From Chloroflexota bacterium (GTDB taxonomy: Bacteria > Chloroflexota > Dehalococcoidia > DSTF01 > JACRBR01): a stretch of DNA of 64,000 bases. The stretch's first letter is position 1. Every line of letters begins with the position of its first letter. The position numbers were made by a program, and so were the translations under genes. Location of the stretch: NCBI GenBank assembly GCA_028872875.1, contig JAGWOC010000005.1, positions 4,114 through 68,113 of the forward strand, given 5' to 3'. The notes beneath the pieces are model-generated. The model was not told where the DNA came from. It ran no database searches and worked only from the letters and a program-made list of their open reading frames with translations. Shown in pieces: positions 1-64,000 of the stretch.

Positions 1-118
1 TGCAGTACGAAAGCTGAGGGGCACGCGTCGCGACGGACGATGCACGCAGCGCGGCCGCATCGCGGCGCACGGCGATCTTCGTCACTGGCGCTGGCCCGGC
101 TCGCACGCCGCGGGCCGG
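1..118. repeat. Direct repeat copy A (~118 bp), ~94% identical to 9291-9408; may extend left beyond the window edge.
   Basis: Direct alignment of window start with 9291-9408 gives about 112/119 matches with one 1-nt indel. Contains the palindromes CGTCGCGACG and GCGGCCGC. Confidence 0.8.
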
Positions 119-155
119 GGGACGGCGCCCGCCCTCTGGCAGCGGCGGCTCTCGC

Positions 156-1778
156 ATGATGCCGGGACGCCGGTACTATGAGACTGTGCAACAGCTCCGC
201 GCGCGCCGGGCCGCTCGTTCGCTGCCCGCCGGGGTCGTCGTAACGGTCCTTGGCACCGCCGCGCTTACGGCGGTGCTGGCGCCGGTCCACGAACGGGTCG
301 GGCTCCTGAACGAGGGGCTGCTGTTCCTCCTCCTGACGCTGCTGGTCTCGGCCACCTGGGGCCGGGAGGTTGGGCTGTTCGCGGCGGTCCTTGCGAACCT
401 GGCGCTGAACTTCTTCTTTGTGCCGCCGCTTCACCGGTTTACGGTGGCGGCGCCGGCGAACGTGTTCGCGCTCAGCGTCTTTCTCGTCGTCTCGGTCGTT
501 GGCAGCTCGTTGCTCTCGAGTGCCCGGCAGGCGGCAGACGAAGCACGCCGGCGCGAGGCGGAGACGCAGGTGCTGCTCGGGCTGAGCCGCGCTCTCATCG
601 GCCAGACTGAGCCGACGGCTGCGCTCGCCGCGCTGTGCCGGGAAGTGGTCAACGCCTTCGCGGCGACGGGAGCAAGCGTCCTCAGCGCTGGCGCGGGCGG
701 CTTCCAGGTGCTGGCATCTGCGGGGCGGGCGTCGGCAGCGCGCAACGCCGACGCGCAGGAGCGGATCATGGCCGAGCGCGCGGTCGCCCTGGGCGCGATC
801 ACGCGGCTTGGCCAGACGAGCCTTGGGGCGGCGCGCCGGATCCGCATCGTCCTGCCGGCGGGACAGCGCCGGATCAAGGAGATGGGGGATGGCATCGCCT
901 TCGTGCCGCTGCGGATCGCGGACCGGACCGTCGGCGTGCTCCGGCTCGATGGCCCCATCGGCGCCAGCGCGTTTCGCGATCACCCCGACCAACTGCTGAC
1001 GGCGTTCGCCGGTGAGGCCGCTCTGGGCGTACAGCGCGCGGAGCTGTCGCAGGCGGCATCGCACGCCGACGCGCTGAAGCAGGCGGGCGAGATGAAGACC
1101 GCGCTGATGACGTCGATCTCGCACGACCTCAAGACGCCGCTCGCGGGGATCAAGACCGCGGTATCGAGCCTGCTCGATACGTCGGTGCGCTGGTCACCGG
1201 ACGACGTGAACGCGTTCCTCTCGACGATCGACTCGCAGGCAGACCGGCTGGACCGGGTGATCAGCGACATCCTGGACCTCAATCGCATCGAATCCGGCGT
1301 CATCGCTCCCGTCGTCAGGCCAGCCGACGCGCGCCGTTTGCTGGAAGAGGCGGCCGAGCGCACGGCGCTGGTGACGGGCGGCCGGCGGGTGATCATCGAC
1401 GCACCGGAGGAGCTGTACGTCGCAGCGGACCGCTCGCTGCTCCTGCAGGCGCTGGTGAACCTCATCGAGAACGCGGCGAAGTACTCGACTCCTGGCGGGT
1501 CGATCCAGCTTGGGGCGAGGGCGGCGGGCAGGACGGCGGAGCTGTCGGTGGAAGATGAAGGGCCGGGCATCCCCCCGGCCGACTTGCCGCACGTGTTCGA
1601 GCGTTTCTATCGCGCGGCCGAGCAGAGCCGGCGTGTCAAGGGGAGCGGCCTGGGCCTTGCGATCGTGAAGGGGTTCGTGACCCTGTCGGGGGGCTCGGTG
1701 CGGGTGGAAAGCTCGCCGTCCGCGACGCGGTTTGTCATCGAACTGCCGCGGGCGGAGCGCGCGACGGTGAGCGCGTGA
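156..1778 (+). CDS. kdpD: Sensor histidine kinase KdpD, C-terminal portion only (4-TM DUF4118-like region, GAF, HisKA, HATPase_c). It lacks the N-terminal KdpD/Usp domain.
   Basis: 540 aa. N-terminal hydrophobic helices, H-box 'SISHDLKTPL', and G-box motifs 'ENAAKYS' and 'GSGLGLAIV'. Sits directly upstream of kdpE with an overlapping stop/start. Confidence 0.85.
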   Translation: MMPGRRYYETVQQLRARRAARSLPAGVVVTVLGTAALTAVLAPVHERVGLLNEGLLFLLLTLLVSATWGREVGLFAAVLANLALNFFFVPPLHRFTVAAPANVFALSVFLVVSVVGSSLLSSARQAADEARRREAETQVLLGLSRALIGQTEPTAALAALCREVVNAFAATGASVLSAGAGGFQVLASAGRASAARNADAQERIMAERAVALGAITRLGQTSLGAARRIRIVLPAGQRRIKEMGDGIAFVPLRIADRTVGVLRLDGPIGASAFRDHPDQLLTAFAGEAALGVQRAELSQAASHADALKQAGEMKTALMTSISHDLKTPLAGIKTAVSSLLDTSVRWSPDDVNAFLSTIDSQADRLDRVISDILDLNRIESGVIAPVVRPADARRLLEEAAERTALVTGGRRVIIDAPEELYVAADRSLLLQALVNLIENAAKYSTPGGSIQLGARAAGRTAELSVEDEGPGIPPADLPHVFERFYRAAEQSRRVKGSGLGLAIVKGFVTLSGGSVRVESSPSATRFVIELPRAERATVSA

Positions 1779-2473
1779 GCGGGCCGCGCGTGCTGGTGGT
1801 CGATGATGAACCGCAGTTGCGCCGGGCGCTCAAGCGGTCGCTGGAAGGGCACGGCTACGTGGTCGAAGAAGCCGAGGACGGGGCGGGCGGGCTCGCCGCC
1901 GTCCGCAGGTGCAAGCCGGATCTCCTCCTCCTGGATCTCGTCCTTCCGGACATGAGCGGCGTGGACGTCTGCCGGGAGTTGCGGCGCGACTCGGACACGC
2001 CCATCATCGTCCTCTCGGTGCTGGGAGACGAGGCGACCAAGGTGGCAGCCCTGGACGAGGGCGCGGACGACTATCTCACGAAGCCATTTGGTGCGGATGA
2101 GCTGCTGGCGCGGCTCCGCGTCGCGTTACGCCATGGCAGCGCCAGCGGCACCCCGCAGCCGGCCATCGTATCGGGCGACCTGGAAATCGACGTTGAGCGC
2201 CGGTCGGTCTCCATCGCGGGGCGAGCGGTGCACCTGACGCCGACGGAGTACCGTGTGCTCACGCATTTGGCGATGCATGCCGGCAAGGTGCTCACGCATC
2301 CGATGATCCTGCGCGCCGTGTGGGGCGATGCGTACGTGGACGACAGGCATGTCCTGCGCACATACATCAATCAGCTCCGGGCGAAGCTCGGCGACGACCA
2401 CGCCGCGCCGCGGTTCATCGAGACTGAGCCCGGGGTGGGCTACCGGTTCCTGACGCCGGATGCGGAATCCTGA
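1775..2473 (+). CDS. kdpE: OmpR-family response regulator KdpE.
   Basis: 232 aa. Receiver motifs 'VLVVDDE' and 'LLLLDLVLPDMSG', plus a winged-helix C-terminus 'GYRF'. GTG start overlaps the kdpD stop (GTGA). Confidence 0.9.
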   Translation: MSGPRVLVVDDEPQLRRALKRSLEGHGYVVEEAEDGAGGLAAVRRCKPDLLLLDLVLPDMSGVDVCRELRRDSDTPIIVLSVLGDEATKVAALDEGADDYLTKPFGADELLARLRVALRHGSASGTPQPAIVSGDLEIDVERRSVSIAGRAVHLTPTEYRVLTHLAMHAGKVLTHPMILRAVWGDAYVDDRHVLRTYINQLRAKLGDDHAAPRFIETEPGVGYRFLTPDAES

Positions 2474-2505
2474 CAACATTCTGACGGCCCAGCCGCTCGC
2501 GCCTG

Positions 2506-2940
2506 ATGCACTCCTGGCGCGTCGCCCCATACACTGGAACCGTGAACATCCTCCTGGTCGAAGATGAGGCGGCGCTGGCCGACGTCATCGCCCGCAACCT
2601 GCGCGCACGGCAGCACGACACCGCGATCGCCGCGAGCGCCGGCGAGGCGATCGCCGCCATGGAGGAACGCTGGCCCGACGTGCTCATCCTGGACGTCAAT
2701 CTGCCGGACCTGACAGGGTGGGAGATCCTGCGGCGGCTCACGGTGCTCGACCGAAGCAGGCTCCGCGTGATCGTTATCTCCGCGGCGCCGATCTCGCCCA
2801 AGCGGATCGAGGAGTTCCAGCCGCTGCGCATCCTGCAGAAGCCCTTCCCAATCTCGGCGCTCGTCCGCATGCTGAGCGAGGGCGGGCCCTCGCCTGCCGC
2901 GGAGAGCGATGCGGAGGCGCCGTGGTCAGACGAGTCGTGA
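2506..2940 (+). CDS. Single-domain CheY-like response-regulator receiver protein.
   Basis: 144 aa. Has 'ILLVEDE', 'LILDVNLPD' and 'VISAA...QKPF', i.e. all the conserved Asp/Ser/Lys positions of a receiver domain. No output domain. The start could instead be the internal GTG (VNILLVEDE). Confidence 0.75.
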   Translation: MHSWRVAPYTGTVNILLVEDEAALADVIARNLRARQHDTAIAASAGEAIAAMEERWPDVLILDVNLPDLTGWEILRRLTVLDRSRLRVIVISAAPISPKRIEEFQPLRILQKPFPISALVRMLSEGGPSPAAESDAEAPWSDES

Positions 2941-3007
2941 TGACGGGAGCGCGCCACGTGCCCGACGGCGTGCGGCCCGTCCCGGCCGGACCGGGGGATG
3001 CTGCTCG

Positions 3008-3091
3008 ATGAGCGATGTGGTGTTCGTGATCATCAGCGGGCTCTTCTTCGCGCTGACCATGCTGGCGGTCTGGGCGTTCGGGAACGTGTGA
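3008..3091 (+). CDS. 27-aa hydrophobic peptide, a possible second KdpF-like small subunit.
   Basis: ATG at 3008; encodes MSDVVFVIISGLFFALTMLAVWAFGNV followed by TGA. Single TM helix, immediately upstream of the canonical kdpF. It lies inside the track ORF 2909-3091. Confidence 0.4.
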   Translation: MSDVVFVIISGLFFALTMLAVWAFGNV

Positions 3092-3098
3092 GGGACGG

Positions 3099-3182
3099 AT
3101 GGAGAATATCATCCTCTCGGTTGGGGCAAGTATCGTGATGCTGTACCTGATCTTCGCACTGATCCGTCCGGAGCGATTCTAG
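3099..3182 (+). CDS. kdpF: K+-transporting ATPase small subunit KdpF.
   Basis: Not in the ORF track (27 aa). MENIILSVGASIVMLYLIFALIRPERF matches the KdpF pattern (...Y.ALI.PE.F). It ends 5 nt before the kdpA start, and GAGGGA lies just upstream. Confidence 0.65.
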   Translation: MENIILSVGASIVMLYLIFALIRPERF

Positions 3183-3186
3183 GGCG

Positions 3187-4929
3187 ATGACCGTGACGGT
3201 GAGCGGCGTTGTCCAGATCGTCCTCTACTTTGCCGTGGTGCTCGCGCTCACGAAGCCGCTCGGCGCATACATGCAGATGGTCTTCGAGGGGCGGGGGCGA
3301 TTCGCCGGGCGCGTCTTTTCGCCGGTGGAGCGCATCATCTACCGGGTGTTCTTCGTCGACGACACGGCGGAGATGGACTGGAAACGCTACGCGTTCAGCC
3401 TGCTGATCTTCAGCGCGCTGAGCATGTTCGCGGTCTACGCGATCCTGCGGGCGCAGGGACACCTGCCGCTCAACCCCCAGGGTTTCCCGGGCGCGTCGCC
3501 GCACCTGGCGTTCAATACGGCAGCGAGCTTTACGACGAATACGAACTGGCAATCGTACGCCGGCGAATCGACGATGAGCTATCTGTCGCAGATGCTGGCC
3601 CTCACCGTGCAGAATTTCCTCTCAGCCGCGGTCGGGATCGTCGTCGTCATCGTGCTGATTCGCGGGTTCGTCCGGCGGACGACCACGGACCTGGGCAACT
3701 TCTGGGTCGACCTCACGCGTGCGATCCTCTGGGTCCTCCTGCCGATGTCGTTGGTGCTCGCGCTCATCCTCGTCTCGCAGGGCGTCATCCAGAACTTCCA
3801 CGGCTACACGCAGCTCACGACGCTGGAGGGCGCGAAGCAGGTGCTCGCGATGGGGCCGGCGGCTTCGCAGGTCGCGATCAAGCAGCTCGGGACGAATGGC
3901 GGCGGCTTTTTCAACGCCAATTCGGCGACGCCGTTCGAGAACCCGACGCCGTTTTCGAACTTCATCGAAGCCGCGGCGATCCTCCTGATCCCGGCGGGCC
4001 TGACCTACACGTTCGGCAAGATGGTGGGTGATACGCGCCAGGGCTGGGCCATCTTTGCCGCGATGTCGGTGCTCTTCCTGGCGGGCGCCTTCTTCACGTA
4101 CGGCGCCGAGCAGGCGGGCAACCCGACGCTTGCGCGCCTGGGCGTTGACCAGTCGTACCACACGGGCCAGCAGGCCTCGGCCGGGGGCAACCTCGAGGGC
4201 AAGGAGGTGCGCTTCGGCATCGCGGACTCGTCGATATGGGCGGTCGCGACGACGGACGCGTCGAACGGTTCTGTGAACTCGATGCTCGACAGCTACACAC
4301 CGCTCGGCGGGCTGATCCCGTTGTTCAACATGGAGCTTGGTGAGGTCGTGTTCGGCGGCGTTGGTTCCGGCCTCTATGGCATGCTGGTGTTCGCCATCAT
4401 CTCGGTCTTCATCGCGGGCCTGATGATCGGCCGGACGCCGGAATACTTGGGCAAGAAGATCGGACCGAAGGAGATGAAGCTGGCGGCGATCTATTTCCTG
4501 ATCACGTCTTCGATGATGCTCCTTCTGACGGCGGTGGCAGTGTCCGTGCGGCAGGGGCGCGCCGGGCCGCTGAACGCGGGCGCGCACGGGTTTACCGAGA
4601 TCCTCTACGCCTTTTCTTCGGCAGCGGGTAACAACGGGTCGGCGTTCGCAGGGCTGAACGCGAACACGTCCTTCTACGACACGTCGCTGGGCATTTCGAT
4701 GCTGGTCGCCAGGTTCTTGCCGATCGTCGCGATCCTCGCGCTGGCGGGGTCGCTTGCCCGGAAGAAGAAGGTGCCCGAGACGGCGGCGACGCTCCCGACG
4801 AACTCGGCGCTTTTTGTCGGCTTCCTGGTCGGCGTCGTGATCATCGTCGGCGGCCTGACGTTCTTCCCCGCGCTGGCGCTGGGGCCCATCGCCGAGCACT
4901 TCCTCGTCCACGCGGGCGTGCTCTCGTAG
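3187..4929 (+). CDS. kdpA: Potassium-transporting ATPase subunit A.
   Basis: 580 aa, polytopic. KdpA-typical selectivity-filter-like segments ('[18 protein letters not shown]', 'NNGSAF'). Position in the kdpFABC order. Confidence 0.95.
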
Positions 4930-4940
4930 GGAGGGAGAGG

Positions 4941-7019
4941 ATGCGGGAGCAGGTGTCACGGGAAGAAGAGACGGCGCACAAATCAGAGATCGCAAAGCTG
5001 CGGAAGTCACGCACGTCGATCTGGAACTGGCCGATCATCGGGCGGGCGACGATCGACGCCTGCAAGAAGTTGAACCCGCTGCACCTGCTGGGCAACCCGG
5101 TCATGCTCGTCGTCGAACTGGGCGCCGGCGTGACGACCGTCCTGTTCGTGCAGGAACTGCTCGGAGGCCGCGCGGGGCCGAAGTTCTTCACCGGCGCGGT
5201 ATCAGTCTGGTTGTGGTTCACCGTGCTGTTCGCCAACTTCGCGGAGGCGATGGCGGAGGGGCGCGGGAAGGCGCAGGCGAACACGCTGCGCTCGATGAAG
5301 CATGACACGATGGCCAAGCGCGAGCGTGACGGCAGGATCGAAGAAGTCGTATCGTCGGACCTGCGTGCGGGGGACATCGTGCGGGTCGACGCGGGTGACG
5401 CGATCCCTGGCGACGGCGATGTGATCGAGGGCGTCGCATACGTCAGCGAGGCGGCGATCACGGGCGAGTCCGCGCCCGTGCTCAAGGAGCCGGGGACGGA
5501 CATCCGCAGTTCCGTCACAGGAGGCACGATCATCGTCAGCGACTGGCTGCGGATCCGCATCTCGGCTAACCCGGGCGAGACGTTTCTCGACCGCATGATC
5601 GCACTCGTCGAGGGTGCGGAGCGCCAGAAGACGCCGAACGAGATCGCGCTGAACATCCTCCTCGCGGCATTCACGATCATCTTCCTGCTGGCGGTCGGCA
5701 CCGTGCGTCCGTTCGTCGCGTACCTGGGCGGCACGGTGACGACCACCGCGCTCGTCGCGCTGCTCGTCTGCCTGATCCCGACGACAATCGGCGGGCTGCT
5801 GTCCGCGATCGGCATCGCCGGCATGGACCGTCTGGTGCAGCGCAACGTGCTGGCGATGTCCGGCAAGGCTGTCGAGACGGCGGGGGATATCGACACGCTC
5901 TTGCTCGACAAGACGGGTACGATCACCTTCGGGAACCGCCTGGCGAGCGAGTTCATCCCGGTAGGACGGCACAGCGAGCGCGAGATCGCGTTGGCCGCGC
6001 TCCAGTCGTCGCTCGCTGACGAGACCCCCGAGGGGAAGTCGATCGTCGAGCTGGCGCAACGGAGGGGCTACGCCGGCGCAACCCTGAAGGCTGGCACCGA
6101 GCTCATCCCGTTTCGCGCGGAGACGCGGATGAGCGGCATCGAGGTGGACGGCCGCCGCATCATGAAGGGGGCCGTGGACGCGGTCACGCGCCTCGCCGTG
6201 GATGTGCCGCCAGACGTGGAGCGCGCGGCGACCCGCATCGCGATGGAGGGCGGCACGCCGCTGGCCGTCGCCGATGACGGCGAGATCCTGGGCATCATCT
6301 ACCTGAAGGACACGGTCAAACCCGGCATCCGCGCCAAGTTCGAGGAGATGCGGCGCGCCGGGATCCGCACCATCATGATCACGGGCGACAACAAGCTGAC
6401 GGCTGCGACGATCGCGGCCGAGGCCGGCGTCGATGACTTCGTCGCCGAGGCAAAGCCCGAGGACAAGATGCAAATCATACGGGACGAGCAGGCGCAGGGC
6501 CGCCTCGTCGCGATGACGGGTGACGGGACCAACGACGCGCCGGCCTTGGCGCAGGCCGATGTGGGCGTGGCGATGAACAGCGGCACCGCGGCGGCGAAGG
6601 AAGCGGCCAATATGGTCGACCTCGACTCCGACCCGACGAAGCTGGTCGAGGTGGTGGCGGTCGGCAAGCAGATGCTGATGACGCGGGGGGCGCTGACCAC
6701 GTTCAGCATCGCGAACGACGTGTCGAAATATTTCGCCATCCTCCCGGCGATCTTCGTAGGCATCTATCCGCAGCTCGCCAAGATGAACGTCATGCGGCTC
6801 TCGACGCCACAGAGTGCGATCCTGTCCGCGGTGATCTTCAACGCCCTGATCATCATCGCGCTTGTGCCGCTCGCGCTGCGCGGGGTGACGTACCGCGCCG
6901 CGCCCGCCGGGCAGATCCTCCGCGGAAATCTGCTCATCTATGGCGCCGGCGGGATCATCGCGCCATTTGTCGGCATCAAGCTCATCGACCTGCTGCTGGT
7001 GCTGTTGCACCTGAACTGA
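4941..7019 (+). CDS. kdpB: Potassium-transporting ATPase subunit B (P-type ATPase).
   Basis: 692 aa. Contains the P-type ATPase motifs 'DKTGTIT', 'MITGDN' and '[13 protein letters not shown]'. Strong RBS AGGGAGGGAGAGG. Confidence 0.95.
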
Positions 7020-7023
7020 GAGG

Positions 7024-7629
7024 ATGGCCGTGCTTCGGAACACGTACAGAGATCTGCGGACGGCGGTGATCGCATTCGTTGCGTTCAGCGTGCTCCTGGG
7101 TCTGGCATATCCGTACGCGATCACCGGCGTGGCGCAGGTGGTGTTCCACCGGCAGGCGAACGGCAGTCTGATCACGCGGGGCGGGCAGGCGGTCGGATCC
7201 GCGCTGGTAGGGCAGAACTTCAGCGCACCGCAGTACTTCCACCCGCGCCCTTCCGCGGCGGGGGCGGACGGCTATGACGCCACGGCGTCCGGCGGCTCGA
7301 ACCTCGGCCCGTCGAGCAAGGCGCTGGCGACACGCGTGGCAGAGAGCGTCGCACGTGTGCGCCAGGAGGACGGCCTGGCGCCCGGCGCGAAGGTGCCGGT
7401 GGATGCTGTGACCGCTTCGGGCAGTGGCCTGGACCCGCACATTTCGCCCGCGTACGCGGCGTTGCAGGTGGCACGCGTGGCGCGCGCCCGCTCAGTCGCG
7501 CCCGGCGAGGTCCAAAGGCTGGTCGGCCAGTACACGGACGGCTCGACGTTCGGCGTCCTCGGCGAGCCGCGGGTCAACGTGCTGGAACTCAACCTCGCGC
7601 TCGACCGGGCCTTCGGGGCGGCGCCGTAA
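7024..7629 (+). CDS. kdpC: Potassium-transporting ATPase subunit C.
   Basis: 201 aa with an N-terminal TM. KdpC-like 'SGSGLDPHISP' motif. Follows kdpB by 4 nt. Confidence 0.9.
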   Translation: MAVLRNTYRDLRTAVIAFVAFSVLLGLAYPYAITGVAQVVFHRQANGSLITRGGQAVGSALVGQNFSAPQYFHPRPSAAGADGYDATASGGSNLGPSSKALATRVAESVARVRQEDGLAPGAKVPVDAVTASGSGLDPHISPAYAALQVARVARARSVAPGEVQRLVGQYTDGSTFGVLGEPRVNVLELNLALDRAFGAAP

Positions 7630-7642
7630 CGGTGGTGCGGAG

Positions 7643-8050
7643 ATGGCCAGCCGGGAGGGGGCGGCTCAGATGGACGACGTCGTGATCGTGCACACCGACG
7701 AGCGGACGCTGATGCGGCTCACCGCGACGGTCAGCAGGACGCGGTTCTCCGCCACCGCTGTACGATCGCTCCGTCCCCTGCAGTCCGCGCGGCAGCTCCT
7801 GCCGCTACGGCCCGCGGCCATGGTGGTCGCACTCGATGGCCACGCAAACGTCACGGATGTGCGCGAACTGCTCGCGAGCGGGAGGCCGACGAGGTTCGTG
7901 TTCGTGGTGCCCGCGATGCCGCCCCCGCCGGCCGTCGCCCGACTCGTCAAGCGCCATGGATCGACGATCATCGGCGCCGACGAGGCGGCAATCGTACTCG
8001 TAGCGACGCTCATCGCGCTGCTTGCGGCGCATTCCGTCGGTGCCCCATGA
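7643..8050 (+). CDS. Hypothetical protein, possibly a degenerate receiver-like fold.
   Basis: 135 aa between kdpC and the N-terminal kdpD gene. Its stop overlaps the next start (ATGA), which supports translational coupling. Pattern 'VVIVHTDE...MVVALDGH...RFVFVV'. Confidence 0.45.
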   Translation: MASREGAAQMDDVVIVHTDERTLMRLTATVSRTRFSATAVRSLRPLQSARQLLPLRPAAMVVALDGHANVTDVRELLASGRPTRFVFVVPAMPPPPAVARLVKRHGSTIIGADEAAIVLVATLIALLAAHSVGAP

Positions 8051-9174
8051 GCGACGCCGGCCGGCCCGACCCTGACGCGCTCCCCGCAGATGTGAAGCGG
8101 GACGATCGCACGCGCCGTGGCACGCTGCGCCTCTACCTCGGTGCGTTCGCCGGCATCGGCAAGACCTATGCCATGCTCGACGAAGCCCAGCGCCGCAAGA
8201 GCTACGGGGAGGACGTCGTCGTCGGTCTCGTCGAGACGCACGGCCGGAAGCAGACCGAGGCGATGCTTCCGGGGCTCGAAGTGATCCCGCGCAAGCGCAT
8301 CGCATACCGCGGCGTCACGCTCGAGGAGATGGATGTCGAAGCGATCCTGCGTCGGAGGCCGGCGGTCTGCCTCGTGGACGAGCTGGCGCACACGAATGCG
8401 CCCGGTTCCGAACGGGCGAAGCGCTACGAGGATGTCGAGGTCCTGCTGGATGCGGGCATTCACGTCGTATCGACGGTTAACATCCAGCACCTGGAGAGCC
8501 TCAACGACGTCGTCCAGTCGCTGACTGGCATCCGGGTGCGCGAGACGATTCCGGATTCTGTGGTCGATGCGGCAGACGAACTGATCCTCATTGACCTTTC
8601 GCCCGAGGCGGCGCAAGCACGCATGCGGCACGGGAACATCTACCCACCGGCGCAGGCAACGGCCGCGCTCCAGAGCTTCTTCCGCCGCGAGAATCTCGCC
8701 GCACTCCGCGAGCTCGCCCTCCGGCGCACCGCGCAGGAAGTGGACGAGCAGCTCGATACCTACATGCGCGAGGTCAGCGACCGCCGGCCGGAGGTCGAAG
8801 AGCGCGTCCTGGTACTCATCGATGAGGCGCCGATGTCGCGCACGCTGATCCGCCGGGGCTGGCGCATCGCGCAGGGGATGCGCGCGGAGTTGCTGGTCGC
8901 GTACCTGAAGCGCGAGCTGAGTGAGGAGGGAGAACGCGAGCTGGGGCGGACCCTCGAACTCGCGGAGGACCTGAATGCGCGTGTCATCGCCATGCAGGGC
9001 GAAGACCGTGTACAGGCGCTCACCGCGTTCGTGCGGGCCGAGCGCGTCAACCACGTCGTGCTTGCGCACAGGAAACGTGGCGGAATCGAACGCCTGCTGC
9101 ATCGGTCACTCGCGGACGCACTGATGCTCGCGTCGCCTGACCTTGACGTGCATCTGGTCGCGGCGCGCGACTGA
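8047..9174 (+). CDS. kdpD: KdpD N-terminal sensor domain (KdpD domain plus Usp domain) encoded as a separate polypeptide.
   Basis: 375 aa. Has 'RGTLRLYLGAFAGIGKTYAML' (P-loop-like KdpD N-domain) and 'VVSTVNIQHLESLNDVV', followed by a Usp-like C-terminal half ('RVLVLIDEAP...HVVLAHRKRGG'). No TM or kinase domain. Confidence 0.85.
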   Translation: MSDAGRPDPDALPADVKRDDRTRRGTLRLYLGAFAGIGKTYAMLDEAQRRKSYGEDVVVGLVETHGRKQTEAMLPGLEVIPRKRIAYRGVTLEEMDVEAILRRRPAVCLVDELAHTNAPGSERAKRYEDVEVLLDAGIHVVSTVNIQHLESLNDVVQSLTGIRVRETIPDSVVDAADELILIDLSPEAAQARMRHGNIYPPAQATAALQSFFRRENLAALRELALRRTAQEVDEQLDTYMREVSDRRPEVEERVLVLIDEAPMSRTLIRRGWRIAQGMRAELLVAYLKRELSEEGERELGRTLELAEDLNARVIAMQGEDRVQALTAFVRAERVNHVVLAHRKRGGIERLLHRSLADALMLASPDLDVHLVAARD

Positions 9175-9290
9175 TGGCCAGAGCGGCCCGCGGGGCGATG
9201 GCAGACGCGGCATCTCCGCGCGGCAATCCCGAACCATGCCGCCGAGGGCCGCCCCGGCGCTGGCGGACGTGCTCACCGGCTACCTCGACG

Positions 9291-9408
9291 TGCAGTACGA
9301 AAGCTGAGGGCACGCGTCGCGACGGACGATGCCCGCAGCGCGGCCGCATTGCGGCGCATGGCGATCTTCGTCACTGGCACTGGCCCGGCTCACACGCCGC
9401 GGGCCCGG
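9291..9408. repeat. Direct repeat copy B; it overlaps the last 12 codons of the M23 peptidase gene.
   Basis: About 94% identical to 1-118. The peptidase stop codon (9371-9373, minus strand) lies inside the repeat. Confidence 0.8.
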
Positions 9409-10609
9409 GCAGGTAATCGAGCGGGTTCTCGCGGACGCCGTTATCGATCACCTCGAAGTGTAAGTGACGCCCGGTCGAGTACCCCGTGGACCCGATGATG
9501 CCGAGTGTCTGGCCCTGCGCCACGTGCTGGCCCTGCGTCACCGCGATCGAGCTGAGGTGCCCGTACAGCGTCTCGATGCCGCCCGGGCTCATCAGGATGA
9601 CGTGCAGTCCGTAGGAGCAGCAGGCGTTGCCGCCGGCGAAGATCACGGTGCCGCTGGTCGCGGCGACGATTGGCGCGCCGGCAAGGTTGTAGCCGTCGAT
9701 GTCGATCCCGAGCGGGTGCCAGGGGCAGTAGCAGCTTGAGATCGGGCCGACCACGGGCCAGATCAGGCCCTTGCCAGGGTGCGCGCTGAACGGACCGCCC
9801 GGGGGCGCGCCGGAGGCGGCGCCCGAGCTACCGCCAGGTGCGGCCGCGGTCTGGGCGTCCGGCACGGGTGTCGTGGTGGGCGCCGGGGCCGCGACCGGCG
9901 CGGCGACGGGCGCGGGGATCGTGGCGCCCGGCACGAAGAGGAGCTGCGTCTCCTTGATCGCATCGGGTGACGTGATGTGGTTGGGCGCGAACGACGTGAC
10001 GGCCGAGACATCGACGTTGTAGCGCGCCGCGATGTCGCTCAGCGTCTCGCCGTACCGCACTTCGTGGAGGATGCCGTTGCCGGCGGGGATGATGATGGAC
10101 TGCCCCAGTGCCAGAACGTTCGAGTCCTGGATCTCCGCGTTGTTCGCGATGATGTACTGCGTGTCGATCCCGAAGCGGGCGGCGATGGCGCTGAGCGTGT
10201 CGCCTGCCTGCACCTGGTAGACCTGGTACGGCGGCAGGTCCAGCGTCGCCACGCTGGCCGCGCGCACGGCCGCGCCCTCGCCCGGCGCCGAAGACACGGG
10301 CGAGGGTGCGGCCGTCGGCGAAACGCTGAGCGAAGCCAGTTGCGCCGCGACCTGCCGCGCCATCGCTGGCACCGGCTCCACCGCGGGTGAGGTCCTGTTC
10401 TCGACGTCCGCGCGGACCACCGTGTCCTGCACGACGGGGATGCTCGAGCCGACGCCGGGCAGCGACAGCCCGGTGACGGGTTCGGCAAAGGCGTGCGCCC
10501 GCCCCGCCAGCACGGTGCCGGAGATCGTCGCGTACGTGACAGAGAGAAGGATGATCGCCAGCACCAGGCCGTGGATGTAGGGCCTGCGCCTCAGGCGCAC
10601 CGCGTGCAT
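9371..10609 (-). CDS. LysM-domain M23-family metallo-endopeptidase (peptidoglycan hydrolase).
   Basis: 412 aa. N-terminal TM, two LysM repeats ('YQVQAGDTLSAIAARFG', 'HEVRYGETLSDIAARYN'), and a C-terminal M23 signature 'GYSTGRHLHFEV'. Confidence 0.9.
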   Translation of the reverse strand: MHAVRLRRRPYIHGLVLAIILLSVTYATISGTVLAGRAHAFAEPVTGLSLPGVGSSIPVVQDTVVRADVENRTSPAVEPVPAMARQVAAQLASLSVSPTAAPSPVSSAPGEGAAVRAASVATLDLPPYQVYQVQAGDTLSAIAARFGIDTQYIIANNAEIQDSNVLALGQSIIIPAGNGILHEVRYGETLSDIAARYNVDVSAVTSFAPNHITSPDAIKETQLLFVPGATIPAPVAAPVAAPAPTTTPVPDAQTAAAPGGSSGAASGAPPGGPFSAHPGKGLIWPVVGPISSCYCPWHPLGIDIDGYNLAGAPIVAATSGTVIFAGGNACCSYGLHVILMSPGGIETLYGHLSSIAVTQGQHVAQGQTLGIIGSTGYSTGRHLHFEVIDNGVRENPLDYLPGPAACEPGQCQ

Positions 10610-11195
10610 GCGCGCGCGCGGCGCCGTCCTGTCTTGATGCAGTCGCGCTCGCTGATCCCGGAACGAGCGCGGGCTGAGCGTGCCCCTGATGCTCCCCTGC
10701 TCCTACTCGCGGTCGCGCCCCGCCACCGCCCCCCGCAGCGCGAAGCACACCGCGTCCGCGTGCTCCGTGCTGCCACCGCAGCATTCGGCGGCTATTGTAC
10801 CCCGGCGTCCACCCGGCCGCGTAGCGTGTACCGTGAGGAATTTCACAAGATCGCCGAGGGATCTCCGGGACCAAAGCTACGCCAGAAGCGCTTCGCGGTG
10901 GCGGCGGCGGCACGAGGCGCACGTCGCCGCGTCCTTCGGGCTGGAGCCGTGGAAGACGCGCCGTGACGAGCCGGCGTGGACGTGCTGCCGACGCTGACGG
11001 TCGTCGATGGCACGTGCAGTCACGGGCGGGACGGCGTCGAACGCGTCATCGAGCAGGCGCGGGCGTACGCGCGGCGCTGGCTGTAGGGGCGCGACGGTCC
11101 CGGGCGCGCGCCACATCGCGGCTCGCGCGCCCCGGCGGGCGGGCATACAATCGTCGCGATCCAGCAGTTGCGAGTAAGGACGAGGAGGAGAGCCC

Positions 11196-12149
11196 GTGCC
11201 CAGCGTCCCGACCGTCACCGGCCCCGCCGACACCAGCGCCCTCGGCTTCACGCTCATGCACGAGCACGTGTTCGTGCTCTCCGAGGGCGTGGTCGCGAAC
11301 TTCCCGCGGCTCTGGCCGCGCGAGCGGCGGATGGGCGAGGCCGTCGCGGCGCTGCGTGAGGCGAAGGCGCACGGCGTCGAGACGGTCGTCGACCTGACGG
11401 TGCTGGGCCTGGGGCGCGACGTCGCTACCGTGCGCGAGATCGCGCGGCAGGCGGGCATCCGGGTGATTGCGGCGACCGGGCTGTACACGTACGATGCGCT
11501 GCCGCACTACTTCGAGTCGCGCAGCCCCGACCACATGGCCGACCTCTTCGTGCAGGACATCGAAGAAGGGATCCAGGGGACGGACATCCGCGCGGGCATC
11601 CTGAAGTGTGCAACCGACCAGCAGGGCGTGACGACAGGCGTGGAGAAGGTGCTGCGCGCGGTCGCGCGCGCGCACCGGCGCACCGGCGTGCCGATCTCGA
11701 CGCACACGCACGCGGCCAGCGAGCAGGGGCTGCGCCAGCAGGAGATCTTCGAGCAGGAGGGCGTCGACCTGCGCCGCGTGGTCATCGGCCACAGCGGCGA
11801 CAGCGAAGACATCGCCTACCTTCAGAAGCTGATGGCGCGCGGCTCCTACATCGGCATGGACCGCTTCGGCATCGACATGCTGCTACCGACGGACAAGCGC
11901 GTCGCGACGATCGCCAAGCTGTGCGCGCTCGGGCACGCGGACCGGATGGTGCTGTCGCACGACGCGAGCTGCCACATCGATTGGTTCGACGAGGCGATGA
12001 TCCGGCAGGCGGTGCCGCGGTGGAACTTCCTGCACATCCCGGACGACGTGATCCCGGCGCTCAAGGCCGCGGGGGTGAGCGACGACCAGATCCGGCTGAT
12101 GACGGTGGACAACCCGCGGCGCATCTTCGAGGCGCAGGGGCCGTACTGA
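11196..12149 (+). CDS. Phosphotriesterase-family (PTE/Php, amidohydrolase superfamily) metal-dependent hydrolase.
   Basis: 317 aa. Has the 'GFTLMHEHV' H-x-H motif, and the ...HTHA... and ...SHDASCHID... metal ligands. GTG start with GGAGGAG 7 nt upstream. Confidence 0.85.
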   Translation: MPSVPTVTGPADTSALGFTLMHEHVFVLSEGVVANFPRLWPRERRMGEAVAALREAKAHGVETVVDLTVLGLGRDVATVREIARQAGIRVIAATGLYTYDALPHYFESRSPDHMADLFVQDIEEGIQGTDIRAGILKCATDQQGVTTGVEKVLRAVARAHRRTGVPISTHTHAASEQGLRQQEIFEQEGVDLRRVVIGHSGDSEDIAYLQKLMARGSYIGMDRFGIDMLLPTDKRVATIAKLCALGHADRMVLSHDASCHIDWFDEAMIRQAVPRWNFLHIPDDVIPALKAAGVSDDQIRLMTVDNPRRIFEAQGPY

Positions 12150-12290
12150 CGGCAACGCCCCCACGCCGGCGGCGTTGATCTCGGTGACAGGCGGCGTGCC
12201 GGTGCGCCTCCGATTGTGACGCGGGGAACGCCACGGCTATAATGGGCCGCGAATCCGCCGGAGGTCCACCACCGGCGCCGGGAGTGAGCG

Positions 12291-12749
12291 TTGCCCAAGC
12301 AGAACCGACCGTTCGCACGCGATGGCCGTCTCCAGGCGAAGAAGAAGCGGACCGACCGCAGCTACCTTCGCCCGACCGCGGCATCAACCGCCGTCGAAGA
12401 GACGCCGCTCATCGAACCGGTCGCGGACGGTGCGGCTGAGGCGGCCATCGATGCGAGGCCCGCTCCCGCGACTCCGGCCGTGGCGACAGCCGGCGGCGGG
12501 GCTGCTGCGAGCGGCGAGCCACGGCGGGTGGCGGGCAGCGCCGCGCCCGCGGCCGCCACGGCCGCCGGGCGCCTGCCGACGACCGTCCGTGCCATGCAGC
12601 AGCAGGGGGTCCGGAAGCGCCGCGAGTTCGACGTCCAGGCGCTGGCCATGCGCGATTCGGCCTACGCGCTCCACGAGCTGCGCCGCATCTTCATCCTGGC
12701 GTCGATGGTGGTCATCACGCTCGTCGTGCTCTGGTTCGTGCTCCGGTAG
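12291..12749 (+). CDS. Hypothetical Ala-rich protein with a C-terminal TM anchor.
   Basis: 152 aa from a TTG start; low-complexity N-terminus and hydrophobic C-terminus 'IFILASMVVITLVVLWFVL'. Weak gene model. Confidence 0.3.
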   Translation: MPKQNRPFARDGRLQAKKKRTDRSYLRPTAASTAVEETPLIEPVADGAAEAAIDARPAPATPAVATAGGGAAASGEPRRVAGSAAPAAATAAGRLPTTVRAMQQQGVRKRREFDVQALAMRDSAYALHELRRIFILASMVVITLVVLWFVLR

Positions 12750-12781
12750 CTGCCCGCGCAGCAGCGCCGTGTGGGCAGCGC

Positions 12782-13171
12782 TCACGCGGCGGCGAGGAAG
12801 CCCATCTCGCCGATGGCGGCCGCGTCCTCCGGGAAGTACAGCGTGGTGATGTGCCAGACGCCGGCGGCGGCGGTGATCCGCTCGCGGATCCGGAAGAGGG
12901 CGTCGTGCATGCCGGCGGGGCCGGTTTCGACGAGCAGCACCACGAGCATGTCCTCGTACGGCCGGGCCACCACGTCGGAGGTGCGGATGGCGGACCGCAG
13001 CACCTCGACCGCGCGCGCGGCCTTCACGCGGACCGGCAGGCCATCCGACGCCGGCAACGCCTCGCACACGAGCACCCCGAACGGGTGGCCGTAGCGGCGG
13101 GCGCGATCCAGCTCTTCGCGGATGCGGACGCGCAGTTGCGTGAGGTCAAGGAGCCGCGGGTCCCGCTCCAT
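12782..13171 (-). CDS. Stand-alone degenerate GGDEF-like domain protein (GGDEF motif replaced).
   Basis: 129 aa. 'RARRYGHPFGVLVCE' resembles the GGDEF-domain 'RxxRYxxPxSLxxxDxD' segment. 'ARPYEDMLVVLL' sits where 'RYGGEEFxxLL' would be. GGAGG RBS 8 nt upstream. Confidence 0.5.
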   Translation of the reverse strand: MERDPRLLDLTQLRVRIREELDRARRYGHPFGVLVCEALPASDGLPVRVKAARAVEVLRSAIRTSDVVARPYEDMLVVLLVETGPAGMHDALFRIRERITAAAGVWHITTLYFPEDAAAIGEMGFLAAA

Positions 13172-13409
13172 GCCAGTCCTCCGTAGAGATATCGAACCGG
13201 CAGGGCCTCGCCTGCACCCCCCAGCGGGGCAATGCGGCGGGAAGCGTCATATCGAGGCACGATGGCCATGCATAACCGTCGTGGCGCGCTGGGCGGCCTC
13301 GCACGCGGCGGGAGTCCGTCCAACGGGGCCTGTAGCGTGTGGGTCCGGCTTCACGGGACGCACAGCCGAGGGCGGCTGCGCTCCACGCCAATGGCCCCTT
13401 CGCACTACG

Positions 13410-13904
13410 CTAGCGCAGGCGCCCGGCGGCGATGAACGACGCGATCCCCAGGGCGATGAGGCCGAAGAGGTCGGCGCGGAGGTCGCGCACCGCCCAGACG
13501 CCGGTCAGGAACAGCAGCGCGACGCGGACCAGGTAGGCGGTCACCACGCCCCCGACCGCGGCGGCCTGGAGGGGCGGCCCGGCCTTGCGGTTCGTGCCGA
13601 GCGACACGATCTCGCCGACGGCGAAGCCCGCCACGAAGCCGACGATCGCGCCGAAGAAGACGGAGGTGAGCGGGTTGAACAGCCACCAGGCGATGCCGAC
13701 GCTGATCCCAGCGCCGAGCGCCGAGCCGGCGGCCCGCGCCAGCATCGCACCGCCGATGTTGTACGTGGGGATGCGGCGCACGTTCGCGCACTCGCGGCAA
13801 CGCGCGCCGACGGGGGTCTGGACAAGGCAGCGGGGGCAGATGGGCTTGCCGCAGCGGCTGCACGTCAGTTCGGTTTCGACGGAGGGATGTGTCGCGCACT
13901 GCAT
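13410..13904 (-). CDS. Zinc-ribbon (C4 x2) N-terminal domain membrane protein.
   Basis: 164 aa. N-terminal 'CSRCGKPICPRC...CRECANV', followed by ~4 hydrophobic helices. Confidence 0.55.
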   Translation of the reverse strand: MQCATHPSVETELTCSRCGKPICPRCLVQTPVGARCRECANVRRIPTYNIGGAMLARAAGSALGAGISVGIAWWLFNPLTSVFFGAIVGFVAGFAVGEIVSLGTNRKAGPPLQAAAVGGVVTAYLVRVALLFLTGVWAVRDLRADLFGLIALGIASFIAAGRLR

Positions 13905-13932
13905 CAGGCGACCGTGAGGGCGGCGCGCGCGA

Positions 13933-14787
13933 TCAACGCACCAGATCCCGGTTCGGCAGGCGCGCGGCAGCTTCGAGGAAGCGCTCGATCGCGGCGTCGG
14001 GCAGGGGGATGTCGCCGGGGAGCGGTTCGTCGTTGCCGAAGATGCCGTGGTAGTCGCTGCCGCCGAGCGGCAGGAGCCCGTGGCGCTCCGCGGTCTGCCG
14101 CAGCCGCTCGATGGTCTCGGGCGGGTAGTCCTTGTAGTAGACCTCCATGGCGGCCATACCCGCCTCGTTCAACTCCGCGAGCAGCGCGTCAAGGCCCTGC
14201 AGGTCGGCGGGGTGCGCGAGGCACGCCATGCCGCCACGCTCGACGATGCAGCGCACGGACTCGGCCGGCGTCATCTTGTCGCGCTCCACGTACGCCGGGC
14301 CGTTGCGGCCGATCCAGCGGTCGAAGGCGTCGGCGACCTTCGGGACGTAGCCGGCTTCGACGAGCGCCTGCGCGATGTGCGGGCGCCCGACGGACGCGTC
14401 GCCAGCGATCTGCTTCACGCGCTCCCACTCGATCATGATGCCCATGCCGCGCAGCTTCTCGACGATGCCGTAGCCGCGGTCGACGCGGCCGGCACGCAGC
14501 CGCCGCAGCATCGCCTGGAGCTCGCCGTCGTCCGGGCTCAGGTAGAGGCCGAGCATGTGCACTTCGGCGCCTTCGATGTCCGTGCCCATCTCGACGCCGG
14601 GAATCAGCGTGTAGCCGGTGTGCCGCCCGGCCGCCGCGCGCGCCTCGGCGATGCCCTCGGTGGAGTCGTGGTCGGTGAGGGCGTGGTAGACGACGCCCTG
14701 GGAGGCGGCGAGGTCGACGAGCGCGGCGGGCGACAGCACGCCGTCGGAGGCGGTGCTGTGTGTGTGAAAGTCGCCCTTACTCGCCAT
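13933..14787 (-). CDS. PHP-domain (polymerase/histidinol phosphatase) family phosphoesterase.
   Basis: 284 aa. N-terminal 'DFHTHSTASDG' and '...LTDHDS...' PHP metal-binding motifs. Its start overlaps the ymdB stop by 11 nt. Confidence 0.85.
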   Translation of the reverse strand: MASKGDFHTHSTASDGVLSPAALVDLAASQGVVYHALTDHDSTEGIAEARAAAGRHTGYTLIPGVEMGTDIEGAEVHMLGLYLSPDDGELQAMLRRLRAGRVDRGYGIVEKLRGMGIMIEWERVKQIAGDASVGRPHIAQALVEAGYVPKVADAFDRWIGRNGPAYVERDKMTPAESVRCIVERGGMACLAHPADLQGLDALLAELNEAGMAAMEVYYKDYPPETIERLRQTAERHGLLPLGGSDYHGIFGNDEPLPGDIPLPDAAIERFLEAAARLPNRDLVR

Positions 14788-15559
14788 CGCGCAGCCACTC
14801 CCTGTCTACCCGCGCGATCGAATGCGCCTGCCCGGACGCAACATCAATCTCGATCAGCACGGAGTTGAACTGTACCGCCTTCGATGTTTCGGCGACAGTG
14901 AAGCGCGCGGGCATGCCCGTCAGGAACTTGCGCAGGACAGGTGCGGGATCGACGCCGATCACCGAGTCGCGCGGGCCGCACATGCCGGTGTCCGTCACAA
15001 ACGCGGTGCCCTTCGGCAGGAGGCGGGCGTCGGCGGTCGGGACGTGGGTGTGCGTGCCGACGACGGCGGAGACGCGTCCATCGAGGTACCAGCCCATCGC
15101 GATTTTCTCGCTCGTCGCCTCGGCGTGCATGTCGACGAGCACCGGTGCGCCGGGCGGCAGCGAGGCGAGCAGGCGGTCGGCGCAGCGAAACGGGTCGTCG
15201 ATCTCGTACATGAAGGTGCGGCCCATGAGGTTGATGACGGTGAGCGGCCCGAGCTGCTCGATGCCGCGGCCAGGCACTCCCTCCGGGTAGTTGGCGGGGC
15301 GCAGGACCTTCGCGTCGCCGCCGAGAAACGGCACGATGTCCGCCTGATCCCAGATGTGATTGCCGGAGGTGATGAGGTCGACGCCGCCGTCGAAGATCTC
15401 CCTGGCGGTGTTGACGGTGAGGCCGCGCCCGGCCGCCGCGTTCTCGCCGTTGGCGATCACGGCGTCGAGCGCGAGCTCACCGCGGAGCGCGGGCACGAGC
15501 GCCGCGACGGCGCGGCGGCCGGGCTTGCCGACGATGTCACCGATGAAGAGCACGCGCAC
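14777..15559 (-). CDS. ymdB: YmdB-like calcineurin-type metallophosphoesterase (2',3'-cNMP phosphodiesterase family, TIGR00282-like).
   Basis: 260 aa. 'MRVLFIGDIVGKPGR', '...ANGENAAAG...' and 'GNHIWD' motifs. GTG start 11 nt downstream of the rny stop, matching the conserved rny-ymdB pairing. Confidence 0.85.
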   Translation of the reverse strand: MRVLFIGDIVGKPGRRAVAALVPALRGELALDAVIANGENAAAGRGLTVNTAREIFDGGVDLITSGNHIWDQADIVPFLGGDAKVLRPANYPEGVPGRGIEQLGPLTVINLMGRTFMYEIDDPFRCADRLLASLPPGAPVLVDMHAEATSEKIAMGWYLDGRVSAVVGTHTHVPTADARLLPKGTAFVTDTGMCGPRDSVIGVDPAPVLRKFLTGMPARFTVAETSKAVQFNSVLIEIDVASGQAHSIARVDREWLRDGE

Positions 15560-15570
15560 GACGGGCCGGC

Positions 15571-17106
15571 TTACCGCGCGTACTCGCTGGCCCGCGTCTC
15601 GCGGACCACGGTCACCTTGATCTGGCCCGGATACTCGAGCGACTCCTCGATCTTCTTGCTGACGTCGCGCGCGAGGCGCATGGACGCCAGGTCGTCGATC
15701 TCCTCCGGCTTCACGATGATGCGGATCTCGCGCCCGGCCTGGATGGCGAACGACTTCTCCACGCCCTTGAAGCTGTTGGCGATCCCTTCGAGCGCTTCCA
15801 GCCGCTTGACGTACAGCTCGAGCGTCTCACGGCGGGCGCCCGGCCGGCTGCCGCTGATGGCGTCGGCGATCTGGACGATGACGGCCTCTGTCGTCTCGAC
15901 CTCGATCTCTTCGTGGTGCGCCTCGATGCAGTGCACGACGGCGGGGCTGACGTTGTAGCGGCGCGCCAGCTCGCCGCCGAGGGCGGCGTGCGTGCCCTCG
16001 ACCTCGTGGTCGATCGCCTTGCCGAGGTCGTGCAGCAGGGCGCCGCGGCGGCAGACGTTGACGTCGGCGCCCACCTCCTCGGCGATCATGGCGGCGATGA
16101 AGGCGGACTCGACGGCGTGCTTGATCTGGTTCTGCCCGTACGAGGTGCGGTACTTCAGGCGCCCGAGGGTCTTCAGGATCTCCGGGTGCAGGCCCGGGCA
16201 GCCGGCCTCGATGGCTGCCTGCTCGCCTGCGGTCTTGATGCTGGCCTGCACCTCCTGCTGCGCCTTCTCGACGACCTCTTCGATGCGTGTGGGGTGGATG
16301 CGGCCGTCCATCACCAGCTTGGTGAGGGCGACGCGCGCGACTTCGCGCCGCACGGGGTCGAAGGCGGAGAGCGTCACCGCGTCCGGGGTATCGTCGATGA
16401 TCAGGTCGACGCCGGTGGCGCCCTCGAGCGCGCGGATATTGCGCCCCTCGCGGCCGATGATGCGGCCCTTCATATCGTCGCTGGGGATGGGCACGACAGA
16501 GACCGTCGTCTCGGTGACGACGTCGTTCATCAGGCGCTGCATGGCGGTGGCGAGGATGCCGCGCGCCCGGCGGTCTCCTTCCTCTCTCGCCTCTGCTTCG
16601 AGGACGCGGACGCGGCGGTTGGCCTCTTCCTGGACCTCCTGCTCGATCTCGCGGAGGAGCAGGTCACGCGCCTCCTGGCTGGTCATGCCGGAGACACGCT
16701 CGACCTCGGCGAGCTTGGCCTTGCGCAACTCTTCGATCTGCGCGCGGGCAGCTTCCTGCTTCTGCTCCTTCTCGGCGAATGCGGTTTCGCGGCGTTCGAG
16801 TGCGTCGAGCTTGCGATCGAGGTTCTCTTCCCTGCTGGCAACGCGCTGCTCAAGCCGCAACACCTCGTCGCGGCGCACCTTGACCTCTTGTTCGGCCTGA
16901 GCACGGAGTTGAAGAGCCTCCTCTTTCGCGGCGAGGAGGAGTTCCTTTTCCTTTGCCTGCGCGTCCCCCAGGATCTTTGCGGCCGCCTGTTCGGCCTCGA
17001 GCTCCTGGTTCCTGGTTGAGCTGCGCCGGACGGCGTAGCCAAGAAGAGCCCCGATCACCAACGCCACGGCGCCGGCCAAAGCGCCGACCACGGCGGTGGC
17101 GATCAT
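15571..17106 (-). CDS. rny: Ribonuclease Y.
   Basis: N-terminal TM, coiled-coil, KH domain ('GREGRNIRALE'), and HD domain ('HAVESAFIAAMIAEE...LLHDLGKA'). Start placed at MIATAVV (ATG 17104-17106, RBS GGAAAGAGAGG); the track ORF extends to 17169. Confidence 0.9.
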   Translation of the reverse strand: MIATAVVGALAGAVALVIGALLGYAVRRSSTRNQELEAEQAAAKILGDAQAKEKELLLAAKEEALQLRAQAEQEVKVRRDEVLRLEQRVASREENLDRKLDALERRETAFAEKEQKQEAARAQIEELRKAKLAEVERVSGMTSQEARDLLLREIEQEVQEEANRRVRVLEAEAREEGDRRARGILATAMQRLMNDVVTETTVSVVPIPSDDMKGRIIGREGRNIRALEGATGVDLIIDDTPDAVTLSAFDPVRREVARVALTKLVMDGRIHPTRIEEVVEKAQQEVQASIKTAGEQAAIEAGCPGLHPEILKTLGRLKYRTSYGQNQIKHAVESAFIAAMIAEEVGADVNVCRRGALLHDLGKAIDHEVEGTHAALGGELARRYNVSPAVVHCIEAHHEEIEVETTEAVIVQIADAISGSRPGARRETLELYVKRLEALEGIANSFKGVEKSFAIQAGREIRIIVKPEEIDDLASMRLARDVSKKIEESLEYPGQIKVTVVRETRASEYAR

Positions 17107-17234
17107 CGGTAGCCTCTCTTTCCTGTGTTCCTTCTCCCTCTGAATGTCGCTCGCGTGCGCCTGTCCCATGCCATGCGAGCGACGCGACCATCATATCGCA
17201 TCGGTCGCGCGAACGGGCAATGATTGGCTTGCTC

Positions 17235-18287
17235 TTACGGTGCCCAGGCGATTTCGCCGTGAAAGGAGCCTGCCGCGATGCGCGTCACGGCGCCGCTCGC
17301 GAGGTCCACGTCGCTCAGCGCCTTCATGCCGAGGACGTACAGGTGCGTGTTGTCGCGCCCCCACGTGAGCGCCGGAAGGTCCTCTTTCAGGTCGGCGACG
17401 CGGCGCGCCCGGCCACCCGCCGCCGGGACCGTCCAGACGTCCTCCGGCAACCCGTCGAGGGACGGCGCGGGCTGTGGCGCGAACGACCGCATCGTCACGT
17501 ACCGGAAGCCGGCGCGCGCCCCGGTCTGGTCCGCGGACGTGAAGGCGATCGTCGCGCCGTCGGGAGAGTAGCGTGGTGAGTTGAACGGCAGCAGGTTCTG
17601 GTCCGGCCCGACGATGACCACGGCGCCGGAACCGTCCAGCGCCGCCGTATCCAGCGTCTCGCCGCCGCTCGGCACGAGCTCGGTGTAGACGATGTGGGTG
17701 CGGTCCGGCGAGAGCCCGAACGTCAGCACGTTCTCCAACAGGCGGGTGCGCTGCCCGGTGGTGATGTCGATGCGCTCGAGGACGTAGGTGACGGATGTGG
17801 TGCCGGCCTTCTGCACGGGCTCCTGCACAACGGCGAGAAGGTGCCCAGCATCGAGCCATTGCGGGAAGCGGACGAGCTGGTTCGGATGCACGTGGATAAA
17901 GACGGCGTGGGCGCCGCTGCCGTCGCGTTGCGCGACCCACAGGTCGGAGCCCGCATCGTAGGTCGTCCCCTGGATCTTCGGCGGTGGCTGGACGACGTAC
18001 GCCAGGCGCGCGCCGTCGTGGGAAACGGCGGGGTCGAGGAGGAACGTGTCGGACGTGGGCTGGGGGATGAGCATCTTCTCATGGTGCGATGCAAGGTCGA
18101 TCTCGGCGATGCCCTTCGGCCGAGTGAGGATGAGCGCACCCGGGCCGTGCGAAGACGAGCCGTTCGCGCCCGCGCCGGCCACCTGCGGCGACGCGGCAGA
18201 GGGCGCCGGCGATGCACCGCCGCCACACGCGGAGAGGGCGATGCCGGCAATGAGCGCGCAGGCGATGGCGAGGCGGCGCGGGGTCAC
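17235..18287 (-). CDS. Lipoprotein with a WD40-like (PD40/TolB-type) beta-propeller.
   Basis: 350 aa. Lipobox 'IALSACGG'. Repeated 'SPDG/SHDG...A' PD40-like motifs. Confidence 0.7.
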   Translation of the reverse strand: MTPRRLAIACALIAGIALSACGGGASPAPSAASPQVAGAGANGSSSHGPGALILTRPKGIAEIDLASHHEKMLIPQPTSDTFLLDPAVSHDGARLAYVVQPPPKIQGTTYDAGSDLWVAQRDGSGAHAVFIHVHPNQLVRFPQWLDAGHLLAVVQEPVQKAGTTSVTYVLERIDITTGQRTRLLENVLTFGLSPDRTHIVYTELVPSGGETLDTAALDGSGAVVIVGPDQNLLPFNSPRYSPDGATIAFTSADQTGARAGFRYVTMRSFAPQPAPSLDGLPEDVWTVPAAGGRARRVADLKEDLPALTWGRDNTHLYVLGMKALSDVDLASGAVTRIAAGSFHGEIAWAP

Positions 18288-18296
18288 AGGGCCAGC

Positions 18297-18956
18297 CTAC
18301 TCGATGAACCCTGAGAGATCATCTTCCCCTGGCGCACCGCCGAGGTCGCGCCAGCAGCGGTCGATGGCGGCGCGCGCCGCGTCCCAGCCGAAGCCGCGGC
18401 GCTGCAGGAACGACGCGAGGCGCGTGCGGAAGGTCTGGTAGTCCAGCGACCCCATCGCGCGGCTGCGGCGCGCCGCCGCCCGGTACGCGGCGTCCTCGTC
18501 GGACAGGGACGCGGTCGCATCGGCGGCGAGGCCGGCGTCGACGCCGCGCGCGCGCAGCTCCCGCACGATGAGCCGGCGCCCCCGCGGGCTCGTGCTATCG
18601 CGCGATGCCGCCCAACTCTGCGCGAACTCGGCGTCGTCGATGAGGTGCGCCGACTGGAGCCTGGCGACCGTTTCGTCGATCAGGGCGGGCTCGGTACGGC
18701 GCTGCGCGAGCCGCCGCCGTATCTCGCGCTCGCTGTGCGGGCGGCGGGCGAGCATGGCGGCGGCGTGGCGCATCGCCTGCCGGCGCAGGTCCAGCCGCAC
18801 GATGTCCTCGACCTGAGCGGCGTCGATGGGCAGGCCGGGCCGCAACCCGCGCTCACGTGCCAGATCGCGGCCGACGTCGAAGCACCGCTCGCCGTCGATG
18901 CAGACGTCGACGCGGCCGCGGCGGCGCGGGGTGCGCTCGATGGCGGTGATGATCAT
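18297..18956 (-). CDS. recX: Recombination regulator RecX.
   Basis: Three-repeat helical architecture. Conserved RecX core 'RRGRVDVCIDGERCFDVGRDLARERGLRPG...'. Start placed at MIITAIE; the track ORF extends to 19013. Confidence 0.75.
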   Translation of the reverse strand: MIITAIERTPRRRGRVDVCIDGERCFDVGRDLARERGLRPGLPIDAAQVEDIVRLDLRRQAMRHAAAMLARRPHSEREIRRRLAQRRTEPALIDETVARLQSAHLIDDAEFAQSWAASRDSTSPRGRRLIVRELRARGVDAGLAADATASLSDEDAAYRAAARRSRAMGSLDYQTFRTRLASFLQRRGFGWDAARAAIDRCWRDLGGAPGEDDLSGFIE

Positions 18957-19148
18957 CGGGACCCGTCCTGCGGCCGGCCTGTGTTGCGTGTCTGTCTGTC
19001 CCGCCCCTCCCACGCTCTCGCGCCGCGCCCGTCCCGGCCACGCTCCGCCTGAACAGATTCGCGTTTACTCACGGAAGATTCGTCCTCGCTTCATGTCCCG
19101 TTCATCGCGGCTGGCCATCCTGCCCCGGGAAGGGTGAGGAGGAACGGC

Positions 19149-20468
19149 ATGCAGTCGACGAACGCCAGGCGCGGCGTGATCACGGTGGGGCAGGGCCCGC
19201 GGCGGCACCGCAGGGCACGCCGCATTGCCATCGCCGCGGCCGTGGTGTTCCTGATGCTGGCAGCGGCGCTGCACTGGCGCAACGCGCTGGCGGTGCGGGG
19301 CTCCGACCTGAGCCGGAGCGTGATCGGCGCGGACAACACGGTGCGCATCGAAGCGATCTACTTCCGGCTGAACGACCGGTTCAAGCGGCTGAAGTACAGC
19401 ATCTTCGGCGGCGGCACGGGCAATCCGATCAGCCCTGCGGCGCAACGCCACACGGCGGCGTCCGCCGCCGCATCCACGAGCGCGGCGCCGCGGCACGCGT
19501 CCGCAGCGGCTGCGGCCGGTGCGGCTGGTGCGGCGGCGGCACCGACGGCAGCGCTGCCCGACGCGGCGCCCGCGCCCATCGCCCCCATCTATCCGCACAC
19601 CCTCTCGCAGGGGGAGGGGACGTGGACGACGATCCAGCTCGCGGGTGGGCTGCGCACGCCGTACACGACGCAGCACCCCATCTACACGACGTTCATCCGG
19701 CCTGACCCGCAGCGGCCCTACGCGACGGTGACGCTGGCGGAGTTCAGCGCGGCGAGCATCTCGCTGCATCCGGTGGCGGGCACGAGCGAGCCCGGCGTGT
19801 CGACGGGCATCTCGGGGACGGGGGCGATCCCGTCGAGCGTGCTCGACAGCGGCGCGCTGCTGGCGGCGTTCAACGGCGGCTTCCGCTGGCAGGACGGCCA
19901 CTACGGGATGATCGTCGACGGCAAGACGGTCGCGCCGATGGCGGACGGTCTGGCGACGCTGGCGACGTATCGCGACGGGTCGTTCCGCATCGGCACGTGG
20001 GGCAAGGATCTGGGCCCGTCTCCGGACCTGGTCTCGGCGCGCCAGAACGCGATCCTGCTCATCGATCACGGCGCGATCTCCTCGAAGATTGACGCGGGCG
20101 GCCACACGTGGGGCTTCATCTGGTACACGAGCCGGAACTTCTTCACGACGCGCTCCGCCATCGGCGTGACGGCAGACGGGCGGTTCGTGTTCGCCGGCGG
20201 CTACGAGACGAACGCGCGGACGCTGGCGACGGCGCTGCGCCAGGCGGGCGTGCAGACGGCGATGCAGCTCGATGTGAACAAGCCGTACACGCAGATGGCG
20301 CTGTACGAGGCGCCGCATTCCTACATTCAGGGCTTCAACCTGACGGACTGGATGCACCAGTCCCCCGACGGCTTCTTCGCCGGCCGTGCGCGCGACTTCG
20401 TGTACATGACCATCCGGGGCCAAACGCAGGCGGCGCCGACGGCTTCGCCCCGCGGCACGGCACCGTGA
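19149..20468 (+). CDS. Secreted/anchored protein with a C-terminal phosphodiester-glycosidase (DUF2233/NAGPA-like) domain.
   Basis: 439 aa. N-terminal signal anchor. C-terminal 'FNGGFRWQDGHYGMIVDGK...AIGVTADGRFVFAGG...MQLDVNKPYTQMAL' matches the DUF2233 pattern. RBS GGTGAGGAGG. Paralog of 27152-28405. Confidence 0.8.
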   Translation: MQSTNARRGVITVGQGPRRHRRARRIAIAAAVVFLMLAAALHWRNALAVRGSDLSRSVIGADNTVRIEAIYFRLNDRFKRLKYSIFGGGTGNPISPAAQRHTAASAAASTSAAPRHASAAAAAGAAGAAAAPTAALPDAAPAPIAPIYPHTLSQGEGTWTTIQLAGGLRTPYTTQHPIYTTFIRPDPQRPYATVTLAEFSAASISLHPVAGTSEPGVSTGISGTGAIPSSVLDSGALLAAFNGGFRWQDGHYGMIVDGKTVAPMADGLATLATYRDGSFRIGTWGKDLGPSPDLVSARQNAILLIDHGAISSKIDAGGHTWGFIWYTSRNFFTTRSAIGVTADGRFVFAGGYETNARTLATALRQAGVQTAMQLDVNKPYTQMALYEAPHSYIQGFNLTDWMHQSPDGFFAGRARDFVYMTIRGQTQAAPTASPRGTAP

Positions 20469-20515
20469 GCGCGACGGGTGGCGCTGTGCGTGCCGGTGTC
20501 CGGAGCCTGCTGCGC

Positions 20516-20585
20516 CTGCGGGGGACGGAGCTGAAGCTCCCTCGCTACGGCACCGGGGCGGAGATGAAGCTCCGCGGCTACGCCT
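20516..20585. repeat. REP-like double-hairpin element (two GGAGnTGAAGCTCC palindromic units).
   Basis: CTGCGGGGGACGGAGCTGAAGCTCCCTCGCTACGGC recurs at 31288-31323. Each copy is followed by a degenerate second unit. Sits in the convergent intergenic region after the glycosidase gene. Confidence 0.6.
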
Positions 20586-20625
20586 GTGCATGCCGCTCGC
20601 CTGGCGGGGCCGGACCGCCGCGCCC

Positions 20626-21723
20626 CTAGACGACGGGCGGTGCTTCGGCATCTGGCACGTTGCCGTTGCGGCTGACCGCCGATACCGCGACGGCTCTGGG
20701 TGTCGCCGACTTGATCAGGTCTTCGATCTCGCGCGCGACGTCCGGGTTCTGGCGCAGGTACTCCTTCGCCGCCTCGCGCCCCTGCCCGAGGCGCAGCTCG
20801 CCGTAGTTGAAGAACGCGCCCATCTTCTTCAGGACGTTGTTATCGACGCCGAGGTCGACGATATCACCCTCGCGGCTGATGCCGCGGTGCTTGCCGCTGA
20901 AGAGGATGTCGAACTCCGCGGTGCGGAACGGCGCCGCCACCTTGTTCTTGACGACTTTCGCCCGCACGCGGTTGCCGATGATGTCGGTGCCCTGCTTGAG
21001 CGATTCCGCGCGCCGGAGCTCGATGCGCACGGAGCTGTAGAACTTGAGCGCCCGCCCGCCCGGGGTCACCTCCGGGTTGCCGAAGACGACGCCGATCTTC
21101 TCGCGGAGCTGGTTGATGAAGATCACGGAGGCGCGCGACTTGGAGATGACGGCGGTGAGCTTGCGCAGCGCCTGCGACATCAGCCGCGCCTGGAGGCCGG
21201 GGAGCGAGTCGCCCATCTCACCCTCGATCTCGGCGCGGGGGACGAGGGCGGCGACGCTGTCGACGACGATCACGTCGACGGCGTTGCTGCGCACGAGCGC
21301 GTCGCAGATCTCGAGGGCCTGCTCGCCGGTGTCGGGCTGCGAGATCAGCAGCTCGCCGACGTTGATGCCGCAGGACTCGGCGTGATCCTTGTCGAGCGCG
21401 TGCTCGACGTCGATGTAGGCGGCGATGCCGCCGGCCTTCTGGGCCTGGGCGACGACGTGGTAGGCAAGCGTCGACTTGCCGGCGCCCTCCGGCCCGTAGA
21501 TCTCGGCGATGCGCCCGCGCGGCAGGCCGCCGACGCCGAGCGCCATGTCGAGCGCGAGGGAGCCGGTCGAGATGACATCGACCTTGAACTGGGCCTGCGC
21601 GTCGCCGAGCTTCATGATGGCGCCGTGGCCGTAGCGCTTCTCGATGTCGGCGAGGGCATCGAGGAGCGCCTGGTCCTTGTCGTCCGAGACCTTCTTGTCG
21701 GTCTTGTCGCTGTTGCGTGCCAT
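20626..21723 (-). CDS. recA: Recombinase RecA.
   Basis: 365 aa. Walker A '[11 protein letters not shown]'. Strong RecA signature throughout (L1/L2 loops, '[12 protein letters not shown]'). Confidence 0.97.
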
Positions 21724-21763
21724 CTCAGCCTCCTGCCCGGACGGGTCGGGCCCGTCCCTCGAC

Positions 21764-21779
21764 TAGAACACCCGTGCTA
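21764..21779 (-). promoter_or_regulatory. Putative Cheo-type LexA/SOS box (GCAC-N4-GTTC on the recA strand), ~45 bp upstream of recA.
   Basis: TAGAACACCCGTGCTA is a near palindrome that resembles GAAC-N4-GTTC with one mismatch. Confidence 0.3.
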
Positions 21780-22083
21780 GTGCGAGCGCTATGATAGGCG
21801 CGCGCGCGGCGGCTGTCAAGTACATCTGTTCGGCGAAGTATAGATCACCGGTGGGGCCGGCGCGGCAGGGACGCGCCGCGCGGGGCGTCGGCACGGCGGG
21901 CGCGGCCGACGTGCCCAGGCGCACGGCGCGGCTTGAGCCGCCCGCCGCCAGCGCACCGGGCACCTGCCCTCGCCGCTCGTCCCTGCCGTTCAAGGTGATC
22001 CTGTCTTTCATGGTGTGGCAGCATCACTGGCCCGGGGCAGGGTGAGTCATGGTCACTGCCCGTCTGCGCCGGTAGCAGATTCC

Positions 22084-22113
22084 TTGACTCGGCGGAGTCT
22101 GCGTCCATATACT
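22084..22113 (+). promoter_or_regulatory. Sigma-70-like promoter for the tRNA-Thr/tuf cluster.
   Basis: TTGACT (22084-22089), 18 nt spacer, TATACT (22108-22113), about 95 nt upstream of the first tRNA. Confidence 0.5.
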
Positions 22114-22207
22114 GTCGCCGCGAACCCGCCAGAGGCGGGGCCTATTTTTGTTGGGCGCAGTGACGATTCAGCCGACAGCGGCCCGACAGGCCGGAGGGCG
22201 GCTTCGG

Positions 22208-22283
22208 GCCCGAGTGGCGCAACGGCAGCGCAACCGATTTGTAATCGGTAGGTTAGTGGGTTCGAATCCCCTCTCGGGCTCCA
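22208..22283 (+). tRNA. tRNA-Thr (anticodon UGU).
   Basis: Cloverleaf: acceptor GCCCGAG/CTCGGGC, D-arm GCGC-AACGGCA-GCGC, anticodon stem ACCGA/TCGGT with loop TTTGTAA, T-loop TTCGAAT, 3' CCA encoded. One mismatch in the T-stem. Confidence 0.8.
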
Positions 22284-22364
22284 GATGAGATCCCGCGGCG
22301 GGGGTAGTGCGTGCCCGGAGCGCCTCGCCGCCGGCGCAGCTCGCATCCGCGGAGAAACCGGCCT

Positions 22365-22440
22365 GCCCACATAGCTCAGTTGGCAGAGCACACCCTTGGT
22401 AAGGGTGAGGTCATCGGTTCGAATCCGATTGTGGGCTCCA
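22365..22440 (+). tRNA. tRNA-Thr (anticodon GGU).
   Basis: Acceptor GCCCACA/TGTGGGC, canonical D-arm TAGCTCAGTTGGCAGAGCA, anticodon stem CACCC/GGGTG with loop TTGGTAA, T-arm ATCGG-TTCGAAT-CCGAT, CCA encoded. Confidence 0.9.
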
Positions 22441-22586
22441 GCAGGGAACACGCCCCGGGTGCCGGGGCAGCGGGATACGCACAGCGCCTGCCGGACGCGG
22501 GCGGCAGGCATCGGCGGGCGCATCCGCGAGGCGCGGAGGACGGAGCAGGCCCCTCAGCCAGGGGGGCACAGAAGGAGTAGCCGGAC

Positions 22587-23786
<1,200 letters not shown>

Positions 23787-23852
23787 CGGACAACCGGCAC
23801 GGCCCGCCCGTATACTGTTGAGGCGGGGGGCGGTCCCGCCGCGTGAGGCATC

Positions 23853-24017
23853 ATGGCGAAGAAGGAAGACCGGGCCATCATCACGCTCGCCTGCACGGAG
23901 TGCAAGGAGCGGACGTATACGACGACGAAGAACCGGCGCAACGACCCTGACCGGCTGGAGCTGAGCAAGTTCTGCCCGCGGTGCCGTGCCCACCGGCCTC
24001 ATCGTGAGGTCCGGTAG
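23853..24017 (+). CDS. rpmG: 50S ribosomal protein L33.
   Basis: 54 aa [54 protein letters not shown] (C4 zinc-ribbon type). Not in the ORF track. Confidence 0.85.
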
Positions 24018-24029
24018 GAGAGGATTGGT

Positions 24030-24353
24030 ATGAGTCGCGCCCTGCGCCGCCAGCCACTGGTGCAGAAGCCGCCCGCGAAGGCGCCGGCCTTCCGGCCCGC
24101 CGCCCGGGCGGCGCGAAAGCCGGCGTCGGCGGCCGCAACGGAGGCCGCGAAGCGGCGCTCGCTCTACGACCGGCTCGTCCCGCGCTTCGTGCAGGACATC
24201 GTCAGCGAACTCAAGAAGGTCAGTTGGCCGACGCGCGAGGAAACCGTGCGGCTGACGGTGGTCGTGATCGTCGTCTCGGTCGCGATCGGCATGATGCTCG
24301 GCGTGGTCGACTTCGCCTTCAGCTACCTCGTCGACCACACGCTGCTAAGGTAG
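24030..24353 (+). CDS. secE: Preprotein translocase subunit SecE.
   Basis: 107 aa. Basic N-terminus, '[12 protein letters not shown]' and a single C-terminal TM. Conserved rpmG-secE-nusG order. Confidence 0.85.
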
Positions 24354-24358
24354 GACGC

Positions 24359-25000
24359 ATGGCACGCAAGGGCAAAGCCGCGGTCGCGCGCGCCGAGGAG
24401 AGCGAGATCGCCGAAGGCGGCGGGCCGGGGTCGCCGGAAGAAGACGCGATCCGGGAGGGCCGCTCCTGGTACGTGATCCACACCTACTCGGGCTACGAGA
24501 ACAAGGTCAAGACGAACCTGGAGCACCGCATCCAGACCATGGACGCGAAGGATCTGATCTTCGAGGTCGTGATCCCGACCGAAGACGAGATCGAGATCCG
24601 GGACGGGCAGCGGCGCACCGTCGCGCGCAAGATCTTCCCCGGCTACGTGCTGGTGCAGATGATCGACCTGAAGGAGGACGACATCAAGTCGAGCCAGGCG
24701 TGGTTCGTGGTGCGCAACACGCCGGGGGTCACCGGCTTCGTCGGCTCTGGCACGCGGCCGGTGCCGCTCGAGCCGCCCGAGGTGAAGCGCATCCTGCGCC
24801 AGATGCGCGTCGAGGCGCCGAAGGTGAAGGTCGGCTTCGTCGTCGGCCAGAGTGTGCGCATCGTCGATGGTCCCTTCCAGGACTTCGTCGGGCAGGTCGA
24901 CGACATCAACCTCGAGAAGGGGAAGGTGAAGGTGCTGGTCTCGTTCTTCGGGCGCGAGACGCCGGTCGAACTGGACTTCCTGCAGGTGGAGCGCCTCTAG
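24359..25000 (+). CDS. nusG: Transcription termination/antitermination factor NusG.
   Basis: 213 aa from MARKGKAA. NGN domain 'WYVIHTYSGYENKV' and KOW motif 'GQSVRIVDGPFQDFVGQV'. Confidence 0.95.
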   Translation: MARKGKAAVARAEESEIAEGGGPGSPEEDAIREGRSWYVIHTYSGYENKVKTNLEHRIQTMDAKDLIFEVVIPTEDEIEIRDGQRRTVARKIFPGYVLVQMIDLKEDDIKSSQAWFVVRNTPGVTGFVGSGTRPVPLEPPEVKRILRQMRVEAPKVKVGFVVGQSVRIVDGPFQDFVGQVDDINLEKGKVKVLVSFFGRETPVELDFLQVERL

Positions 25001-25071
25001 GCGGATGCCGGACGCGCGCGGCAAGACGCGCGAACGTCGTGCACGCCTCAACGGTAGACAGCCGACGACGG

Positions 25072-25089
25072 CCAGGCGCATGCGCCTGG
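25072..25089 (+). promoter_or_regulatory. Perfect 18-nt palindrome (hairpin) in the nusG-rplK spacer; candidate attenuator or L11-operon leader element.
   Basis: CCAGGCGCATGCGCCTGG, 45 nt upstream of the rplK start. Confidence 0.35.
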
Positions 25090-25134
25090 CGTCTTCGCGC
25101 AGCGAGCGCGCCCATGCGGGCGGAAGGATAGACG

Positions 25135-25560
25135 ATGGCGAAGAAGATCCGGGCGATCATCACCTTGCAGATCGAGGCCGGGAAGGCGAACCCGGCGCCG
25201 CCCGTCGGGCCGGCGCTCGGCCAGCACGGCATCAACATCATGGGCTTCTGCAAGGAGTACAACGAAAAGACCGCGGGCCAGGCGGGGACGATCGTCCCGG
25301 CCGAGATCACGGTGTTCGAGGACCGTTCGTTCAGCTTCATTCTGAAGACGCCGCCGGCGTCCGACCTGCTGAAGAAGGCCGCGGGCATCGACAAGGGGAG
25401 CCCGGCGCAGAAGCGGCAGAAGGTGGCGACGCTCTCGCGCGGGGAGATCCGGCGCATCGCCGAGTTGAAGATGAAGGACCTGAACGCCAACGACATCGAC
25501 GCGGCGATGCTGATGGTGGAGGGCACGGCGCGCTCGATGGGCATCGAGGTCGCGCCGTGA
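25135..25560 (+). CDS. rplK: 50S ribosomal protein L11.
   Basis: 141 aa '[36 protein letters not shown]'. RBS GGAAGGA. Confidence 0.97.
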
Positions 25561-25823
25561 TGGGAAGCAGGCGGCGAGAGGCCCGAAGCGAGAGGCTGCG
25601 CGACGGCGCATCGTTGTAGGGGCGCTGCTTGCCGCGCCCGCCGTTGTGTGATGCCGGGCGGGGCAAGCGACACCCGGCCGGGGTGCGGATCTGGCGCTCC
25701 GAAGGCGAACCACGGTCCGCCGCGAGGCGCGGCGATAGCCGGTGACGGAGGCCGAACCCGCGTAGGGGGAGGCCGGCTCGGACCCCATCGAGGGTGTACG
25801 TCGCCGCGGAGGAGGACGAGCGG

Positions 25824-26534
25824 ATGAAGCACGGGAAGCAGTACACCGAGAAGGCAAAGCTCATCGACCCGGAGCGGCTCTACACGCCGCAGGAGGCGAT
25901 CAAGCTGGCGAAGGAGGCGTCCTTCGCGAAGTTCGACGAGACGGTCGAGCTGCACCTGCGTACGGGGCTCGACCCGCGGCACGCCGACCAGCAGATCCGC
26001 GGCACGTCGCTGTTGCCCCACGGGCTCGGCAAGACCGTGCGCGTGCTCGTCTTCGCCGAGGGCGAGGGCGCGCGCCTGGCGCAGGAGGCGGGCGCCGATG
26101 AGGTCGGCGGCGACGAGCTGATCAAGAAGGTCGAGGGCGGCCACACGGCCTTCGACGTCGCGCTCGCCCAGCGCGACCTGATGGGCAAGGTCGGGCGCCT
26201 CGGCCGCGTGCTCGGCCCGAAGGGGCTGATGCCAAACCCCCGCTCCGGCACGGTCGTCGATGCCGCCGACATGGCGAAAGCCGTGCGCGACGCGCGGCAG
26301 GGGCGCGTCGAGTTCCGGCTGGACCGCACGGCGATCGTCCACTGCCCGATCGGCAAGGTAAGCTTCGACGCCCAGGCGCTCGAAGAGAACATGGCGACGC
26401 TGGTCTCCGAGATCGTCAAGGCGAAGCCGTCGGGCCAGAAGGGGGTCTACATCCGCTCGATCACGCTGACGACGACGATGGGGCCGGGCATCCGACTGGA
26501 CCCGACGCCGACGCTGGCGATGAAGGCCGGGTAG
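25824..26534 (+). CDS. rplA: 50S ribosomal protein L1.
   Basis: 236 aa from [22 protein letters not shown]. About 260-nt leader after rplK contains one copy of the GGGCGC/GCGCCC hairpin (25616-25645). Confidence 0.95.
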
Positions 26535-26574
26535 GGCGCCCGACGCAGGCCGCCGGAGCGCGAGGGAGGCGTCG

Positions 26575-27036
26575 ATGGCGCAGGTGTTTCCGCCGCTCGA
26601 GATCTCGCAGCACTGGCAGAGCGTCAACGACTCGCTGCTGCGCATCGTCGAGCTGATCCCGGAGGAGAGGCTCAACTGGACGCCGCAGGCGGACCTGTGG
26701 AATTCACGCGGGGTCCTGATCCACATCTCCGATGCCCGGGACGGATGGCTCGCGAACACGGTGGTGGACGGCGATCCCTACCCCAATATCTGGACGACCG
26801 CGCGCAGCCGCGACGACCTTCGCCGCGAGCTCATGCGCAGCTTCGCGCGCCTGCAACGCTTCCTCTCGAATCAGGCGCAGCTCGATGCCTCGTACCGTGA
26901 CGACTGGAATGGCGAGACTGTCACACTCAGCGGCCACTGGATCGCGTTCCACCTGCTCGTGCACGACATCCACCATCGTGCCGAGCTGCTGCAGCGGATC
27001 GCGTTGATGGGCATCGAGCACGACATCGACGTTTGA
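26575..27036 (+). CDS. DinB/YfiT-like (DinB_2 superfamily) four-helix-bundle metalloprotein.
   Basis: 153 aa with His ligands 'HISD...HLLVHDIHHRAEL'. RBS GAGGGAGG. Inserted between rplA and rplJ. Confidence 0.75.
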   Translation: MAQVFPPLEISQHWQSVNDSLLRIVELIPEERLNWTPQADLWNSRGVLIHISDARDGWLANTVVDGDPYPNIWTTARSRDDLRRELMRSFARLQRFLSNQAQLDASYRDDWNGETVTLSGHWIAFHLLVHDIHHRAELLQRIALMGIEHDIDV

Positions 27037-27151
27037 GTGTCGCGCTGGTGTCTGGCTGGCGTCATGCAACCTGCCGCGGGATCGATCATGATGGTGGCGT
27101 CGGATGGAGGCGGGTGACGGCTGGCCGCGCAGGGACGGTGGCGGTGGGCCC

Positions 27152-28405
27152 ATGACAACGGGAATGCACGCGGGCCAGCGCTCACGCTGGGGCGCGCTGC
27201 GGCCGGGGCGGCGGGCGCGGCGGGTCATCCTCGTGCTCGGCGCGCTGGTCCTCGCGCTGGCGCTGGCCGCGCGCTGGAAGGACACCCTCGCCGTCCACGG
27301 CTCCGACCTCAGCCGGCGCCTGATCGGTGCGCACAACACCGTGCGCATCGAGGCGATCTACTTCAAGGCGGAGGACGCGATGGCCCGCCTGAAGTACCGG
27401 CTCTTCGGCGGCGGCGGGGGCAGTCCCGTCAGCGGGCCGGTCCTCCAGCGCGAGCAGCCCGCCGCGCAGGCCGGATCGCCGTCGGCTGCCGCCGCGCCGT
27501 CCGGCGGCGTCCAGGTGGAGCCGCTGCCGCGGCCGGCAGCGCCGGACGCGCCGCCGGCGACCGTGCCGGTGCTGTACGCGCATACAGCATCGAAGGGAGA
27601 GGGCGTCTGGGCGCCGCTCCGGCTGACGGGCCCGCTGTTGAGCGTCTACACCGAGAAGCACCCGATCTTCACGACCTTCGTGCGGCCCGACGCCGCGCGT
27701 CCGTATGCCACTGTGACGCTGGCCGCGTTCGATGCCGGGAGCATCAGCCTGCATCCCGTTGCGGGCACGCAGGACCCCGGCGGCCCGCTCGGCGTCCGCG
27801 GCCCCGGCGACATCCCCGCGAGCGTCCTGCGAGGCGGCGCGCTGATCGCCGCCTTCAACGGCGGCTTCCGCTGGGACGACGGTCACTACGGCATGCTCGT
27901 CGACGGTATGGAGATCACGCCGATGCGTGATGGCCTCGCGACGCTCGCCTCCTACCGCGACGGGTCGTTTCGGTTCGGCATCTGGGGGAGCGACATCGTC
28001 CCGGCGCCGGACCTCGTCTCCGCCCGGCAGAACGGCATCTTCCTGATCGACCACGGCGCGGTCTCGCCGAAGATCGACGCGGGCGGCGAGACCTGGGGCT
28101 GGGTCTTCTACAAGAGCCGCCAGTTCTACACGGCGCGCACCGCCATAGGACTGACGGCGGACGGCCGCTTCGTCTTCGCGGCGGGACACGACGTGGACGC
28201 GCGTACGCTGGCGCTGGCGATGCAGCGGGCCGGCGTGGTGACGGCGATGCAGCTCGACATCAACAGCCCCTACAGCCAGATGGCGCTGTACGAGGACCAG
28301 AGCGGCACACTGCGGGGCTTCAACCTGGCGGACTGGATGGCGGCGGCGCCGTCGGGCTTCTTCGCGGGGCGGGTGCGCGACTTCGTGTACATGACGATCC
28401 GCTGA
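27152..28405 (+). CDS. Secreted/anchored phosphodiester-glycosidase (DUF2233) protein; paralog of 19149-20468.
   Basis: About 417 aa from MTTGM (the track ORF begins at 27104). Collinear similarity to the first paralog: 'AVHGSDLSRRLIGAHNTVRIEAIYF', 'FNGGFRWDDGHYGMLVDG', 'MQLDINSPYSQMAL'. Confidence 0.8.
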   Translation: MTTGMHAGQRSRWGALRPGRRARRVILVLGALVLALALAARWKDTLAVHGSDLSRRLIGAHNTVRIEAIYFKAEDAMARLKYRLFGGGGGSPVSGPVLQREQPAAQAGSPSAAAAPSGGVQVEPLPRPAAPDAPPATVPVLYAHTASKGEGVWAPLRLTGPLLSVYTEKHPIFTTFVRPDAARPYATVTLAAFDAGSISLHPVAGTQDPGGPLGVRGPGDIPASVLRGGALIAAFNGGFRWDDGHYGMLVDGMEITPMRDGLATLASYRDGSFRFGIWGSDIVPAPDLVSARQNGIFLIDHGAVSPKIDAGGETWGWVFYKSRQFYTARTAIGLTADGRFVFAAGHDVDARTLALAMQRAGVVTAMQLDINSPYSQMALYEDQSGTLRGFNLADWMAAAPSGFFAGRVRDFVYMTIR

Positions 28406-28459
28406 GCGGGCGGGGGCCGCGCTTGTCTGGCGGCCGGTCGCCCGGTACACTCCCCGGGC

Positions 28460-28665
28460 TTGAGACAGCAGGCGTCCGCCCGGACATAATCCAGCCTGCC
28501 GAGGCGCAATACGCCAGACCACGGCCCGTCCGGGCCGCGTCGCGTGTGCCCCTGTCGCAGGCAGGGGTTGTTTGTTGCCCCGGCGGGACATCGGGTGCGT
28601 GACTGGCCGGCGGACGGTACGCGCGGGCTGAAGGCCCGCGCTCAGGGACGCGGGGCCCTACGGAG
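28460..28665 (+). promoter_or_regulatory. rplJ leader (about 260 nt) with a candidate promoter.
   Basis: TTGAGA at 28460-28465 and CATAAT at 28485-28490. GC-rich structured leader before rplJ, consistent with an autoregulatory L10 leader. Confidence 0.35.
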
Positions 28666-28671
28666 GTGGCG

Positions 28672-29202
28672 ATGCCGACGGTGAAGAAGCAAGAGACGGT
28701 CGCCGAGCTGAAGGCGCTGGTCGGGCGGTCTTCGATCGTGATCGGCGCGGAGTACCGCGGGCTGAGCGTGAAGGAGATGACGGCGCTGCGACGGGCGCTG
28801 CGAGAGGCGGACGTCGAGGTGCGGGTGGTAAAGAACCGGCTGTTCCAGCGCGCCGCGGAGCAGGCGGGCGTGGCGGTGGCGGGACAGGTCGCGGAAGGGC
28901 CGACGCTCATCGTGTTCGGCCACGGCGACGTCATCGGACCGGCGAAGGCCGTCGCGGAGTACGCGCGGACGGCGCGCAATGCCTTCTCGCCGAAGAAGGC
29001 GTATCTCGACGGCGCGGTGCACGCGGGCAGCATCGTCGGCGAGCTGGCGGCGCTGCCATCGCGTGAGCAGCTCATCGGCCAGCTCGCGGGCGCGTTCGTT
29101 TCGCCGGTGCAGCGGCTAGCGACGCTGCTCAACGACAGCATCCAGAGCTTCGCGCGCCTCGTCGACGCGCGGGCGGAGCAGCTCGAGTCGGAAGCGGCGT
29201 AA
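28672..29202 (+). CDS. rplJ: 50S ribosomal protein L10.
   Basis: About 176 aa from MPTVKKQETV (GGAGG 5 nt upstream). An alternative GTG lies at 28666. Confidence 0.95.
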   Translation: MPTVKKQETVAELKALVGRSSIVIGAEYRGLSVKEMTALRRALREADVEVRVVKNRLFQRAAEQAGVAVAGQVAEGPTLIVFGHGDVIGPAKAVAEYARTARNAFSPKKAYLDGAVHAGSIVGELAALPSREQLIGQLAGAFVSPVQRLATLLNDSIQSFARLVDARAEQLESEAA

Positions 29203-29242
29203 CACCCCGGTGCGCGGGGGCGCTGCGCGCCGCACCAGAATG

Positions 29243-29390
29243 TAGGGGCGCCGCTTGCCGCGCCCGCAGAGGATAGGGGCGCCGCTTGCCGCGCCCGCAG
29301 AGGGTAGGGGCGCCGCTTGCCGCGCCCGCAGAGGGTAGGGGCGCCGCTTGCCGCGCCCGCAGAGGATTGGGGCGCCGCTTGCCGCGCCCA
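29243..29390. repeat. Tandem repeat: about 4.8 copies of a 31-bp unit, each forming a GGGCGC-N8-GCGCCC hairpin.
   Basis: Unit TAGGGGCGCCGCTTGCCGCGCCCGCAGAGG[A/G] with period exactly 31. TAGGGG starts at 29243, 29274, 29305, 29336, and 29367 (the last as TTGGGG). No intervening unique spacers. Confidence 0.9.
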
Positions 29391-29436
29391 ACGTACGTGA
29401 GTCAGGCCGCACGGGCCCAAGGAGGAGAAGGACGAC

Positions 29437-29820
29437 ATGGCGAAGGTTGAAGAAGCGTTTGACATCATCAAGGGCATGACGATCATCGAGCTCCGCGATC
29501 TCAACAAAAAGATCGAGGAGGAGTTCGGCATCACGGCCGCGGCGCCGGCGATGATGATGGCCGCACCGGCGGCGGGTGCGGGCGCCGCCCCCCCGGCAGA
29601 AGAGGAGAAGACGGAGTTCAACGTCGTCCTCAAGGAAGCGGGCGCGAACAAGATCAACGTGATCAAGGCCGTGCGCGAGGTGACGACGCTGGGGCTGAAG
29701 GAGGCGAAAGACCTCGTCGAGAGCGCCCCGGTGAACGTGAAGGAAGGCATCGCCAAAGCGGAGGCGGAAGCCGTAAAGGCGAAGCTGACGGAAGCCGGGG
29801 CAACGGCGGAGCTGGCGTAG
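29437..29820 (+). CDS. rplL: 50S ribosomal protein L7/L12.
   Basis: 127 aa. '[22 protein letters not shown]', Ala/Glu-rich hinge, and C-terminal '[10 protein letters not shown]'. RBS AAGGAGGAG. Confidence 0.97.
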
Positions 29821-29872
29821 GATCGACGACCTGGCGGCCCCGGACGGGCGCCGTCTGGTAGGATCTTCCCCG

Positions 29873-30487
29873 GTGAACTGCTACTCCTGCGACGCCGCGC
29901 CGGTCAACGTCTGCAAGCGTTGCGCCAGACCGTACTGCGAAGACCACGGCAACGCGCAGTACTGCGCCGACTGCCTGAAGCCGGCATCGGCGCTGCCATC
30001 ATTCAACCTGTACCGCGGCTCGCTGCTGGCGATGCTCGTCGGCACGGCGCTGGCCGTCGTGCTGATCGTGCGGCCGCCGGGCGAGACGAAGGGCGCGGCG
30101 CCGGTGATCGTCGGGCGCTCCAGCCCGACGGCGACGGCGTCATCGGGCACGCCGCAGCCGACGGTGCCGGCGGAGACGCCGCAGGCGACGGCGAGCGCGC
30201 AGGGCGGCGCCACGGCGGCAGCGGGGAGCACGACGCCGGAGAGCGGCACGCCATCGCCGGCCGCGACGGCGGGCGCCGGCGCGACGCCCGCGGCGACGCA
30301 ATCGCCCTTCATCGAGTATGTCGTGCAGTCGGGTGATTCCGTCGCGAGCATCGCGCAGAAGTACCTGGCGCCGGGCGATAGCATCGTCGCGTTCCAGAAC
30401 GCGATCATCAACCTCAACGGCCTCAGCGGCACAAACCCGGTCCTGCACCCGGGGCAGAAGCTGCTGCTCCCCAGGTCGGCGCCGTAG
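29873..30487 (+). CDS. Cys-rich zinc-finger, TM, Thr/Ala/Pro-rich linker, C-terminal LysM domain protein.
   Basis: 204 aa. N-terminal 'CYSCDAAPVNVCKRCARPYCEDHGNAQYCADC', one TM, a low-complexity linker, and LysM 'YVVQSGDSVASIAQKY...NLNGL'. Confidence 0.7.
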   Translation: MNCYSCDAAPVNVCKRCARPYCEDHGNAQYCADCLKPASALPSFNLYRGSLLAMLVGTALAVVLIVRPPGETKGAAPVIVGRSSPTATASSGTPQPTVPAETPQATASAQGGATAAAGSTTPESGTPSPAATAGAGATPAATQSPFIEYVVQSGDSVASIAQKYLAPGDSIVAFQNAIINLNGLSGTNPVLHPGQKLLLPRSAP

Positions 30488-30491
30488 GGCC

Positions 30492-30935
30492 GTGGACGAC
30501 CCGGTCGCCGCCGCCCGCGCATCGCTCCGGCGGGGCGCCCTGACCTACGGCGCGCTGCTCGTCGTCGATATCGCCGTCGCCGCCTACATCATCGAAGCGC
30601 GGGCGAGGGGCGCGGCGTTCGTGACGCTCTCGTTCGTCGTGGTGGTGGGTCTGCTGCTCGTCTACCAGGTGGCGCAGCACGTCCGCGACTTCGAGGCGCC
30701 GCTCGCCGAGACGGACGGGGTGGTCGTGCGGAAGTGGAAGCGCGCCGACCTGATCATCGCCATGGACAGCTACTACTTGACCGTCGGGCGCACGGTCTTC
30801 CGGCTGCGGCCGGAGGACTGGATCCACATCGACGAGCAGATGTACGTCAAGATCGTCCACTTCCCGCACACGCTGACGGTGGTCTCCGTGCACCCGATCG
30901 AGCGCCCGCCCGTGCCACCGCCGCCGCTGGCGTAG
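30492..30935 (+). CDS. Hypothetical two-TM membrane protein.
   Basis: 147 aa from a GTG. The track ORF begins earlier (30318), overlapping the previous gene in another frame. Hydrophobic helices 'ALLVVDIAVAAYII' and 'LSFVVVVGLLLVY'. Confidence 0.4.
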   Translation: MDDPVAAARASLRRGALTYGALLVVDIAVAAYIIEARARGAAFVTLSFVVVVGLLLVYQVAQHVRDFEAPLAETDGVVVRKWKRADLIIAMDSYYLTVGRTVFRLRPEDWIHIDEQMYVKIVHFPHTLTVVSVHPIERPPVPPPPLA

Positions 30936-31008
30936 CCGTGATCGCGCTCCCGCACCGTGCTAGGATTGCGGGCGGGCGAGGGCCCGCGCAGCAGAGGAGG
31001 AGTCCGGT

Positions 31009-31248
31009 ATGCGCCTGCTCACCACCGTCCTGGCCGCAACCGTCATCGCGCTCGCCAGCGGGCTGGCGGTCGCGGCCGCGGCCACGCCCGTGCCGGCGCA
31101 CGACGGCTCGCGTGTCGGCGTGCAGCTCGGCGTGCTGGGCGCGGCGGCGTTCACAGTGCTCGTCGTCGGCTCGGTCGCGTACCTCGTGCGCAGGCGGCTT
31201 GGGCTCGCGGCGCCGCCCTCCGAGCAGCCTCCGGAGGGGCACCACTAG
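31009..31248 (+). CDS. Small secreted/membrane protein (signal peptide plus one TM).
   Basis: 79 aa. RBS GAGGAGGAG. 'LAVAAAATPVPAHDG' followed by a TM 'AAAFTVLVVGSVAYLV'. Confidence 0.5.
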   Translation: MRLLTTVLAATVIALASGLAVAAAATPVPAHDGSRVGVQLGVLGAAAFTVLVVGSVAYLVRRRLGLAAPPSEQPPEGHH

Positions 31249-31287
31249 GCGGCTGCGAAGCGCGCGGATGTCCGGCGTTGCGTGCCC

Positions 31288-31350
31288 CTGCGGGGGACGG
31301 AGCTGAAGCTCCTTCGCTACGGCTGGGCGAGCGAAAGCTCCTTCGCTCCG
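31288..31350. repeat. Second copy of the REP-like double-hairpin element.
   Basis: CTGCGGGGGACGGAGCTGAAGCTCCTTCGCTACGGC plus a degenerate second unit (GAAAGCTCCTTCGCTCCGGC). Same family as 20516-20585. Confidence 0.6.
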
Positions 31351-31444
31351 GCTGTCGCGCACCTCGGCTGGCGTCCAGCGCCGCGCGCCGGGGCGTATAC
31401 TGGTTGACAGAGGGCAGGGTCGTCCGCACAATGAACACCATTCA

Positions 31445-33229
31445 GTGAAGCCCGTCACGGCGGCGGATGTGCACGCGAGCGAGGTGGATGTGACGGAGCG
31501 CGACCTGGGACTCCGCTATTGGACGCAGGGCCGTATCTCCCGCCGCCGCCTGCTCGGCGGCGTTGCCGTCGGCGGCGCTGCCGTGGCGGCGATCGGGCTC
31601 GTCGGTTGTACGAAGCAGTCGACATCGGCGCCGGTCGGCACGTCCTCGCCGGGGGCGCGGCCCACGACGACGGTGAACGACGGCACGCAGGACGGCCCGC
31701 CAACCCATCTCGGCGGCATCCTGCGCGTCCGCCAGGACCCGGTGATGCCGAACGTGGACCCGTTCGGCCCGGGGATCCTGGCGCTGATCCAGGGGCTGTT
31801 CCTGGGCTTCACCGTCTTCGACCACATGTGGTACGTGCCGACGGACACCGGCACGACGGAGCTGTTCCTGGCGACGAAGGTGGAACAGCCCGACCCGCTG
31901 ACGGTGATCGCGACGCTCGGCGACGCGACGTTCCACGACAAGCCGCCGGTGAATGGCCGCAAGGTGCTCGCCAGCGACGTCGCGGCGAGCTTCAAGCGGT
32001 TCCGCGAGGAGACGGGCATCGGCTTCGACTGGCTGCACGGCGTGATGGCGGACATCGTCGCGCCGGACGAGCGCACGGTGAAGATCACACAGAAGCGGCC
32101 GTGGGCGTGGGTCTTCACGTCATCGAACGCAGGCTCGCCGATCACGAGCTCGATCATGCCGGCGGAGATCCTGCACGGGCACGACGACCTGCTGCACCAG
32201 ACGGCGATCGGCTCGGGGCAGTGGGTGCTGCAGAGCCACGACAACGGGGCGAACCCGAAGCTGCGGAAGTTCCAGAACTTCCGCCAGTTCGCCGGGACGA
32301 AGTCGATCAAGGGCCAGCCGTACCTCGACGGCATCGACTTCAAGGTGGTGACGGACGACAACGCCGCGCTTGCGGCCTTCAAAGCCGGCGACCTCGATGC
32401 GATCGGCTTCGCGAGCAAGGACGACGCGGTGCAGACGCAGCAGCAGCTCGGGGACAAGATCGTCACCGGCAGCGACCTGGGCCGCGACTACGACTGCCTG
32501 ATGCTCAAGTATGAGCCGCCGTTCACCGATCCGCGCGTCCGCCACGCGTTCAACCTGCTGATCAACCGGGGTGAGGCGATCGACCTGCTGGAGCAGGGCA
32601 GCGGCCAGCGCTGCGGGCCGCTGCCGCCGGCGAACAAGCGCTACGTGCTGCCGGACAGCGACCCGGCGCTGCAGGAGTACTTCAAGCACGACGTCGCGGA
32701 GGCGAAGAAGCTGCTGGACGCGGCGGCATTCGACTACAACCAGACGCACGAGATGAAGTTCTCGAACCGGCCCGAGGACGCGAACCTGGCGGAGGTGCTG
32801 AAGGGGCAGTTCGCGAAGGGCGGGGTCAAGCTGAAGCTCACGCAGCAGGATCTCGTCCGCTGGCTCACGACCACGTTGAGCCAGAGCCAGTTCCACATGA
32901 CCTGCTTCCGCCAGCTCCCGTACGAGGACCCGGACCTGCCGCTGCGCTTCTTCCTGGGGGCGCAGGGCTTCGGCTCCAACTTCATGGGCTACGACGACCC
33001 GAAGGTCGATGCGGCGATCCTGGCGGCGGCGCAGGAGCTGGACGAGACGGCGCGCATCCAGAAGGTGATGGACGCCCAGCGGGCGATCATCAACGCCTGG
33101 GCGCCGATGCTGAACATCTACTCGCCGATCGGCTACGGCGGCCGCTACGCGTACGTGAAGGGCACGATCAGCGGCCGCGGCTCGTACGGGCTCTTCAACC
33201 GGACGACGTGGCTGGACAAGCCGGCGTGA
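31445..33229 (+). CDS. ABC transporter substrate-binding lipoprotein, family 5 (peptide/nickel/opine type), with a Tat-type signal.
   Basis: 594 aa. 'SRRRLLGGVAVGGAAVAAIGLVGC' gives a twin-arginine motif plus lipobox. SBP_bac_5-like body. Confidence 0.85.
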   Translation: MKPVTAADVHASEVDVTERDLGLRYWTQGRISRRRLLGGVAVGGAAVAAIGLVGCTKQSTSAPVGTSSPGARPTTTVNDGTQDGPPTHLGGILRVRQDPVMPNVDPFGPGILALIQGLFLGFTVFDHMWYVPTDTGTTELFLATKVEQPDPLTVIATLGDATFHDKPPVNGRKVLASDVAASFKRFREETGIGFDWLHGVMADIVAPDERTVKITQKRPWAWVFTSSNAGSPITSSIMPAEILHGHDDLLHQTAIGSGQWVLQSHDNGANPKLRKFQNFRQFAGTKSIKGQPYLDGIDFKVVTDDNAALAAFKAGDLDAIGFASKDDAVQTQQQLGDKIVTGSDLGRDYDCLMLKYEPPFTDPRVRHAFNLLINRGEAIDLLEQGSGQRCGPLPPANKRYVLPDSDPALQEYFKHDVAEAKKLLDAAAFDYNQTHEMKFSNRPEDANLAEVLKGQFAKGGVKLKLTQQDLVRWLTTTLSQSQFHMTCFRQLPYEDPDLPLRFFLGAQGFGSNFMGYDDPKVDAAILAAAQELDETARIQKVMDAQRAIINAWAPMLNIYSPIGYGGRYAYVKGTISGRGSYGLFNRTTWLDKPA

Positions 33230-33262
33230 GCGGGCGGGCTGGGCCGAAGGGCGGCTGAGGCG

Positions 33263-34213
33263 ATGTGGCGGTACGCGCTGCGCAGGCTGTCGTTCCTGCC
33301 GATCATCGTCTTCGCGGTCTCGCTGCTGACGTTCGTCATCCTGCGGGTGCTGCCGGGGCAGGACCCTGCGCTCGTCATTGCTGGCCAGGGTGCGACGAAG
33401 GCCCAGATCAGCCAGATCCACGCGCAGCTCGGCCTCGACCATCCGATCTGGCGCCAGTACGTGAACTGGGTGGGCGATGCGCTGCGGGGGGACTTCGGGA
33501 CGACGTACCAGAGCCAGGCGTCGATTCGGAGCGAGTTCGTGCGGCGGTTTCCGGCGAGCTTCGAGATCGTCTTCCTGAGCCTGGTCGTGAGCGCGATCAC
33601 GGGCATCACCTTCGGCATCCTCTCGGCGATGTACCGGAACAGCGTGCTGGACTACGCGGTGCGCGTCTTCGCGGTGTTCGGCGCGTCGATCCCGGAGTTC
33701 TTCCTGCTGACGCTGCTGATCATCATCCCGTCGTACCTGTTCAACTACTCGGCGCCGATCGGCGGCTACGTGTCGCCGCTGCACCACCCGTGGACGAACC
33801 TGCGCCTGTTCGTGCCGCCCGCGCTCGTGCTGGGGATCGGCGGCTCGGCGGCGCTGATGCGCCTGGTGCGAACGACGATGCTCGAGGTGTTGCGCAGCGA
33901 CTACATCCGCACGGCGCACGCCAAGGGGTTGAGCCAGCGGGCCGTGATCATCGGCCACGCGCTCCGCAACGCGGCGACGCCGATCGTGACGGCGCTGGGC
34001 ATGGCGTTCGTCGCCATCTTCGGCGGCTCGATCATCGCCGAGCAGATCATGAGCCTGCAGGGTGTCGGGCAGTGGTTCTTCGCCTCGACGGTGCTGCGCG
34101 ACCTGCCCGTTGTCCAGTTCCTGGCGGTGTACACGGCTACGGTCGTGATCATCGTGAACCTGATCGTCGACCTGTCGTACGCGGTGGTGGACCGGCGCGT
34201 GAGGTACAACTGA
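33263..34213 (+). CDS. ABC transporter permease (DppB/OppB-like).
   Basis: 316 aa, 6 TM. EAA-like loop 'YIRTAHAKGLSQRAVIIGHALRNA'. Confidence 0.9.
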   Translation: MWRYALRRLSFLPIIVFAVSLLTFVILRVLPGQDPALVIAGQGATKAQISQIHAQLGLDHPIWRQYVNWVGDALRGDFGTTYQSQASIRSEFVRRFPASFEIVFLSLVVSAITGITFGILSAMYRNSVLDYAVRVFAVFGASIPEFFLLTLLIIIPSYLFNYSAPIGGYVSPLHHPWTNLRLFVPPALVLGIGGSAALMRLVRTTMLEVLRSDYIRTAHAKGLSQRAVIIGHALRNAATPIVTALGMAFVAIFGGSIIAEQIMSLQGVGQWFFASTVLRDLPVVQFLAVYTATVVIIVNLIVDLSYAVVDRRVRYN

Positions 34214-35121
34214 TGGCCACGCTCGCCGAGCGCGGCATCGCGCCGGGCAGGGAGGCGTGGGAGTATCCGCGGGAGCGGCCGCTGTTGGCGCGGCTGGGGC
34301 GGCTCGCGGCGAAGAACCCGGTCGGTGCGGTCGCCCTGCTGATCGTGGTGGCGTTCTTCGTGCTCGGCGTAATCGGGCCGTACGTGGCCCCGTACGACCC
34401 GCAGGCGTTCGACCGCTACGCGCGGCTCCAGGGGCCCTCGGCGGCGCACTGGTTCGGCACGAACTCAAAGGGCCAGGACATCTTCAGCCGGGTGCTCGTC
34501 GGCGCCCGGGTGTCGATGACGTTCGGGCTGGTGATCATGTTCTTCGGGTTCATCCCGGGGGCGGTGCTGGGGATCATCTCGGGCTACGCGGGCCGCTGGC
34601 TCGATTACCTGATCCAGCGGTCGAGCGAGGCCTGGACGGCGTTTCCGCAACTGGTGCTGGTGCTGACCTTCCTGAGCGCGTTCGGGCCGGGGCTGCGCAA
34701 CGTGTCGATCGTGATCGCCATCGGCGCGCTGTTCGGCGGCTCGCGGCTGCTGCGCGCGCTGGCGATCGTCGAGAAGCACAAGGAGTACGTGGCGGCGGCG
34801 CGCTCGACCGGGGCGACGGAGTTCCGGGTCCTCTGGCGGCACGTGGTGCCGAACATCATGCCGTACATCCTGGTGGGGATCAGCAGCGTCTTCGCGGTGG
34901 CCGTGCTGGCCGAGGCGGTGCTGAGTTATCTCGGCCTGGGGCTGTCGCCCGGCACGCCAGGTTGGGGCATCGACCTCGCCTCCTCGCTGGGGAGCGCGCA
35001 GCACTACCCGTACCTGGTGATCTTCTACGGGGGCGCGATCAGCATCGTTGTGCTCGGCTTCAACCTGCTCGGCGACACGCTCCGCGACATCCTGGACCCG
35101 CGCCTGCGCGGCAGCCGCTGA
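34213..35121 (+). CDS. ABC transporter permease (DppC/OppC-like).
   Basis: 302 aa from MATLAERG (ATG overlaps the previous TGA). EAA-like 'YVAAARSTGATEFRVLWRHVVPN'. The track's 33265-35121 ORF is an alternate-frame artefact over the same DNA. Confidence 0.9.
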   Translation: MATLAERGIAPGREAWEYPRERPLLARLGRLAAKNPVGAVALLIVVAFFVLGVIGPYVAPYDPQAFDRYARLQGPSAAHWFGTNSKGQDIFSRVLVGARVSMTFGLVIMFFGFIPGAVLGIISGYAGRWLDYLIQRSSEAWTAFPQLVLVLTFLSAFGPGLRNVSIVIAIGALFGGSRLLRALAIVEKHKEYVAAARSTGATEFRVLWRHVVPNIMPYILVGISSVFAVAVLAEAVLSYLGLGLSPGTPGWGIDLASSLGSAQHYPYLVIFYGGAISIVVLGFNLLGDTLRDILDPRLRGSR

Positions 35122-35303
35122 CCTGTCGCCGGGAACTACCGCCCGCTACGCTGGATGGGATGACTGACGAGCGACGCGATCACGGTTGGACGGTGCAAGA
35201 TAGGAGCGGGCCCGTCCCGGCCGATCGGCGCGCAACCCGGCGCGGGCTGACGGGCCGCGCTCCCAGTGGGCGCGCACCTTGCCGCGCCGCGGCATAGCTG
35301 TCG

Positions 35304-36233
35304 ATGGCTGACGAGCGCTTCTACCCGCCGTTGAACTTCGCATCGCTCGACCCCGAGGACGCCGCCTTCGACCGGGCGCGCGCGGTCGTGCTGCCGGTGC
35401 CGTACGATTCGACGGTGACGGCGCGCGCGGGCGCCCGCGACGGGCCGCGGGCGATCATCGAGGCGTCGGCGGACATGGAGCTGTATGACGTTGCGCTCGG
35501 CAGCGAGCCGTGGCGGCACGGCATCCACACACTGCCGGAGCTGGCGCCGCACACCGGCTCGCCGGAGGCGATGATCGGCCGCATCGAGGAGGTCGTCGGG
35601 GAGCTGATCGACGCCGGCAAGTTCGTGGTGACGCTCGGCGGCGAGCACACGGTGGCGGTGGGCGCGGTGCGCGCCTACGCGAAGCGCCGGCCCGGGCTGT
35701 CGGTGCTGGCGTTCGACGCGCACTCCGACCTGCGGGACGCATACCTGGACTCGCGGTACAACCACGCCTGCACGCTGCGCCGCGCGCTCGAGGTCGCGCC
35801 GGTGACGCAGGTCGGGCTGCGCAGCGCCTCGGCCGAGGACGCGGCGCTGATCCGCGACCGGCACCTGGCGTTCTACACGCCGGCTACCTTCCGTGCCGCC
35901 GGCCCGCAAGAGGTCGTCGAGCGCCTCGGTGACGACGTGTACATCACGATCGACCTCGACTGCTTCGACCCGTCGGAGATGGCGGCGGTGGGCACGCCGG
36001 AGCCGGGCGGGCTGCACTGGGACGAAGTGACGGACCTGCTCGTGGCCGTGACGCAGGCGAGGCGGGTCGTCGGGTTCGACGTGACGGAGCTGTCGCCTTC
36101 GCTGGGCCCGCGTTCGTGCGCGCAGCAGGCGGCGAAGCTCGCGTACCGGCTGATCGGGCTGGCGCTGGACGGCCGGCCGTCCGCGGACAGCGCTTCACGC
36201 CGGTCCGCGAAGGGGACGTCCGGCGATGCCTGA
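35304..36233 (+). CDS. Ureohydrolase of the arginase/agmatinase/guanidino-acid hydrolase family.
   Basis: 309 aa. 'GGEHTVAVG', 'FDAHSDLRD' and 'ITIDLDCFDP' binuclear-Mn ligand motifs. Confidence 0.85.
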   Translation: MADERFYPPLNFASLDPEDAAFDRARAVVLPVPYDSTVTARAGARDGPRAIIEASADMELYDVALGSEPWRHGIHTLPELAPHTGSPEAMIGRIEEVVGELIDAGKFVVTLGGEHTVAVGAVRAYAKRRPGLSVLAFDAHSDLRDAYLDSRYNHACTLRRALEVAPVTQVGLRSASAEDAALIRDRHLAFYTPATFRAAGPQEVVERLGDDVYITIDLDCFDPSEMAAVGTPEPGGLHWDEVTDLLVAVTQARRVVGFDVTELSPSLGPRSCAQQAAKLAYRLIGLALDGRPSADSASRRSAKGTSGDA

Positions 36234-36612
36234 CGCGAAGGGGCGCCGCCAGGCCCGTCCGGGCAAGCGTCGCGGGCGCCAGCGCGTGCGCGCACGCCCG
36301 GAGCGCGGTGCCGCGCAGCGGGCCGCCACCGGGACGAGCGCTGCCGCACCGCCGGTGCAGCCGCGGCGTGCGGGAGCGAGTGCGCCGCCGCCTTCGCGCC
36401 TGCCGTCGCCGACGGCGCGCGCGACCGGATTCATGATCGCGCTCGTGACGGCGTTCCTGGCGGTGGTGATGATCAAGGATGCCGTGACGCACGCATCGGG
36501 CACTTCGGCGGTGATCCAGGTCGTCGGTGGCCTGCTGCTCGTGCTGCTCGCGCTGGCGGTCGGGGCGCTGGTGCTCGTGCCGGGGCGCGTGCGGGCGTTG
36601 TTCCGGCGGTAG
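36226..36612 (+). CDS. Hypothetical Arg-rich two-TM protein.
   Basis: 128 aa, overlapping the agmatinase stop (ATGCCTGA). Basic N-terminus plus 'FMIALVTAFLAVVMI' and 'VVGGLLLVLLALAVGALVLV'. Weak model. Confidence 0.35.
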   Translation: MPDAKGRRQARPGKRRGRQRVRARPERGAAQRAATGTSAAAPPVQPRRAGASAPPPSRLPSPTARATGFMIALVTAFLAVVMIKDAVTHASGTSAVIQVVGGLLLVLLALAVGALVLVPGRVRALFRR

Positions 36613-36684
36613 CCGGCAGAGATCGACCGGAGTACACGTGTGCGGGCGGGGCGGACAGGTCTGAAGACCAGTCCGTACGCGTGG

Positions 36685-37233
36685 TTAGGTGCCGCGCGCC
36701 ACGGCGGCGGCCCGGAGCGCGCGCACGTCGGCCAGGTGCTGGGCCTCGTGCTCGACCATGTGCTCGACCATCTGGCGGATGCTGACGCGGCCGCGCTCGA
36801 GGTGCTGGCCCGTGCGGGCCCAGTTCCAGTTGACGAGCGTCGTCAGCAGGAATACCGTCTGCGCGCGCTGATCCTCGAGCTCGCGCAGCATGTCGTCGAG
36901 CGGGCGGCTGAGGTACGCGTGGTCGCGCGCGTAGGCGTCCTGGTCCCATGGCTGGAGGACCGGGTCCGTCTGGGTCGACATCATGTACAGCCGCTTGTGG
37001 TCGACCTCGGCGGCGTCGCGCAGGTGGCCGACGATCTCCTTGATGCACCACGCCGGCGCGGCGTCCGGCTGGCCGGGCGCCGGGCGGTAGAGCGCCTCGG
37101 CCTCGCTGATCTGCGCGAGGGCGTCGCGCAGGTCGCCCGGCAGCGCGCGCAACGGCTCGACGAGGTCGAGATGGCCCGTCGTGCCGGGCTCATTGCGCGG
37201 GAAGATGAAGACGTTCGGGGTGTCGAGTGCCAT
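36685..37233 (-). CDS. DinB-family (DinB_2) metal-dependent protein.
   Basis: 182 aa from MALDTPNV. 'CIKEIVGHLRD' and 'MVEHMVEHEAQHL' histidine triad pattern. The track ORF extends upstream as an Arg-rich artefact over alr. Confidence 0.75.
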   Translation of the reverse strand: MALDTPNVFIFPRNEPGTTGHLDLVEPLRALPGDLRDALAQISEAEALYRPAPGQPDAAPAWCIKEIVGHLRDAAEVDHKRLYMMSTQTDPVLQPWDQDAYARDHAYLSRPLDDMLRELEDQRAQTVFLLTTLVNWNWARTGQHLERGRVSIRQMVEHMVEHEAQHLADVRALRAAAVARGT

Positions 37234-37244
37234 GGCTGTCTCCC

Positions 37245-38438
37245 TCAGCGCACCGGCGCAGGCGCCGCGATCGTCTGCGCGCCGCGATCGTTGAGCGTCG
37301 TCACGGCGACGGTGGTGCCGCCGCGCAGGTACAGGCGCGGCACGCGGGCGCTGATGCCCGCCAGGATCTCCCACGAGATCGTGTCCGCGAGCGCCGCGAG
37401 CTCGTCGGCGTCGATCGCCTCGTCGCCCTGCCGTCCCATGATAACGACTTCGTCGTCCGCGGCAACGCCGGCGATGCCGGTGACGTCGACCATGCACATG
37501 TCCATCGCGATGCGCCCGGCGATCGGCGCGCGGCGGCCGTGCAGCAGCACCTGGGCGCGGCCGGAGAGGGCGCGGCGCAGCCCGTCGGCGTAGCCGCACA
37601 TGACCAGCGCGATCGTCGAAGGCGCGCGCGCCTCCCACGCCCGGCCGTAACCGACCGTGTCGCCGGGCGCGAGGTCGATGAGGCGCGCGACGCGGCTCTT
37701 GAGCGCGAGCACCGGCCGCAGCTCGATGCCATCGCCGCAGCCCGGCGCCGGGTGATAGCCGTAGATGCCGATGCCCGCGCGCACGATGTCGAGCGCCATG
37801 TCCGGCGACGCGAGGACGCCGGCCGTCGGCGAGCAGTGGCGCAGGGGGATCCAGGGGAGCCGCCGCGATGCTTCGAGCAGCAGCTCGTACTGGCGCCGGG
37901 TGAAGGTCTGGTCGCCCTCCTCCGCCGCCGCGAAGTGCGTGTATAGCCCCTCGACCTCGATGCCAGGCAGGGCGCGGATGCTCTCGGCGAATGCGACCAG
38001 CTCATCAAGCGGCAGGCCGGAGCGGTTGAGGCCGCTCTCCAGCTCGACGTGTACCTTCTGCGTGATGCCGCGCCGCGTCGCGAACCGCGACAGCGCGAGC
38101 GCCGTCTGCATCGAGCAGACGGTGGGCGTGAGCCGCGCACCGACGATCGTCTCTGCTTCGGACGCCGGCGAGAAGCCGAGGATGAGGACGGGCGCGGCGA
38201 TGCCGGCGCGGCGCAGCTCTTCGCCTTCGTCCGCGCAGACGACGCAGAGGCCCGCGGCGCCCGCTTCGAGGGCGGCACCGGCAACGGCGGCGGCGCCGTG
38301 GCCGTAGGCGTTGGCCTTGACCACCGCGTAGAGACGGGCCGGGGCAGCCTGGGCGGCGAGGGTGCGGACGTTGTGCGTCAGCGCATCGAGGTCGATCTCG
38401 GCCCACACCGGGCGTCCGTGCCAGCGGGCGGCGTCCAT
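37245..38438 (-). CDS. alr: Alanine racemase.
   Basis: 397 aa. PLP-lysine motif 'AVVKANAYGHG'. Typical alr length. Confidence 0.95.
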   Translation of the reverse strand: MDAARWHGRPVWAEIDLDALTHNVRTLAAQAAPARLYAVVKANAYGHGAAAVAGAALEAGAAGLCVVCADEGEELRRAGIAAPVLILGFSPASEAETIVGARLTPTVCSMQTALALSRFATRRGITQKVHVELESGLNRSGLPLDELVAFAESIRALPGIEVEGLYTHFAAAEEGDQTFTRRQYELLLEASRRLPWIPLRHCSPTAGVLASPDMALDIVRAGIGIYGYHPAPGCGDGIELRPVLALKSRVARLIDLAPGDTVGYGRAWEARAPSTIALVMCGYADGLRRALSGRAQVLLHGRRAPIAGRIAMDMCMVDVTGIAGVAADDEVVIMGRQGDEAIDADELAALADTISWEILAGISARVPRLYLRGGTTVAVTTLNDRGAQTIAAPAPVR

Positions 38439-38526
38439 GCAGCCTAGGATACGTGACGGGGCGAGCGCCGGGAACCGTGGCTATGGGGAGCGCGCCGGCA
38501 TTTGTCAGCGCGGCGTCCCGGCGCTG

Positions 38527-39009
38527 TTACGGGACGAGGGCCCAGGCGTTGGGGAGGCGGTAGGTGAAGATGCTGCTGGTCATCCGCTCGCCATCGAAGA
38601 CGCGGCCGCGGCCGGTGCGGGTGATCTCCTTGTAGCCGTTCTGGAGCTGGATGATGCGGCGGTCGACGAGGTTGATGACGACGGCGCCGGCCTTGACGGG
38701 GCGCAGGCTGGCCTCGCGCGTGACCTCGTCGACGACGCGGAAGAGCGGGGACTCCTCGGGGCGGGCGTATTGGAGCGCGCTGTGGATAGCGTCGTAGCTG
38801 CCGGTGGCGTTGCGCTCATCGAACATGACGAGGCCGTTGGCGACGCGTTCGCGCAGGCCGCGGTAGTAGGGTTCGCTGCGTTCGAGCAGCTCATCGAGGT
38901 TGCGCGGGTCGGTGGCGCAAGCCTTGAGCAGCGCCGGCAGCGCTTCGCCGTGGGCGACGAAGCTGACGCCGCCCGAGCGGTCGATGATCGTCATGCGCAT
39001 CAGGTTCAT
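38527..39009 (-). CDS. Hypothetical protein.
   Basis: About 160 aa from MNLMRMTIIDRSGG. Divergent from the lytic transglycosylase gene. The track ORF extends further as Arg-rich sequence. Confidence 0.45.
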   Translation of the reverse strand: MNLMRMTIIDRSGGVSFVAHGEALPALLKACATDPRNLDELLERSEPYYRGLRERVANGLVMFDERNATGSYDAIHSALQYARPEESPLFRVVDEVTREASLRPVKAGAVVINLVDRRIIQLQNGYKEITRTGRGRVFDGERMTSSIFTYRLPNAWALVP

Positions 39010-39156
39010 GGGGGTGTTCACATTGCGACGGGCTGTACGGCGAGGGTACCATTCGGGCCGATCCCTGTCAAAATCGAGGTCGCTACGCGCAACGTCACGC
39101 GCTCCACCCGCCGGCCGCACCGCTCGCAGATCCTCGGGCTTGCCGCGGCGGCGCTC

Positions 39157-41361
39157 GTGGTGGTGGGCGTCGCGTGCAGCGGCTCCAAGCCGGAGCCAGC
39201 CGGCGGCGGTACGCCGCCGGCCGGCGCCACGATGACGGCGGCGAACGCCACAGCGACGCCAACACCGGCCCCCGCCGATGTGCGGCTCGCCGCGACGCTG
39301 CGCTACGAGGGCGAGTACGAGAAGGCGATCGACATCTACGCCGCCGTTGCGACGAGCGAGGGCGGGCAGGCGCGGCAGGACGCCCTGCTGGCGCAGGCGC
39401 AGCTCCTGAGCCGCACACATCGCTTCGCGGAAGCGCGCGACGTGCTCCAGCAGTGGCTTGCGGGCGCCGGCGCGTCTGCGGACGGCAGCACGGCGCAGTA
39501 CATGCTGGCATCCACGCTCGACGACCTGGGCGACCCGCAGGGCGCGCTCGACAACTACGACCGGTACATCGCCGCCGGCGGGCCGGCGTCCGACTTCGCG
39601 AAGATCGAGCGCGCGAAGATGCTGGCCCGGCTCGGCCGCACGCTCGACGCGGAGCAGGCCGCGGAGGCGGTGCTGGCGAGCAGCATCGACAACTCGTTCA
39701 AGGCATCATTCGCGTTCAGCATCGCCAGCGCGTTCGAGCAGGCTGGCGCCGACGCGAACGCGCTGGCCTGGTACAACCGGGTGAAGCTGATGCCCGGCGG
39801 CGACGTCGCGAGCGCGCTGGCGCGCACCGGCGGCATCAAGAAGCGCCAGGGCGACCCGACGTGGAGCATCGACTACCTGCAGGCGATCAGGGACTACCCG
39901 TCGGCCGGAGCCGCGCCGGACATGCTCGATGCGCTCGACGCGGCGGGCGTCGCCGTGGGCGACTACACGCGGGGGCGCGTCGACTACCACGCCGGCCGCG
40001 ACGACGCGGCGCGGGCGGCGTTCACCAGGGCCATCGCGGCCGGCACGGACGTCGCGGCGGCGGAGTACTACCTGGGCGCGCTCGACGAGCGCGCGGGGAA
40101 CGTGGACGCCGCGATCCACGACTATGGCCTCGTGCCCCAGACCGATGCGGCGTCGCTGCTTGCGCCGGCCGCGCTCTGGTGGCGCGGGCGGCTGCTCGAC
40201 GCGCAGGGGCGCTTCGCCGAGGCGCAGGCGGACTACGGCACGCTCGCGGCGCAGTACTCATCTTCGAGCTACGCGGACGGCGCGGCATTCCGGCAGGGGC
40301 TCGCGGCGTACCGCGCCGGCGACCGCACGACCGCGATCACGCTGTGGAGCGCGCTGGCGGCGCGCACGAGCGGCGACGACAACCTGCGCGCGCGCTACTG
40401 GCAGGGCCGGGCGCTGGTCGAGCAGAACGGCGCCGCGAACGACGGCGTGCTGCAAACGCTGGTGAAGGACGCGCCGGAGAGCTATTACGGCCTGCGCGCG
40501 TCGCTGCTCTTGAAACAGAACGGCGTGAAGGCCAAGACGCCGCAGCTCAACGACAGCCCGCCGGACTGGAAGAAGGTCGCGCGGTACATCAAGGACAGCA
40601 CGGGCAGCGACCCGGCGACCGCGAGCGATGCGCCCATCAACGACCCCCGCTGGGCGCAGGCGGCGGAGCTGGCGAACGTCGGGCTGAACGCGCAGTCGGA
40701 CACGGTCTTCCGCGAGATCATCCAGCAGTACGCGAGCGACCCCGTCGGGCTGTACAAGGTGACGAAGCGGCTCCAGCAGGAGGGGCGCACGAGCCTCGCG
40801 GCGCGGGCGGCGACGCGCCTGCTGTCGCTGCTTTCGCTGCAGGCGCCCCCGCCGGACGACCTGCTGCGCGTCGCGTACCCCATCGTCTACAAGAGCCTGG
40901 TGAGCGACGCGGCGGCGCAAGAGAAAGTTTCGCCCCTGCTCCTGCTGGCGCTCGTCCGCCAGGAGAGCTTCTACGACCCGCATGCCGGCTCGCCCGCGGG
41001 CGCGCTCGGGCTGACGCAGGTGGTGCCGGCAACGGGGACGCAGATCGCGCAGTCGCTGGGGGCGCAGGGGTTCACGGCGGATGACCTCTACCGTCCGACG
41101 GTGAGCCTGCGCTTCGGCGCCGACTACCTGGCGCAGCAGCTCCGGGCGTTCCAGTCGGACGCCTATCGCGCGCTGGCGGCGTACAACGCGGGGCCGGCCG
41201 CGGCGTCACGGGCCGCGAAGGCTGCCGGCACGGACGAGGACCTGTTCGTCGAGGACCTGGAGTTCGGCGAGACGCGCGCGTACGTAAAGCGTGTGATGGA
41301 GAACTACGCCCGCTACCGCCAGATCTACGAGCACCTGCCGGTGCCATCGCTGCCGCGCTAA
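39157..41361 (+). CDS. Soluble lytic murein transglycosylase (Slt-type: TPR-like superhelical N-domain plus C-terminal SLT domain). The N-terminus is uncertain.
   Basis: C-terminal 'LLLALVRQESFYDPHAGSPAGALGLTQVVPAT' is the SLT catalytic signature. A lipoprotein-like segment 'LGLAAAALVVVGVACSG' lies upstream of the first canonical in-frame start. The true start may be an upstream GTG (38950) or a non-canonical codon. Confidence 0.75.
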   Translation: MVVGVACSGSKPEPAGGGTPPAGATMTAANATATPTPAPADVRLAATLRYEGEYEKAIDIYAAVATSEGGQARQDALLAQAQLLSRTHRFAEARDVLQQWLAGAGASADGSTAQYMLASTLDDLGDPQGALDNYDRYIAAGGPASDFAKIERAKMLARLGRTLDAEQAAEAVLASSIDNSFKASFAFSIASAFEQAGADANALAWYNRVKLMPGGDVASALARTGGIKKRQGDPTWSIDYLQAIRDYPSAGAAPDMLDALDAAGVAVGDYTRGRVDYHAGRDDAARAAFTRAIAAGTDVAAAEYYLGALDERAGNVDAAIHDYGLVPQTDAASLLAPAALWWRGRLLDAQGRFAEAQADYGTLAAQYSSSSYADGAAFRQGLAAYRAGDRTTAITLWSALAARTSGDDNLRARYWQGRALVEQNGAANDGVLQTLVKDAPESYYGLRASLLLKQNGVKAKTPQLNDSPPDWKKVARYIKDSTGSDPATASDAPINDPRWAQAAELANVGLNAQSDTVFREIIQQYASDPVGLYKVTKRLQQEGRTSLAARAATRLLSLLSLQAPPPDDLLRVAYPIVYKSLVSDAAAQEKVSPLLLLALVRQESFYDPHAGSPAGALGLTQVVPATGTQIAQSLGAQGFTADDLYRPTVSLRFGADYLAQQLRAFQSDAYRALAAYNAGPAAASRAAKAAGTDEDLFVEDLEFGETRAYVKRVMENYARYRQIYEHLPVPSLPR

Positions 41362-41452
41362 CGCGCCGCTCCCGGCACGAATGCTAGAATGGGCGAACGT
41401 CACACGATCTGGTGAACCCGTGCGAACCGCGCTCCACATCCGGCTTCGCCCC

Positions 41453-42034
41453 ATGTCGACCGAGGATATTCCGCAGGTCGTGGAGGTCGAGCGCGAGTCG
41501 TTTCCGACGATCTGGCCGCAGACGGCGTACCGGCGCGAGCTGCAGAACAAGCTGGCGCACTACATCGTGATCACGGAGCCGTCCGACCCGGGCGAGGCCG
41601 CGGCGCCCGCGTCCGGCGTCTGGGGGGCGCTCCGACGGCTGGTCGGCCCGCCGCCGCCCGCGCCGGAGCACCTGCTCGGCTTCATCGGCGTGTGGATGAT
41701 GGCGGGCGAGGCGCACATTGTCACGGTCGCGGTGCGCGAACGCTACCGCCGCATGGGAATCGGCGAGCGGCTGCTCATCGCCTGCATCGAGCTGGCGATG
41801 GAGTCAGGGCAGGAGGTGGTGACGCTGGAGGTGCGCAAGTCGAACGATGCGGCGCAACTGCTATACGACAAGTACGGCTTCGAACGGGTCGGGCTGCGCG
41901 TCCGCTACTACACCGACAACAACGAGGACGCGGTGCTGATGACGACGCCCGACCTGGCGTCGTCCTCGTATCGCGCGCTGTTCGGGCGGCTGCGGGCTGA
42001 GCACCGGGCGCGCAATCCGGACCTCTGGCAGTGA
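41453..42034 (+). CDS. rimI: Ribosomal-protein-alanine N-acetyltransferase (GNAT).
   Basis: 193 aa from MSTEDIPQ. 'HIVTVAVRERYRRMGIGERLL' acetyl-CoA-binding motif. Confidence 0.8.
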   Translation: MSTEDIPQVVEVERESFPTIWPQTAYRRELQNKLAHYIVITEPSDPGEAAAPASGVWGALRRLVGPPPPAPEHLLGFIGVWMMAGEAHIVTVAVRERYRRMGIGERLLIACIELAMESGQEVVTLEVRKSNDAAQLLYDKYGFERVGLRVRYYTDNNEDAVLMTTPDLASSSYRALFGRLRAEHRARNPDLWQ

Positions 42035-43095
42035 GCCGCCCATTCGGTGGCGGCGTCTCGTCGCGCACCCGCGCCGGGTTGCCCCGACGGGCCGTATGGC
42101 TGGCCGCACTCGCTGCCGTTTCCGCGCTCGCGTTCGCCGCGTGCGGCGGCGGCGCGCCATCGAAGGCGGCCGGCACCACCACCGCGGACGCTACCGCACC
42201 CGCAGCATCGTCGACCGCCGCGCCATCTTCGCCGGTCGCGCTGCCGTCGCCGCCGTGCGCGCCCGCGAAGCCGTACGCCGCGGGCAGCACCGACGTGAAC
42301 ATTCAGTCCGGCGGGCTGGACCGCCACTACATCCTGCACCTGCCGCCTTCGTACGACGGCACAAAGGAGCTGCCGCTGGTGATCAACCTGCACGGAGCAG
42401 GTTCGAACGCGCTGCAGCAGGCGTTCTACTCCGGCTTCCAGCAGAAGGCCGACAGAGAGGGCTTCATCACCATTACGCCGGATGGGACCGGCACGCCGCG
42501 CGCCTGGAACTTCATCCCGATACCCGGGGGCGCGGACGACGTGGGGTTCATCCGCGACGCGCTGGACCGCACCGAGGCGGCGCTCTGCATCGACCCGGCG
42601 CGGGTGTACGCGACGGGCATTTCGAGCGGAGCGGCGATGGCGGTGCGGCTCGCCTGCTCGCTACAGGACCGCATCGACGCCATCGGCGTCGTCGCGGCGC
42701 TCTGGTACCCGCCGGACTGTCCGACGGCGAAGCCGATGCCGGTGCTGGAGTTCCACGGCACGAAGGACCCGCTGGTCCCGTTCGGCGGCGGCACGGTCGC
42801 CAACAGCGGCATCCCGGCGCCAAGCGTCGAGGGCGCGGCGGCGGCGTGGGCGAAGGCGGACGGCTGCGAACTCACGCCCGCGAAGATGCAGCTCACCCCG
42901 CACGTGCGTACGCTGGCGTACAGCGAGTGCCGCGGTTACGTTGCGGTCGAGCTGTTCATCGTCGAAGGCGGGGGGCACACGTGGCCGGGGGCAGCGGCCG
43001 ACGTCACGGCGCTGGGCGCGACGACGCACGAGGTGAGCGCGACGGACGAGATCTGGCAGTTCTTCATCGCGCAGATGCCAGGGGTGAGCCGGTAA
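42031..43095 (+). CDS. Secreted lipoprotein esterase of the PHB-depolymerase family (esterase_phb/LpqC-like).
   Basis: 354 aa. Lipobox 'LAFAACGG'. 'LPLVINLHGAGSNA' and 'GISSGAAMA' nucleophile-elbow motifs. Confidence 0.8.
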   Translation: MSRPFGGGVSSRTRAGLPRRAVWLAALAAVSALAFAACGGGAPSKAAGTTTADATAPAASSTAAPSSPVALPSPPCAPAKPYAAGSTDVNIQSGGLDRHYILHLPPSYDGTKELPLVINLHGAGSNALQQAFYSGFQQKADREGFITITPDGTGTPRAWNFIPIPGGADDVGFIRDALDRTEAALCIDPARVYATGISSGAAMAVRLACSLQDRIDAIGVVAALWYPPDCPTAKPMPVLEFHGTKDPLVPFGGGTVANSGIPAPSVEGAAAAWAKADGCELTPAKMQLTPHVRTLAYSECRGYVAVELFIVEGGGHTWPGAAADVTALGATTHEVSATDEIWQFFIAQMPGVSR

Positions 43096-43295
43096 GGGGC
43101 CGGCGGCCGGAGACTGGAGTGCGCGAGGACGGAAGATGGAGCGCGCGAGGCGGAAGGGTGCGGTGTGGGCGCGGGGCGGGGGACGATGCGGCCGGCGCGC
43201 ACGTGTGCGCGGGCTGAAGGCCGGCGCTCCGGGTGCACCGGCCGGGGCGGGAGGCTGATGGCAGACGAGAGAAGGGATCTCACCAAGTGACCACG

Positions 43296-44237
43296 ATGCG
43301 CTTCGGCCTCCAGACGAGCCTCAACAACGTCGAGTGGCGGCAGGTCGAGGACATCTGGGCGTTCCTCGACCGCGAGACGAAGTTCCACAGCGCCTGGACC
43401 TTCGACCACTTCATCCCGCCGGGCCCGGGGCAGGACCCGAACGCGAACTGCTTCGAGGGCTGGAGCGCGCTCGCGGCGCTGGCGGCGCGCACGTCGCGGA
43501 TCCGGCTGGGCTGCCTGGTAACGGGCGTGACGTACCGGGAGCCGGCGGTGCTGGCGAAGATGGCGGCGACCATCGACCATCTGAGCGGTGGCCGCCTGGA
43601 GTTCGGCATCGGCGCGGCGTGGCACCAGGGCGAGCACGAGATGTACGGGATGCGCTTCCCGCCGGCAAGGGAGCGCGAGGACCGGCTCGAGGAGGCGGTG
43701 CGGCTGATCCGGATGCTGTTCGATAGCGAGGGGCCCGTCGACTACGAGGGCCGGTACTACGGCTTGCGCCGGGCGGTGTTCCTGCCGAAGCCGGTGCAGC
43801 GGCCGCACCCGCCGATCATGGTGGGCGGCGGCGGTGAGCGGCGCACGCTCCGCACGCTCGCGCGCTACGGCGACGTCATGAACGTCTCCGGCACGCCGGA
43901 GATGGTGCGCCGGAAGATCGAGGTGCTGGAGCGCCACTGCAGGGAGGCAGGGCGCGACCCGGCGGAGATCGAGAAGACGACGTTCGGCGCGATCGTCGTG
44001 AGCGAGAACCAGGGGCTGATCGACCGGGTGGCGGCGATGTCCGCGGCGGGCGCGGGACTGTCGCCGGAGGAGGCGAAGCGGCAGTTGCCGATCGGGCCGG
44101 CGGCACACGTGAGGGGCATCGTCGAGCGATATGCTGAGGCGGGCGTGACGCAGATGATCATGATGAGCCAGGGGCCCTGGAAGCGCGAAGTGTACGAGCG
44201 CATCAACGCCGAGGTCGTCGAGCCCTTCGCCGGCTGA
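43296..44237 (+). CDS. Luciferase-like (LLM) flavin/F420-dependent oxidoreductase.
   Basis: 313 aa from MRFGLQ. TIM-barrel LLM pattern 'FHSAWTFDHF...GRLEFGIGAAW'. Confidence 0.85.
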   Translation: MRFGLQTSLNNVEWRQVEDIWAFLDRETKFHSAWTFDHFIPPGPGQDPNANCFEGWSALAALAARTSRIRLGCLVTGVTYREPAVLAKMAATIDHLSGGRLEFGIGAAWHQGEHEMYGMRFPPAREREDRLEEAVRLIRMLFDSEGPVDYEGRYYGLRRAVFLPKPVQRPHPPIMVGGGGERRTLRTLARYGDVMNVSGTPEMVRRKIEVLERHCREAGRDPAEIEKTTFGAIVVSENQGLIDRVAAMSAAGAGLSPEEAKRQLPIGPAAHVRGIVERYAEAGVTQMIMMSQGPWKREVYERINAEVVEPFAG

Positions 44238-44258
44238 AAAAATCGCCCGCTTAACCAG

Positions 44259-44287
44259 TTGAAAGCTGTACCCGCCTCTGTTACTGT
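44259..44287 (+). promoter_or_regulatory. Strong sigma-70-like promoter in an AT-rich spacer.
   Basis: TTGAAA (44259-44264), 17-nt spacer, TACTGT (44282-44287). AGGAGG RBS before the 44390 GTG. Confidence 0.5.
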
Positions 44288-44389
44288 AAGCCGTCAATCT
44301 AAGAGTTTCCCGTCCGAGTCCGCCGCGAAGATGCACAGATTCGCTCCGCCCCTGACGACAAGGAAACGTTCTCACAGGAGGGTCGTCAG

Positions 44390-44776
44390 GTGCCTTACAC
44401 CGACAGAAATCTGACGTGCGTGGACTGCGGCGCGGAGTTCGTGTTCTCCGCCGAGGATCAGGAATTCCACGCGAGCCGGGGCTTCACAAACGAGCCGAAG
44501 CGTTGCCCCGACTGCCGGCGCGCCCGCAAGAGCGCGCGCGGCGACAGCGGCGGGGGCGGCGGCTACGGCGGCGGGGGTGGTGGTTACGGCGGCGGGGGCG
44601 GCGGCTATGGTGGCGGTGGCGGCGGCTACTCGTCCGCGCCGCGGCAGATGTATCCGGCGGTCTGCGCTTCGTGCGGGCGCGAGACCGAGGTGCCGTTCCA
44701 GCCGCGAGGCGACCGCCCTGTCTACTGCCGCGACTGCTTCCGCTCGCAGTCACCGAGCGGCGGCGGCCGCCGGTAG
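44390..44776 (+). CDS. Double zinc-ribbon protein with a (GGGGGGY)x4 Gly/Tyr-rich linker (zf-trcl-like 'probable zinc-ribbon').
   Basis: 128 aa. 'CVDCGAEFVFSAEDQEFHASRGFTNEPKRCPDCR' ...GY repeats... 'CASCGRETEVPFQPRGDRPVYCRDC'. Confidence 0.7.
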   Translation: MPYTDRNLTCVDCGAEFVFSAEDQEFHASRGFTNEPKRCPDCRRARKSARGDSGGGGGYGGGGGGYGGGGGGYGGGGGGYSSAPRQMYPAVCASCGRETEVPFQPRGDRPVYCRDCFRSQSPSGGGRR

Positions 44777-44908
44777 GCGCTCAGCCGACAATCGCAGAGC
44801 AAGCGAGGGCGCGGTGTCATGGCCGCGTCCTTGTTGCACGTGGGACAGACGGCGTGCGTGCTCCTGCGCCACCGCGTGCTCGTCCATGCCGCCTGGCTCC
44901 AGCGCGCG

Positions 44909-45952
44909 CTACGCGGCGGGGTCGCTGCCGGCGAGCGCCGGCTCGGGCTCGTCGGTGTCGTCGATGCGCACGCCGCGGCGCGCGAGGCGTCGCGTCAGCA
45001 CGGCGAACATCAGCAGCCCGAGCACGACGCCAAACCAGAGCGTCGAGATGCGGATGATGATCGTGGCGAGCGACGCGGTGGCCTTCGGGTCGACGAACGT
45101 GCGTGCCGGGTCGATGATCAGGGTCTGCGTGAGCGACGCGATGCCGACCTCGGCCACGCCGAGCCCGCCGGGGGTAAAGAGCAGCGCCGCGGCGAGCGTG
45201 GCGATGGGCAGGATGAACGCCGCCTTGAACAGCGTCTCGAAGCCGCCGCTCACGCCGACGCCGACGAGCGTCAGGTAGAAGGCGGCGACCTCGAAGAACC
45301 AGGAGACGACGCTGAGGCCGGTCATCAGCACCACGCCGCGCGGCTTCATGAGGACGTAGGTGCTCTCGTAGAACTCCTCGAAGTGCTGCTCCAGCCGCCG
45401 CACGAGGGGCACCCTTGCAAGCATGCGGAGGAGGGCGTACGACGCGCGGCGGTTGCGGGAGACGCTCACCACGGCCACGCCGCCGACGGCGAACACGACG
45501 ACGACCGGCCAGGTGTTGTGCCCGAACGCGACGACGCCCGCGGCGGCGATGATCAGCAGCCCGAGCGCGTCGGTGAGGCGCTCGGCGAGGAGGATGGGCG
45601 TGGACTTCGTGACGGACGTGCCGGCGACGTCCTTCAGCAGGTGGCTCTTCAGCCACTCGCCCGCCTTGCCGGGCGTGACTGTCATGCCGAGGCCGGAGAA
45701 GTAGATGAGGAAGCTGTCGACCTTGCTCAGCCCGACGACGCCGATCTGCTTGAGGTAGTACTCCCACTTCAGGAAGCGCAGGGCGTAATTGCCGAAGGTA
45801 ACGAGCAGGATCAGCGGCAGCAGCTCCCAGCGGAAGTTACGGACGTCGCGCACGACCCGCGAGAAGTCGCCGTAGGCGAGCAGCCCGGCGAAGACGACGA
45901 TGCCGAGCACCATCGAGATGAGGAGCTTGCCGCGCAGGCTCGAGACGTTCAC
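44909..45952 (-). CDS. UPF0104/'flippase-like' integral membrane protein (LPG-synthase TM-domain family).
   Basis: 347 aa, about 8 TM. 'YALRFLKWEYYL' type motif. GTG start. Confidence 0.6.
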   Translation of the reverse strand: MNVSSLRGKLLISMVLGIVVFAGLLAYGDFSRVVRDVRNFRWELLPLILLVTFGNYALRFLKWEYYLKQIGVVGLSKVDSFLIYFSGLGMTVTPGKAGEWLKSHLLKDVAGTSVTKSTPILLAERLTDALGLLIIAAAGVVAFGHNTWPVVVVFAVGGVAVVSVSRNRRASYALLRMLARVPLVRRLEQHFEEFYESTYVLMKPRGVVLMTGLSVVSWFFEVAAFYLTLVGVGVSGGFETLFKAAFILPIATLAAALLFTPGGLGVAEVGIASLTQTLIIDPARTFVDPKATASLATIIIRISTLWFGVVLGLLMFAVLTRRLARRGVRIDDTDEPEPALAGSDPAA

Positions 45953-46139
45953 GCGGCCGCCGGGCCAGTCAGCATGGCCCCAGCTTACTTCACGCCGGCC
46001 CGGCGCGAGTAGGGAGCGCGCCGGGCGACGCGCCTGGAGCTGCGGACGGACCGCTTGATCCGCGAAGCAACGGCTCCGCCTGCGCCGGGTCGGGGTTCAC
46101 CCGATGCTGCCGGCGGCGCGGGCGGCCGATCCACCGCAC

Positions 46140-46655
46140 ATGCAGCTTGTGCTCACACGCCGCACCCTCTGCGGGCGCTTCGACGCGCCGGCGGTGCGCG
46201 TGGCGGCGCGCGTCGCGGCGTCGGCGCTCGTGGTCGGCGCCGCCTACCTGGCTGCCGCCTGGTACGCCGGCGTCGCGCCGTTCCGCGCGTCCGCACCGGC
46301 GCCGTACAGCCAGAGCGCCGTGCTGCGCGCGATCCCGTTCGACGCGCCCCTGCCGTACGACCGGAGGCTGCTCGAAGCGGGCCGCGGCGGCGTCCTCCCG
46401 TACCACCTTGCCTGGACGTCGGCGCAGTCGCCGGACGTGGTCGGCCTGGAAGTGCTGGAGCACCTGCGAAACAGCCCCAAGTGGCAGCTCACGGAGCGCA
46501 CGGCGCTCGCCGGCGCCTTCACGACGCATCTTGCGCGGCTCGCGGCAAACGGGCAGATGACGCACTTCGCCGAGCTGTCGGTGCGTCCGTACGGCGCGGG
46601 CAGCCTCATCACGTTCGACTTCACACCGATCCCAACCGCGTTCGCGCCGAAGTAA
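46140..46655 (+). CDS. Hypothetical secreted/anchored protein.
   Basis: 171 aa from MQLVLTRR, with a signal-anchor-like 'VAASALVVGAAYLAAAWYAG'. Confidence 0.4.
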   Translation: MQLVLTRRTLCGRFDAPAVRVAARVAASALVVGAAYLAAAWYAGVAPFRASAPAPYSQSAVLRAIPFDAPLPYDRRLLEAGRGGVLPYHLAWTSAQSPDVVGLEVLEHLRNSPKWQLTERTALAGAFTTHLARLAANGQMTHFAELSVRPYGAGSLITFDFTPIPTAFAPK

Positions 46656-46789
46656 CCGCATCCTTGCATCGGCGTTGCGGCCCGGCGGCGTAGGTGATCC
46701 CCCGATCATCACCCGCGCGCGCACGGCCGAACATCGGGCGGGACGATCGCGGACGGGCCGTACGGCCGCCGGGTGGCGGAGGGTCTTCC

Positions 46790-47980
46790 ATGATGGCAGT
46801 GTGCGCGGGCCCCAGATGGGCCGCACGGCGGGCGGGCGACGCGCAGGCGGTGTGGCGTGCGGTCGCGCCGGCGGCCGTGACGCTCGCGCTGCTCGGCGCG
46901 ATCGGCGTCGAGCTGGCGGTGCTGGCAGCGTGGCTGCCGGACACGCTGCGGGCGTTCTGGTCCGGGAACACGGGAGACTTCCATAACCTGTACGAGCCGG
47001 CGAGCCACCTGCAGCTTGTCGGCCTCTACAGCCCGGCGCTGACGCTGCTGCTCTATCCCTTCTCGTTGATGGGCGAGCACGTCGCCTACCGCGTCTTCTT
47101 TGGCATGAACGTGGCAGCGGCCGTGGCTGTCGCCTACATCGCGCAGCGGGCCGTGCGTTCGCCCGAGGCGCGTCTGGCCGTCGCGCTTGCCGTCGTGTCG
47201 CTCCCCGAGCTGCACTGGGCGCTGCGCCTGGGCCACATCACGCCGATGCTGGCGCTGGCGGCGCTCGGCGGGCTGCTGCTGGTGCAGCGCCGCCCGCGCC
47301 TCGGCGCGGTGCTGCTGGCGGTGCTCTCGCTGAAGCCGCAGTACGTGATCGCGCCGTTCTTCTACCTCGCATGCCGCCGCCAGTTCCGCGCGCTGGGCGT
47401 GATGCTCGGGGTGGCCGCCGCGGGCGCGGCCGCGGGCTTCGCGGCGATCGGGCCGGGCAGCATCGCGACGTACGTGGGGTCGTACCTGAGCTGGGGGCCG
47501 CGCAGCACGGAGAACCTGCTGCCGGTGCAGCAGGCGTGGATGTACTCGTGGCCTGGCTTCCTGATCTCGGCCGGCATCAAGCCGAGCCCGGCGCTCACCG
47601 CCGACCTGCTGCTGCTCTCCGCGGGCGTGCTCGCCGTCGCCGCCTGGCGGCTCGACGCTGCGAAGGGGGCGGCGGTGGCGGCGCTGGCGCTGGTGCTGGT
47701 GACGCCGTACTCGCAGTTCTACGACACCCTACTCGTCGCGGTGGCGATGGCGCTCGTCCTGCGCGCGGGCATCCAGCCCGCGGCGGCAGGGGTCATCATC
47801 GCGGCACTGTACGCCGCGGCGGTGGTGACGCAGACCCACACGTACTTTCCCGTGCGCGACGTGCTCGGGCCGGCGACGACCTCGGGTCTGTACTGGATCA
47901 CGCCCGTCCTGCTCGCCGCAATCATCGCCGTCGTGATCGCCGACGGCCTCGCGCGGCGCCGCGCGTGGAAGGGAGCCTAG
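46790..47980 (+). CDS. Polytopic GT-C-type membrane glycosyltransferase-like protein (DUF2029/GT87-like). Paralog of 50277-51644.
   Basis: 396 aa from MMAVCAG (RBS GGCGGAGGG). Shares 'AQRAVRSPEARLAVALAVVSLPELHWALR' and 'LSLKPQYVIAPFFYL' blocks with the second copy. Confidence 0.7.
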   Translation: MMAVCAGPRWAARRAGDAQAVWRAVAPAAVTLALLGAIGVELAVLAAWLPDTLRAFWSGNTGDFHNLYEPASHLQLVGLYSPALTLLLYPFSLMGEHVAYRVFFGMNVAAAVAVAYIAQRAVRSPEARLAVALAVVSLPELHWALRLGHITPMLALAALGGLLLVQRRPRLGAVLLAVLSLKPQYVIAPFFYLACRRQFRALGVMLGVAAAGAAAGFAAIGPGSIATYVGSYLSWGPRSTENLLPVQQAWMYSWPGFLISAGIKPSPALTADLLLLSAGVLAVAAWRLDAAKGAAVAALALVLVTPYSQFYDTLLVAVAMALVLRAGIQPAAAGVIIAALYAAAVVTQTHTYFPVRDVLGPATTSGLYWITPVLLAAIIAVVIADGLARRRAWKGA

Positions 47981-47981
47981 C

Positions 47982-49037
47982 GTGGTGCTCCGCGTGCCGC
48001 CCGGCGAGGACACCGTCGATGTCTCGGTCGTCTCATGGAACTCGTGGGGCGACCTGCAGATGAGCCTTCCGGCGCTGGCGGCGCAGGATCATCCGGCGTA
48101 CCGGGTCGTCGTCGTCGACAATGCGTCGAGCGACGCGACGGCGGACGCGGTCGAGGCGCACTTCCCGGACGTGACGGTGATCCGCAGCGCGTGCAACGGC
48201 GGCTACGCGGCGGGCAACAACCTGTGCTTCGCGCAGTCAATGAGCACGTACATCGCCGTGCTGAACCCGGACGCCCGGCCCGAGTCGGGCTGGCTGCGGG
48301 CGCTCGTGCGGGCGCTCGAAGCCGACCCGTCCGCCGCGCTGGCGACGTCGAAGGTGCTGCTGGCGTCCGACCCGGGGCGGGTGAACGCGTGCGGGCTCGA
48401 TGTGCACCTGTCGGGCATCGCCTTCTGCCGCGGGCTCGACGACGCCCAGGACGCGTACGTCGCGACCGAGCCGGTGGCGGCGGTGTCCGGCGCGGCGTTC
48501 CTGGTGCGGCGCGACGTGCTCGTGGAGATCGGCGGGTTGGACGAGCGCTTCTTCATGTATATGGAGGACACGGAGCTGTCGATGCGCGCGCGGTTGGCGG
48601 GGTACCGGGTGGTGATGACGCCCCGCTCGCGCGTCGCGCATGCCTACGCGCTCGACATCTCGCCGTGGAAGCTCTACTACCTGGAGCGCAACCGGATCTT
48701 CATGCTCGTCAACGTCTTCCGCTGGCGCACGCTGGCGCTGCTGCTGCCGGCGCTGGCTGTCGCCGAGGCGGGCGTCTGGGCGTACGCGCTGCGCGGCGGG
48801 CCTGCGATGCTGGCCGCCAAGGTGCGCGCGTACGGGTCCGTGCTCGTCGCGCTGCCGTCTATGCTGCGGCGGCGGCGGCGCGTGCAGGCGATGCGCCGCG
48901 TCGGCGATGCGGCGCTGCTGGCGCAGATGACGCCGGCGCTGCCGGACGTCGGCAGGGGCGCCGGAGCACTGACCCTGGTTGCCAACCGCTTCTTCGCGCG
49001 CTACGCCGCGTTCTTGCGATGGGCGGTGCGCTGGTAG
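47982..49037 (+). CDS. Family 2 glycosyltransferase.
   Basis: 351 aa. 'VSVVSWNSWGDL', 'VVVVDNASSD', and DxD-like 'YMEDTELSMRA'. GTG two nt after the upstream stop. Confidence 0.9.
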   Translation: MVLRVPPGEDTVDVSVVSWNSWGDLQMSLPALAAQDHPAYRVVVVDNASSDATADAVEAHFPDVTVIRSACNGGYAAGNNLCFAQSMSTYIAVLNPDARPESGWLRALVRALEADPSAALATSKVLLASDPGRVNACGLDVHLSGIAFCRGLDDAQDAYVATEPVAAVSGAAFLVRRDVLVEIGGLDERFFMYMEDTELSMRARLAGYRVVMTPRSRVAHAYALDISPWKLYYLERNRIFMLVNVFRWRTLALLLPALAVAEAGVWAYALRGGPAMLAAKVRAYGSVLVALPSMLRRRRRVQAMRRVGDAALLAQMTPALPDVGRGAGALTLVANRFFARYAAFLRWAVRW

Positions 49038-49063
49038 GGCCACAGAGCGAAAGGATTCGGGAC

Positions 49064-49744
49064 ATGCAGGCCATCATCGAGACGTACGAAGGTGCGGCGT
49101 CCGTGCCCCAGAGCGAGGCCGCAACGGGCGCGCGCTACTGGCAGCGCCTCCGCGAGCCGGACATGCTCGTGGCCCGCGACATCGCGCTCATCCGCCGCGT
49201 CCCGCGGGGCCGGCCCGTGCTCGACGTCGGCTGCGGGAACGGCGGCTTCGTGCGCGCCTGCCGCCGCCAGGGGATCGACGCGGTCGGCGTCGAGGCCTTC
49301 GCGGCTTCGGCGCGGGTGGCGGCGCGCGCCGGCACGAGCGTGCTGCACGCGGCGGGCGAGGAGCTGCCGGTGCGCGGCGGCGCGATGGACGTCGTGCGGC
49401 TGAAGGAGGTGCTGGAGCACGTGCAGGCGCCTCTGGCGCTGGCGGCCGAGATGCGCCGCGTGCTGCGTCCGGGAGGCGTCTTCCTCGCGTACGTGCCGAC
49501 GCAGTGGTCACAGTTGTACCCGTTTCCGGCGAACTTCTACGACGACTACACGCACGTGCGGGCGTTCAGCCGCGTCGGCATGCAGCGCTTGTTGGAAGAT
49601 GCTGGTTACGAGCGCATCTCGATCGAGGGGTACACGCCGGCGCTGCGCGGCTGGCAGCGGCCGCTGGCGGCGGCGCTGTCGCGCGGGTTCCCCTTCTTGT
49701 GGCGCGCCATCGCATTCGCGCCGACCGGTGGGAGCGCGGCATGA
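49064..49744 (+). CDS. Class I SAM-dependent methyltransferase.
   Basis: 226 aa. Motif I 'VLDVGCGNGGFV' and motif post-I 'DVVRLKEVLEHV'. Falls within the long alternate-frame track ORF 48035-49744. Confidence 0.8.
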   Translation: MQAIIETYEGAASVPQSEAATGARYWQRLREPDMLVARDIALIRRVPRGRPVLDVGCGNGGFVRACRRQGIDAVGVEAFAASARVAARAGTSVLHAAGEELPVRGGAMDVVRLKEVLEHVQAPLALAAEMRRVLRPGGVFLAYVPTQWSQLYPFPANFYDDYTHVRAFSRVGMQRLLEDAGYERISIEGYTPALRGWQRPLAAALSRGFPFLWRAIAFAPTGGSAA

Positions 49745-50277
49745 GCGCGGCGGGTGCCGTGGCGCGCCGGCAGGGAGCCGGCCTCAGCGGTGCGGCGCCC
49801 GGGCGAGGCGGCGCGCTGGCCAAGGCGCTGCGAGGGATGCTGCCCCGCCTCGTCCTGCGCGCCGCCGCCTCGTTGCTGCTGGTGAGCGCCGGCGCAGCGC
49901 TGGTGCGAGAGGTGCCCGTGGCGCCTCCGACGTGGTCCGCCCGCCAGCGCGCGCTCGCCGCGTTCCCCTCCAGCCTGCCGCAACCGCCGGGCACGCGGAT
50001 CGTCGGCGCGGGCGCTGGCAAGGAGCTGCCCTACCGGATCGACGCCACAGCCCCGCTCACGCCGCAGGCCGTCGCCGCGTACTACGGGCGGACAGCGGCG
50101 ACGGGCGGCTGGGCCGCCAGCGCCGCCGGCGCCAGGCCCGGCCGGATCGAGCTCCTGCACACCAACGCCCGGGGCCGCACCGACTTCGTCGCGCACGTCG
50201 AGGTCACCCCGGATGGCGGTGCCAGCCGCGTGATCATCGAGTTCTCGCCACTGCCGCTGGTCCTCGGGGGGCTGTAG
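49741..50277 (+). CDS. Hypothetical signal-anchored protein.
   Basis: 178 aa. ATGA overlap with the methyltransferase stop. 'LVLRAAASLLLVSAGAALV'. Confidence 0.5.
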   Translation: MSAAGAVARRQGAGLSGAAPGRGGALAKALRGMLPRLVLRAAASLLLVSAGAALVREVPVAPPTWSARQRALAAFPSSLPQPPGTRIVGAGAGKELPYRIDATAPLTPQAVAAYYGRTAATGGWAASAAGARPGRIELLHTNARGRTDFVAHVEVTPDGGASRVIIEFSPLPLVLGGL

Positions 50278-51644
50278 TGACGCGCGCGGCAGCGACGCCG
50301 GCGGCCGCGTGGCGAGCATGCGCGACCATCGCCCGGCCGCGGATGCGCGCCTTCTCGCTCGGATGGCTGCGGGAGGCGGGGGCGGCAGACCGGCTCGCCG
50401 CGCTCGGCCGCGGCTTCGCCCCGGCGCTGCTGCTGCTCTTCGCCGGCGCTGAAGCCGGCGTGCTGGCCGCCTGGCTGCCCGGCACGCTGCACCAGTGGTG
50501 GCGCGCCGGGCCGCTGGCGCCCGGCGACCGGCCGATGGGCGACTGGAGCGTCTTCTACGATTCCGCGAAGCACTTCACGCCGAACGGGCTGTACAACCCT
50601 GGCCTGGCGGTGATTGAGCGGCCCCTGACGCTCCTCTCGATGGCCGCGGCGTACCGGCTGTACGTCGCGCTGGCGGCACTGGCGGTGCTGGCGACCGCGT
50701 TCCTCGCGCAGCGGTACGTGCGTTCGCCGGAGGCGAAGCTGGCCGTCGTCCTGGGCGTGGTCGCGCTGCCAGAGATGCAGTTCGCGCTGCGCGGGGCCGT
50801 GCTGACGCCGTTTCTGGCCCTGGGGACGCTCGCGGGATTCCTGCTGCTGGAACGGCATCCGGCGCGCGCCGGCGCCTGCTTCGCCTTGCTGATGCTGAAG
50901 CCCTCGTTTGCCCCGCTGCTCGTGCTGTACCTGCTGTTCCGGCGGCAGTGGCGCGCGCTCGCCGTCATGGCCGGCATGACCGCGGCGATGAGCGCGACCG
51001 GCTTCGCCGCGATGGGAGGCGGCTACGCGCTCACGTACGCGCGCCTGCCGTTCGACCTCGGCGCCAGCCAGGGGGGCTGGCTCTCCGCGACGGCGCAGAC
51101 GTGGCAGCACTCGTGGCCGGGCGTCCTCATCAGCGCCGGCATCACGCCACGGCCCGCGCTGTGGCTGGAGCTGGTGCTGCTGAGCCTCGTCACGGTCTCT
51201 GTCGCCTGGCGCAGGACGGACATCGAAACGCAGGCAGCGGTGACGGCACTCGGCCTGCTGCTGGTCACGCCATACGCGATGTCCTACGACTGGGGGCTGC
51301 TCGCCGTGGGCGGCGCGCTGCTGCTGCGTTCCAGAGGGCCCGCCAGGACGCTCGTGCCGTTCCTGCTCGTCGGCGGGTTCGCGGCGGCGGTGCTCACGCA
51401 GGCGGCGACGCCGTACCCGCCACCGCCGCCCGTGATCGGCGATGGGTCGGTGACCTGGCCGCACGCCACGTACGGCTTCTACTGGAGCGCCCCGTTCGCG
51501 CTCGTCGCGATCATGGCCCTGGCGGTCACTGGACGGCGCGCCACGCGCGGGTCCGCCCACCGACCGCTGCCGCTGCGCTCCCGCGTCGAAGACGTGATCG
51601 AACTCGAGGAGATCGGCGAGCGCGCCACGCGTGAGGCCGCGTAG
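50277..51644 (+). CDS. Second DUF2029/GT87-like polytopic membrane protein (paralog).
   Basis: GTG shares 1 nt with the upstream TAG. An alternative ATG lies at 50343 (MRAFSLGW). Collinear with 46790-47980. Confidence 0.7.
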   Translation: MTRAAATPAAAWRACATIARPRMRAFSLGWLREAGAADRLAALGRGFAPALLLLFAGAEAGVLAAWLPGTLHQWWRAGPLAPGDRPMGDWSVFYDSAKHFTPNGLYNPGLAVIERPLTLLSMAAAYRLYVALAALAVLATAFLAQRYVRSPEAKLAVVLGVVALPEMQFALRGAVLTPFLALGTLAGFLLLERHPARAGACFALLMLKPSFAPLLVLYLLFRRQWRALAVMAGMTAAMSATGFAAMGGGYALTYARLPFDLGASQGGWLSATAQTWQHSWPGVLISAGITPRPALWLELVLLSLVTVSVAWRRTDIETQAAVTALGLLLVTPYAMSYDWGLLAVGGALLLRSRGPARTLVPFLLVGGFAAAVLTQAATPYPPPPPVIGDGSVTWPHATYGFYWSAPFALVAIMALAVTGRRATRGSAHRPLPLRSRVEDVIELEEIGERATREAA

Positions 51645-51650
51645 GCGCCG

Positions 51651-52097
51651 CTACTTGCCGCTGATGATGTTGCGTAACCGCTCGATGAGCGTGCGCTGGA
51701 ACCCGCGCTCGCGCTCGGCGTTCCAGGAGTGTTCGGCGCGGGCGGCGCGCTTCATGCCCGCCATGCGCTCGCGCATCAGCGTGCGGACACGCTCCGCGCC
51801 GCCGTCGTCGAGCCAGAAGCCGTGTTCGTCGTCGCAGGCGTCGAGCTCCAGGTGTTCGCCGCGGAAGTCGAAGGCGGCCATCGGCTTTCCGCACGAGGGG
51901 CATTTGAGCGTGCTCTCGCGCTCGGCGTACTCGATCGTGCCGGCGAGCGCGTCGCCGCTGGCGGCGGTCGCCTCCAACTCCTCGAACTCGTGCAGGTCGA
52001 ACCAGCCGCCCTTGCAGGTAGGGCACTGCTGGTACGGGACGGCGTGGTCCTCGCCAGCCTGCAACTGCGCGCCGTCGCGCGGGCATGTGAGCGCCAT
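51651..52097 (-). CDS. Zinc-ribbon protein (two CPxCG motifs).
   Basis: 148 aa from MALTCPRDGA with RBS GAGGAGG. 'CPTCKGGWF' ... 'CPSCGKPM'. The track ORF extends upstream to 52307. Confidence 0.6.
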   Translation of the reverse strand: MALTCPRDGAQLQAGEDHAVPYQQCPTCKGGWFDLHEFEELEATAASGDALAGTIEYAERESTLKCPSCGKPMAAFDFRGEHLELDACDDEHGFWLDDGGAERVRTLMRERMAGMKRAARAEHSWNAERERGFQRTLIERLRNIISGK

Positions 52098-52272
52098 CGG
52101 GACCTCCTCGGTGTTGGACTGCCATCCCCTGCATCCATCATAGGCGATCGCGCACCGCGTGCATGCAACAGGATCGTTGCGCGGCGGCGCTCGTGCATCG
52201 GCGCGCGCCGTGTTACACAGGATGCGGCGCCGGCCGCGCGGGCGGCGCGCGCTGTGTGACAGGAGCATCCGC

Positions 52273-53517
52273 ATGGCCCCCGAGCGCCTCGGATTCGGCA
52301 TCTTCATGGCACCGTTCCACCGGCTGGGCGAGCATCCGACGCTTGCGTTGCGCCGTGACCTCGACCTGATCGCCTGGCTCGACGAGCTGGGCTACGACGA
52401 GGCGTGGGTCGGCGAGCACCACTCCGGCGGCTGGGAGACCATCGCCAGCCCGGAGATGTTCCTCGCGGCGGCGGGCGAGCGCACGCAGCGGATCCGCCTG
52501 GGCACGGGCGTCGTCAGCATCCCCTACCACCATCCGTTTCATGTCGCGGACCGCATCGTGCTGCTCGACCACCTGACGCGCGGCCGGGCGATGCTGGGCG
52601 TCGGCCCCGGCCAACTGCCGGCCGACGCGTACATGCTCGGCATCGACCCGGCGACGCAGCGCGCTCGGATGGACGAGGGCCTGGGGTTGATCATCCGCCT
52701 GCTGACGGAGGAAGCGCCGATCACGTACGAGGGCGAGTGGTTTCGGCTGCGGGACGCGCAGCTCCAGCTCAAGCCGCTGCAGCGGCCGACCGTGCCGATG
52801 GCCGTTGCGTCGACGATCAGTCCGGCGGGGATGACGACGGCGGGGAAGCACGGCGTCGGCGTACTCTCCGTGGGCTCGTACTCGCAGGAGGGCTTGCAGG
52901 CGCTGACGACGCAGTGGTCGTTCTGCGAGAAGGCGGCCGCGGAGGCCGGGCGGCCCGCGCCTGACCGCGCGGGCTGGCGCGTCGTCATGCCGTTCCACCT
53001 CGCCGAGACGAAGGAACGGGCGATCGAGCAGGCGCAGGACGGACTGCTGCGGTGGCAGAACGACTACTTCGCCAAGACATTCGGCGTCTACAACAACACG
53101 GAGTTCAAGACGGGGCGCGAGCTGGCGGAGCAGCTCAACGGCGTCGGCTTCATCATCGGCACGCCGGACGATGCGATCGAGAGTATCAGGAAGCTCCAGC
53201 AGCTATCGGGCGGCTTCGGTGCGTTCCTCGGGCTCGCGCACGAGTGGGCGGACCGCGGGCAGACGTTGCACAGCTTCGAGTTGATGGCGCGCTACGTGAT
53301 GCCGGAGTTCCAGGACCAGAACACATGGCTGCGCCGCTCGAACGAGTGGACGCAGGCGCACAAAGAAGGACTCATCGGCGGCACGCGCGCGGCGATCTTC
53401 AAGGCGATCGCGGAGAACAGGGACGCGGCGCCGCTGTTGCCTGGCATGATCCAGCAGGCGGCGGCGCAGGCGGCGCCGGCCCCGCCCGCGGCGGAGGATG
53501 CGGCCAGCCAGCGGTAG
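52273..53517 (+). CDS. Luciferase-like (LLM) flavin-dependent monooxygenase/oxidoreductase.
   Basis: 414 aa from MAPERLGF (RBS AGGAG). 'WVGEHHSGGWE...IPYHHPFHVADRIVLLDHLTRGRAMLGVGPG'. Confidence 0.85.
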   Translation: MAPERLGFGIFMAPFHRLGEHPTLALRRDLDLIAWLDELGYDEAWVGEHHSGGWETIASPEMFLAAAGERTQRIRLGTGVVSIPYHHPFHVADRIVLLDHLTRGRAMLGVGPGQLPADAYMLGIDPATQRARMDEGLGLIIRLLTEEAPITYEGEWFRLRDAQLQLKPLQRPTVPMAVASTISPAGMTTAGKHGVGVLSVGSYSQEGLQALTTQWSFCEKAAAEAGRPAPDRAGWRVVMPFHLAETKERAIEQAQDGLLRWQNDYFAKTFGVYNNTEFKTGRELAEQLNGVGFIIGTPDDAIESIRKLQQLSGGFGAFLGLAHEWADRGQTLHSFELMARYVMPEFQDQNTWLRRSNEWTQAHKEGLIGGTRAAIFKAIAENRDAAPLLPGMIQQAAAQAAPAPPAAEDAASQR

Positions 53518-53645
53518 CGACGCGCGGGGACCGCGTCGCACCAGATCGACGTGGCGCGACCGCCGCAGGCGCAGATCGCAGGCGGGCATCGTAGGTGCGG
53601 CCTGAAGGCTGGCCGGCGGCGGGCGGCATGCTATAACTGAGCGTC

Positions 53646-53722
53646 CCCAGGGTAGCCAAGCGGCCTAAGGCAACGGTCTGTAAAACCGTGTATCGGTGGT
53701 TCGAATCCACCCCCTGGGACCA
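53646..53722 (+). tRNA. tRNA with anticodon GUA (Tyr-like) but a class I (short variable arm) structure; identity uncertain.
   Basis: Acceptor CCCAGGG/CCCTGGG, D-loop AGCGGCCTAAGG, anticodon stem ACGGT/ACCGT with loop CTGTAAA, 5-nt variable region, T-arm GGTGG-TTCGAAT-CCACC, ACCA 3' end encoded. Confidence 0.65.
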
Positions 53723-53838
53723 TGCTCTAGCATCGCGATCGGCGTGTACGGGGGCGCCGATTTCGCTTCTGTGCGGGAGATGCGCGCGACGGCCGATGCG
53801 ATGCGCGCACGGGGACGGCGCGCTCTCCGCATCCCCCG

Positions 53839-56634
53839 TTAGTCCACCTTCGCGACATTGACGCGCACGCCGCGGTCGAAGGGCACCGGCTGCCACTGGA
53901 AGGGCCAGTAGCGAAGGTGCCCGTAGCCGCCCGCGAAGTGCAGCCACTTCACCATGCCGGGCTCCAGGTCGGAGGCCCCCTTCCAGGTGCGGTACATGTA
54001 CGGCTCCCACCCGTTGTAGGAGATCACCTGTCCCGGCCGCACGGTGGCGGAGAGTTTCACCGGCACGATGAACGCGCCCAGGTCGTTCTGGACCTCGACC
54101 TCCTCCTCGTCGCGGATGTTGAGGCGCGCGGCGTCGTCGTCGTTCATCACCAGGTGCGGCCTGCCGCGGTGGGTCTGCAAGAGGAGCTTGTTGGTGATGT
54201 TCATGGAGTGGATGCTCCAGCGGTTGTGTCCGCTGGTCATGACGAAGGGGTAGTCGCCGCCCTGGGGCGGGTTGTCCTTGTGACACGGCAGCGCTTCGCC
54301 GGCTTCGATGAACCACTCGTGGTCGATGTAGAACTGGGCACGCCGCGTCAGCGTCGGATACGGGACCTTCTTCTCGGTGTGCCAGGTGAACGCCGTGTGC
54401 GTCTCGTCCGTCTTGATATCGGCCGCCTGGCTGTGCGACATCGGCCCGATGCCCCAGTTGAGGAATCGCATGTAGCCCTGCTCGCGCAGCGTGTCGAGCG
54501 ACGTGCCCTCGGGCAGGTTGCCCGCTTCGACCGCGTCGCTCACCCATTCGCGTGCCACGGCCTCCGTGTTGTCGAGCGAGCCGTCCACCGTGAACTGCTG
54601 CCTGAGGCCGGCGAACTGGTGCACATTGCCGAGCGCGTCGGTGCACTCGCCGATGCCGCGGGCCTTGGCGCGCCCCTCGATCTTCTCGGCCAGCATGACG
54701 GCCATCTCGACCTCCGGCATCACGCCGTCCGGCGGGTCGACCGCCTTGTCCGAGAACGTCAGGTTCATCAGGTGCGGCGTCGGGAACATGAAGGCGATCT
54801 TCTCGTAATGGTGGGCGACGGGCAGGACGTAGTCGGAGTACATACCGGTGGTGGTCATCCGCCAGTCGACGCTCACGATGCAGCGGAGCTTTTCCCAGAG
54901 GTGGGGGAGCAGCAGGTTCTGGCCGCCGCGCGTGCGGCGCAGCGCGTTGCCGCCGACCTCGAAGTAGACGCGCGGCGGAGCGGCCGATGCGGTCCGCCCG
55001 GCGCTCTTCCACCAGTCTTTGTCGAGCGCCTCGGCGATGTAGTCGTCGAACGGCCGCTGCATCGTGGGGTCGTTGTACGCGCGGTTGTTCCAGTGCTCCT
55101 TGTAGCCCCAGTGGTAGTACCAGAGCATCGCCGGCGGGACCATGCCCTGCGTCTGCGAGAAGCGGTGCATCAGCTCGATGTGCGCCATCTCCTCCGTGCG
55201 GGTCGGGTCTTCGCGCTTGACCAGCTCAAGGAGCGCCTTCCGCATGTTGAGGACATTGCGCGCCTCGGCGCGGCCGGTCTTTCCCTTGGCGAACGAGAGG
55301 AACGGGCCATCGAAGCCGGCAACGGACCACTCCACCGGGCCGGTGCCCTTGCGGCCCCAGTTGCCGGTGAGCGCGAGCACCAGCAGGTACGACCGCAGTA
55401 TCAGGTCGGAGTGGTAGTACTTGAACGACGTCGCGCCGCAGAAAATACTGCCGCGCTTGCTGGCGATCTTCCGGGCGAGCGTGCGGATGATCTCCGGGTT
55501 CACGCCGCACATGGCCGAGGCTTGTTCCGGCGTGTAGTCCGCCAGGCGCTCCTTCATCAGCTCGAAGACGGGTACAACCTGCGTCATCGTCCCGTCCTTG
55601 AGCTGGACGGTGCGCGGGCCGGTCAGCGCCGGTTGCATCCCCGCAAGAGCGAGCGTTTCGAGCGGCGCCTCAGCGACACGCCCGCTGCGCTCGTCCCAGA
55701 TGTAGAACTGGTCGTCGCGGCCGCCAGCCTGCAGGTCGGTCTGCCGGAGGAACCGCTGGTTGTCGACGCGCACCAGCAGCGGCAGGTCGGTCTGCTCGCA
55801 GATGAACTCCTTCTTGAAGAGGCCCTCTTCGATGATCACCTGTGCCATGGCGAGCCCGAGTGCGGCGTCGGTGCCGGGCTTGATCGGCACGAAGTAGTCG
55901 GCGTGCGTGTGCGACGGGCTGGTATCGGGGGCGACGAGCACGATCTCCGCGCCCTTGTAGCGCGCCTCCGAGGTGAAGTGGTGGGAGGGGATCATCGTGT
56001 ACGCCGGGTTGCTGTGCGTGTACATGATGAACTCGGCATGGAAGATGTCGTCGATGCTGCTCGCCGGGTCGAACTTGCCGAAGGTGAGGTAGATGCCAGG
56101 CGAGAAGTCGTTGATGGTCGCGTTGGTGTCCAGGGCAACACCCCCGAGGATGCCGACCAGGCGTGAGAACATGAGGCCGGTCATCAGGCCGCCCTCGCCG
56201 GGCGTGCCCTCGTCGATGATCGTCTCCGGCCCGCCCTCCTCGATCGCGTCGAGGATCTGGTCCGCGATCTCAGTCAGCGCCTGATCCCAGGAGATCCGCG
56301 CCCATTTGCCTTCACCGCGCGCGCCGGCGCGCTTCAACGGGTGCAGGACGCGCTCGGGCGCGTAGAGCAGTCGGCTCCACGCCGCGCCTTTCTGGCAACC
56401 CAGCGGGTTCATGTCCGGCACGCCTTCCTCGACGACCGGCATGGTCCCCGCCTGCTCCTCGGCGACGACGGCACCGTCCTTCACGTAGACGCGATACGGG
56501 CAGTTCCCCGGATAGCAGTCGACGCAATGCGTCCCCCAGGTGACGCGGTCCCAGCGCGCGCTCTCGCGATAGCGTTCCTCGGAGGGGACGGCCTGCGCGC
56601 TGGCTGGCGGCGATTCGCGCGGCGGCGTGGACAT
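53839..56634 (-). CDS. Molybdopterin (bis-MGD) oxidoreductase catalytic subunit, NarG-like type II DMSO-reductase family, cytoplasmic (paralog 1).
   Basis: 931 aa from MSTPP (RBS GGGAGG). FS0 motif 'HCVDCYPGNCPYRVYVKDG' ...'NPLGCQKGA'. No twin-arginine signal. Confidence 0.9.
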   Translation of the reverse strand: MSTPPRESPPASAQAVPSEERYRESARWDRVTWGTHCVDCYPGNCPYRVYVKDGAVVAEEQAGTMPVVEEGVPDMNPLGCQKGAAWSRLLYAPERVLHPLKRAGARGEGKWARISWDQALTEIADQILDAIEEGGPETIIDEGTPGEGGLMTGLMFSRLVGILGGVALDTNATINDFSPGIYLTFGKFDPASSIDDIFHAEFIMYTHSNPAYTMIPSHHFTSEARYKGAEIVLVAPDTSPSHTHADYFVPIKPGTDAALGLAMAQVIIEEGLFKKEFICEQTDLPLLVRVDNQRFLRQTDLQAGGRDDQFYIWDERSGRVAEAPLETLALAGMQPALTGPRTVQLKDGTMTQVVPVFELMKERLADYTPEQASAMCGVNPEIIRTLARKIASKRGSIFCGATSFKYYHSDLILRSYLLVLALTGNWGRKGTGPVEWSVAGFDGPFLSFAKGKTGRAEARNVLNMRKALLELVKREDPTRTEEMAHIELMHRFSQTQGMVPPAMLWYYHWGYKEHWNNRAYNDPTMQRPFDDYIAEALDKDWWKSAGRTASAAPPRVYFEVGGNALRRTRGGQNLLLPHLWEKLRCIVSVDWRMTTTGMYSDYVLPVAHHYEKIAFMFPTPHLMNLTFSDKAVDPPDGVMPEVEMAVMLAEKIEGRAKARGIGECTDALGNVHQFAGLRQQFTVDGSLDNTEAVAREWVSDAVEAGNLPEGTSLDTLREQGYMRFLNWGIGPMSHSQAADIKTDETHTAFTWHTEKKVPYPTLTRRAQFYIDHEWFIEAGEALPCHKDNPPQGGDYPFVMTSGHNRWSIHSMNITNKLLLQTHRGRPHLVMNDDDAARLNIRDEEEVEVQNDLGAFIVPVKLSATVRPGQVISYNGWEPYMYRTWKGASDLEPGMVKWLHFAGGYGHLRYWPFQWQPVPFDRGVRVNVAKVD

Positions 56635-56742
56635 GGTCAACCTCCCGGCGGCTCGGGCCGGAGCCGCGCTACGACGCTGTCATGGCGTCGCCCCGTCGCG
56701 GAAGGCGGCGGGCGGCGCATGCTCGATGCGCTGCGGTGGCGG

Positions 56743-59526
56743 TCACGGCGCCTTCTCGACCTCCACACGCGTGTCGCGGTCGTTGTGGCCGGGCTGCAGG
56801 ATCGCTGGCGCCGGCTGGATGTGGAAGTAGCCGCCCGCGAGCTCGACGGGGTTCATCGGCGTCGCGATCACGTTGCGGTGTCCGATGCCGCCTTCGAACT
56901 GGTAGTTCTCCCACGCGTGGTAGACGATCACCTGCCCGGGCCGCACGGACGCCGCGACCTTGGCGCGGATCAGGAACGAGCCGATGTCGTTCTTCACGCG
57001 CACGCGGTCACCGTTGGCGATCCCGCGCTCGCGGGCATCGGCCTTCGAGATGAAGATGGCGGGCTCGCCCCGCTCGAGCTGGAGCATGAGCGGGTTCGTG
57101 CGGAAGGACGCGTGGATGCTGTGGCGGTTGTGGCCGCCGGTCATCACCAGCGGGTAGTCGCCCCCCGACATGACCGGCTCCTTGTGTACCGGCAGCTCCT
57201 CGCCCAGCTCCAGGTAGAGCGGCTGGTCGATGTAGAACTGGATGCGCCGCGTCAGCGTCGGCCAGGGCATCTTCTTCTCGGTGCGCCAGGTGTGGGGCGT
57301 GAACGTCTCGCCCTCACGCAGGTCGCTCGCGTTGCTCCTGTTGCCGGGGTGCGACCCGAGGCTGGTGAAGCGCCGGAAGCCCTTCTTCTTGAACTCCGCC
57401 CACCGCGGCGTCCCGAGGTGCGTCGATGCGTTGACGACCGCCTCGGCGACCTTCTCGTGGTCGCGGGCCGTGAACGCGCCGCGGAACGTCATCCGGTGCA
57501 CCAGGCCGCCGAGGCGGCGGCGCCTGCCCCCGGCGGCGTACGACGTCAGCCCGCGCGCCCGCGCCCGCTCCTCCACCTTCTCCGCGAGCAGCACCATGAT
57601 CTCCCACTCCGGCTTCGCCTCGCCCGGCGGCTGGACGGCGGCGGTGGTGACGTGCGCGAACGGGGCGAGCGGCGTGTACCAGTCGTTCACGTCCGTCTTC
57701 TCGTACGACGCGGCCGCAGGCAAGACGTAGTCGGCGTTCAGCGCCGTGGTGCTCATGCGGATGTCGGTGGCGACGAGCAGGTCGAGCTTGGGCAGCAGCT
57801 CCTCGAAGAGCCGGTGGCCGCCGCGGACGCGCCGGAGCGGGTTGCTGCCGCAGGCGAAGAGCACCTTCGGCGGCGTCGCCGGCGCGGGCGCCTGCCAGCC
57901 GCGCCGCACGGAGTCGGCGAGGTACTCGTCGACGTCCTTCGTCAGGTACGGGTCCCACTCCCGGCTGCGGCCGCTGAACTTCCGCAGGCCGCCGTGCTGG
58001 TACCAGAACATGACCGCGCTGGCGCCACCCCAGACGCTCATCTTGCGGCCGAGCTGGAACATCGCCAGCTCGTTGGAGTACCCCTTCATCTTCATGCCGA
58101 TGAACGCCGGGATGGCGGGCGCCATCAGCCGCAGCGCATCGAGCCGTCCGAGGCCGGCCTGGTACGGCATACCGAGCGTGCCATCGACGATGAAGAAGGG
58201 GAGCGCGTCGTAGCCGGCGCCCTTCCTGCCCATCTGCCCGCAGAGCGCGAAGAGCAGGATCTGCGCGCGCATCATCAGGTCGCCGTGGTAGTACTTGGAG
58301 ATGCTGGCGCCGGCGACGCCCGACGCCGCGCGGGCGCCGGCGAACTCGCGCGCGAGGCCGCGGATCACGTCGGGATGCACGCCGCAGACCGCAGACGCCT
58401 GCTCCGGCGTGTCGTCGCGGTCGAGCCGCTCCTTCAGCACCTGGAAGACCGGCTTCACCTTCACCGGCCCGTCGCGCGTCCGCACGTCGTACGCTCCCTC
58501 GAGCGCCGGCACGGCGCCGGCGAGGCGCAGCGTCTTCTGCGACGCCTTCAACGGCCGTCCCGACGCCGTGTCATAGAAGGAGAAGGCATCGTCCCGCCCG
58601 CGCCGGCGCAGGTCGGACTCGCGCAGGAATCGGCCGGTGTCCGTGCGCACGAGGAAGGGCAGGTCGGTCTGCTCCCGCACGAAGCCCTTGTCGGCCAGCC
58701 CCTCGGCGATGATCACCTGCGCCATGGCGAGCGCGAGCGCGGCATCGGTGCCCGGGCGGACGGAGATCCAGCGGTCGGCGTGCGCGGCCGAGGCGTTGAA
58801 GTCGGGGCTGATGGCGATGACACGGGCGCCGTTGTAGCGGGCCTCGTTCAGGAAGTGGAAGTTGGGGATCTGTGTGTAGGCGGGATTGCCGCCCCAGATG
58901 AGGATCAGGTCCGAGTTGAAGTAGTCGTCCGCCGACCGGCTGGCGACCGGCACGCCGAACGTCACCGCCGCCCCCTGCTGCTCGTCGCCGACCTCGGTGT
59001 TGAGGTCGAGCACGGTGGCGCCGAGCAGGTTCGCGAAGCGGTTCATCGCGACGAACGAGGCGACCCCGGCCGCATTGCCGTCGAAGACGATCGCCTCCGG
59101 CGCATCGCGCGCGAGCGCGTCGACCATGTGGTCGGCGATGTCGCCGAGCGCCTCGTCCCAGCTCACCTGCTGCCAGCGCCCATCGCCGCGCGCGCCGGCG
59201 CGCTTGAGGGGATGCGTCAGGCGCGCCTCGTCGCGCATCGTCAGCGAGTAGCAGGCGCCCTTCTGGCAGCCGCGCGGGTTGAAGTCGGGCACCGACGGAT
59301 TGGTCTGAGGATACGTGCCGGACGCCTCCTCGAAGGCGACGGCGCCGTCCTTCACGTAGACGTTGTAGGCGCAGTTGCGCTGATACCAGCAGTTCAGCAG
59401 GTGGGTGCCCTTCGACACGCGCTGCCAGCGCCACCTTGCGCGATACGCATCGCCCGTCGATAGCGGCGCGGCCCACCTGGCAGCCGGCGCCTCGGACTCT
59501 GGACGCGGGTCGCCGTTCAACGCCAT
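56743..59526 (-). CDS. Molybdopterin oxidoreductase catalytic subunit, NarG-like (paralog 2).
   Basis: 927 aa from MALNGDP. 'THLLNCWYQRNCAYNVYVKDG' ... 'NPRGCQKGA'. Extensive collinear similarity to paralog 1 (for example 'PGTDAALALAMAQVIIAEGL'). No signal peptide. The track ORF extends to 59733. Confidence 0.9.
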   Translation of the reverse strand: MALNGDPRPESEAPAARWAAPLSTGDAYRARWRWQRVSKGTHLLNCWYQRNCAYNVYVKDGAVAFEEASGTYPQTNPSVPDFNPRGCQKGACYSLTMRDEARLTHPLKRAGARGDGRWQQVSWDEALGDIADHMVDALARDAPEAIVFDGNAAGVASFVAMNRFANLLGATVLDLNTEVGDEQQGAAVTFGVPVASRSADDYFNSDLILIWGGNPAYTQIPNFHFLNEARYNGARVIAISPDFNASAAHADRWISVRPGTDAALALAMAQVIIAEGLADKGFVREQTDLPFLVRTDTGRFLRESDLRRRGRDDAFSFYDTASGRPLKASQKTLRLAGAVPALEGAYDVRTRDGPVKVKPVFQVLKERLDRDDTPEQASAVCGVHPDVIRGLAREFAGARAASGVAGASISKYYHGDLMMRAQILLFALCGQMGRKGAGYDALPFFIVDGTLGMPYQAGLGRLDALRLMAPAIPAFIGMKMKGYSNELAMFQLGRKMSVWGGASAVMFWYQHGGLRKFSGRSREWDPYLTKDVDEYLADSVRRGWQAPAPATPPKVLFACGSNPLRRVRGGHRLFEELLPKLDLLVATDIRMSTTALNADYVLPAAASYEKTDVNDWYTPLAPFAHVTTAAVQPPGEAKPEWEIMVLLAEKVEERARARGLTSYAAGGRRRRLGGLVHRMTFRGAFTARDHEKVAEAVVNASTHLGTPRWAEFKKKGFRRFTSLGSHPGNRSNASDLREGETFTPHTWRTEKKMPWPTLTRRIQFYIDQPLYLELGEELPVHKEPVMSGGDYPLVMTGGHNRHSIHASFRTNPLMLQLERGEPAIFISKADARERGIANGDRVRVKNDIGSFLIRAKVAASVRPGQVIVYHAWENYQFEGGIGHRNVIATPMNPVELAGGYFHIQPAPAILQPGHNDRDTRVEVEKAP

Positions 59527-59757
59527 GGCCGTCGATCGGCTGGTGTGATGATGATGGCCGCCTCCTGGTGGCACGCGACTGCGGCCTGACGTCGTATGAC
59601 GAAGGCGTCGCGGCGTGCCCTCGTGCCCGGATACCGTACGGCGCCTGCCGCGCCGGGCGTAGGGCCATTGGTCATGTCGGGATCTGGCGGCGAGGCGGAA
59701 TCCGGCGTTGCGTATCGCCCGGCGGTCCGTCATGAAGCTGCGGGGCGCGCGGGGCGG

Positions 59758-61329
59758 TCAGGCGGGTGAGCGCTCCGGTGCCAGTTCGAGGGTCACGCAG
59801 GTCCCGGTGCCGGGTTCGCTGGCGATGCGGAGCTGGCCACCCACGATCTTGGCGCGCTCTTCCATGCCCATCAGCCCGAGGCCGACGCGGCCATCGCCGG
59901 CAGGCTGCTGCTGTGCGCGGTCGAAGCCCTGGCCGTCATCGACGATGCGCACAACGAATGCATCGCCGGCGGCATCCAGCGTCACGGTCGCGCTCGCAGC
60001 GCACGCGTGCCGCTCGACGTTGCGGAGGGCCTCCTGGACGACGCGAAACACCGCCACCTCCGTGTCGCCGCGCAGGCGCTGGACCTCACCATGCACCTCG
60101 AGCCGGACCGCCATGCCGGTGCGCCGCGCGGTCTCGGTGAGAAGCCAGTCGACCGCCTGGACCAGGCCGAGGTCGTCGAGCACGGACGGGCGCAGGTCGC
60201 GGCTGAAGCGACGGATGTTCTCCACGGCGGCGTCCACCATCTGTTCAAGGGCCAGCAGCCGCGCCGCGGTCGCCGCGGGCAGCCCGCGGCTGGCGCCCAA
60301 CGCGTCAACGGTGCCCTTGATCACGACGAGCGACTGCAGCGTGTCATCGTGCAATTCGCGGGCGAGTCGCTTGCGCTCCTCCTCCTGCGCGTTCGTCGCC
60401 ATGCGCAGGTAGGTCAGCAGGTTCTCCTGCGCGCGCCGCAGCTCGGCGAGCGCGCGCCGCTCCTCGTGATAGTGGTGCACGTTGTCGAGCGCCACGGCGA
60501 GCTGATGACTGACGGCGTCGAGCAGGCTCAGGTCGTCGGCCGACAGCGCGTGCGCGCGGCTCGCCATGCCCAGCGCGCCGAGGGTGGCATCCGGCGAGCG
60601 GATCGGGACGACGAGGACATCGCCGGCGCCGCCTCCAGCGCCGTTGTGGGCGTCGGGCCGCGGGCGCGCCGTCCCGTCGCCCAGCACGCGCTGCGTCAGC
60701 TCCTCGTATGCATGGGGCAGTGACTCCGCCTCCGGAGCGCGCGTCCCGCGTACGGTCAGGAGGGGAAACTCCGGGCAGCAGCCGCGGCCGAAGGCGATCC
60801 ACGCGACATCGGCCCGCTGCTGGCCGAGGATGCTGTCGAGCGTGTCGCCCACGACGCGCGCCGGGTCGAGCGAGCGGCCGATGGCGGCGGCCGTCGCGTT
60901 GAGCTGGGCGAGACGCCCGCTCACTTCCTCGGCCCGCTGCTTCGCCTGCGTCTCGCGGTCGACCCGGCGCGCGATGACGATGGCGAGCGCGATCATCGTG
61001 GCGAGCTCGAGGGTCTCGCCGGCCGCCTGGAGGCCTGAGTGCCAGAGGACGATGTTGGGCACGGCCAGCAGCGCGCTCCAGAGGGCCGTCGGGAGCGCTC
61101 CCTCGATCCCGAAGTTCAGCGCCGCGTACGTGACGGGGATCAGGTACGCGGACGCCGGCACAAAGTAGAGCGACGTCTGATGGCCCAGGAAGGAATCCGC
61201 CTCGAGCGCGGCGTGCACGGCCGTGATCGCCAGCACGAGCGCCTGGACGATCCAGAAGCGGTGGTCACGCAGACGCAGCAGGAACCGTGCCAGGAACCGC
61301 CGGAACTCGTCCGCCAACGCCGTCGTCAT
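59758..61329 (-). CDS. Membrane sensor histidine kinase, NarX/NarL-partner type (TM sensor, GAF, HisKA_3, HATPase_c).
   Basis: 523 aa. About 4 N-terminal TM helices, a GAF-like middle, H-box 'LARELHDDTLQSL', 'DDGQGF' and 'GLGLMGMEERA'. Confidence 0.9.
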   Translation of the reverse strand: MTTALADEFRRFLARFLLRLRDHRFWIVQALVLAITAVHAALEADSFLGHQTSLYFVPASAYLIPVTYAALNFGIEGALPTALWSALLAVPNIVLWHSGLQAAGETLELATMIALAIVIARRVDRETQAKQRAEEVSGRLAQLNATAAAIGRSLDPARVVGDTLDSILGQQRADVAWIAFGRGCCPEFPLLTVRGTRAPEAESLPHAYEELTQRVLGDGTARPRPDAHNGAGGGAGDVLVVPIRSPDATLGALGMASRAHALSADDLSLLDAVSHQLAVALDNVHHYHEERRALAELRRAQENLLTYLRMATNAQEEERKRLARELHDDTLQSLVVIKGTVDALGASRGLPAATAARLLALEQMVDAAVENIRRFSRDLRPSVLDDLGLVQAVDWLLTETARRTGMAVRLEVHGEVQRLRGDTEVAVFRVVQEALRNVERHACAASATVTLDAAGDAFVVRIVDDGQGFDRAQQQPAGDGRVGLGLMGMEERAKIVGGQLRIASEPGTGTCVTLELAPERSPA

Positions 61330-61341
61330 CGCGCGCGTCCT

Positions 61342-62055
61342 TCAGGGCAGATCATCGAGCAGCAGCCAGCCGTGACGGAGGCCGTACACGACCGCCTCCG
61401 TGCGCGATGCGACGCCCAGCTTGCTGAACATGCGGCTGAGGTGCGCGTGCACCGTGCGGACGCTGAGGCCGAGCTCCTGCGCGATCTCCTTGTTGCTGAT
61501 GCCCCGCGCGGCGAGCCGCAGCACGTCCATCTCGCGCTCCGACAGCACACCCCAGGGCGTCGCCGGCGCGGCGGACCCGCGGGGAACCGTGAAGCGGCGC
61601 AGGACGGCGCGGGCGATGGACGGGCTCAGGACCGGCTCGCCGTCGTGGACGCGGCGGATCGCCTGCGCGAGGTCGGCCGCCGCGATGGTCTTCAGCAGAT
61701 AACCAGCGGCGCCCGCCTCGAGCAGCGCGGCCACATAGGCCTCGTCATCGTAGACGGTGAGGGCGAGGATCGATACATCAGGCCAGCACGTCTTGATGCG
61801 TTTCGTGGCCTCGATGCCGTTCTCACCGGGCATCGACACGTCCATGAGCACGACGTCCGGGTGGAGCTTGCCGGCCAGCTCGACGGCTTCGCGGCCATCG
61901 CCCGCCTCGCCCACCACCTCGATGGATGGATCCGTGTCGGCGAGCCGCTGGCGCACGCCGGCGCGGAACAGCGGATGGTCATCGGCGATCAAGACGCGGA
62001 TGGTGTTGCTGGGTCCCTCGTCGGCGGCGCGCACGTCCATACGTTGACTATACAT
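61342..62055 (-). CDS. NarL/FixJ-family response regulator (receiver plus LuxR HTH).
   Basis: 237 aa. 'IRVLIADDHPLF', 'VVLMDVSMPGENG', and 'LSEREMDVLRLAARGISNKEIAQELGLSVRTV'. Confidence 0.9.
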   Translation of the reverse strand: MYSQRMDVRAADEGPSNTIRVLIADDHPLFRAGVRQRLADTDPSIEVVGEAGDGREAVELAGKLHPDVVLMDVSMPGENGIEATKRIKTCWPDVSILALTVYDDEAYVAALLEAGAAGYLLKTIAAADLAQAIRRVHDGEPVLSPSIARAVLRRFTVPRGSAAPATPWGVLSEREMDVLRLAARGISNKEIAQELGLSVRTVHAHLSRMFSKLGVASRTEAVVYGLRHGWLLLDDLP

Positions 62056-62245
62056 CCGGTGGGATGGGCGACAGGCGCGCGGACGCGCAGGTACTCCGCC
62101 ATTAGGTACGAATGCCTAACGTGGGCCACTGCCAGAATGCCTACGCGCATGCCGCACACCGGCCGACGGCGAGCGAGCTCGTGCGCGGTACGGTGGCGGT
62201 AGGTGCGGCCGACGGCTTGACCGGCCAGATCGCGGGAGGTTTACC

Positions 62246-63343
62246 ATGGCCCAAACAACGATGATCGGAGGTGAGCGCGTGCACGCTATCCGGAGTGCGC
62301 CACGGTGGATCGACCAGCGACTCGGGCTCGACGAGCTCAGCTACGACGTGCCGCGGCACGCCAACAACATCCTGTACGTCCTGGGCGGCATCACGCTCGT
62401 GGGCATCCTTACGCTCATCGCGTCCGGGATCTACCTGGCGCAGTACTACAACCCCGACCCGGCGTCGGCGCGCGACAGCGTCGTGTTCATCGTCAGCACG
62501 GTGAAGCTCGGCGCGTTCGTGCGCTCGTTCCACTTCTGGATGGCGAACCTGGTGATCATCACGGCCATGCTGCACCTCGTACGCGTCTTCGTGACCGGCT
62601 CGTACCGGGCGCCGCGTGAAGCGACGTGGCTGACGGGCGTCCTGCTGCTCTTCCTGCTCTTCGGCTTCGCCTTCACCGGCACCGTGCTGAAGTGGGACCA
62701 GGAAGGGTACGAGGCCCTGGGGCACAACCAGGACGTCGGCAAGCTGCTTGGCAGCACGGGCGCCTGGTTCACCTCCTCGTTCACGAGGAGCGTGCCGATC
62801 CTGACCCGCCTCTACATCGCCCACATCAGCATCCTGCCGGCGCTGCTGACGCTGGTGGTGCTGGCGCACCTGTTCCTGATCAAGCACCATGGCATCTCGG
62901 GCCTGCCGGGCCACGAGCCCGAGCGCACGGATGACACCGACACCAAGCGGGCGATCCGCGAGGAGGGCGCCTCGCCGTTCAGCGCGCACATCCGCCTGAT
63001 GGTCGGCTTCGGGCTGATGCTGACCGCGGCCGCAGCCGCGCTGACGCTGTTCATGGCCGCGCCGCTCGGCCAGGCCATCGTCCAGGGCGAGGAGGTCACC
63101 AAGCCGACCTGGATCTTCGTGGTGCTGTACCCGTTCGAGAACTGGGTCGGCGTCCGCGCGCTCCTGTGGGCGCCGATCATCGTGGCGCTCGCGCTGGCGG
63201 CGGTGCCGTTCATCGATCGCGCCCGCTCATCGGGCCTGCGGGCCCGCTGGCCGCTGTTGCTGCTCGGCCTGGTGGTCGCGCTCGCGTACACGGCGTTCAT
63301 CTTCTACGGCAAGTTCGGCCCCCACGGCCAGCACCTGATGTGA
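62246..63343 (+). CDS. Cytochrome b of the bc1/b6f complex type (quinol-oxidising, di-heme).
   Basis: 365 aa. RBS GGGAGG. Conserved heme-ligand His pairs in helices B and D ('FHFWMANLVIITAMLHLVRV', 'HISILPALLTLVVLAHLFLIKHHG') plus a PetD-like C-terminal part. Confidence 0.85.
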   Translation: MAQTTMIGGERVHAIRSAPRWIDQRLGLDELSYDVPRHANNILYVLGGITLVGILTLIASGIYLAQYYNPDPASARDSVVFIVSTVKLGAFVRSFHFWMANLVIITAMLHLVRVFVTGSYRAPREATWLTGVLLLFLLFGFAFTGTVLKWDQEGYEALGHNQDVGKLLGSTGAWFTSSFTRSVPILTRLYIAHISILPALLTLVVLAHLFLIKHHGISGLPGHEPERTDDTDTKRAIREEGASPFSAHIRLMVGFGLMLTAAAAALTLFMAAPLGQAIVQGEEVTKPTWIFVVLYPFENWVGVRALLWAPIIVALALAAVPFIDRARSSGLRARWPLLLLGLVVALAYTAFIFYGKFGPHGQHLM

Positions 63344-63349
63344 GGTGAT

Positions 63350-63592
63350 GTGATGAGACGCTTCTACGTGACGTTTCTCGTGCTGCTGTTCACCGCCAGC
63401 GTCGCGCTGACCTCGCTCGTGTCCGTTGGCGCGCGGATGCGGGCGGGCGACCTCGGGCCCGCGCCGGCTGTGATCGCGGCCGCGAGCTTTCTCGCGCTAG
63501 CGGTGGCGGGCACGCTGCTGCTGCGCATCATGTTCGTCCTGTCGCGCCCGGCGCCCGCCGGCGCCGCTTCCCGGAAAGGAGTGCAACGATGA
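63350..63592 (+). CDS. Small hydrophobic two-TM protein.
   Basis: 80 aa immediately after the cytochrome b stop: 'FYVTFLVLLFTASVALTSLVSV' and 'AVIAAASFLALAVAGTLLLRIMFVL'. Confidence 0.4.
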   Translation: MMRRFYVTFLVLLFTASVALTSLVSVGARMRAGDLGPAPAVIAAASFLALAVAGTLLLRIMFVLSRPAPAGAASRKGVQR

Positions 63593-64000
63593 AGACGGTC
63601 CTGGCTGCGATGATGGTAGTGGCGGCCGCCCTGGTGGTATCGGCCGCGGCTCTGGCGAGACCGGCGGCCGCGCATGGCGGCGCCACCGTGGCGGTGACGC
63701 CTGTCCAGGCGGCGCCCGGCGACAAGGTCCAGGTCGACCTCAAAGGCTACAGCCCGACGACGCTCGTCAGCATCACGCTGGAGGGGGTGACGGGGTCGCT
63801 CCCCCTGACGACGGTGACGACCGACGCCAATGGTGATGCGATGACGACGGCGGTCATCCCGGCGGGCGCGAACGCCGGCAGCTACAGCGTCCGGGCGGCA
63901 GGGGGCGACGACGATGCGACGACCGACTTCCGGATCAACGCCGCCGCGGCCGCATCCGGTGCAGCCGGATCGGCGATGGCGGCGCCGACGGGGAGCGGCG
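63589..64000 (+). CDS. Secreted protein (N-terminal signal peptide), 5' part only; runs off the window.
   Basis: RBS AAGGAG. 'MKTVLAAMMVVAAALVVSAAALARPAAAHGG...'. Thr/Ala/Gly-rich beta-rich region. Confidence 0.5.
   Translation, partial: MKTVLAAMMVVAAALVVSAAALARPAAAHGGATVAVTPVQAAPGDKVQVDLKGYSPTTLVSITLEGVTGSLPLTTVTTDANGDAMTTAVIPAGANAGSYSVRAAGGDDDATTDFRINAAAAASGAAGSAMAAPTGSG

Follow-up and report, generated by a model that had tools for sequence, protein, structure and literature searches.

The nine-gene kdp block of the window (the whole 64-kb stretch of DNA that was analysed) lies between two direct repeats which are probably its own duplicated target site: the block would have been inserted between a PLP-dependent decarboxylase gene (A) and a LysM/M23 peptidase gene (P) in such a way that each of them kept a complete 3' end. 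The repeated unit is referred to below as U and the inserted block as X; the coordinates of all features are collected in Table 1. As judged from the comparison with the closest relative, this U-kdp-U arrangement is an old insertion, common to two species.

Table 1. Features of the kdp locus and of its borders, in window coordinates.
Feature	Position	Strand	Remarks
End of PLP-dependent decarboxylase gene (A), last 5 codons and stop (..QYES, stop)	1..17	+	Reads tg CAG TAC GAA AGC TGA
Left copy, intergenic spacer of the former convergent decarboxylase/peptidase junction	18..81	.	95% identical to 9308-9370
Peptidase 3'-end relic, stop and 12 codons, joined to no peptidase gene	82..120	-	Reverse complement reads PRPAACEPGQRQ, stop
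Left junction/leader between duplicated target and kdp block	121..155	.	Homology to L088 begins at window 161
Inserted kdp block X, nine genes	156..9174	+	Pfam and NCBIfam matches
kdpD kinase chain	156-1778	+	DUF4118/GAF/HisKA/HATPase; matches E. coli KdpD 400-885
kdpE	1775-2473	+	Pfam/NCBIfam
Single-domain receiver	2506-2940	+	Pfam/NCBIfam
kdpF	3099-3182	+	Pfam/NCBIfam
kdpA	3187-4929	+	Pfam/NCBIfam
kdpB	4941-7019	+	Pfam/NCBIfam
kdpC	7024-7629	+	Pfam/NCBIfam
orf135 (135-aa ORF)	7643-8050	+	Between kdpC and kdpD sensor chain
kdpD sensor chain (KdpD+Usp)	8047-9174	+	Matches E. coli KdpD 4-374
Right junction: ~65 nt, then last remains of upstream decarboxylase relic	9175..9262	.	Orthologous to L081 11129-11215
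Decarboxylase 3'-end relic, joined to no decarboxylase gene	9263..9307	+	Reads ADVLTGYLDVQYES, stop; matches decarboxylase C-termini of P0241-P0252, L092/L093
Right copy, intergenic spacer	9308..9370	.	Aligned to left spacer 18-81
Intact LysM/M23 peptidase gene (P)	9371..10609	-	Pfam LysM and Peptidase_M23; last 39 nt (9371-9409) are the right repeat end

The repeat unit and the flanking genes

The initial annotation had placed direct repeats of about 94% identity at 1-118 and 9291-9408. Alignment confirms them, with limits at 1-120 and 9291-9409, 113/120 identical bases (94%) and one 1-nt indel; the BLAST E value for the pair within the window is 6e-46. The right copy contains the last 12 codons and the stop of P, and the left copy a duplicated gene 3' end, both as had been claimed: the native peptidase end at 9371-9409 reads PGPAACEPGQCQ before the stop, while its counterpart on the left, PRPAACEPGQRQ, is a relic of the peptidase tail that is now useless. 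It had also been pointed out that the left repeat abuts the edge of the window; this copy is indeed truncated there, since window 1-17 is the end of the same decarboxylase gene that is seen at 9263-9307, and in a relative the repeat is longer and runs into the decarboxylase 3' end. The right copy reaches leftward to at least 9263, and the length of the repeat in the source genome is at least ~147 bp.

The closest relative, GCA_040960765.1 (L081), is 93% identical at the nucleotide level, has the same arrangement, and is collinear with the window from position 80 to 9260 and beyond. It carries an intact gene for a 473-aa PLP-dependent decarboxylase (507-1928) whose 3' end is identical to window 1-17, and its repeat enters this gene: 1794-1963 aligns to 11261-11430 at 92% identity, and a second piece, 1452-1517, to 11196-11261 at 88%. 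Because the repeat of the relative runs into the decarboxylase, U can be recognized as the junction of two convergent genes, in which ~63 nt of spacer separate the 3' end of the decarboxylase gene from the 12 final codons and the stop of the peptidase. In both copies the order (3' end of A, spacer, 3' end of P) is that of an uninterrupted convergent pair. In the left copy the decarboxylase end is intact and the peptidase end is a relic; in the right copy the peptidase end is intact and the decarboxylase relic is eroded by deletions. Overall, both repeats reproduce a single, contiguous stretch of the earlier chromosome, the flanking genes are intact (the peptidase in the window, the decarboxylase in L081), and the redundant halves are relics.

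These relics bear deletions and amino-acid changes. That of the decarboxylase is discernible in L081 from about 11190 onward, and is both longer and less eroded there than in the window, which lacks the equivalent of L081 11216-11345; a further deletion of 130 nt in the relic is what one expects of decaying DNA. Pieces of the L081 relic align also to the decarboxylase genes of two other relatives (L092 and L093), and the decarboxylase C-terminus found upstream of kdp in relatives is an exact match to 9263-9307. From these relatives we infer that an intact decarboxylase gene lies upstream of window position 1 in the source genome. One decarboxylase homologue, P0244 (MDE3094762.1), has 97% identity and is encoded on a contig of 78 kb. 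On the peptidase side, the tail GPxxCEPGQCQ is native in homologues, including P0122, whose locus (L087) was read and has no kdp genes nearby; homologues at 94% and 78% identity have the same C-terminal tail.

A dispersed repeat family of the REP or MITE kind, or an assembly artefact, could in principle bracket kdp by chance, and the position of the left copy at the window edge is what would be seen when assemblies break in repeats; however, we regard this explanation as extremely improbable. A check of the copy number of the ~118-bp unit by BLAST over the whole 64 kb yields two copies and no third, which does not support a high-copy family, and among 93 fetched loci copies occur solely at the two orthologous positions. 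At either end the unit consists of a gene 3' end in which coding sequence can be recognized, and it has no palindromic or structured character: its spacer folds no better than shuffled sequences and matches no Rfam family. Furthermore, U-X-U is found in independent assemblies, namely a 661-kb NCBI MAG contig and three contigs from ENA, and the right junction is confirmed by a Logan contig.

Some other features were searched for at this locus. Scans revealed no promoter-like sites, and three terminator-like sites that are not above the level of shuffled sequences, none of them in the repeat. An insertion sequence or composite transposon was considered and rejected, as there is no transposase domain, inverted repeats are absent at the ends, and the duplication measures hundreds of base pairs.

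The left spacer is 95% identical to the right copy of the same genome, 81-86% identical to the right copy of L081, and 68% identical to its L081 orthologue. Since it is closer to its own right copy than to the orthologue, gene conversion is suggested, which has apparently evened out some of the differences between the two copies in the source genome; the mismatches behind this signal are 6/118 versus 16/118, a difference of few sites.

The kdp block and its genomic contexts

Pfam and NCBIfam matches bear out the earlier description of the DNA between the repeats as exclusively kdp-related (kinase part of kdpD, kdpE, an extra receiver, kdpF-like genes, kdpA/B/C, a hypothetical gene, and the sensor part of kdpD): no ORF in 121-9290 is anything but a kdp gene or orf135. 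The two KdpD chains jointly tile E. coli KdpD, and for the sensor chain 120/120 of the best homologues are ~375 aa long. A split KdpD is already described for Chloroflexota, as well as for Acidobacteriota; in these systems the gene of a KdpD/Usp chain follows the pump genes, and a TM/GAF/DHp-CA histidine kinase forms a chain of its own, alongside KdpE (PMC11018627). The layout in the window, KdpFABC with a downstream KdpD/Usp chain, a separate TM/GAF/HisKA/HATPase chain and KdpE, is exactly the same, and nothing essential is different; in the window, kdpF is immediately preceded by the genes of the kinase chain, KdpE and a further receiver, and kdpC is separated from the KdpD/Usp chain by a conserved ORF of 135 aa. 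The order with the kinase half first and the sensor half last might be taken for a permutation produced by opening a circular kdpFABC-D-E at kdpD. We rejected such a permutation in this event, since relatives at 71-92% identity have this order, and a split KdpD, in other contexts, and both are known in Chloroflexota.

The sequence has a G+C content of ~70%. With respect to the contrast in G+C content raised in the initial annotation, X is lowest, at 67.7%, slightly below any other 9-kb stretch of the window (69.0-72.3%), but the contrast is slight and may come from the composition of membrane proteins.

The nine-gene block is present, in the same order, in L081 and in three further loci of related Dehalococcoidia (L088, L090, L091), where it occupies three other contexts and has no flanking repeats. 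The block of L088 (GCA_054639515.1) is 92% identical at the nucleotide level and its homology is confined to window 161-9196; to the left of 161 no clear similarity remains. No integrase was found adjoining the block in L088, L090 or L091, and in L081 and L088 no integrase or recombinase gene was found inside the block or next to it; the sole integrase-like gene seen, in L091, is 6.6 kb away and Xer-like by its Pfam domains.

These observations bear on the reading offered in the initial annotation, that the repeats are the attL and attR of a decayed island, formed by site-specific integration into a gene terminus; a tyrosine or serine recombinase would then have acted, its gene since lost. Islands of this sort, such as e14 or phage 21 at icd, typically lie between direct repeats that include a duplicated gene 3' end; as in the window, this 3' end borders the inserted DNA, so that the target gene stays functional. 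The presence of the kdp block in differing contexts among related genomes is also in agreement with an island. Despite this resemblance, we consider site-specific integration very unlikely. The absence of an integrase inside the block, remarked upon from the start, holds true, but so does the absence of phage or island genes: the nine genes between the repeats are all kdp and extend up to the ends, with no room for anything else, phage matches are nil, and plasmid matches are to kdpB only. The duplication of ~0.6 kb, made of the ends of two convergent genes, is much larger than an att core, and the block has no att-like core. Neither inverted nor direct repeats above the shuffle level are present at the ends of the block, and where the block occurs elsewhere it has neither flanking repeats nor an adjoining integrase. 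Thus, a recombinase gene in or near the element and a short conserved core at every insertion, both features of integrase islands, are missing here.

An empty site, in which A and P are adjacent and kdp is absent, was found neither among L087, L092 and L093 nor in JGI metagenomes. Relatives with A at 85-87% amino-acid identity have different downstream neighbours, and in the relative whose P is 78% identical the downstream gene encodes a patatin. Scanning metagenomes twice with patterns of U, validated on the known copies, produced no match. The initial annotation had envisaged an ancient, fixed structure, in the form of relatives with the identical arrangement and no empty site, as grounds for rejecting its reading; this applies in part, as U-kdp-U is common to a relative at ~93% nucleotide identity and no empty site was found.

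Proposed history of the insertion

The results can be interpreted as follows. In the ancestor, A on the plus strand and P on the minus strand would have stood tail to tail, ~63 nt apart, when a 9-kb kdp module typical of the lineage entered their junction. The insertion would have copied U, at least ~0.6 kb long (some 480 nt from the end of A and 39-41 nt from the end of P, with the spacer between them), to both flanks of the insert, and the redundant halves (left, the tail of P; right, that of A) would then have turned into pseudogene relics. The event would predate the split between the source genome and GCA_040960765.1, the A relic shrinking afterwards by deletions. This history agrees with the other possibility mentioned in the initial annotation, that the repeats are the boundaries of a segmental insertion: the kdp block does end at the duplicated junction copies.

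The structure and, in all appearance, the history can be read from the sequences, while for the mechanism we infer a process in which no dedicated recombinase would be involved. Two routes are about equally likely. In the first, a hypothetical circular DNA carrying kdp joined to a copy of U would have integrated by a Campbell-type single crossover. Such integration likewise duplicates a contiguous chromosomal segment, one copy ending up as a direct repeat on each side of the insert, and leaves both flanking genes intact; its repeats can recombine, and the hint of gene conversion fits this property. Different from the known cases, the window contains no circular form, plasmid backbone, or replication or transfer genes, and the event here is old, with repeats that are decaying. 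In the second route, kdp would have been copied in by template switching during replication or repair (MMBIR-like), or by the fill-in of a staggered break, with re-entry 0.6 kb upstream. Template switching by FoSTeS/MMBIR gives rise to templated insertions with flanking duplication, and the locus resembles its products in having a copied-in segment bracketed by a duplication of the re-entry interval, and short filler at the junctions, where ~35 nt (left) and ~65 nt (right) could be assigned to neither U nor X. If forced to choose we would pick the Campbell-type route, because it yields exactly U-X-U and because the U copies show signs of recombining.

The same final structure could also result from two events, a tandem duplication of the junction (U-U) followed by insertion of kdp exactly at the U|U joint. 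Small tandem duplications are frequent in bacteria, this one would be neutral because both genes stay intact, and filler at both junctions fits an illegitimate insertion. Two independent events at the same nucleotide positions are required, however, and U-U without kdp is seen in no relative; we therefore hold this course of events to be unlikely. There is a similarly small chance that the kdp module is an integrase-less mobile cassette of these Dehalococcoidia, which leaves and enters chromosomes as a circle by recombination of long duplicated target segments; this reading is entertained because the module ends are conserved in four contexts and because there are signs of recombination between the U copies. 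If it were true, U-kdp-U would be reversible, and related strains could gain or lose the potassium pump or hand it on to one another.

Meaning of the duplication

On the reading that we favour, a duplicated target site, the repeats are the kind of scar that genome rearrangements ordinarily leave; they do not mark a mobile element equipped with machinery of its own. For annotation, it follows that the small ORFs and partial genes on either border of the block are relics and not genes. The locus offers a clean, datable case of the relocation of an entire operon in uncultured Dehalococcoidia with no mobile-element genes taking part; the long target duplication left behind is now eroding. It is no new kind of system, but it is of relevance to the movement of kdp modules in this clade.

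Repeats and genes of the kdp block

The kdp block is bordered by direct repeats (window 1-120 versus 9291-9409) that are identical at 113 of 120 bases, with one single-base indel (BLAST E-value for the pair inside the window = 6e-46), and no third copy is present in the 64 kb. The whole arrangement recurs in three ENA contigs from different samples, and its right junction is confirmed by a Logan contig, which rules out an assembly artefact; the notion that a dispersed repeat or an artefact lies behind the pair deserves almost no credence. The initial annotation had placed repeats at nearly these positions, named the kdp genes between them, and located the stop and last 12 codons of the LysM/M23 peptidase gene inside the right copy; within what the window could show, its description was correct, and the feature is real.

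Features of the kdp locus and its borders (window positions, nt)
Feature	Position	Remarks
Decarboxylase 3' terminus (functional gene)	1-17	read as the end of the real gene
Histidine-kinase chain	156-1778	DUF4118, GAF, HisKA, HATPase; aligns to E. coli KdpD 400-885
KdpE	1775-2473	
Lone receiver	2506-2940	
KdpF	3099-3182	
KdpA, KdpB, KdpC	3187-7629	
135-aa ORF, no family assigned	7643-8050	
KdpD+Usp chain	8047-9174	aligns to E. coli KdpD 4-374
Decarboxylase C-terminus relic	9263-9307	reads ADVLTGYLDVQYES-stop, the exact decarboxylase C-terminus
LysM/M23 peptidase gene	9371-10609	minus strand

In Chloroflexota, a KdpD/Usp chain encoded separately, downstream of the pump genes, together with a TM/GAF/DHp-CA kinase chain, is described as common (PMC11018627), and each of the 120 best sensor-chain homologues is ~375 aa long; the split of KdpD and the gene order are thus typical of the lineage, and not a product of insertion at this locus. 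The 135-aa ORF, which has no Pfam or NCBIfam match, keeps its position between kdpC and the KdpD/Usp gene in all the related kdp blocks examined (L081, L088, L090, L091) and overlaps the start of the next gene by 4 nt; it may encode an unrecognised kdp accessory protein. A short hydrophobic frame at 3007-3091 (MSDVVFVIISGLFFALTMLAVWAFGNV), just upstream of kdpF, may represent a second KdpF-like peptide. The G+C content of the block is 67.7%, versus 69.0-72.3% across all the window's other 9-kb stretches, a small difference that could be compositional in origin.

The same nine genes, in the same order, occur in three other contexts, none of which (0/3) has flanking repeats around the block. In L088 (GCA_054639515.1) the 92% nucleotide identity is confined to window positions 161 to 9196, and to the right of the block there is a ParE-type toxin gene but no peptidase; in L091 the block has an H+-pyrophosphatase gene on one side and MaoC/FAS1_DH genes on the other, and in L090 it is flanked by an IMPDH gene and by an ABC transporter operon. 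On the 3.6-Mb contig L090 (2198-9000), the gene calls for the kdpD kinase chain, kdpE, kdpA and kdpB are all broken into fragments, a sign either that a long-read assembly introduced frameshift errors or that the block is decaying.

Elsewhere in the window, a 31-nt unit (TAGGGGCGCCGCTTGCCGCGCCCGCAGAGGA) is tandemly repeated at 29243-29389 (4.7 copies, 97% identity). Two 1.1-kb stretches, 19299-20416 and 27299-28401, are 74% identical and probably are paralogous genes; weaker paralogous pairs (54208-54388/57112-57292 and 55712-55879/58589-58757) lie within two neighbouring genes of ~950 aa.

The repeated unit in a close relative

The nearest of the relatives fetched, L081 (GCA_040960765.1, contig of 661 kb), shares the window's arrangement and aligns with it collinearly at ~93% nucleotide identity. 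Upstream of its kdp block come an FGGY kinase gene and then, next to the block, an intact gene for a PLP-dependent decarboxylase of 473 aa (Pyridoxal_deC), whose best NCBIfam match, tyrosine decarboxylase MfnA, falls below the cut-off for that family. The direct repeat extends further here than in the window (1794-1963 versus 11261-11430 at 92%, with a further piece, 1452-1517 versus 11196-11261, at 88%). The left members fall within the decarboxylase gene, the right ones in the stretch bounded by the stop codons of KdpD+Usp and of the peptidase; in two relatives further removed, the decarboxylase genes also align to the right-hand pieces. Taken with the two decarboxylase termini in the window, these matches indicate that the repeated unit, U, is the point where two convergent genes meet tail to tail: decarboxylase 3' end, spacer of ~63 nt, peptidase 3' end. 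The left copy pairs the working decarboxylase end with a useless peptidase tail (PRPAACEPGQRQ-stop, versus PGPAACEPGQCQ-stop in the working peptidase), and the right copy a useless decarboxylase tail with the working peptidase end. The motif GPxxCEPGQCQ is found in the tails of several peptidase homologues, and at the one such locus read (L087, encoding P0122) there is no kdp nearby, which makes the tail a native part of the peptidase.

The duplicated target was originally ~0.6 kb long (L081 ~1446 to 2048). Internal losses have removed 276 nt from the decarboxylase relic in both genomes and, in the window, another 130 nt (L081 11216-11345 is absent), a pattern of decay typical of dead DNA. The left spacer of L081 (1964-2007) is unlike all other copies (14-nt and 3-nt insertions, 63-71% identity), and the gene ends flanking it are conserved; either local rapid change or replacement in that lineage would account for this. 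Beside the peptidase, L081 has an extra ~1.6 kb (12981-14549) with a 531-aa gene that lacks a Pfam match, of which the window retains only a remnant of ~100 nt in the region 10890-10980 (10905-11006 versus L081 13669-13765 at 83%); it adds a second insertion/deletion to the differences in this neighbourhood.

Origin of the duplication

Since both copies run from the decarboxylase end through the spacer to the peptidase end, the only simple ancestor of the present U-kdp-U structure is an uninterrupted convergent decarboxylase/peptidase pair. Tandem duplication of an existing decarboxylase-kdp-peptidase segment was rejected, because its joint would have the peptidase tail first and the decarboxylase tail second; a two-step history, in which tandem duplication came first and insertion followed, we regard as unlikely. 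The junction regions are orthologous between the window and L081, and a single event therefore predates the split of the two species. The two spacers of the window's genome are closer to each other (95% identical) than to their L081 orthologues (81% for the right, 68% for the left), which suggests, over few sites, gene conversion between the two copies of U.

The initial annotation had offered either attL/attR sites or a segmental insertion; the latter is upheld and the former is not. A decayed integrase island, to which direct repeats at a gene end might point, appears quite improbable: no integrase or transposase was found, inverted or direct repeats at the block ends do not rise above shuffle level, comparison of the block with phages gave no match, and plasmid matches are limited to similarity of the kdpB gene. 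The search of Rfam yielded no family, and the spacer fold is not notable. The empty site proposed as a check, a decarboxylase/peptidase pair without kdp, was not found among the relatives examined and in JGI metagenomes. Relatives whose decarboxylase is 85-87% identical in amino acids keep the FGGY-decarboxylase order with other genes downstream, the homology ending exactly at the stop codon; it ends again at the stop codon in a relative with the peptidase at 78%, where a patatin gene lies downstream. Patterns spanning U, which do recover the known copies, gave 0 matches when JGI metagenomes were scanned twice.

The locus shows a ~0.6-kb duplicated target, intact flanking genes, decaying relics, the traces of one old event, and no mobile-element genes, and duplicative insertion as a whole is in our judgement the probable explanation. 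As to the route, a circle carrying kdp joined to a copy of U could have entered by a Campbell-type single crossover; a template switch during replication or repair, or fill-in of a staggered break, could instead have copied kdp in, with re-entry 0.6 kb upstream. We rate the two about equally, with a slight preference for the Campbell-type route. Short stretches of ~35 nt and ~65 nt at the two junctions, assignable to neither U nor the block, are compatible with an illegitimate joining step in either route. Rather than a new kind of element, U-kdp-U is a tidy scar of operon relocation in uncultured Dehalococcoidia.

Follow-up and report, generated by a model that had tools for sequence, protein, structure and literature searches.

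The spacer that separates the genes for ribosomal proteins L10 (rplJ) and L7/L12 (rplL) in the window, i.e., in the whole 64-kb stretch of Chloroflexota DNA under analysis, is 234 nt long and holds five hairpin repeats with a 31-bp period, as is seen from both the ORF layout and the Tandem Repeats Finder output. The locus raises the question of whether such a striking periodic structure in a core ribosomal operon is a regulator dedicated to this operon or a mobile repeat that settled in it. The earlier note regarded the repeats as a REP-like family that had expanded specifically inside ribosomal-protein operon spacers and might raise the output of rplL relative to rplJ. We propose that the array is likely a head-to-tail cluster of REPs (repetitive extragenic palindromes) from the GTAG superfamily, with a selfish or neutral origin and a passive effect on the mRNA. 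REPs are short non-autonomous repeats, which the RayT (TnpA-REP) tyrosine transposases recognize and mobilize as single-stranded DNA hairpins.

The gene order in the window is tuf, rpmG, secE, nusG, rplK, rplA, two unrelated genes, rplJ, and rplL; the positions of the relevant genes and sites are listed in the table below. Homologs of the RplJ protein are annotated as 50S ribosomal protein L10 in Dehalococcoidia/Chloroflexota MAGs (PF00466), which places the window among uncultured members of this group with a high GC content. No protein identical to RplL or RplJ of the window was found on record. The region upstream of rplJ contains a promoter-like site, a weak match to the L10 leader family (25 bits and E 0.47, the gathering score of 44 not being reached), and the only terminator-like site of the region. 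Since the leader-like region and the terminator-like hairpin precede rplJ, the rplJ-rplL pair appears to constitute its own transcription unit. Within the rplJ-rplL spacer itself (29203-29436), neither promoter-like nor terminator-like sites were found, and a GC hairpin followed by a U tract, the criterion for an intrinsic terminator, is absent; thus, a terminator or attenuator at this place is ruled out. No Rfam family matched the rplJ-rplL or the rplK-rplA spacer, whether the gathering score or an E of up to 1 was taken as the limit. The native small hairpin and the Shine-Dalgarno sequence of rplL are located 3' of the array, which leaves both of them intact, and a GC hairpin a few nucleotides 5' of the rplL Shine-Dalgarno sequence is present in most related lineages.

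According to Tandem Repeats Finder, the array (4.7 copies, 97% matches, score 273, 31-bp consensus TAGGGGCGCCGCTTGCCGCGCCCGCAGAGGA) is by far the strongest one in the window. The exact 21-nt core GGGGCGCCGCTTGCCGCGCCC occurs five times in the spacer, starting at positions 29245, 29276, 29307, 29338, and 29369, and a sixth match with one change (C to T) occupies positions 25619-25639 in the rplK-rplA spacer. These 6 matches in the window compare with 0.08 expected, and a count of 6 was reached in none of the 100 shuffles. The hairpin element is 23-24 nt long, and its five head-to-tail copies are joined by near-identical 8-nt linkers, GCAGAGGR, whose last position reads A, G, G, A along the array. 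A CRISPR array, which would have unique spacers of about 26-72 nt as opposed to near-identical 8-nt linkers and a period of 31, is ruled out, in agreement with the first description of the locus. As a separate observation, each linker contains a Shine-Dalgarno-like GAGG motif. The right flank located 3' of unit 5 aligns with the relatives that carry a single copy. Between the rplJ stop codon and unit 1, we identified a sixth and older copy (unit 0), which is absent from the description given in the earlier note. This degenerate copy begins 6 nt past the rplJ stop codon, forms a 10-bp hairpin of -19.5 kcal/mol, and is homologous to the sequence GAGGGGCGCTGC----CGCGCCC (also aligned as GGGGCGCTGC----CGCGCCC) in the relatives with 93% identity of RplJ.

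A single unit folds, just as had been described, into a 6-bp G/C stem with an 8-nt loop (-13 kcal/mol), in which one extra G-C pair is possible across the C.C mismatch. Compared with shuffles of the same composition, neither the unit (z -0.04) nor the whole spacer (z +0.52) shows an excess of stability; because this GC-rich DNA folds no better than its shuffles, thermodynamics alone is no evidence for the hairpins. Units 0 to 5 all have plus-strand orientation, the minus-strand matches within the array being the palindrome in reverse with 7 mismatches. Since every unit shares one orientation and has no inverted partner, the array unit is not a BIME or a REPIN, and this option is ruled out.

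The sixth core match belongs to a single intact REP in the rplK-rplA spacer, where a further copy of the hairpin had been correctly placed before. This REP is identical in L002 and L003, two of the 93% relatives. In the window, it is accompanied by a degenerate inverted partner, and the two together form one long hairpin with a joint fold of -45.4 kcal/mol, which resembles a REPIN-like doublet. A Hamming-distance scan of the 64-kb window revealed true members of the family at the two rpl spacers only. The sequence TAGGGGCGC at positions 11084 and 20620 and a 5-mismatch match at position 35266 were examined and not accepted as family members.

Genes, repeats, and associated sites in the rplK-rplA and rplJ-rplL regions of the window
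Feature	Position	Strand	Details
rplK	25135-25560		
Single intact REP	25616-25639	+	GTAGGGGCGCTGCTTGCCGCGCCC; head GTAG; rplK-rplA spacer
Degenerate inverted partner of the rplK-rplA REP	25656-25679	-	Match CGCTTGCCCCGCCC; 7 mismatches to the 24-mer
rplA	about 25818-26534		
Promoter-like site	28462-28490		Upstream of rplJ
L10-leader-like region (weak)	28463-28582	+	Rfam RF00557; 5' of rplJ
Terminator-like hairpin	28548-28568		Hairpin then T run; upstream of rplJ
rplJ (ribosomal protein L10, 176 aa)	28672-29202	+	ORF; TAA stop 29200-29202
rplJ-rplL spacer	29203-29436		234 nt
REP unit 0, degenerate older copy	29208-29237	+	6 mismatches to the 24-mer
Array (Tandem Repeats Finder)	29243-29389		Period 31
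REP unit 1	29242-29265	+	Head GTAG; then linker GCAGAGGA
REP unit 2	29273-29296	+	Head ATAG; then linker GCAGAGGG
REP unit 3	29304-29327	+	Head GTAG; then linker GCAGAGGG
REP unit 4	29335-29358	+	Head GTAG; then linker GCAGAGGA
REP unit 5	29366-29389	+	Head ATTG; then ancestral right flank AACGTACG
Native small hairpin	29405-29417	+	GGCC-GCACG-GGCC; centroid fold
rplL Shine-Dalgarno sequence	29419-29427	+	AAGGAGGAG
rplL (ribosomal protein L7/L12, 127 aa)	29437-29820	+	ORF; PF16320/PF00542 in orthologous loci

The distribution of the element was studied by running the search pattern TAGGGGCGCNGCTTGCNGCGCCC, which does not include the preceding G, over 185,579 species-representative genomes. At least 120 genome stretches carry the exact element and, judging by the titles of the records, represent at least 14 phyla; the flanks of different copies are unrelated. 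The carriers among the matches listed include members of Acidobacteriota, Armatimonadota, Chloroflexota (several classes), Desulfobacterota, Myxococcota, Pseudomonadota, and Bacillota, as well as of Planctomycetota, Verrucomicrobiota, Hydrogenedentota, Zixibacteria, Methylomirabilota, and Deinococcota. In IMG/VR, the element occurs 82 times on 50 viral contigs, while the plasmid collection gave a single exact 23-nt match, in Bradyrhizobium barranii. The pattern is preceded by G in 225 of the 226 exact matches elsewhere (genomes and viral contigs), and thus the element has a GTAG head. It is 24 nt long; after the head comes an imperfect palindrome, in the middle of whose stem a pyrimidine.pyrimidine mismatch is conserved. 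The full element is written GTAGGGGCGCYGCTTGCYGCGCCC and its GTAG-tagged form GTAG-GGGCGCYGCTTGCYGCGCCC. The two free stem positions face each other and are usually T.T, T.C, or C.T, with a compensated pair (G..C, C..G, or A..T) in occasional copies. Among the matches listed, which form 208 clusters, 76% of the clusters consist of one copy, and '+-' inverted doublets, whose GTAG heads lie outermost, make up 19%; head-to-tail arrays are rare (L059, 7 units with a period of 54; L089, 5 units). In a spanning-ORF test, a few copies were found in frame inside real-looking ORFs; in this GC-rich DNA, most of the 'ORFs' are spurious or only abut the element. Tandem reiterations of half-REPs were also observed, and these adjoin full REPs. 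A full-text literature search with the element sequence string returned chance primer matches only.

This distribution argues against the proposed expansion of the family specifically inside ribosomal-protein operon spacers. Among the 120 stretches listed, an rplL homolog lies within 8 kb of the element in only one (L083), and no rplJ, rplK, or rplA genes were found within 8 kb in any of them, while other copies reside in ORFs and on viral contigs. Moreover, a non-ribosomal site is occupied in the 93% relative L002, whose third copy lies on the opposite strand between two divergent genes. Because only 1 of the 120 stretches listed is near an rpl gene, the claim of rpl specificity fails, and at the level of the family the element occupies many unrelated sites with no rpl enrichment. 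What stands of this claim is the situation inside the window, where both occupied sites are indeed rpl spacers; however, there are two such sites only.

No RayT gene was found in the 64-kb window, which speaks against our reading and makes the activity of the family in this lineage putative; the association of the element with such genes comes from other genomes. On the Capsulimonadaceae chromosome L126, a 172-aa ORF with HIH and YIAENP motifs has a REP on both sides: the stop codon of the ORF is the TAG of one REP, and a REP doublet is located 5' of it. This RayT was picked up first by a weak phmmer match and then confirmed by NCBIfam, matching NF047646 'REP-associated tyrosine transposase' with E 6e-17 and 61.9 bits (the equivalog cutoff being 80); Pfam gave no match for the L126 protein. 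The RayT family of L126 comprises at least 7936 homologs, many of which are named 'REP element-mobilizing transposase RayT' by JGI or carry PF01797. Three of the homologs, P0137, P0122, and P0145 (57-74% identical), are flanked by the same 24-mer in L244, L246, and L245. The RayT gene of L244 has REP doublets on either side, that of L246 is preceded by REPs and ends in another one at the stop codon, and in L245 the REP by the RayT gene doubles as the stop codon of the upstream gene. Thus, a RayT gene flanked by the same REPs, the arrangement by which a REPtron is recognized, is present in four other genomes. Another RayT search, seeded by an E. coli RayT sequence, gave only L027, at a distance of 4.8 kb from a REP, and no RayT genes beside REPs were found on the viral contigs. 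In addition, the RayT genes of L050, L245, L246, and L240/241 contain their own REP in frame.

We identify the element as a REP because the GTAG tag, the mismatched palindrome, and the occurrence as singles, inverted dimers, and tandem clusters match the published definition of REPs (PMC8266576, PMC3733652) and the role of GTAG in it (PMC8266576). The attribution to a REP-like family in the earlier note is therefore upheld by the GTAG head, the imperfect palindrome, the inverted doublets elsewhere, and the RayT genes with REP flanks. The known GTAG REPs and their RayT 'REPtrons' (Nunvar 2010, PMC2817692; Di Nocera 2013, PMC3733652; Corneloup 2021, PMC8266576) resemble our element in many respects: they are imperfect GC palindromes of 20-50 nt with GTAG at the 5' end and a mismatch in the stem; their copies are dispersed in either orientation, which for our element is seen across genomes, and also form inverted doublets and, occasionally, tandem clusters into which flanking DNA is drawn; their head TAG serves as the stop codon of neighboring genes, and copies lie in frame in ORFs; finally, their RayT genes are flanked by the repeat, as is the case here in other genomes. 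GTAG REPs are known from Proteobacteria, Cyanobacteria, Chloroflexi, and the PVC group, and certain families are shared by organisms that are evolutionarily far apart (PMC3733652). Their dimers can be HH, TT, or HT, their TAG heads are used as stop codons, and REPs were reported inside ORFs, in arrays beside operons in Thauera, and in clusters in Thermomicrobium roseum (Di Nocera, PMC3733652). The rplJ-rplL array fits this description of the GTAG REPs.

The closest published parallels for a clustered arrangement are the GTAG-23 family of T. roseum, itself a member of Chloroflexi, and the GTAG-1 family of Thauera, in which the REPs are mostly clustered at few loci, and some of the clusters adjoin operons that they may modulate (PMC3733652). 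However, these clusters are large blocks, whereas the array described here has five units in a ribosomal-protein operon; GTAG-23 was compared by its description. The BIMEs of E. coli and the REPINs of Pseudomonas (Bertels and Rainey 2011, PMC3116915) are also REP composites that can be reiterated in tandem, but they are built of two inverted REPs, in contrast to the single orientation of the rplJ-rplL array. Classical REP families are species- or genus-specific and have hundreds of copies per genome, whereas our 24-mer recurs without a single changed letter in at least 14 phyla and on viral contigs. Two other differences from the classical REPs speak against our identification. First, the density of 2 loci per 64 kb is low for a classical REP family, which leaves room for a conceivable site-specific retention. 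Second, the array is purely head-to-tail with a very tight 31-bp period, and this arrangement is rare both in this family and among REPs in general (PMC3733652). Three features go beyond the published picture, namely, the letter identity of the 24-mer over many phyla and viral contigs, the in-frame REPs in RayT genes, and the half-REP reiterations; they are curiosities at the level of the family and not properties of the rplJ-rplL array.

The history of the array was traced by comparison of the orthologous rplJ-rplL loci, which were ranked by the identity of RplJ. The repeat count is five in the window, one in the 93% and 84% clades, and none in most of the 65-79% lineages. L001, a locus with 99% identity from an independent Logan short-read assembly, equals the window sequence through the array-specific linker GCAGAG after unit 1, and its contig stops inside the array past this unit. 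In the 93% relatives (six to seven loci), the spacer measures 107 nt, and a single intact GTAGGGGCGCTGCTTGCCGCGCCC stands where the window has its array, with a degenerate copy upstream; the 84% clade has a spacer of 89 nt with one intact copy and a downstream half-copy. L134 (80% identity, spacer of 111 nt) carries a different GTAG-tagged hairpin, and another GTAG/GTAC-tagged palindrome, GGGACAGGTCTTTAGACCTGTCC, is found in L144 and L151 (68-69% identity, spacers of 90 and 70 nt). Finally, the spacers in most of the 65-79% lineages are 51-70 nt long, without a REP, and have a small GC hairpin only. At least three different GTAG/GTAC-tagged hairpins have thus settled in the rplJ-rplL spacer in this class of Chloroflexota. 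Because other GTAG hairpins colonized the same spacer in related lineages, it resembles a permissive or favored insertion site rather than the home of a dedicated element.

Judging by these alignments, the element is an insertion into a normally short spacer and, since close relatives have one copy and distant ones have short REP-less spacers, the array goes back to one ancestral copy that was amplified recently. The five units are confined to one lineage, and their number is taken from one assembly. We suggest that an ancestor of this lineage of Dehalococcoidia-class Chloroflexota gained one REP in the rplJ-rplL spacer and that this copy, together with 8 nt of its left flank, was later amplified to five units in the lineage of the window. 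The array linker GCAGAGGR is similar to the ancestral left flank GCAGAATG, which itself follows the ...GCGCCC of the degenerate copy; because of this resemblance, the amplification probably proceeded via unequal recombination of the intact REP with the older upstream unit 0 or via replication slippage between the two.

As the array is located inside the rplJ-rplL transcript and has its GTAG head on the sense strand, the mRNA would contain five to six G/C hairpins in succession, none of them followed by a U tract. Among the roles described for REPs are the blocking of 3'-5' exonucleases and Rho-dependent attenuation (PMC8266576, PMC3733652). By analogy with the E. coli REPs, the hairpins in the rplJ-rplL spacer would likely form a barrier to 3'-5' exonucleases that would shield the upstream rplJ segment, and they might also favor Rho-dependent attenuation. 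The structured gap of ~230 nt between the two cistrons would uncouple the translation of rplL from that of rplJ, so that rplL would have to be initiated independently, from its own Shine-Dalgarno sequence. In the E. coli malE-malF region, which also has a REP hairpin between co-transcribed cistrons that can set their differential expression, the REP reportedly guards the upstream cistron against 3'-5' decay, as described by Newbury and Higgins. There, the stabilized cistron is said to be the upstream and more expressed one, whereas here it is the downstream rplL that is needed in excess; if anything, the classical REP effect would by this analogy favor rplJ, and the rise in rplL output suggested in the earlier note is unlikely in its direction. 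Liang, Rudd and Deutscher (2015) reportedly found that a REP located no farther than about 15 nt from a stop codon in E. coli lowers the output of the upstream gene. One may speculate that the hairpin 6 nt past the rplJ stop codon could lower L10 synthesis via stalled terminating ribosomes, and such stalling would act in the 'right' direction for a 1:4 stoichiometry. A regulatory benefit of the array is possible, but it is not indicated.

The alternative that survives best, although we consider it unlikely, is that the REP hairpin has been domesticated for mRNA processing or stability and that its copy number tunes the ratio of L10 to L7/L12, through either a stabilized rplL segment after cleavage or a stop-proximal hairpin that lowers rplJ translation. 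In agreement with this, the rplJ-rplL spacer retains a letter-perfect 24-mer in the 99%, 93%, and 84% clades, whose flanks can no longer be aligned, and a purely neutral relic would be unlikely to stay intact beside diverged flanks. However, copies of the 24-mer in unrelated contexts across phyla vary just as little, so its conservation at this spacer is not site-specific evidence, and the constraint on it may instead stem from recognition by RayT. The repeated use of the site by other GTAG/GTAC-tagged hairpins in L134, L144, and L151 and the location of both occupied window loci in rpl spacers would also suit a domesticated element, but most related lineages cope with spacers of 51-70 nt without a REP, and the five units are limited to one lineage. 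The same is true for the signals seen in the array: the strong hairpin that starts 6 nt past the rplJ stop codon and the Shine-Dalgarno-like GAGG in each linker are compatible with a regulatory role, yet the GAGG motifs lack a start codon close enough downstream to be used, and the known REP effect shields the upstream and not the downstream cistron. A related proposal, which we regard as distinctly unlikely, is that the REP at rplJ-rplL has been kept intact because its hairpin serves the operon, by mRNA end protection or translation uncoupling, and that the one-to-five amplification is a form of tuning; if true, this amplification would be a fast and reversible way to adjust the ratio of L10 to L7/L12.

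It is very unlikely that only the REP and at least one duplication are real and that the count of five is a product of a mis-assembled short tandem repeat. The break of L001, the only independent assembly of this lineage, after unit 1 does show that assemblers struggle at this place. On the other hand, the units of the array differ from each other both in the linkers (A, G, G, A) and in the last head (TT instead of TA), and such diverged units would be expected from real copies rather than from a looped graph path. Moreover, L001 itself has the array-specific linker GCAGAG after unit 1, and arrays of 5-7 units of the same REP are present in L059 and L089.

The remaining alternative, in which L10/L12 or L1/L11 would bind the hairpin as an imitation of their rRNA site and thereby exert autogenous translational control in both spacers, accounts for the copies on the sense strand in two ribosomal-protein spacers, but it is extremely improbable and close to refuted, given that at least 170 stretches with no relation to ribosomal genes contain the very same sequence, on either strand, in ORFs, and on viral contigs, that the element flanks transposase genes, that a separate weak L10-leader-like structure already exists 5' of rplJ, and that most related lineages do not have the element.

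Thus, the GTAG REP array in the rplJ-rplL spacer is an ordinary selfish repeat in an eye-catching place and not a ribosome-specific regulatory device. For annotators this means that a striking periodic structure in a core ribosomal operon is here an amplified selfish repeat, which should not be annotated as a dedicated regulator. A single 24-nt REP that, along with a large RayT family, is common letter for letter to at least 14 phyla and viral contigs sits uneasily with the view that REPIN-RayT systems are specific to their lineages and passed on vertically (bioRxiv 10.1101/2021.07.10.451892). Finally, the related Chloroflexota loci provide a natural series of 0, 1, and 5 units, in which the effect of REPs could be tested on an operon whose products are needed at a ratio of about 1:4.

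At 257 nt, the rplK-rplA spacer of the window is unusually long, and it shows 92% conservation in relatives; it contains a REP doublet and a conserved GC-rich stretch, which gave no match in Rfam and could represent an rplA leader or L1 operator. Between rplKA and rplJL lies a gap of ~2.1 kb encoding a DinB-family protein, whose gene is missing from the relative with 93% identical RplJ (L002), and a NAGPA-domain protein, whose gene has a paralogous stretch (72% identical) elsewhere in the window. Downstream of rplL in the window, rpoB and rpoC are not found, and a gene for a zinc-ribbon/LysM protein is present instead. The region upstream of rplJ includes a promoter-like site, a terminator-like hairpin with a T run, and a weak match to L10_leader (25 bits, E 0.47; below threshold), which is probably a divergent L10 leader.

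The rplJ-rplL spacers of three more distant lineages (L134, L144, and L151) contain different GTAG/GTAC-tagged palindromes (GTAGCGCGCCGCCAGCCGGCGC; GTAGGGACAGGTCTTTAGACCTGTCC), and REP-like hairpins have thus entered this spacer on at least three occasions in the class. Head-to-tail arrays of the window's own REP were identified in a Chloroflexi MAG (seven units, period 54) and a Chthonomonas MAG (five units, period about 53); the former array, with a period divisible by three, sits in long open frames of a contig with 74% GC. Moreover, the 3' half of the palindrome alone (TTGCYGCGCCC), together with a linker of 8-10 nt, is tandemly reiterated beside full REPs with a period of 19-21 nt, both in the loci listed in the table and in the rplJ-rplL spacer of the window's 84% relatives, suggesting recurrent slippage or cleavage-rejoining at REP hairpins. 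A GCG-rich sequence with 4.4 tandem copies at period 21 (score 128) forms the second-strongest array of the window and is probably a glycine/alanine-rich coding repeat.

Positions of features in the window and in other loci (L017-L126, genome stretches with an exact REP; L126 and L244-L246, loci with a RayT-type gene flanked by REP; L240/L241, Chloroflexota MAGs)
Feature	Locus	Positions
rplK-rplA spacer	window	25561-25817
Conserved GC-rich stretch	window	about 25690-25800
DinB-family gene	window	26575-27036
DinB-family and NAGPA-domain genes	window	26575-28405
Stretch paralogous to NAGPA-like gene	window	19265-20416
Weak L10_leader match	window	28463-28582
Promoter-like site	window	28462-28490
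Terminator-like hairpin, T run	window	28548-28577
GCG-rich tandem repeat	window	44538-44629
rplJ-rplL spacer with palindrome	L134	1520-1630
rplJ-rplL spacer palindromes	L144, L151	
REP array, seven units	L059	2260-2606
REP array, five units	L089	17-253
Half-REP reiteration	L244	2574-2650
Half-REP reiteration	L246	1174-1240; about 470-526
Half-REP reiteration	L017, L021, L057, L060, L091, L098	
RayT-like gene with in-frame own REP	L050	2131-2628
In-frame own REP in RayT-like gene	L245	2276-2299
In-frame own REP in RayT-like gene	L246	925-948
In-frame own REP in RayT-like gene	L240/L241	2291-2420
REP TAG as stop codon	L126	5330-5335
REP TAG as stop codon	L246	1150-1153
REP TAG as stop codon	L245	1962-1965
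In-frame inverted REP doublet	L086	6283-6377
RayT-like gene P0182	L240	2001-2858

In several genes similar to RayT, the REP-associated tyrosine transposase, the gene's own REP is present once or twice within the coding sequence, where it is read in frame and encodes, for example, the peptide GAASRAPT. These copies fall in a variable loop that separates the HUH motif from the Tyr motif, and they explain why the RayT-like family spans a wide range of lengths (156-285 aa). The RayT-like gene P0182 (285 aa) is located within a type I restriction-modification operon, with hsdS on one side and hsdR on the other, and this gene order is kept in four assemblies (Chloroflexota MAGs L240-L243). In three cases, an adjoining gene uses the TAG within the GTAG head of the REP as its stop codon, namely RayT itself (twice) and a xanthine-dehydrogenase-like gene (once). 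An inverted REP doublet also lies in frame within an NRPS-like ORF of 2167 aa, directly upstream of an adenylation-domain motif (LAYLIYTSGSTGRPK).

The 24-nt REP GTAGGGGCGCYGCTTGCYGCGCCC is letter-identical in MAGs from at least 14 phyla; of the genome matches, which number at least 120, the 120 listed are all of MAG origin. It further occurs in 82 copies on 50 IMG/VR viral contigs, and a Bradyrhizobium barranii plasmid contains one exact match. Such identity between phyla is unusual among REPs and suggests either horizontal spread or an extreme constraint imposed by RayT.

Follow-up and report, generated by a model that had tools for sequence, protein, structure and literature searches.

Two adjacent genes for catalytic (alpha) subunits of molybdenum enzymes lie on the minus strand of the window (the whole stretch of DNA analyzed, 64 kb of a Chloroflexota genome), with no gene for a partner subunit beside them. 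What would such subunits catalyze, on which side of the membrane, and with which partners? The explanation we favor, with moderate confidence, is that the two proteins, Mo1 and Mo2, function as the catalytic subunits of two different cytoplasmic enzymes of the EbdA/S25DH (ethylbenzene dehydrogenase/steroid C25 dehydrogenase) branch, water-dependent hydroxylases with a shared beta subunit encoded elsewhere in the genome.

Two EbdA-like catalytic subunits

Mo1 (53839-56634, minus strand, 931 aa; MDE3094819.1) and Mo2 (56743-59526, minus strand, 927 aa; MDE3094820.1) both match PF00384 and PF01568, and TIGR03479 (type II DMSO reductase alpha) is the top NCBIfam model for both (874 bits for Mo1 and 873 bits for Mo2), in agreement with the earlier note, which had read these open reading frames as two alpha subunits of the type II DMSO-reductase family. 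The Mo2 start that gives 927 aa agrees with the homologs, and the 891-aa start used by NCBI would cut off a conserved YRxxWxW motif. In the alignment both proteins have the FS0 ligands (H, C, C, C) that the note had described; the Mo ligand, for which Asp had been weighed against Ser or Cys, is Asp in both (Asp223 in EbdA numbering), and Lys450 is also kept. All these positions are invariant across 103 family alphas, except in truncated sequences and in two paralogs whose FS0 His is replaced by Asn. Mo1 and Mo2 are intact, EbdA-like catalytic subunits of type II DMSO-reductase-family enzymes, and both are under purifying selection (dN/dS of 0.12 for Mo1 and 0.23 for Mo2, in comparison with the closely related locus L080).

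The nearest solved structure to both proteins is EbdABC of Aromatoleum aromaticum (PDB 2ivf), which has the FS0 His/Cys3 set, the Asp ligand and Lys450 in common with them: EbdA (2ivf_A) matches Mo1 over its full length (773 bits, 42% identity) and Mo2 end to end (609 bits, 37.5% identity). The EbdA equivalog model gives only 826 bits (Mo1) and 636 bits (Mo2) against a cut-off of 2000, so neither is an EbdA ortholog. They also differ from EbdA at His192, which is Pro in Mo1 and Ala in Mo2; this residue is replaced in S25DH as well, whose active site has Asp and Lys and no His (PMC6153880). The second-best solved match is PcrA of PcrAB (PDB 4ydd; 446 bits for Mo1 and 538 bits for Mo2), which belongs with SerA, ClrA and DdhA to the same family and shares FS0 and the Asp ligand. 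The PcrA match, however, is weaker and fragmented into two to three stretches, and these enzymes are Tat-exported oxyanion reducers, whereas the context of Mo1 and Mo2 is one of organic-acid and CoA catabolism.

Among the well-known type II enzymes only NarG, which works with NarH as beta subunit and the NarJ chaperone, faces the cytoplasm and is made without a Tat signal, and the regulator neighboring Mo1 and Mo2 is NarL-like. It is nevertheless extremely improbable that the two are divergent NarG or NxrA proteins (respiratory nitrate reductase or nitrite oxidoreductase) with narHJI elsewhere: they are ~930 aa long against ~1,240 aa for NarG, the narG model TIGR01580 gives 211 and 303 bits (Mo1 and Mo2) against a cut-off of 1084, and NarG itself is only a distant match (156 and 254 bits), which together with NXR (116 and 110 bits) falls well below EbdA and PcrA. 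By model scores the neighboring kinase has no NarX/NarQ-type sensor (70-73 bits; cut-offs 553-578).

Mo1 and Mo2 share 43% identity, a distance comparable to that of each from EbdA, and they fall into separate deep lineages in the tree. The earlier description of the pair as tandem paralogs holds for two adjacent family members but not for a local duplication; a recent tandem duplication was rejected, given this identity and the two deep Tat-less lineages of the ethylbenzene dehydrogenase/steroid C25 dehydrogenase branch (Mo2 being in the second, deeper one).

Absence of a Tat leader and the cellular location

No Tat motif is found in Mo1 or Mo2, even with the longest possible upstream extensions of the reading frames, and both N-termini are hydrophilic (the Kyte-Doolittle 19-residue mean peaks at 0.38 and 0.16), which bears out the earlier reading that neither a twin-arginine signal nor a hydrophobic N-terminus is present. 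The alignments to TIGR03479 begin only at model position 45 for Mo1 and 46 for Mo2, which leaves the part of the model that covers the Tat leader without a counterpart in either protein. The motif is likewise absent from all 117 Mo1-type matches and from all 52 proteins of the Mo2 clade (P0121-P0176); as a positive control, canonical SRRxFL-type motifs were found in 60 out of 64 next-tier relatives of Mo2 (relatives labeled steroid C-25 hydroxylase alpha by JGI). Judged from these sequences, Tat loss is clade-wide in two lineages. Mo1 and Mo2 lack the signal and are therefore predicted to be cytoplasmic, different from EbdA, which has a Tat leader and belongs to a periplasmic enzyme. The Tat-less branch has more than 500 matches in species-representative genomes, mostly from Dehalococcoidia, and Mo1 and Mo2 are, as far as sequence comparison can tell, members of a large, uncharacterized cytoplasmic branch of the family of water-dependent hydrocarbon-hydroxylating Mo enzymes.

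Gene contexts in relatives point to the chemistry. Neighbors of Mo1-clade orthologs include acyl-CoA dehydrogenase, thiolase/DUF35, CoA-transferase and SDR genes, and Mo2-clade orthologs lie within conserved operons for a citryl-CoA-lyase-like protein, three enoyl-CoA hydratases, a FabK-like reductase, a type III CoA-transferase and an acyl-CoA dehydrogenase. These contexts suggest an organic, CoA-linked substrate, perhaps an alkyl, alicyclic or isoprenoid compound or a CoA thioester thereof. Each enzyme would carry Mo-bis-MGD with an Asp ligand and one FS0 [4Fe-4S] cluster and, by analogy with the EBDH/S25DH branch, would most likely convert a C-H bond of an organic compound to an alcohol, taking the oxygen from water; homology and gene context make such hydroxylation, rather than a reductase reaction on an oxyanion or another acceptor, the most likely reaction. 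It was counted against a beta subunit supplied in trans that the operons of Mo2 orthologs look otherwise complete as catabolic operons, where an obligate partner would be expected to be co-encoded more often.

In a few loci (L042, L027, L015 and L016) Tat-less and Tat-bearing alphas occur together, and an FeS protein with a Tat signal is encoded beside the regulator of a Mo1 ortholog in L003. Both arrangements would suit export of Mo1 and Mo2 by hitch-hiking on a Tat-bearing partner, with activity outside the membrane as in classical EBDH and S25DH. We consider this highly improbable: wherever relatives encode an EbdB-like beta or an EB_dh gamma together with a Tat-less alpha, that partner is without a signal peptide, the neighboring genes encode cytoplasmic CoA-ester enzymes, and the signal is missing throughout both lineages.

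Partner subunits

The earlier note reported no beta, gamma or chaperone gene next to the pair, and the same holds for the whole window: tblastn searches of the 64 kb with 40 EbdB-like beta, 13 NarJ-like delta and seven EB_dh gamma proteins, plus MobA/MobB, all from related loci, returned no match to any of them at E <= 1e-3. Neither the 10-kb flanks of L080, the 93%-identical relative, nor the 10 kb around the alphas of the Mo1 subclade (L001-L004, L008, L032) or the Mo2 clade (L080, L082-L085) yielded a beta, gamma or delta gene; the exception is a beta-alpha pair ~6 kb from a Mo1-clade alpha in L070 and L076. Other relatives of Mo1 resemble EbdABC in this respect, being co-encoded with EbdB-like (Fer4_11), EbdC-like (EB_dh) and EbdD/NarJ-like proteins. 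An EbdB-like beta gene lies within 3 kb of 20 (~40%) of the 50 Tat-less alpha genes whose flanks reach 3 kb or more on both sides. The proposal of a distinct cytoplasmic subgroup with its partner elsewhere stands, but not all loci of that subgroup lack a beta gene.

Alpha genes outnumber beta genes in the family (117 versus 40 in 80 loci). Some loci encode complete gamma-beta-delta-alpha sets (EB_dh gamma, NarJ-like delta), and several alphas are often arranged around one gamma-beta-delta set, in arrays such as alpha-alpha-alpha-gamma-beta-delta-alpha (L057), alpha-alpha-gamma-beta-delta-alpha (L067) and alpha-alpha-beta-delta-alpha-alpha (L026). Multi-alpha arrays around one gamma-beta-delta set indicate that beta sharing is normal in this family.

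Could Mo1 and Mo2 instead be alpha-only enzymes, with FS0 exchanging electrons with a ferredoxin, a flavodoxin or an ETF-like or other flavoprotein, and no need of beta, gamma or delta? The model for this is provided by NarB/NasA and FdhF, monomeric cytoplasmic Mo-bis-MGD enzymes with one FS0-type [4Fe-4S] cluster that pass electrons via soluble carriers; these belong to another branch of the superfamily, with Cys or Sec, not Asp, as Mo ligand, and the NasC model is weak on Mo1 and Mo2 (81 and 132 bits). Orthologs of both lineages have no adjacent beta gene in many genomes, the conserved CoA-ester operons holding Mo2 orthologs have no EbdB-like gene, and ferredoxin-domain proteins are encoded near Mo2 orthologs in two loci (a 523-aa Fer4-CrtI-like protein in L083 and an 88-aa ferredoxin in L084). 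We still regard alpha-only function as unlikely: no soluble acceptor candidate is conserved beside Mo1/Mo2-type genes, orphan and beta-adjacent alphas are mixed through the tree, sharing of one set by several alphas is usual, and Mo1 is indistinguishable from beta-partnered paralogs at conserved positions (it retains 95.1% of the 224 columns that are at least 90% identical among beta-adjacent alphas; the leave-one-out mean of those alphas is 95.4%).

A beta gene, moreover, is probably present in the same MAG. P0241 (MDE3096260.1), a partial EbdB-like beta from a contig of 31.5 kb, shares 96% identity with its counterpart in MAG WY5.bin150 (L019), just as Mo1 does with its own WY5.bin150 ortholog (L004), and the accession of P0241 is 1,440 numbers beyond those of Mo1 and Mo2; accession proximity and matching identity levels thus place it, probably, on another contig of their MAG. 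Supply of beta in trans is the most likely arrangement, although no chaperone or gamma gene of this genome was located, which was counted against it. From Mo, two electrons would reach FS0 and would then most likely go to an EbdB-like four-cluster beta, possibly with an EB_dh heme-b gamma, and maturation would proceed via a NarJ-like chaperone; beta, gamma and chaperone would come from another locus of the same genome, common to several alpha paralogs.

Such sharing has a precedent, and the earlier statement that an orphan, duplicated, cytoplasmic alpha pair is not a described arrangement does not hold as regards orphan alpha genes. Sterolibacterium denitrificans has eight S25DH alpha paralogs (S25DH1-4 isoenzymes), some without beta/gamma genes of their own, and alpha1 was produced with beta3, gamma3 and the chaperone SdhD (PMC6016249). 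The likeness (orphan alpha genes, many alphas per genome) is drawn from published descriptions. Use of another paralog's beta by an orphan S25DH alpha is already known; Mo1 and Mo2 differ as Tat-less, cytoplasmic lineages with orthologs in operons of CoA-ester metabolism, whereas the S25DH alphas carry a Tat leader and a periplasmic location has been proposed for their enzyme.

Regulatory genes, cytochrome b and outer neighbors

Upstream of Mo2 and on the same strand are genes for a sensor histidine kinase (59758-61329, minus strand, 523 aa; about four predicted TM segments within the first ~125 residues, then GAF, HisKA_3 and HATPase_c, by Pfam) and a NarL/FixJ-type response regulator (61342-62055, minus strand; Response_reg and GerE, by Pfam and NCBIfam). 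The TM, GAF and HisKA_3 regions and the NarL/FixJ type are those the note had named, and the link recurs: in L003 an orthologous regulator (54% identity) and a full-length GAF kinase (36%) precede an 82%-identical Mo1 ortholog, similar regulator-kinase pairs flank alpha genes in L042, L045, L057, L066 and L071, and regulators of 40-46% identity occur in alpha-containing loci L020, L042, L045, L066 and L071. It is likely that this pair provides dedicated transcriptional control of Mo1 and Mo2; counted against it, no operator motif common to the regulator and the Mo2 promoter region was found.

In the Mo2-Mo1 spacer (56635-56742, minus strand, 108 bp) a ribosome-binding site, GGGAGG, precedes the Mo1 ATG by 6 nt, and no terminator-like site was found, which would fit co-transcription of Mo2 and Mo1. 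The kinase-Mo2 spacer (59527-59757, minus strand, 231 bp) is non-coding, since a 2-nt indel relative to L080 breaks the long ORF upstream of Mo2; it is a possible internal promoter region, in which neither a sigma-70-like promoter nor a terminator was detected. A candidate operator lies between the regulator and cytochrome b genes (62102-62143, minus strand), where TAGGCATTC occurs twice, 25 bp apart, overlapping an imperfect palindrome (TTAGGCA-ttcg-TACCTAA). These are the only two copies in 64 kb (0.13 expected), and the site is conserved in L080.

A bc-type cytochrome b (62246-63343, plus strand, 365 aa; PF00033 and PF13631) with seven TM-like segments (a b6-like N-half and three more TM helices) is encoded divergently, 190 bp from the regulator. 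The position and family given in the earlier note hold, but the adjacency is not widely conserved: it is seen only in L080, a near-identical relative (93% for Mo2 and 96% for Mo1), and 79 other loci lack it. That the cytochrome serves Mo1 and Mo2 as electron acceptor or donor in the membrane, as part of a new quinone-linked complex under one regulator, is very unlikely. The repeated motif in the 190-bp region, the arrangement kept in L080, and a quinone-reactive Tat-FeS and NrfD module at the equivalent position to the orthologous regulator in L003 speak for it; yet no FeS connector is encoded, the proteins that follow the cytochrome suggest an outward-facing partner, and the L003 FeS protein, having a Tat signal, would be separated by the membrane from an alpha without one. 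The cytochrome b is probably outside the molybdoenzyme system. It is followed by genes for a two-TM protein (63350-63592, plus strand, 80 aa) and a secreted protein (plus strand, from 63589 and running past the window end at 64000), both recognized by ORF and hydropathy and without a Pfam match; the trio is also found in L080. At the other end, a convergent gene downstream of Mo1 (52159-53517, plus strand), encoding a luciferase-like flavin monooxygenase (PF00296, 167.5 bits), marks the 3' boundary of the operon.

Two alpha subunits of the ethylbenzene dehydrogenase-like branch

The window has a G+C content of ~70%. The genes under study lie on its minus strand in the order NarL-type response regulator (RR; 61342–62055, Response_reg and GerE domains), membrane GAF/HisKA_3 histidine kinase (HK; 59758–61329, 12 bp downstream of the RR gene), Mo2 (56743–59526, after a 231-bp spacer) and Mo1 (53839–56634, after a 108-bp spacer), the last two being type II DMSO-reductase-family alpha (catalytic subunit) genes. 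A cytochrome b gene (62246–63343, plus strand) is divergent from the RR gene, and a gene for a luciferase-like monooxygenase (52159–53517) converges on Mo1. The coordinates and domain calls in the earlier note are correct; its observation of cytoplasmic alpha genes lacking partner genes is confirmed, and its interpretation of them as a distinct subgroup in a novel arrangement is supported only in part. A promoter and terminator consensus scan of 53400–63700 found nothing exceeding shuffled expectation.

Mo1 and Mo2 have identical GenBank counterparts on a 77.8-kb contig of a Chloroflexota MAG (MDE3094819.1 and MDE3094820.1). For Mo2, however, the GenBank model (891 aa) starts 36 codons too late and drops 59419–59526, including a conserved YRxxWxW segment that aligns to EbdA (ethylbenzene dehydrogenase, EBDH); a start at 59526, giving 927 aa, agrees with homologs and with the JGI gene call. 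The flanks of the locus encode two luciferase-like flavin monooxygenases (43218–44237 and 52159–53517) and two GT87 glycosyltransferases (46694–47980 and 49599–51644), resembling the paralog expansions reported in SAR202-type Chloroflexota; luciferase-like monooxygenases (cluster c6) are recurrent neighbours of alphas of this family.

Both proteins contain molybdopterin oxidoreductase and MGD-binding domains, and the top NCBIfam model for both is TIGR03479 (type II DMSO reductase alpha), with scores (874.2 bits for Mo1 and 873.2 bits for Mo2) slightly below the curated cut-off of 984.75 bits. Both alignments begin only at position 45/46 of the model and then continue to its end; the leader is thus absent, which accounts for part of the score shortfall. 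The nearest solved structure is in both cases EbdA (2ivf_A), aligned end to end: 773 bits and 42% identity for Mo1 (PcrA 446, NarG 156 and NXR 116 bits), and 609 bits and 37.5% identity for Mo2 (PcrA 538, NarG 254 and NXR 110 bits). Scores for Mo1 and Mo2 stay below the cut-offs of the EbdA equivalog NF042978 (825.6 and 636 bits; cut-off 2000 bits) and of the narG model TIGR01580 (211.5 and 303.2 bits, in four fragments; cut-off 1084), and their lengths are 931 and 927 aa versus ~1,240 aa for NarG.

The FS0 ligands H/C/C/C (H82, C86, C92 and C127 of EbdA) are aligned in Mo1, in Mo2 and in 99–103 of 103 family members. The Asp equivalent to EbdA Asp223, the predicted Mo ligand, is present in both proteins and in all 103 relatives. 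Lys450 (EbdA numbering), which keeps the Asp ligand monodentate (PMC6153880), is kept in Mo1, Mo2 and essentially all 103 aligned alphas. In place of His192 of EbdA, Mo1 has Pro and Mo2 has Ala; S25DH, the steroid C25 dehydrogenase of Sterolibacterium denitrificans, likewise lacks the EbdA-type His192 (PMC6153880). Mo1 and Mo2 are predicted to be EBDH-like hydroxylases, a placement made by retention of Lys450 and by EbdA, a hydroxylase and no oxyanion reductase, as top solved match. In two alphas of a deep lineage (L016, 6826–9819, and L037, 6777–9692, both minus strand) an Asn replaces the FS0 His (NCCCDK), which suggests an altered or different cluster ligation.

Neither gene is a decaying copy: compared with their counterparts in L080, the locus of a near-identical relative (93–96% identity), dN/dS is 0.12 for Mo1 and 0.23 for Mo2, indicating purifying selection. 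The two had been described as tandem paralogs, but they are no recent duplicate. In a neighbour-joining tree of alphas that included EbdA, Mo1 groups with alphas of L001–L004, L008, L032, L070 (L070.1) and L076 (L076.2), whereas Mo2 and L004.0 branch outside the group formed by EbdA and the Mo1-type clade. The tandem Mo2–Mo1 order is found only in close relatives (L004, L080 and L081); elsewhere each ortholog occurs alone. Members of the Mo1 subclade have no adjacent beta (EbdB-like FeS subunit) gene in any case, and most have an acyl-CoA dehydrogenase gene beside them. Mo1 and Mo2 are intact catalytic subunits. Each comes from its own deep lineage within the EBDH/S25DH-like hydroxylases; both lineages lack a Tat leader and are part of a large, uncharacterised cytoplasmic radiation.

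Export signals and partner subunits

No Tat motif is present in Mo1 or Mo2, even when the ORFs are stretched to the furthest upstream start, and neither has a PF10518 match or a hydrophobic segment; their first ~100 residues are hydrophilic. The extended ORF ahead of Mo2, which reaches 59733 and has an 'RR' early on, was considered as a Tat leader and rejected. It shows no hydrophobic character, and its frame is broken by a 2-nt indel when compared with L080, so it is non-coding. As a positive control, SRRxFL-type leaders were found in 60 of 64 Mo2 relatives of the 50–54% identity tier (median 68 residues before the FS0 His); the motif is missing from all 52 proteins of the Mo2 clade itself and from all 117 Mo1-type matches (medians ~39 residues before the FS0 His). 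Loss of the Tat leader is therefore a clade-level trait in two lineages.

A scan of species-representative genomes gave at least 548 confirmed relatives. Among the matches listed, most are from Dehalococcoidia and other Chloroflexota and the others from MAGs labelled Binatia, Myxococcota and Acidobacteria, and several paralogs per genome are common. Of the 78 loci that we fetched, 56 carry the labels Chloroflexota, Dehalococcoidia, Anaerolineaceae or Chloroflexia; Binatia, Myxococcota and Acidobacteria are among the labels of the remainder. ORFs called and clustered in 80 loci include 117 alpha genes and 40 beta-like genes; by Pfam the accessory clusters are Fer4_11 (beta), EB_dh (PF09459; gamma), Nitrate_red_del (delta, the NarJ-like chaperone) and MobB. 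Only four of 103 full-length alphas have a Tat motif. An EbdB-like beta gene lies within 3 kb of 36 of 99 Tat-less alphas, and of 20 of the 50 (~40%) whose flanks measure 3 kb or more on each side. The betas and gammas of these loci have no signal peptides either, so that complete cytoplasmic gamma–beta–delta–alpha systems exist (L015, L042, L057 and L067). Several alphas often surround one accessory set (e.g. alpha-alpha-alpha-gamma-beta-delta-alpha in L057, alpha-alpha-gamma-beta-delta-alpha in L067 and alpha-alpha-beta-delta-alpha-alpha in L026), and sharing of beta, gamma and delta among alpha paralogs thus looks normal in this family.

To our knowledge, all characterised EBDH-like hydroxylases (of ethylbenzene, p-cymene and steroid C25/C26) are Tat-exported periplasmic alpha-beta-gamma enzymes of denitrifying Proteobacteria; Mo1 and Mo2 differ from the characterised EBDH and S25DH enzymes in having no Tat leader. 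In the searchable, incomplete open-access literature we found no description of cytoplasmic or Tat-less EBDH-like enzymes in Chloroflexi, Dehalococcoidia or SAR202. In L042 (5126–15677), and also in L015, L016 and L027, a Tat-less alpha lies beside a Tat-bearing one (L042 has two gamma-beta-delta sets), so cytoplasmic and exported isoenzymes would share one gene cluster.

We searched the whole 64-kb window by tblastn with proteins taken from related loci (40 EbdB-like beta, 13 NarJ-like delta and 7 EB_dh gamma proteins, MobA and MobB) and obtained no match at E ≤ 1e-3. L080, which has the same order of cytochrome b gene and RR-HK-Mo2-Mo1 and reaches past the window's right edge, has no beta, gamma or delta gene within 10 kb on either side. 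The earlier note holds in two of its claims, that the alphas have neither a Tat signal nor a hydrophobic N-terminus and that no beta, gamma or chaperone gene is adjacent. A third, that an orphan, duplicated, cytoplasmic alpha pair is not a described arrangement, fails as far as orphan alpha genes are concerned: such sharing of accessory subunits is on record for S. denitrificans, which has eight S25DH alpha paralogs, with alpha1 co-produced with subunits beta3 and gamma3 and with chaperone SdhD (PMC6016249).

A beta gene is found elsewhere in a close relative. MAG WY5.bin150, which carries a 96% identical Mo1 ortholog (L004), has a beta–alpha pair on another contig (L019). The beta fragment of L019, used as a query, retrieved a 96% identical protein, P0241 (MDE3096260.1), which is partial, annotated as 'respiratory nitrate reductase subunit beta' and encoded on a 31.5-kb contig of a Chloroflexota MAG. 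GenBank numbers MAG proteins in consecutive blocks, and this accession comes 1,440 numbers after those of Mo1 and Mo2. Given this proximity and an identity that mirrors that of Mo1, P0241 very probably belongs to the same genome as Mo1 and Mo2. As a further test we took the 224 columns of the alignment in which beta-adjacent alphas show 90% identity or more. Mo1 retains 95.1% of them (leave-one-out mean of the beta-adjacent alphas, 95.4%), giving no sign that partner-related constraints have been lost. Mo2 retains 74.6%, comparable to the 77.2% of EbdA, an enzyme of another lineage that does have a beta partner.

In the reading that we consider most likely, Mo1 and Mo2 rely on an EbdB-like beta and a chaperone that would be supplied from elsewhere in the genome. 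The main rival is that the alphas work without such partners, with a soluble acceptor. Such a mode of action would fit a Mo1 subclade in which no adjacent beta is seen, and fits less well with the conserved columns of Mo1; we regard it as rather unlikely.

Gene neighbourhoods and possible substrates

The neighbours of Mo1-clade alphas include an acyl-CoA dehydrogenase, an SCP-x-type thiolase with a ChsH2-like OB-fold protein, a CoA-transferase, nitroreductase-like proteins, SDRs and enolase-superfamily proteins. Mo2-clade orthologs (72–80% identity) lie within a conserved operon in three genomes. In two of these (L083 and L084) the operon starts with a TetR regulator, a limonene-epoxide-hydrolase (LEH)/SnoaL-like protein and a Zn-dependent alcohol dehydrogenase (present in L083, absent at that position in L084), continues with a citryl-CoA-lyase-like protein, an enoyl-CoA hydratase, the alpha and a FabK-like enoyl reductase, and ends with an enoyl-CoA hydratase, a type III CoA-transferase, another enoyl-CoA hydratase and an acyl-CoA dehydrogenase. 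The third (L085) has the same catabolic genes except for the LEH/SnoaL-like gene, and there the cluster is divergent from the alpha. L085 also has a second type II-like system of a different kind (14333–19315), encoded directly behind its Mo2 ortholog: a molybdopterin protein the size of NarG/NxrA (1151 aa), the product of a 94-aa ORF, and a Fer4_11 protein of 415 aa.

Pathways of CoA esters such as these are cytoplasmic, which fits with the absent export signal, and the contexts suggest that the substrate is an organic compound, perhaps a CoA thioester, and not an oxyanion. By homology to EBDH and S25DH, Mo1 and Mo2 may catalyse water-dependent C–H hydroxylation. A bolder reading, which we hold to be improbable, would make the Tat-less EBDH/S25DH-like radiation a set of previously unrecognised cytoplasmic O2-independent Mo hydroxylases acting on CoA-activated or intracellular alkyl, alicyclic or isoprenoid substrates, with at least the Mo1 subclade and the Mo2 clade, which consistently lack a beta, operating as alpha-only enzymes with a soluble acceptor. 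If it were true, Dehalococcoidia-type heterotrophs would gain a new route into recalcitrant organic matter. Cytoplasmic water-based hydroxylation of unactivated carbons, if it occurs, would be an unrecognised attack on branched and alicyclic compounds by abundant uncultured Chloroflexota of soil, groundwater and marine habitats, and the enzymes could then also serve as new regio-selective biocatalysts. What the window itself shows is more modest, namely two intact members with a likely two-component control of their own; a different contig probably encodes their partner subunit.

Two-component system and divergent cytochrome b

The RR matches PF00072 (101.7 bits) and PF00196 (76 bits), and scores 161.8 with the NarL equivalog (cut-off 250); it therefore belongs to the NarL/FixJ family and is not NarL itself. 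The HK has PF07730, PF02518 and GAF domains, and by its scores with the NarX (69.6, cut-off 578) and NarQ (72.8, cut-off 553) models it is no nitrate sensor. The association with alpha genes is seen in other genomes. For example, in L003 an RR (54% identical), a TM-GAF-HisKA_3 kinase (36% identical over 523 residues) and a MarR gene precede an 82% identical Mo1 ortholog, and similar RR-HK pairs flank alphas in L042, L045, L057, L066 and L071 (with MobB in two of them). This recurrence supports a link between RR-HK pairs and alpha genes, though such systems are common.

The spacer between the RR and cytochrome b genes contains TAGGCATTC twice, 25 bp apart (62102–62143, minus strand). These are the only copies in 64 kb (0.13 expected) and are kept in L080; an imperfect palindrome similar to NarL-type heptamers, TTAGGCA-ttcg-TACCTAA, overlaps them, and the repeat is a candidate operator. 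It is confined to this spacer and is absent in L003, L045 and L071. In a search for an operator in common with the intergenic regions preceding Mo2 and Mo1, only GC-rich 8–9-mers expected by chance turned up. Two of the loci with a two-component system (L045, 9720–9962, and L071, 1978–2220) share a conserved 81-aa ORF between MobB and the alpha; this ORF, a 203-aa ORF in L042 and cluster c34, all small conserved ORFs beside alphas, matched no Pfam family.

The cytochrome b is a stand-alone, b6-like protein with seven TM segments. It matches the N-terminal four-helix di-heme domain of cytochrome b (PF00033, 108 bits), and scores 159 with the b6 subfamily model (cut-off 325) and 87.6 with that of actinobacterial QcrB (cut-off 500). 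In canonical bc1 and b6f complexes the Rieske protein is encoded adjacent; we saw no Rieske-like gene among the genes downstream of the cytochrome b gene. We rejected the link to cytochrome b as a feature of the family, since tblastn matches it only in L080 and in none of 79 other loci. In L003 its position is occupied by genes for a Fer4_11 protein with a Tat signal and an NrfD membrane protein (4570–6872, minus strand), divergent from the orthologous RR-HK-MarR-Mo1 operon. The Fer4_11 protein was rejected as the beta partner of a cytoplasmic alpha: it has a Tat signal and ~31% identity to EbdB-like betas and is followed by NrfD, features that indicate an NrfCD-like outward-facing module. The cytochrome b of the window and the FeS-NrfD pair of L003 are both quinone-reactive but outward-facing, and a link of either to the molybdoenzymes is unproven. 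The cytochrome b gene is followed by genes for an 80-aa protein with two TM segments and a secreted protein without a Pfam match (62246–64000 in all, plus strand). This trio may be an unusual outward-facing quinol-oxidising module; it also occurs in L080, where cupredoxin, YHS and AhpC/redoxin genes come next.
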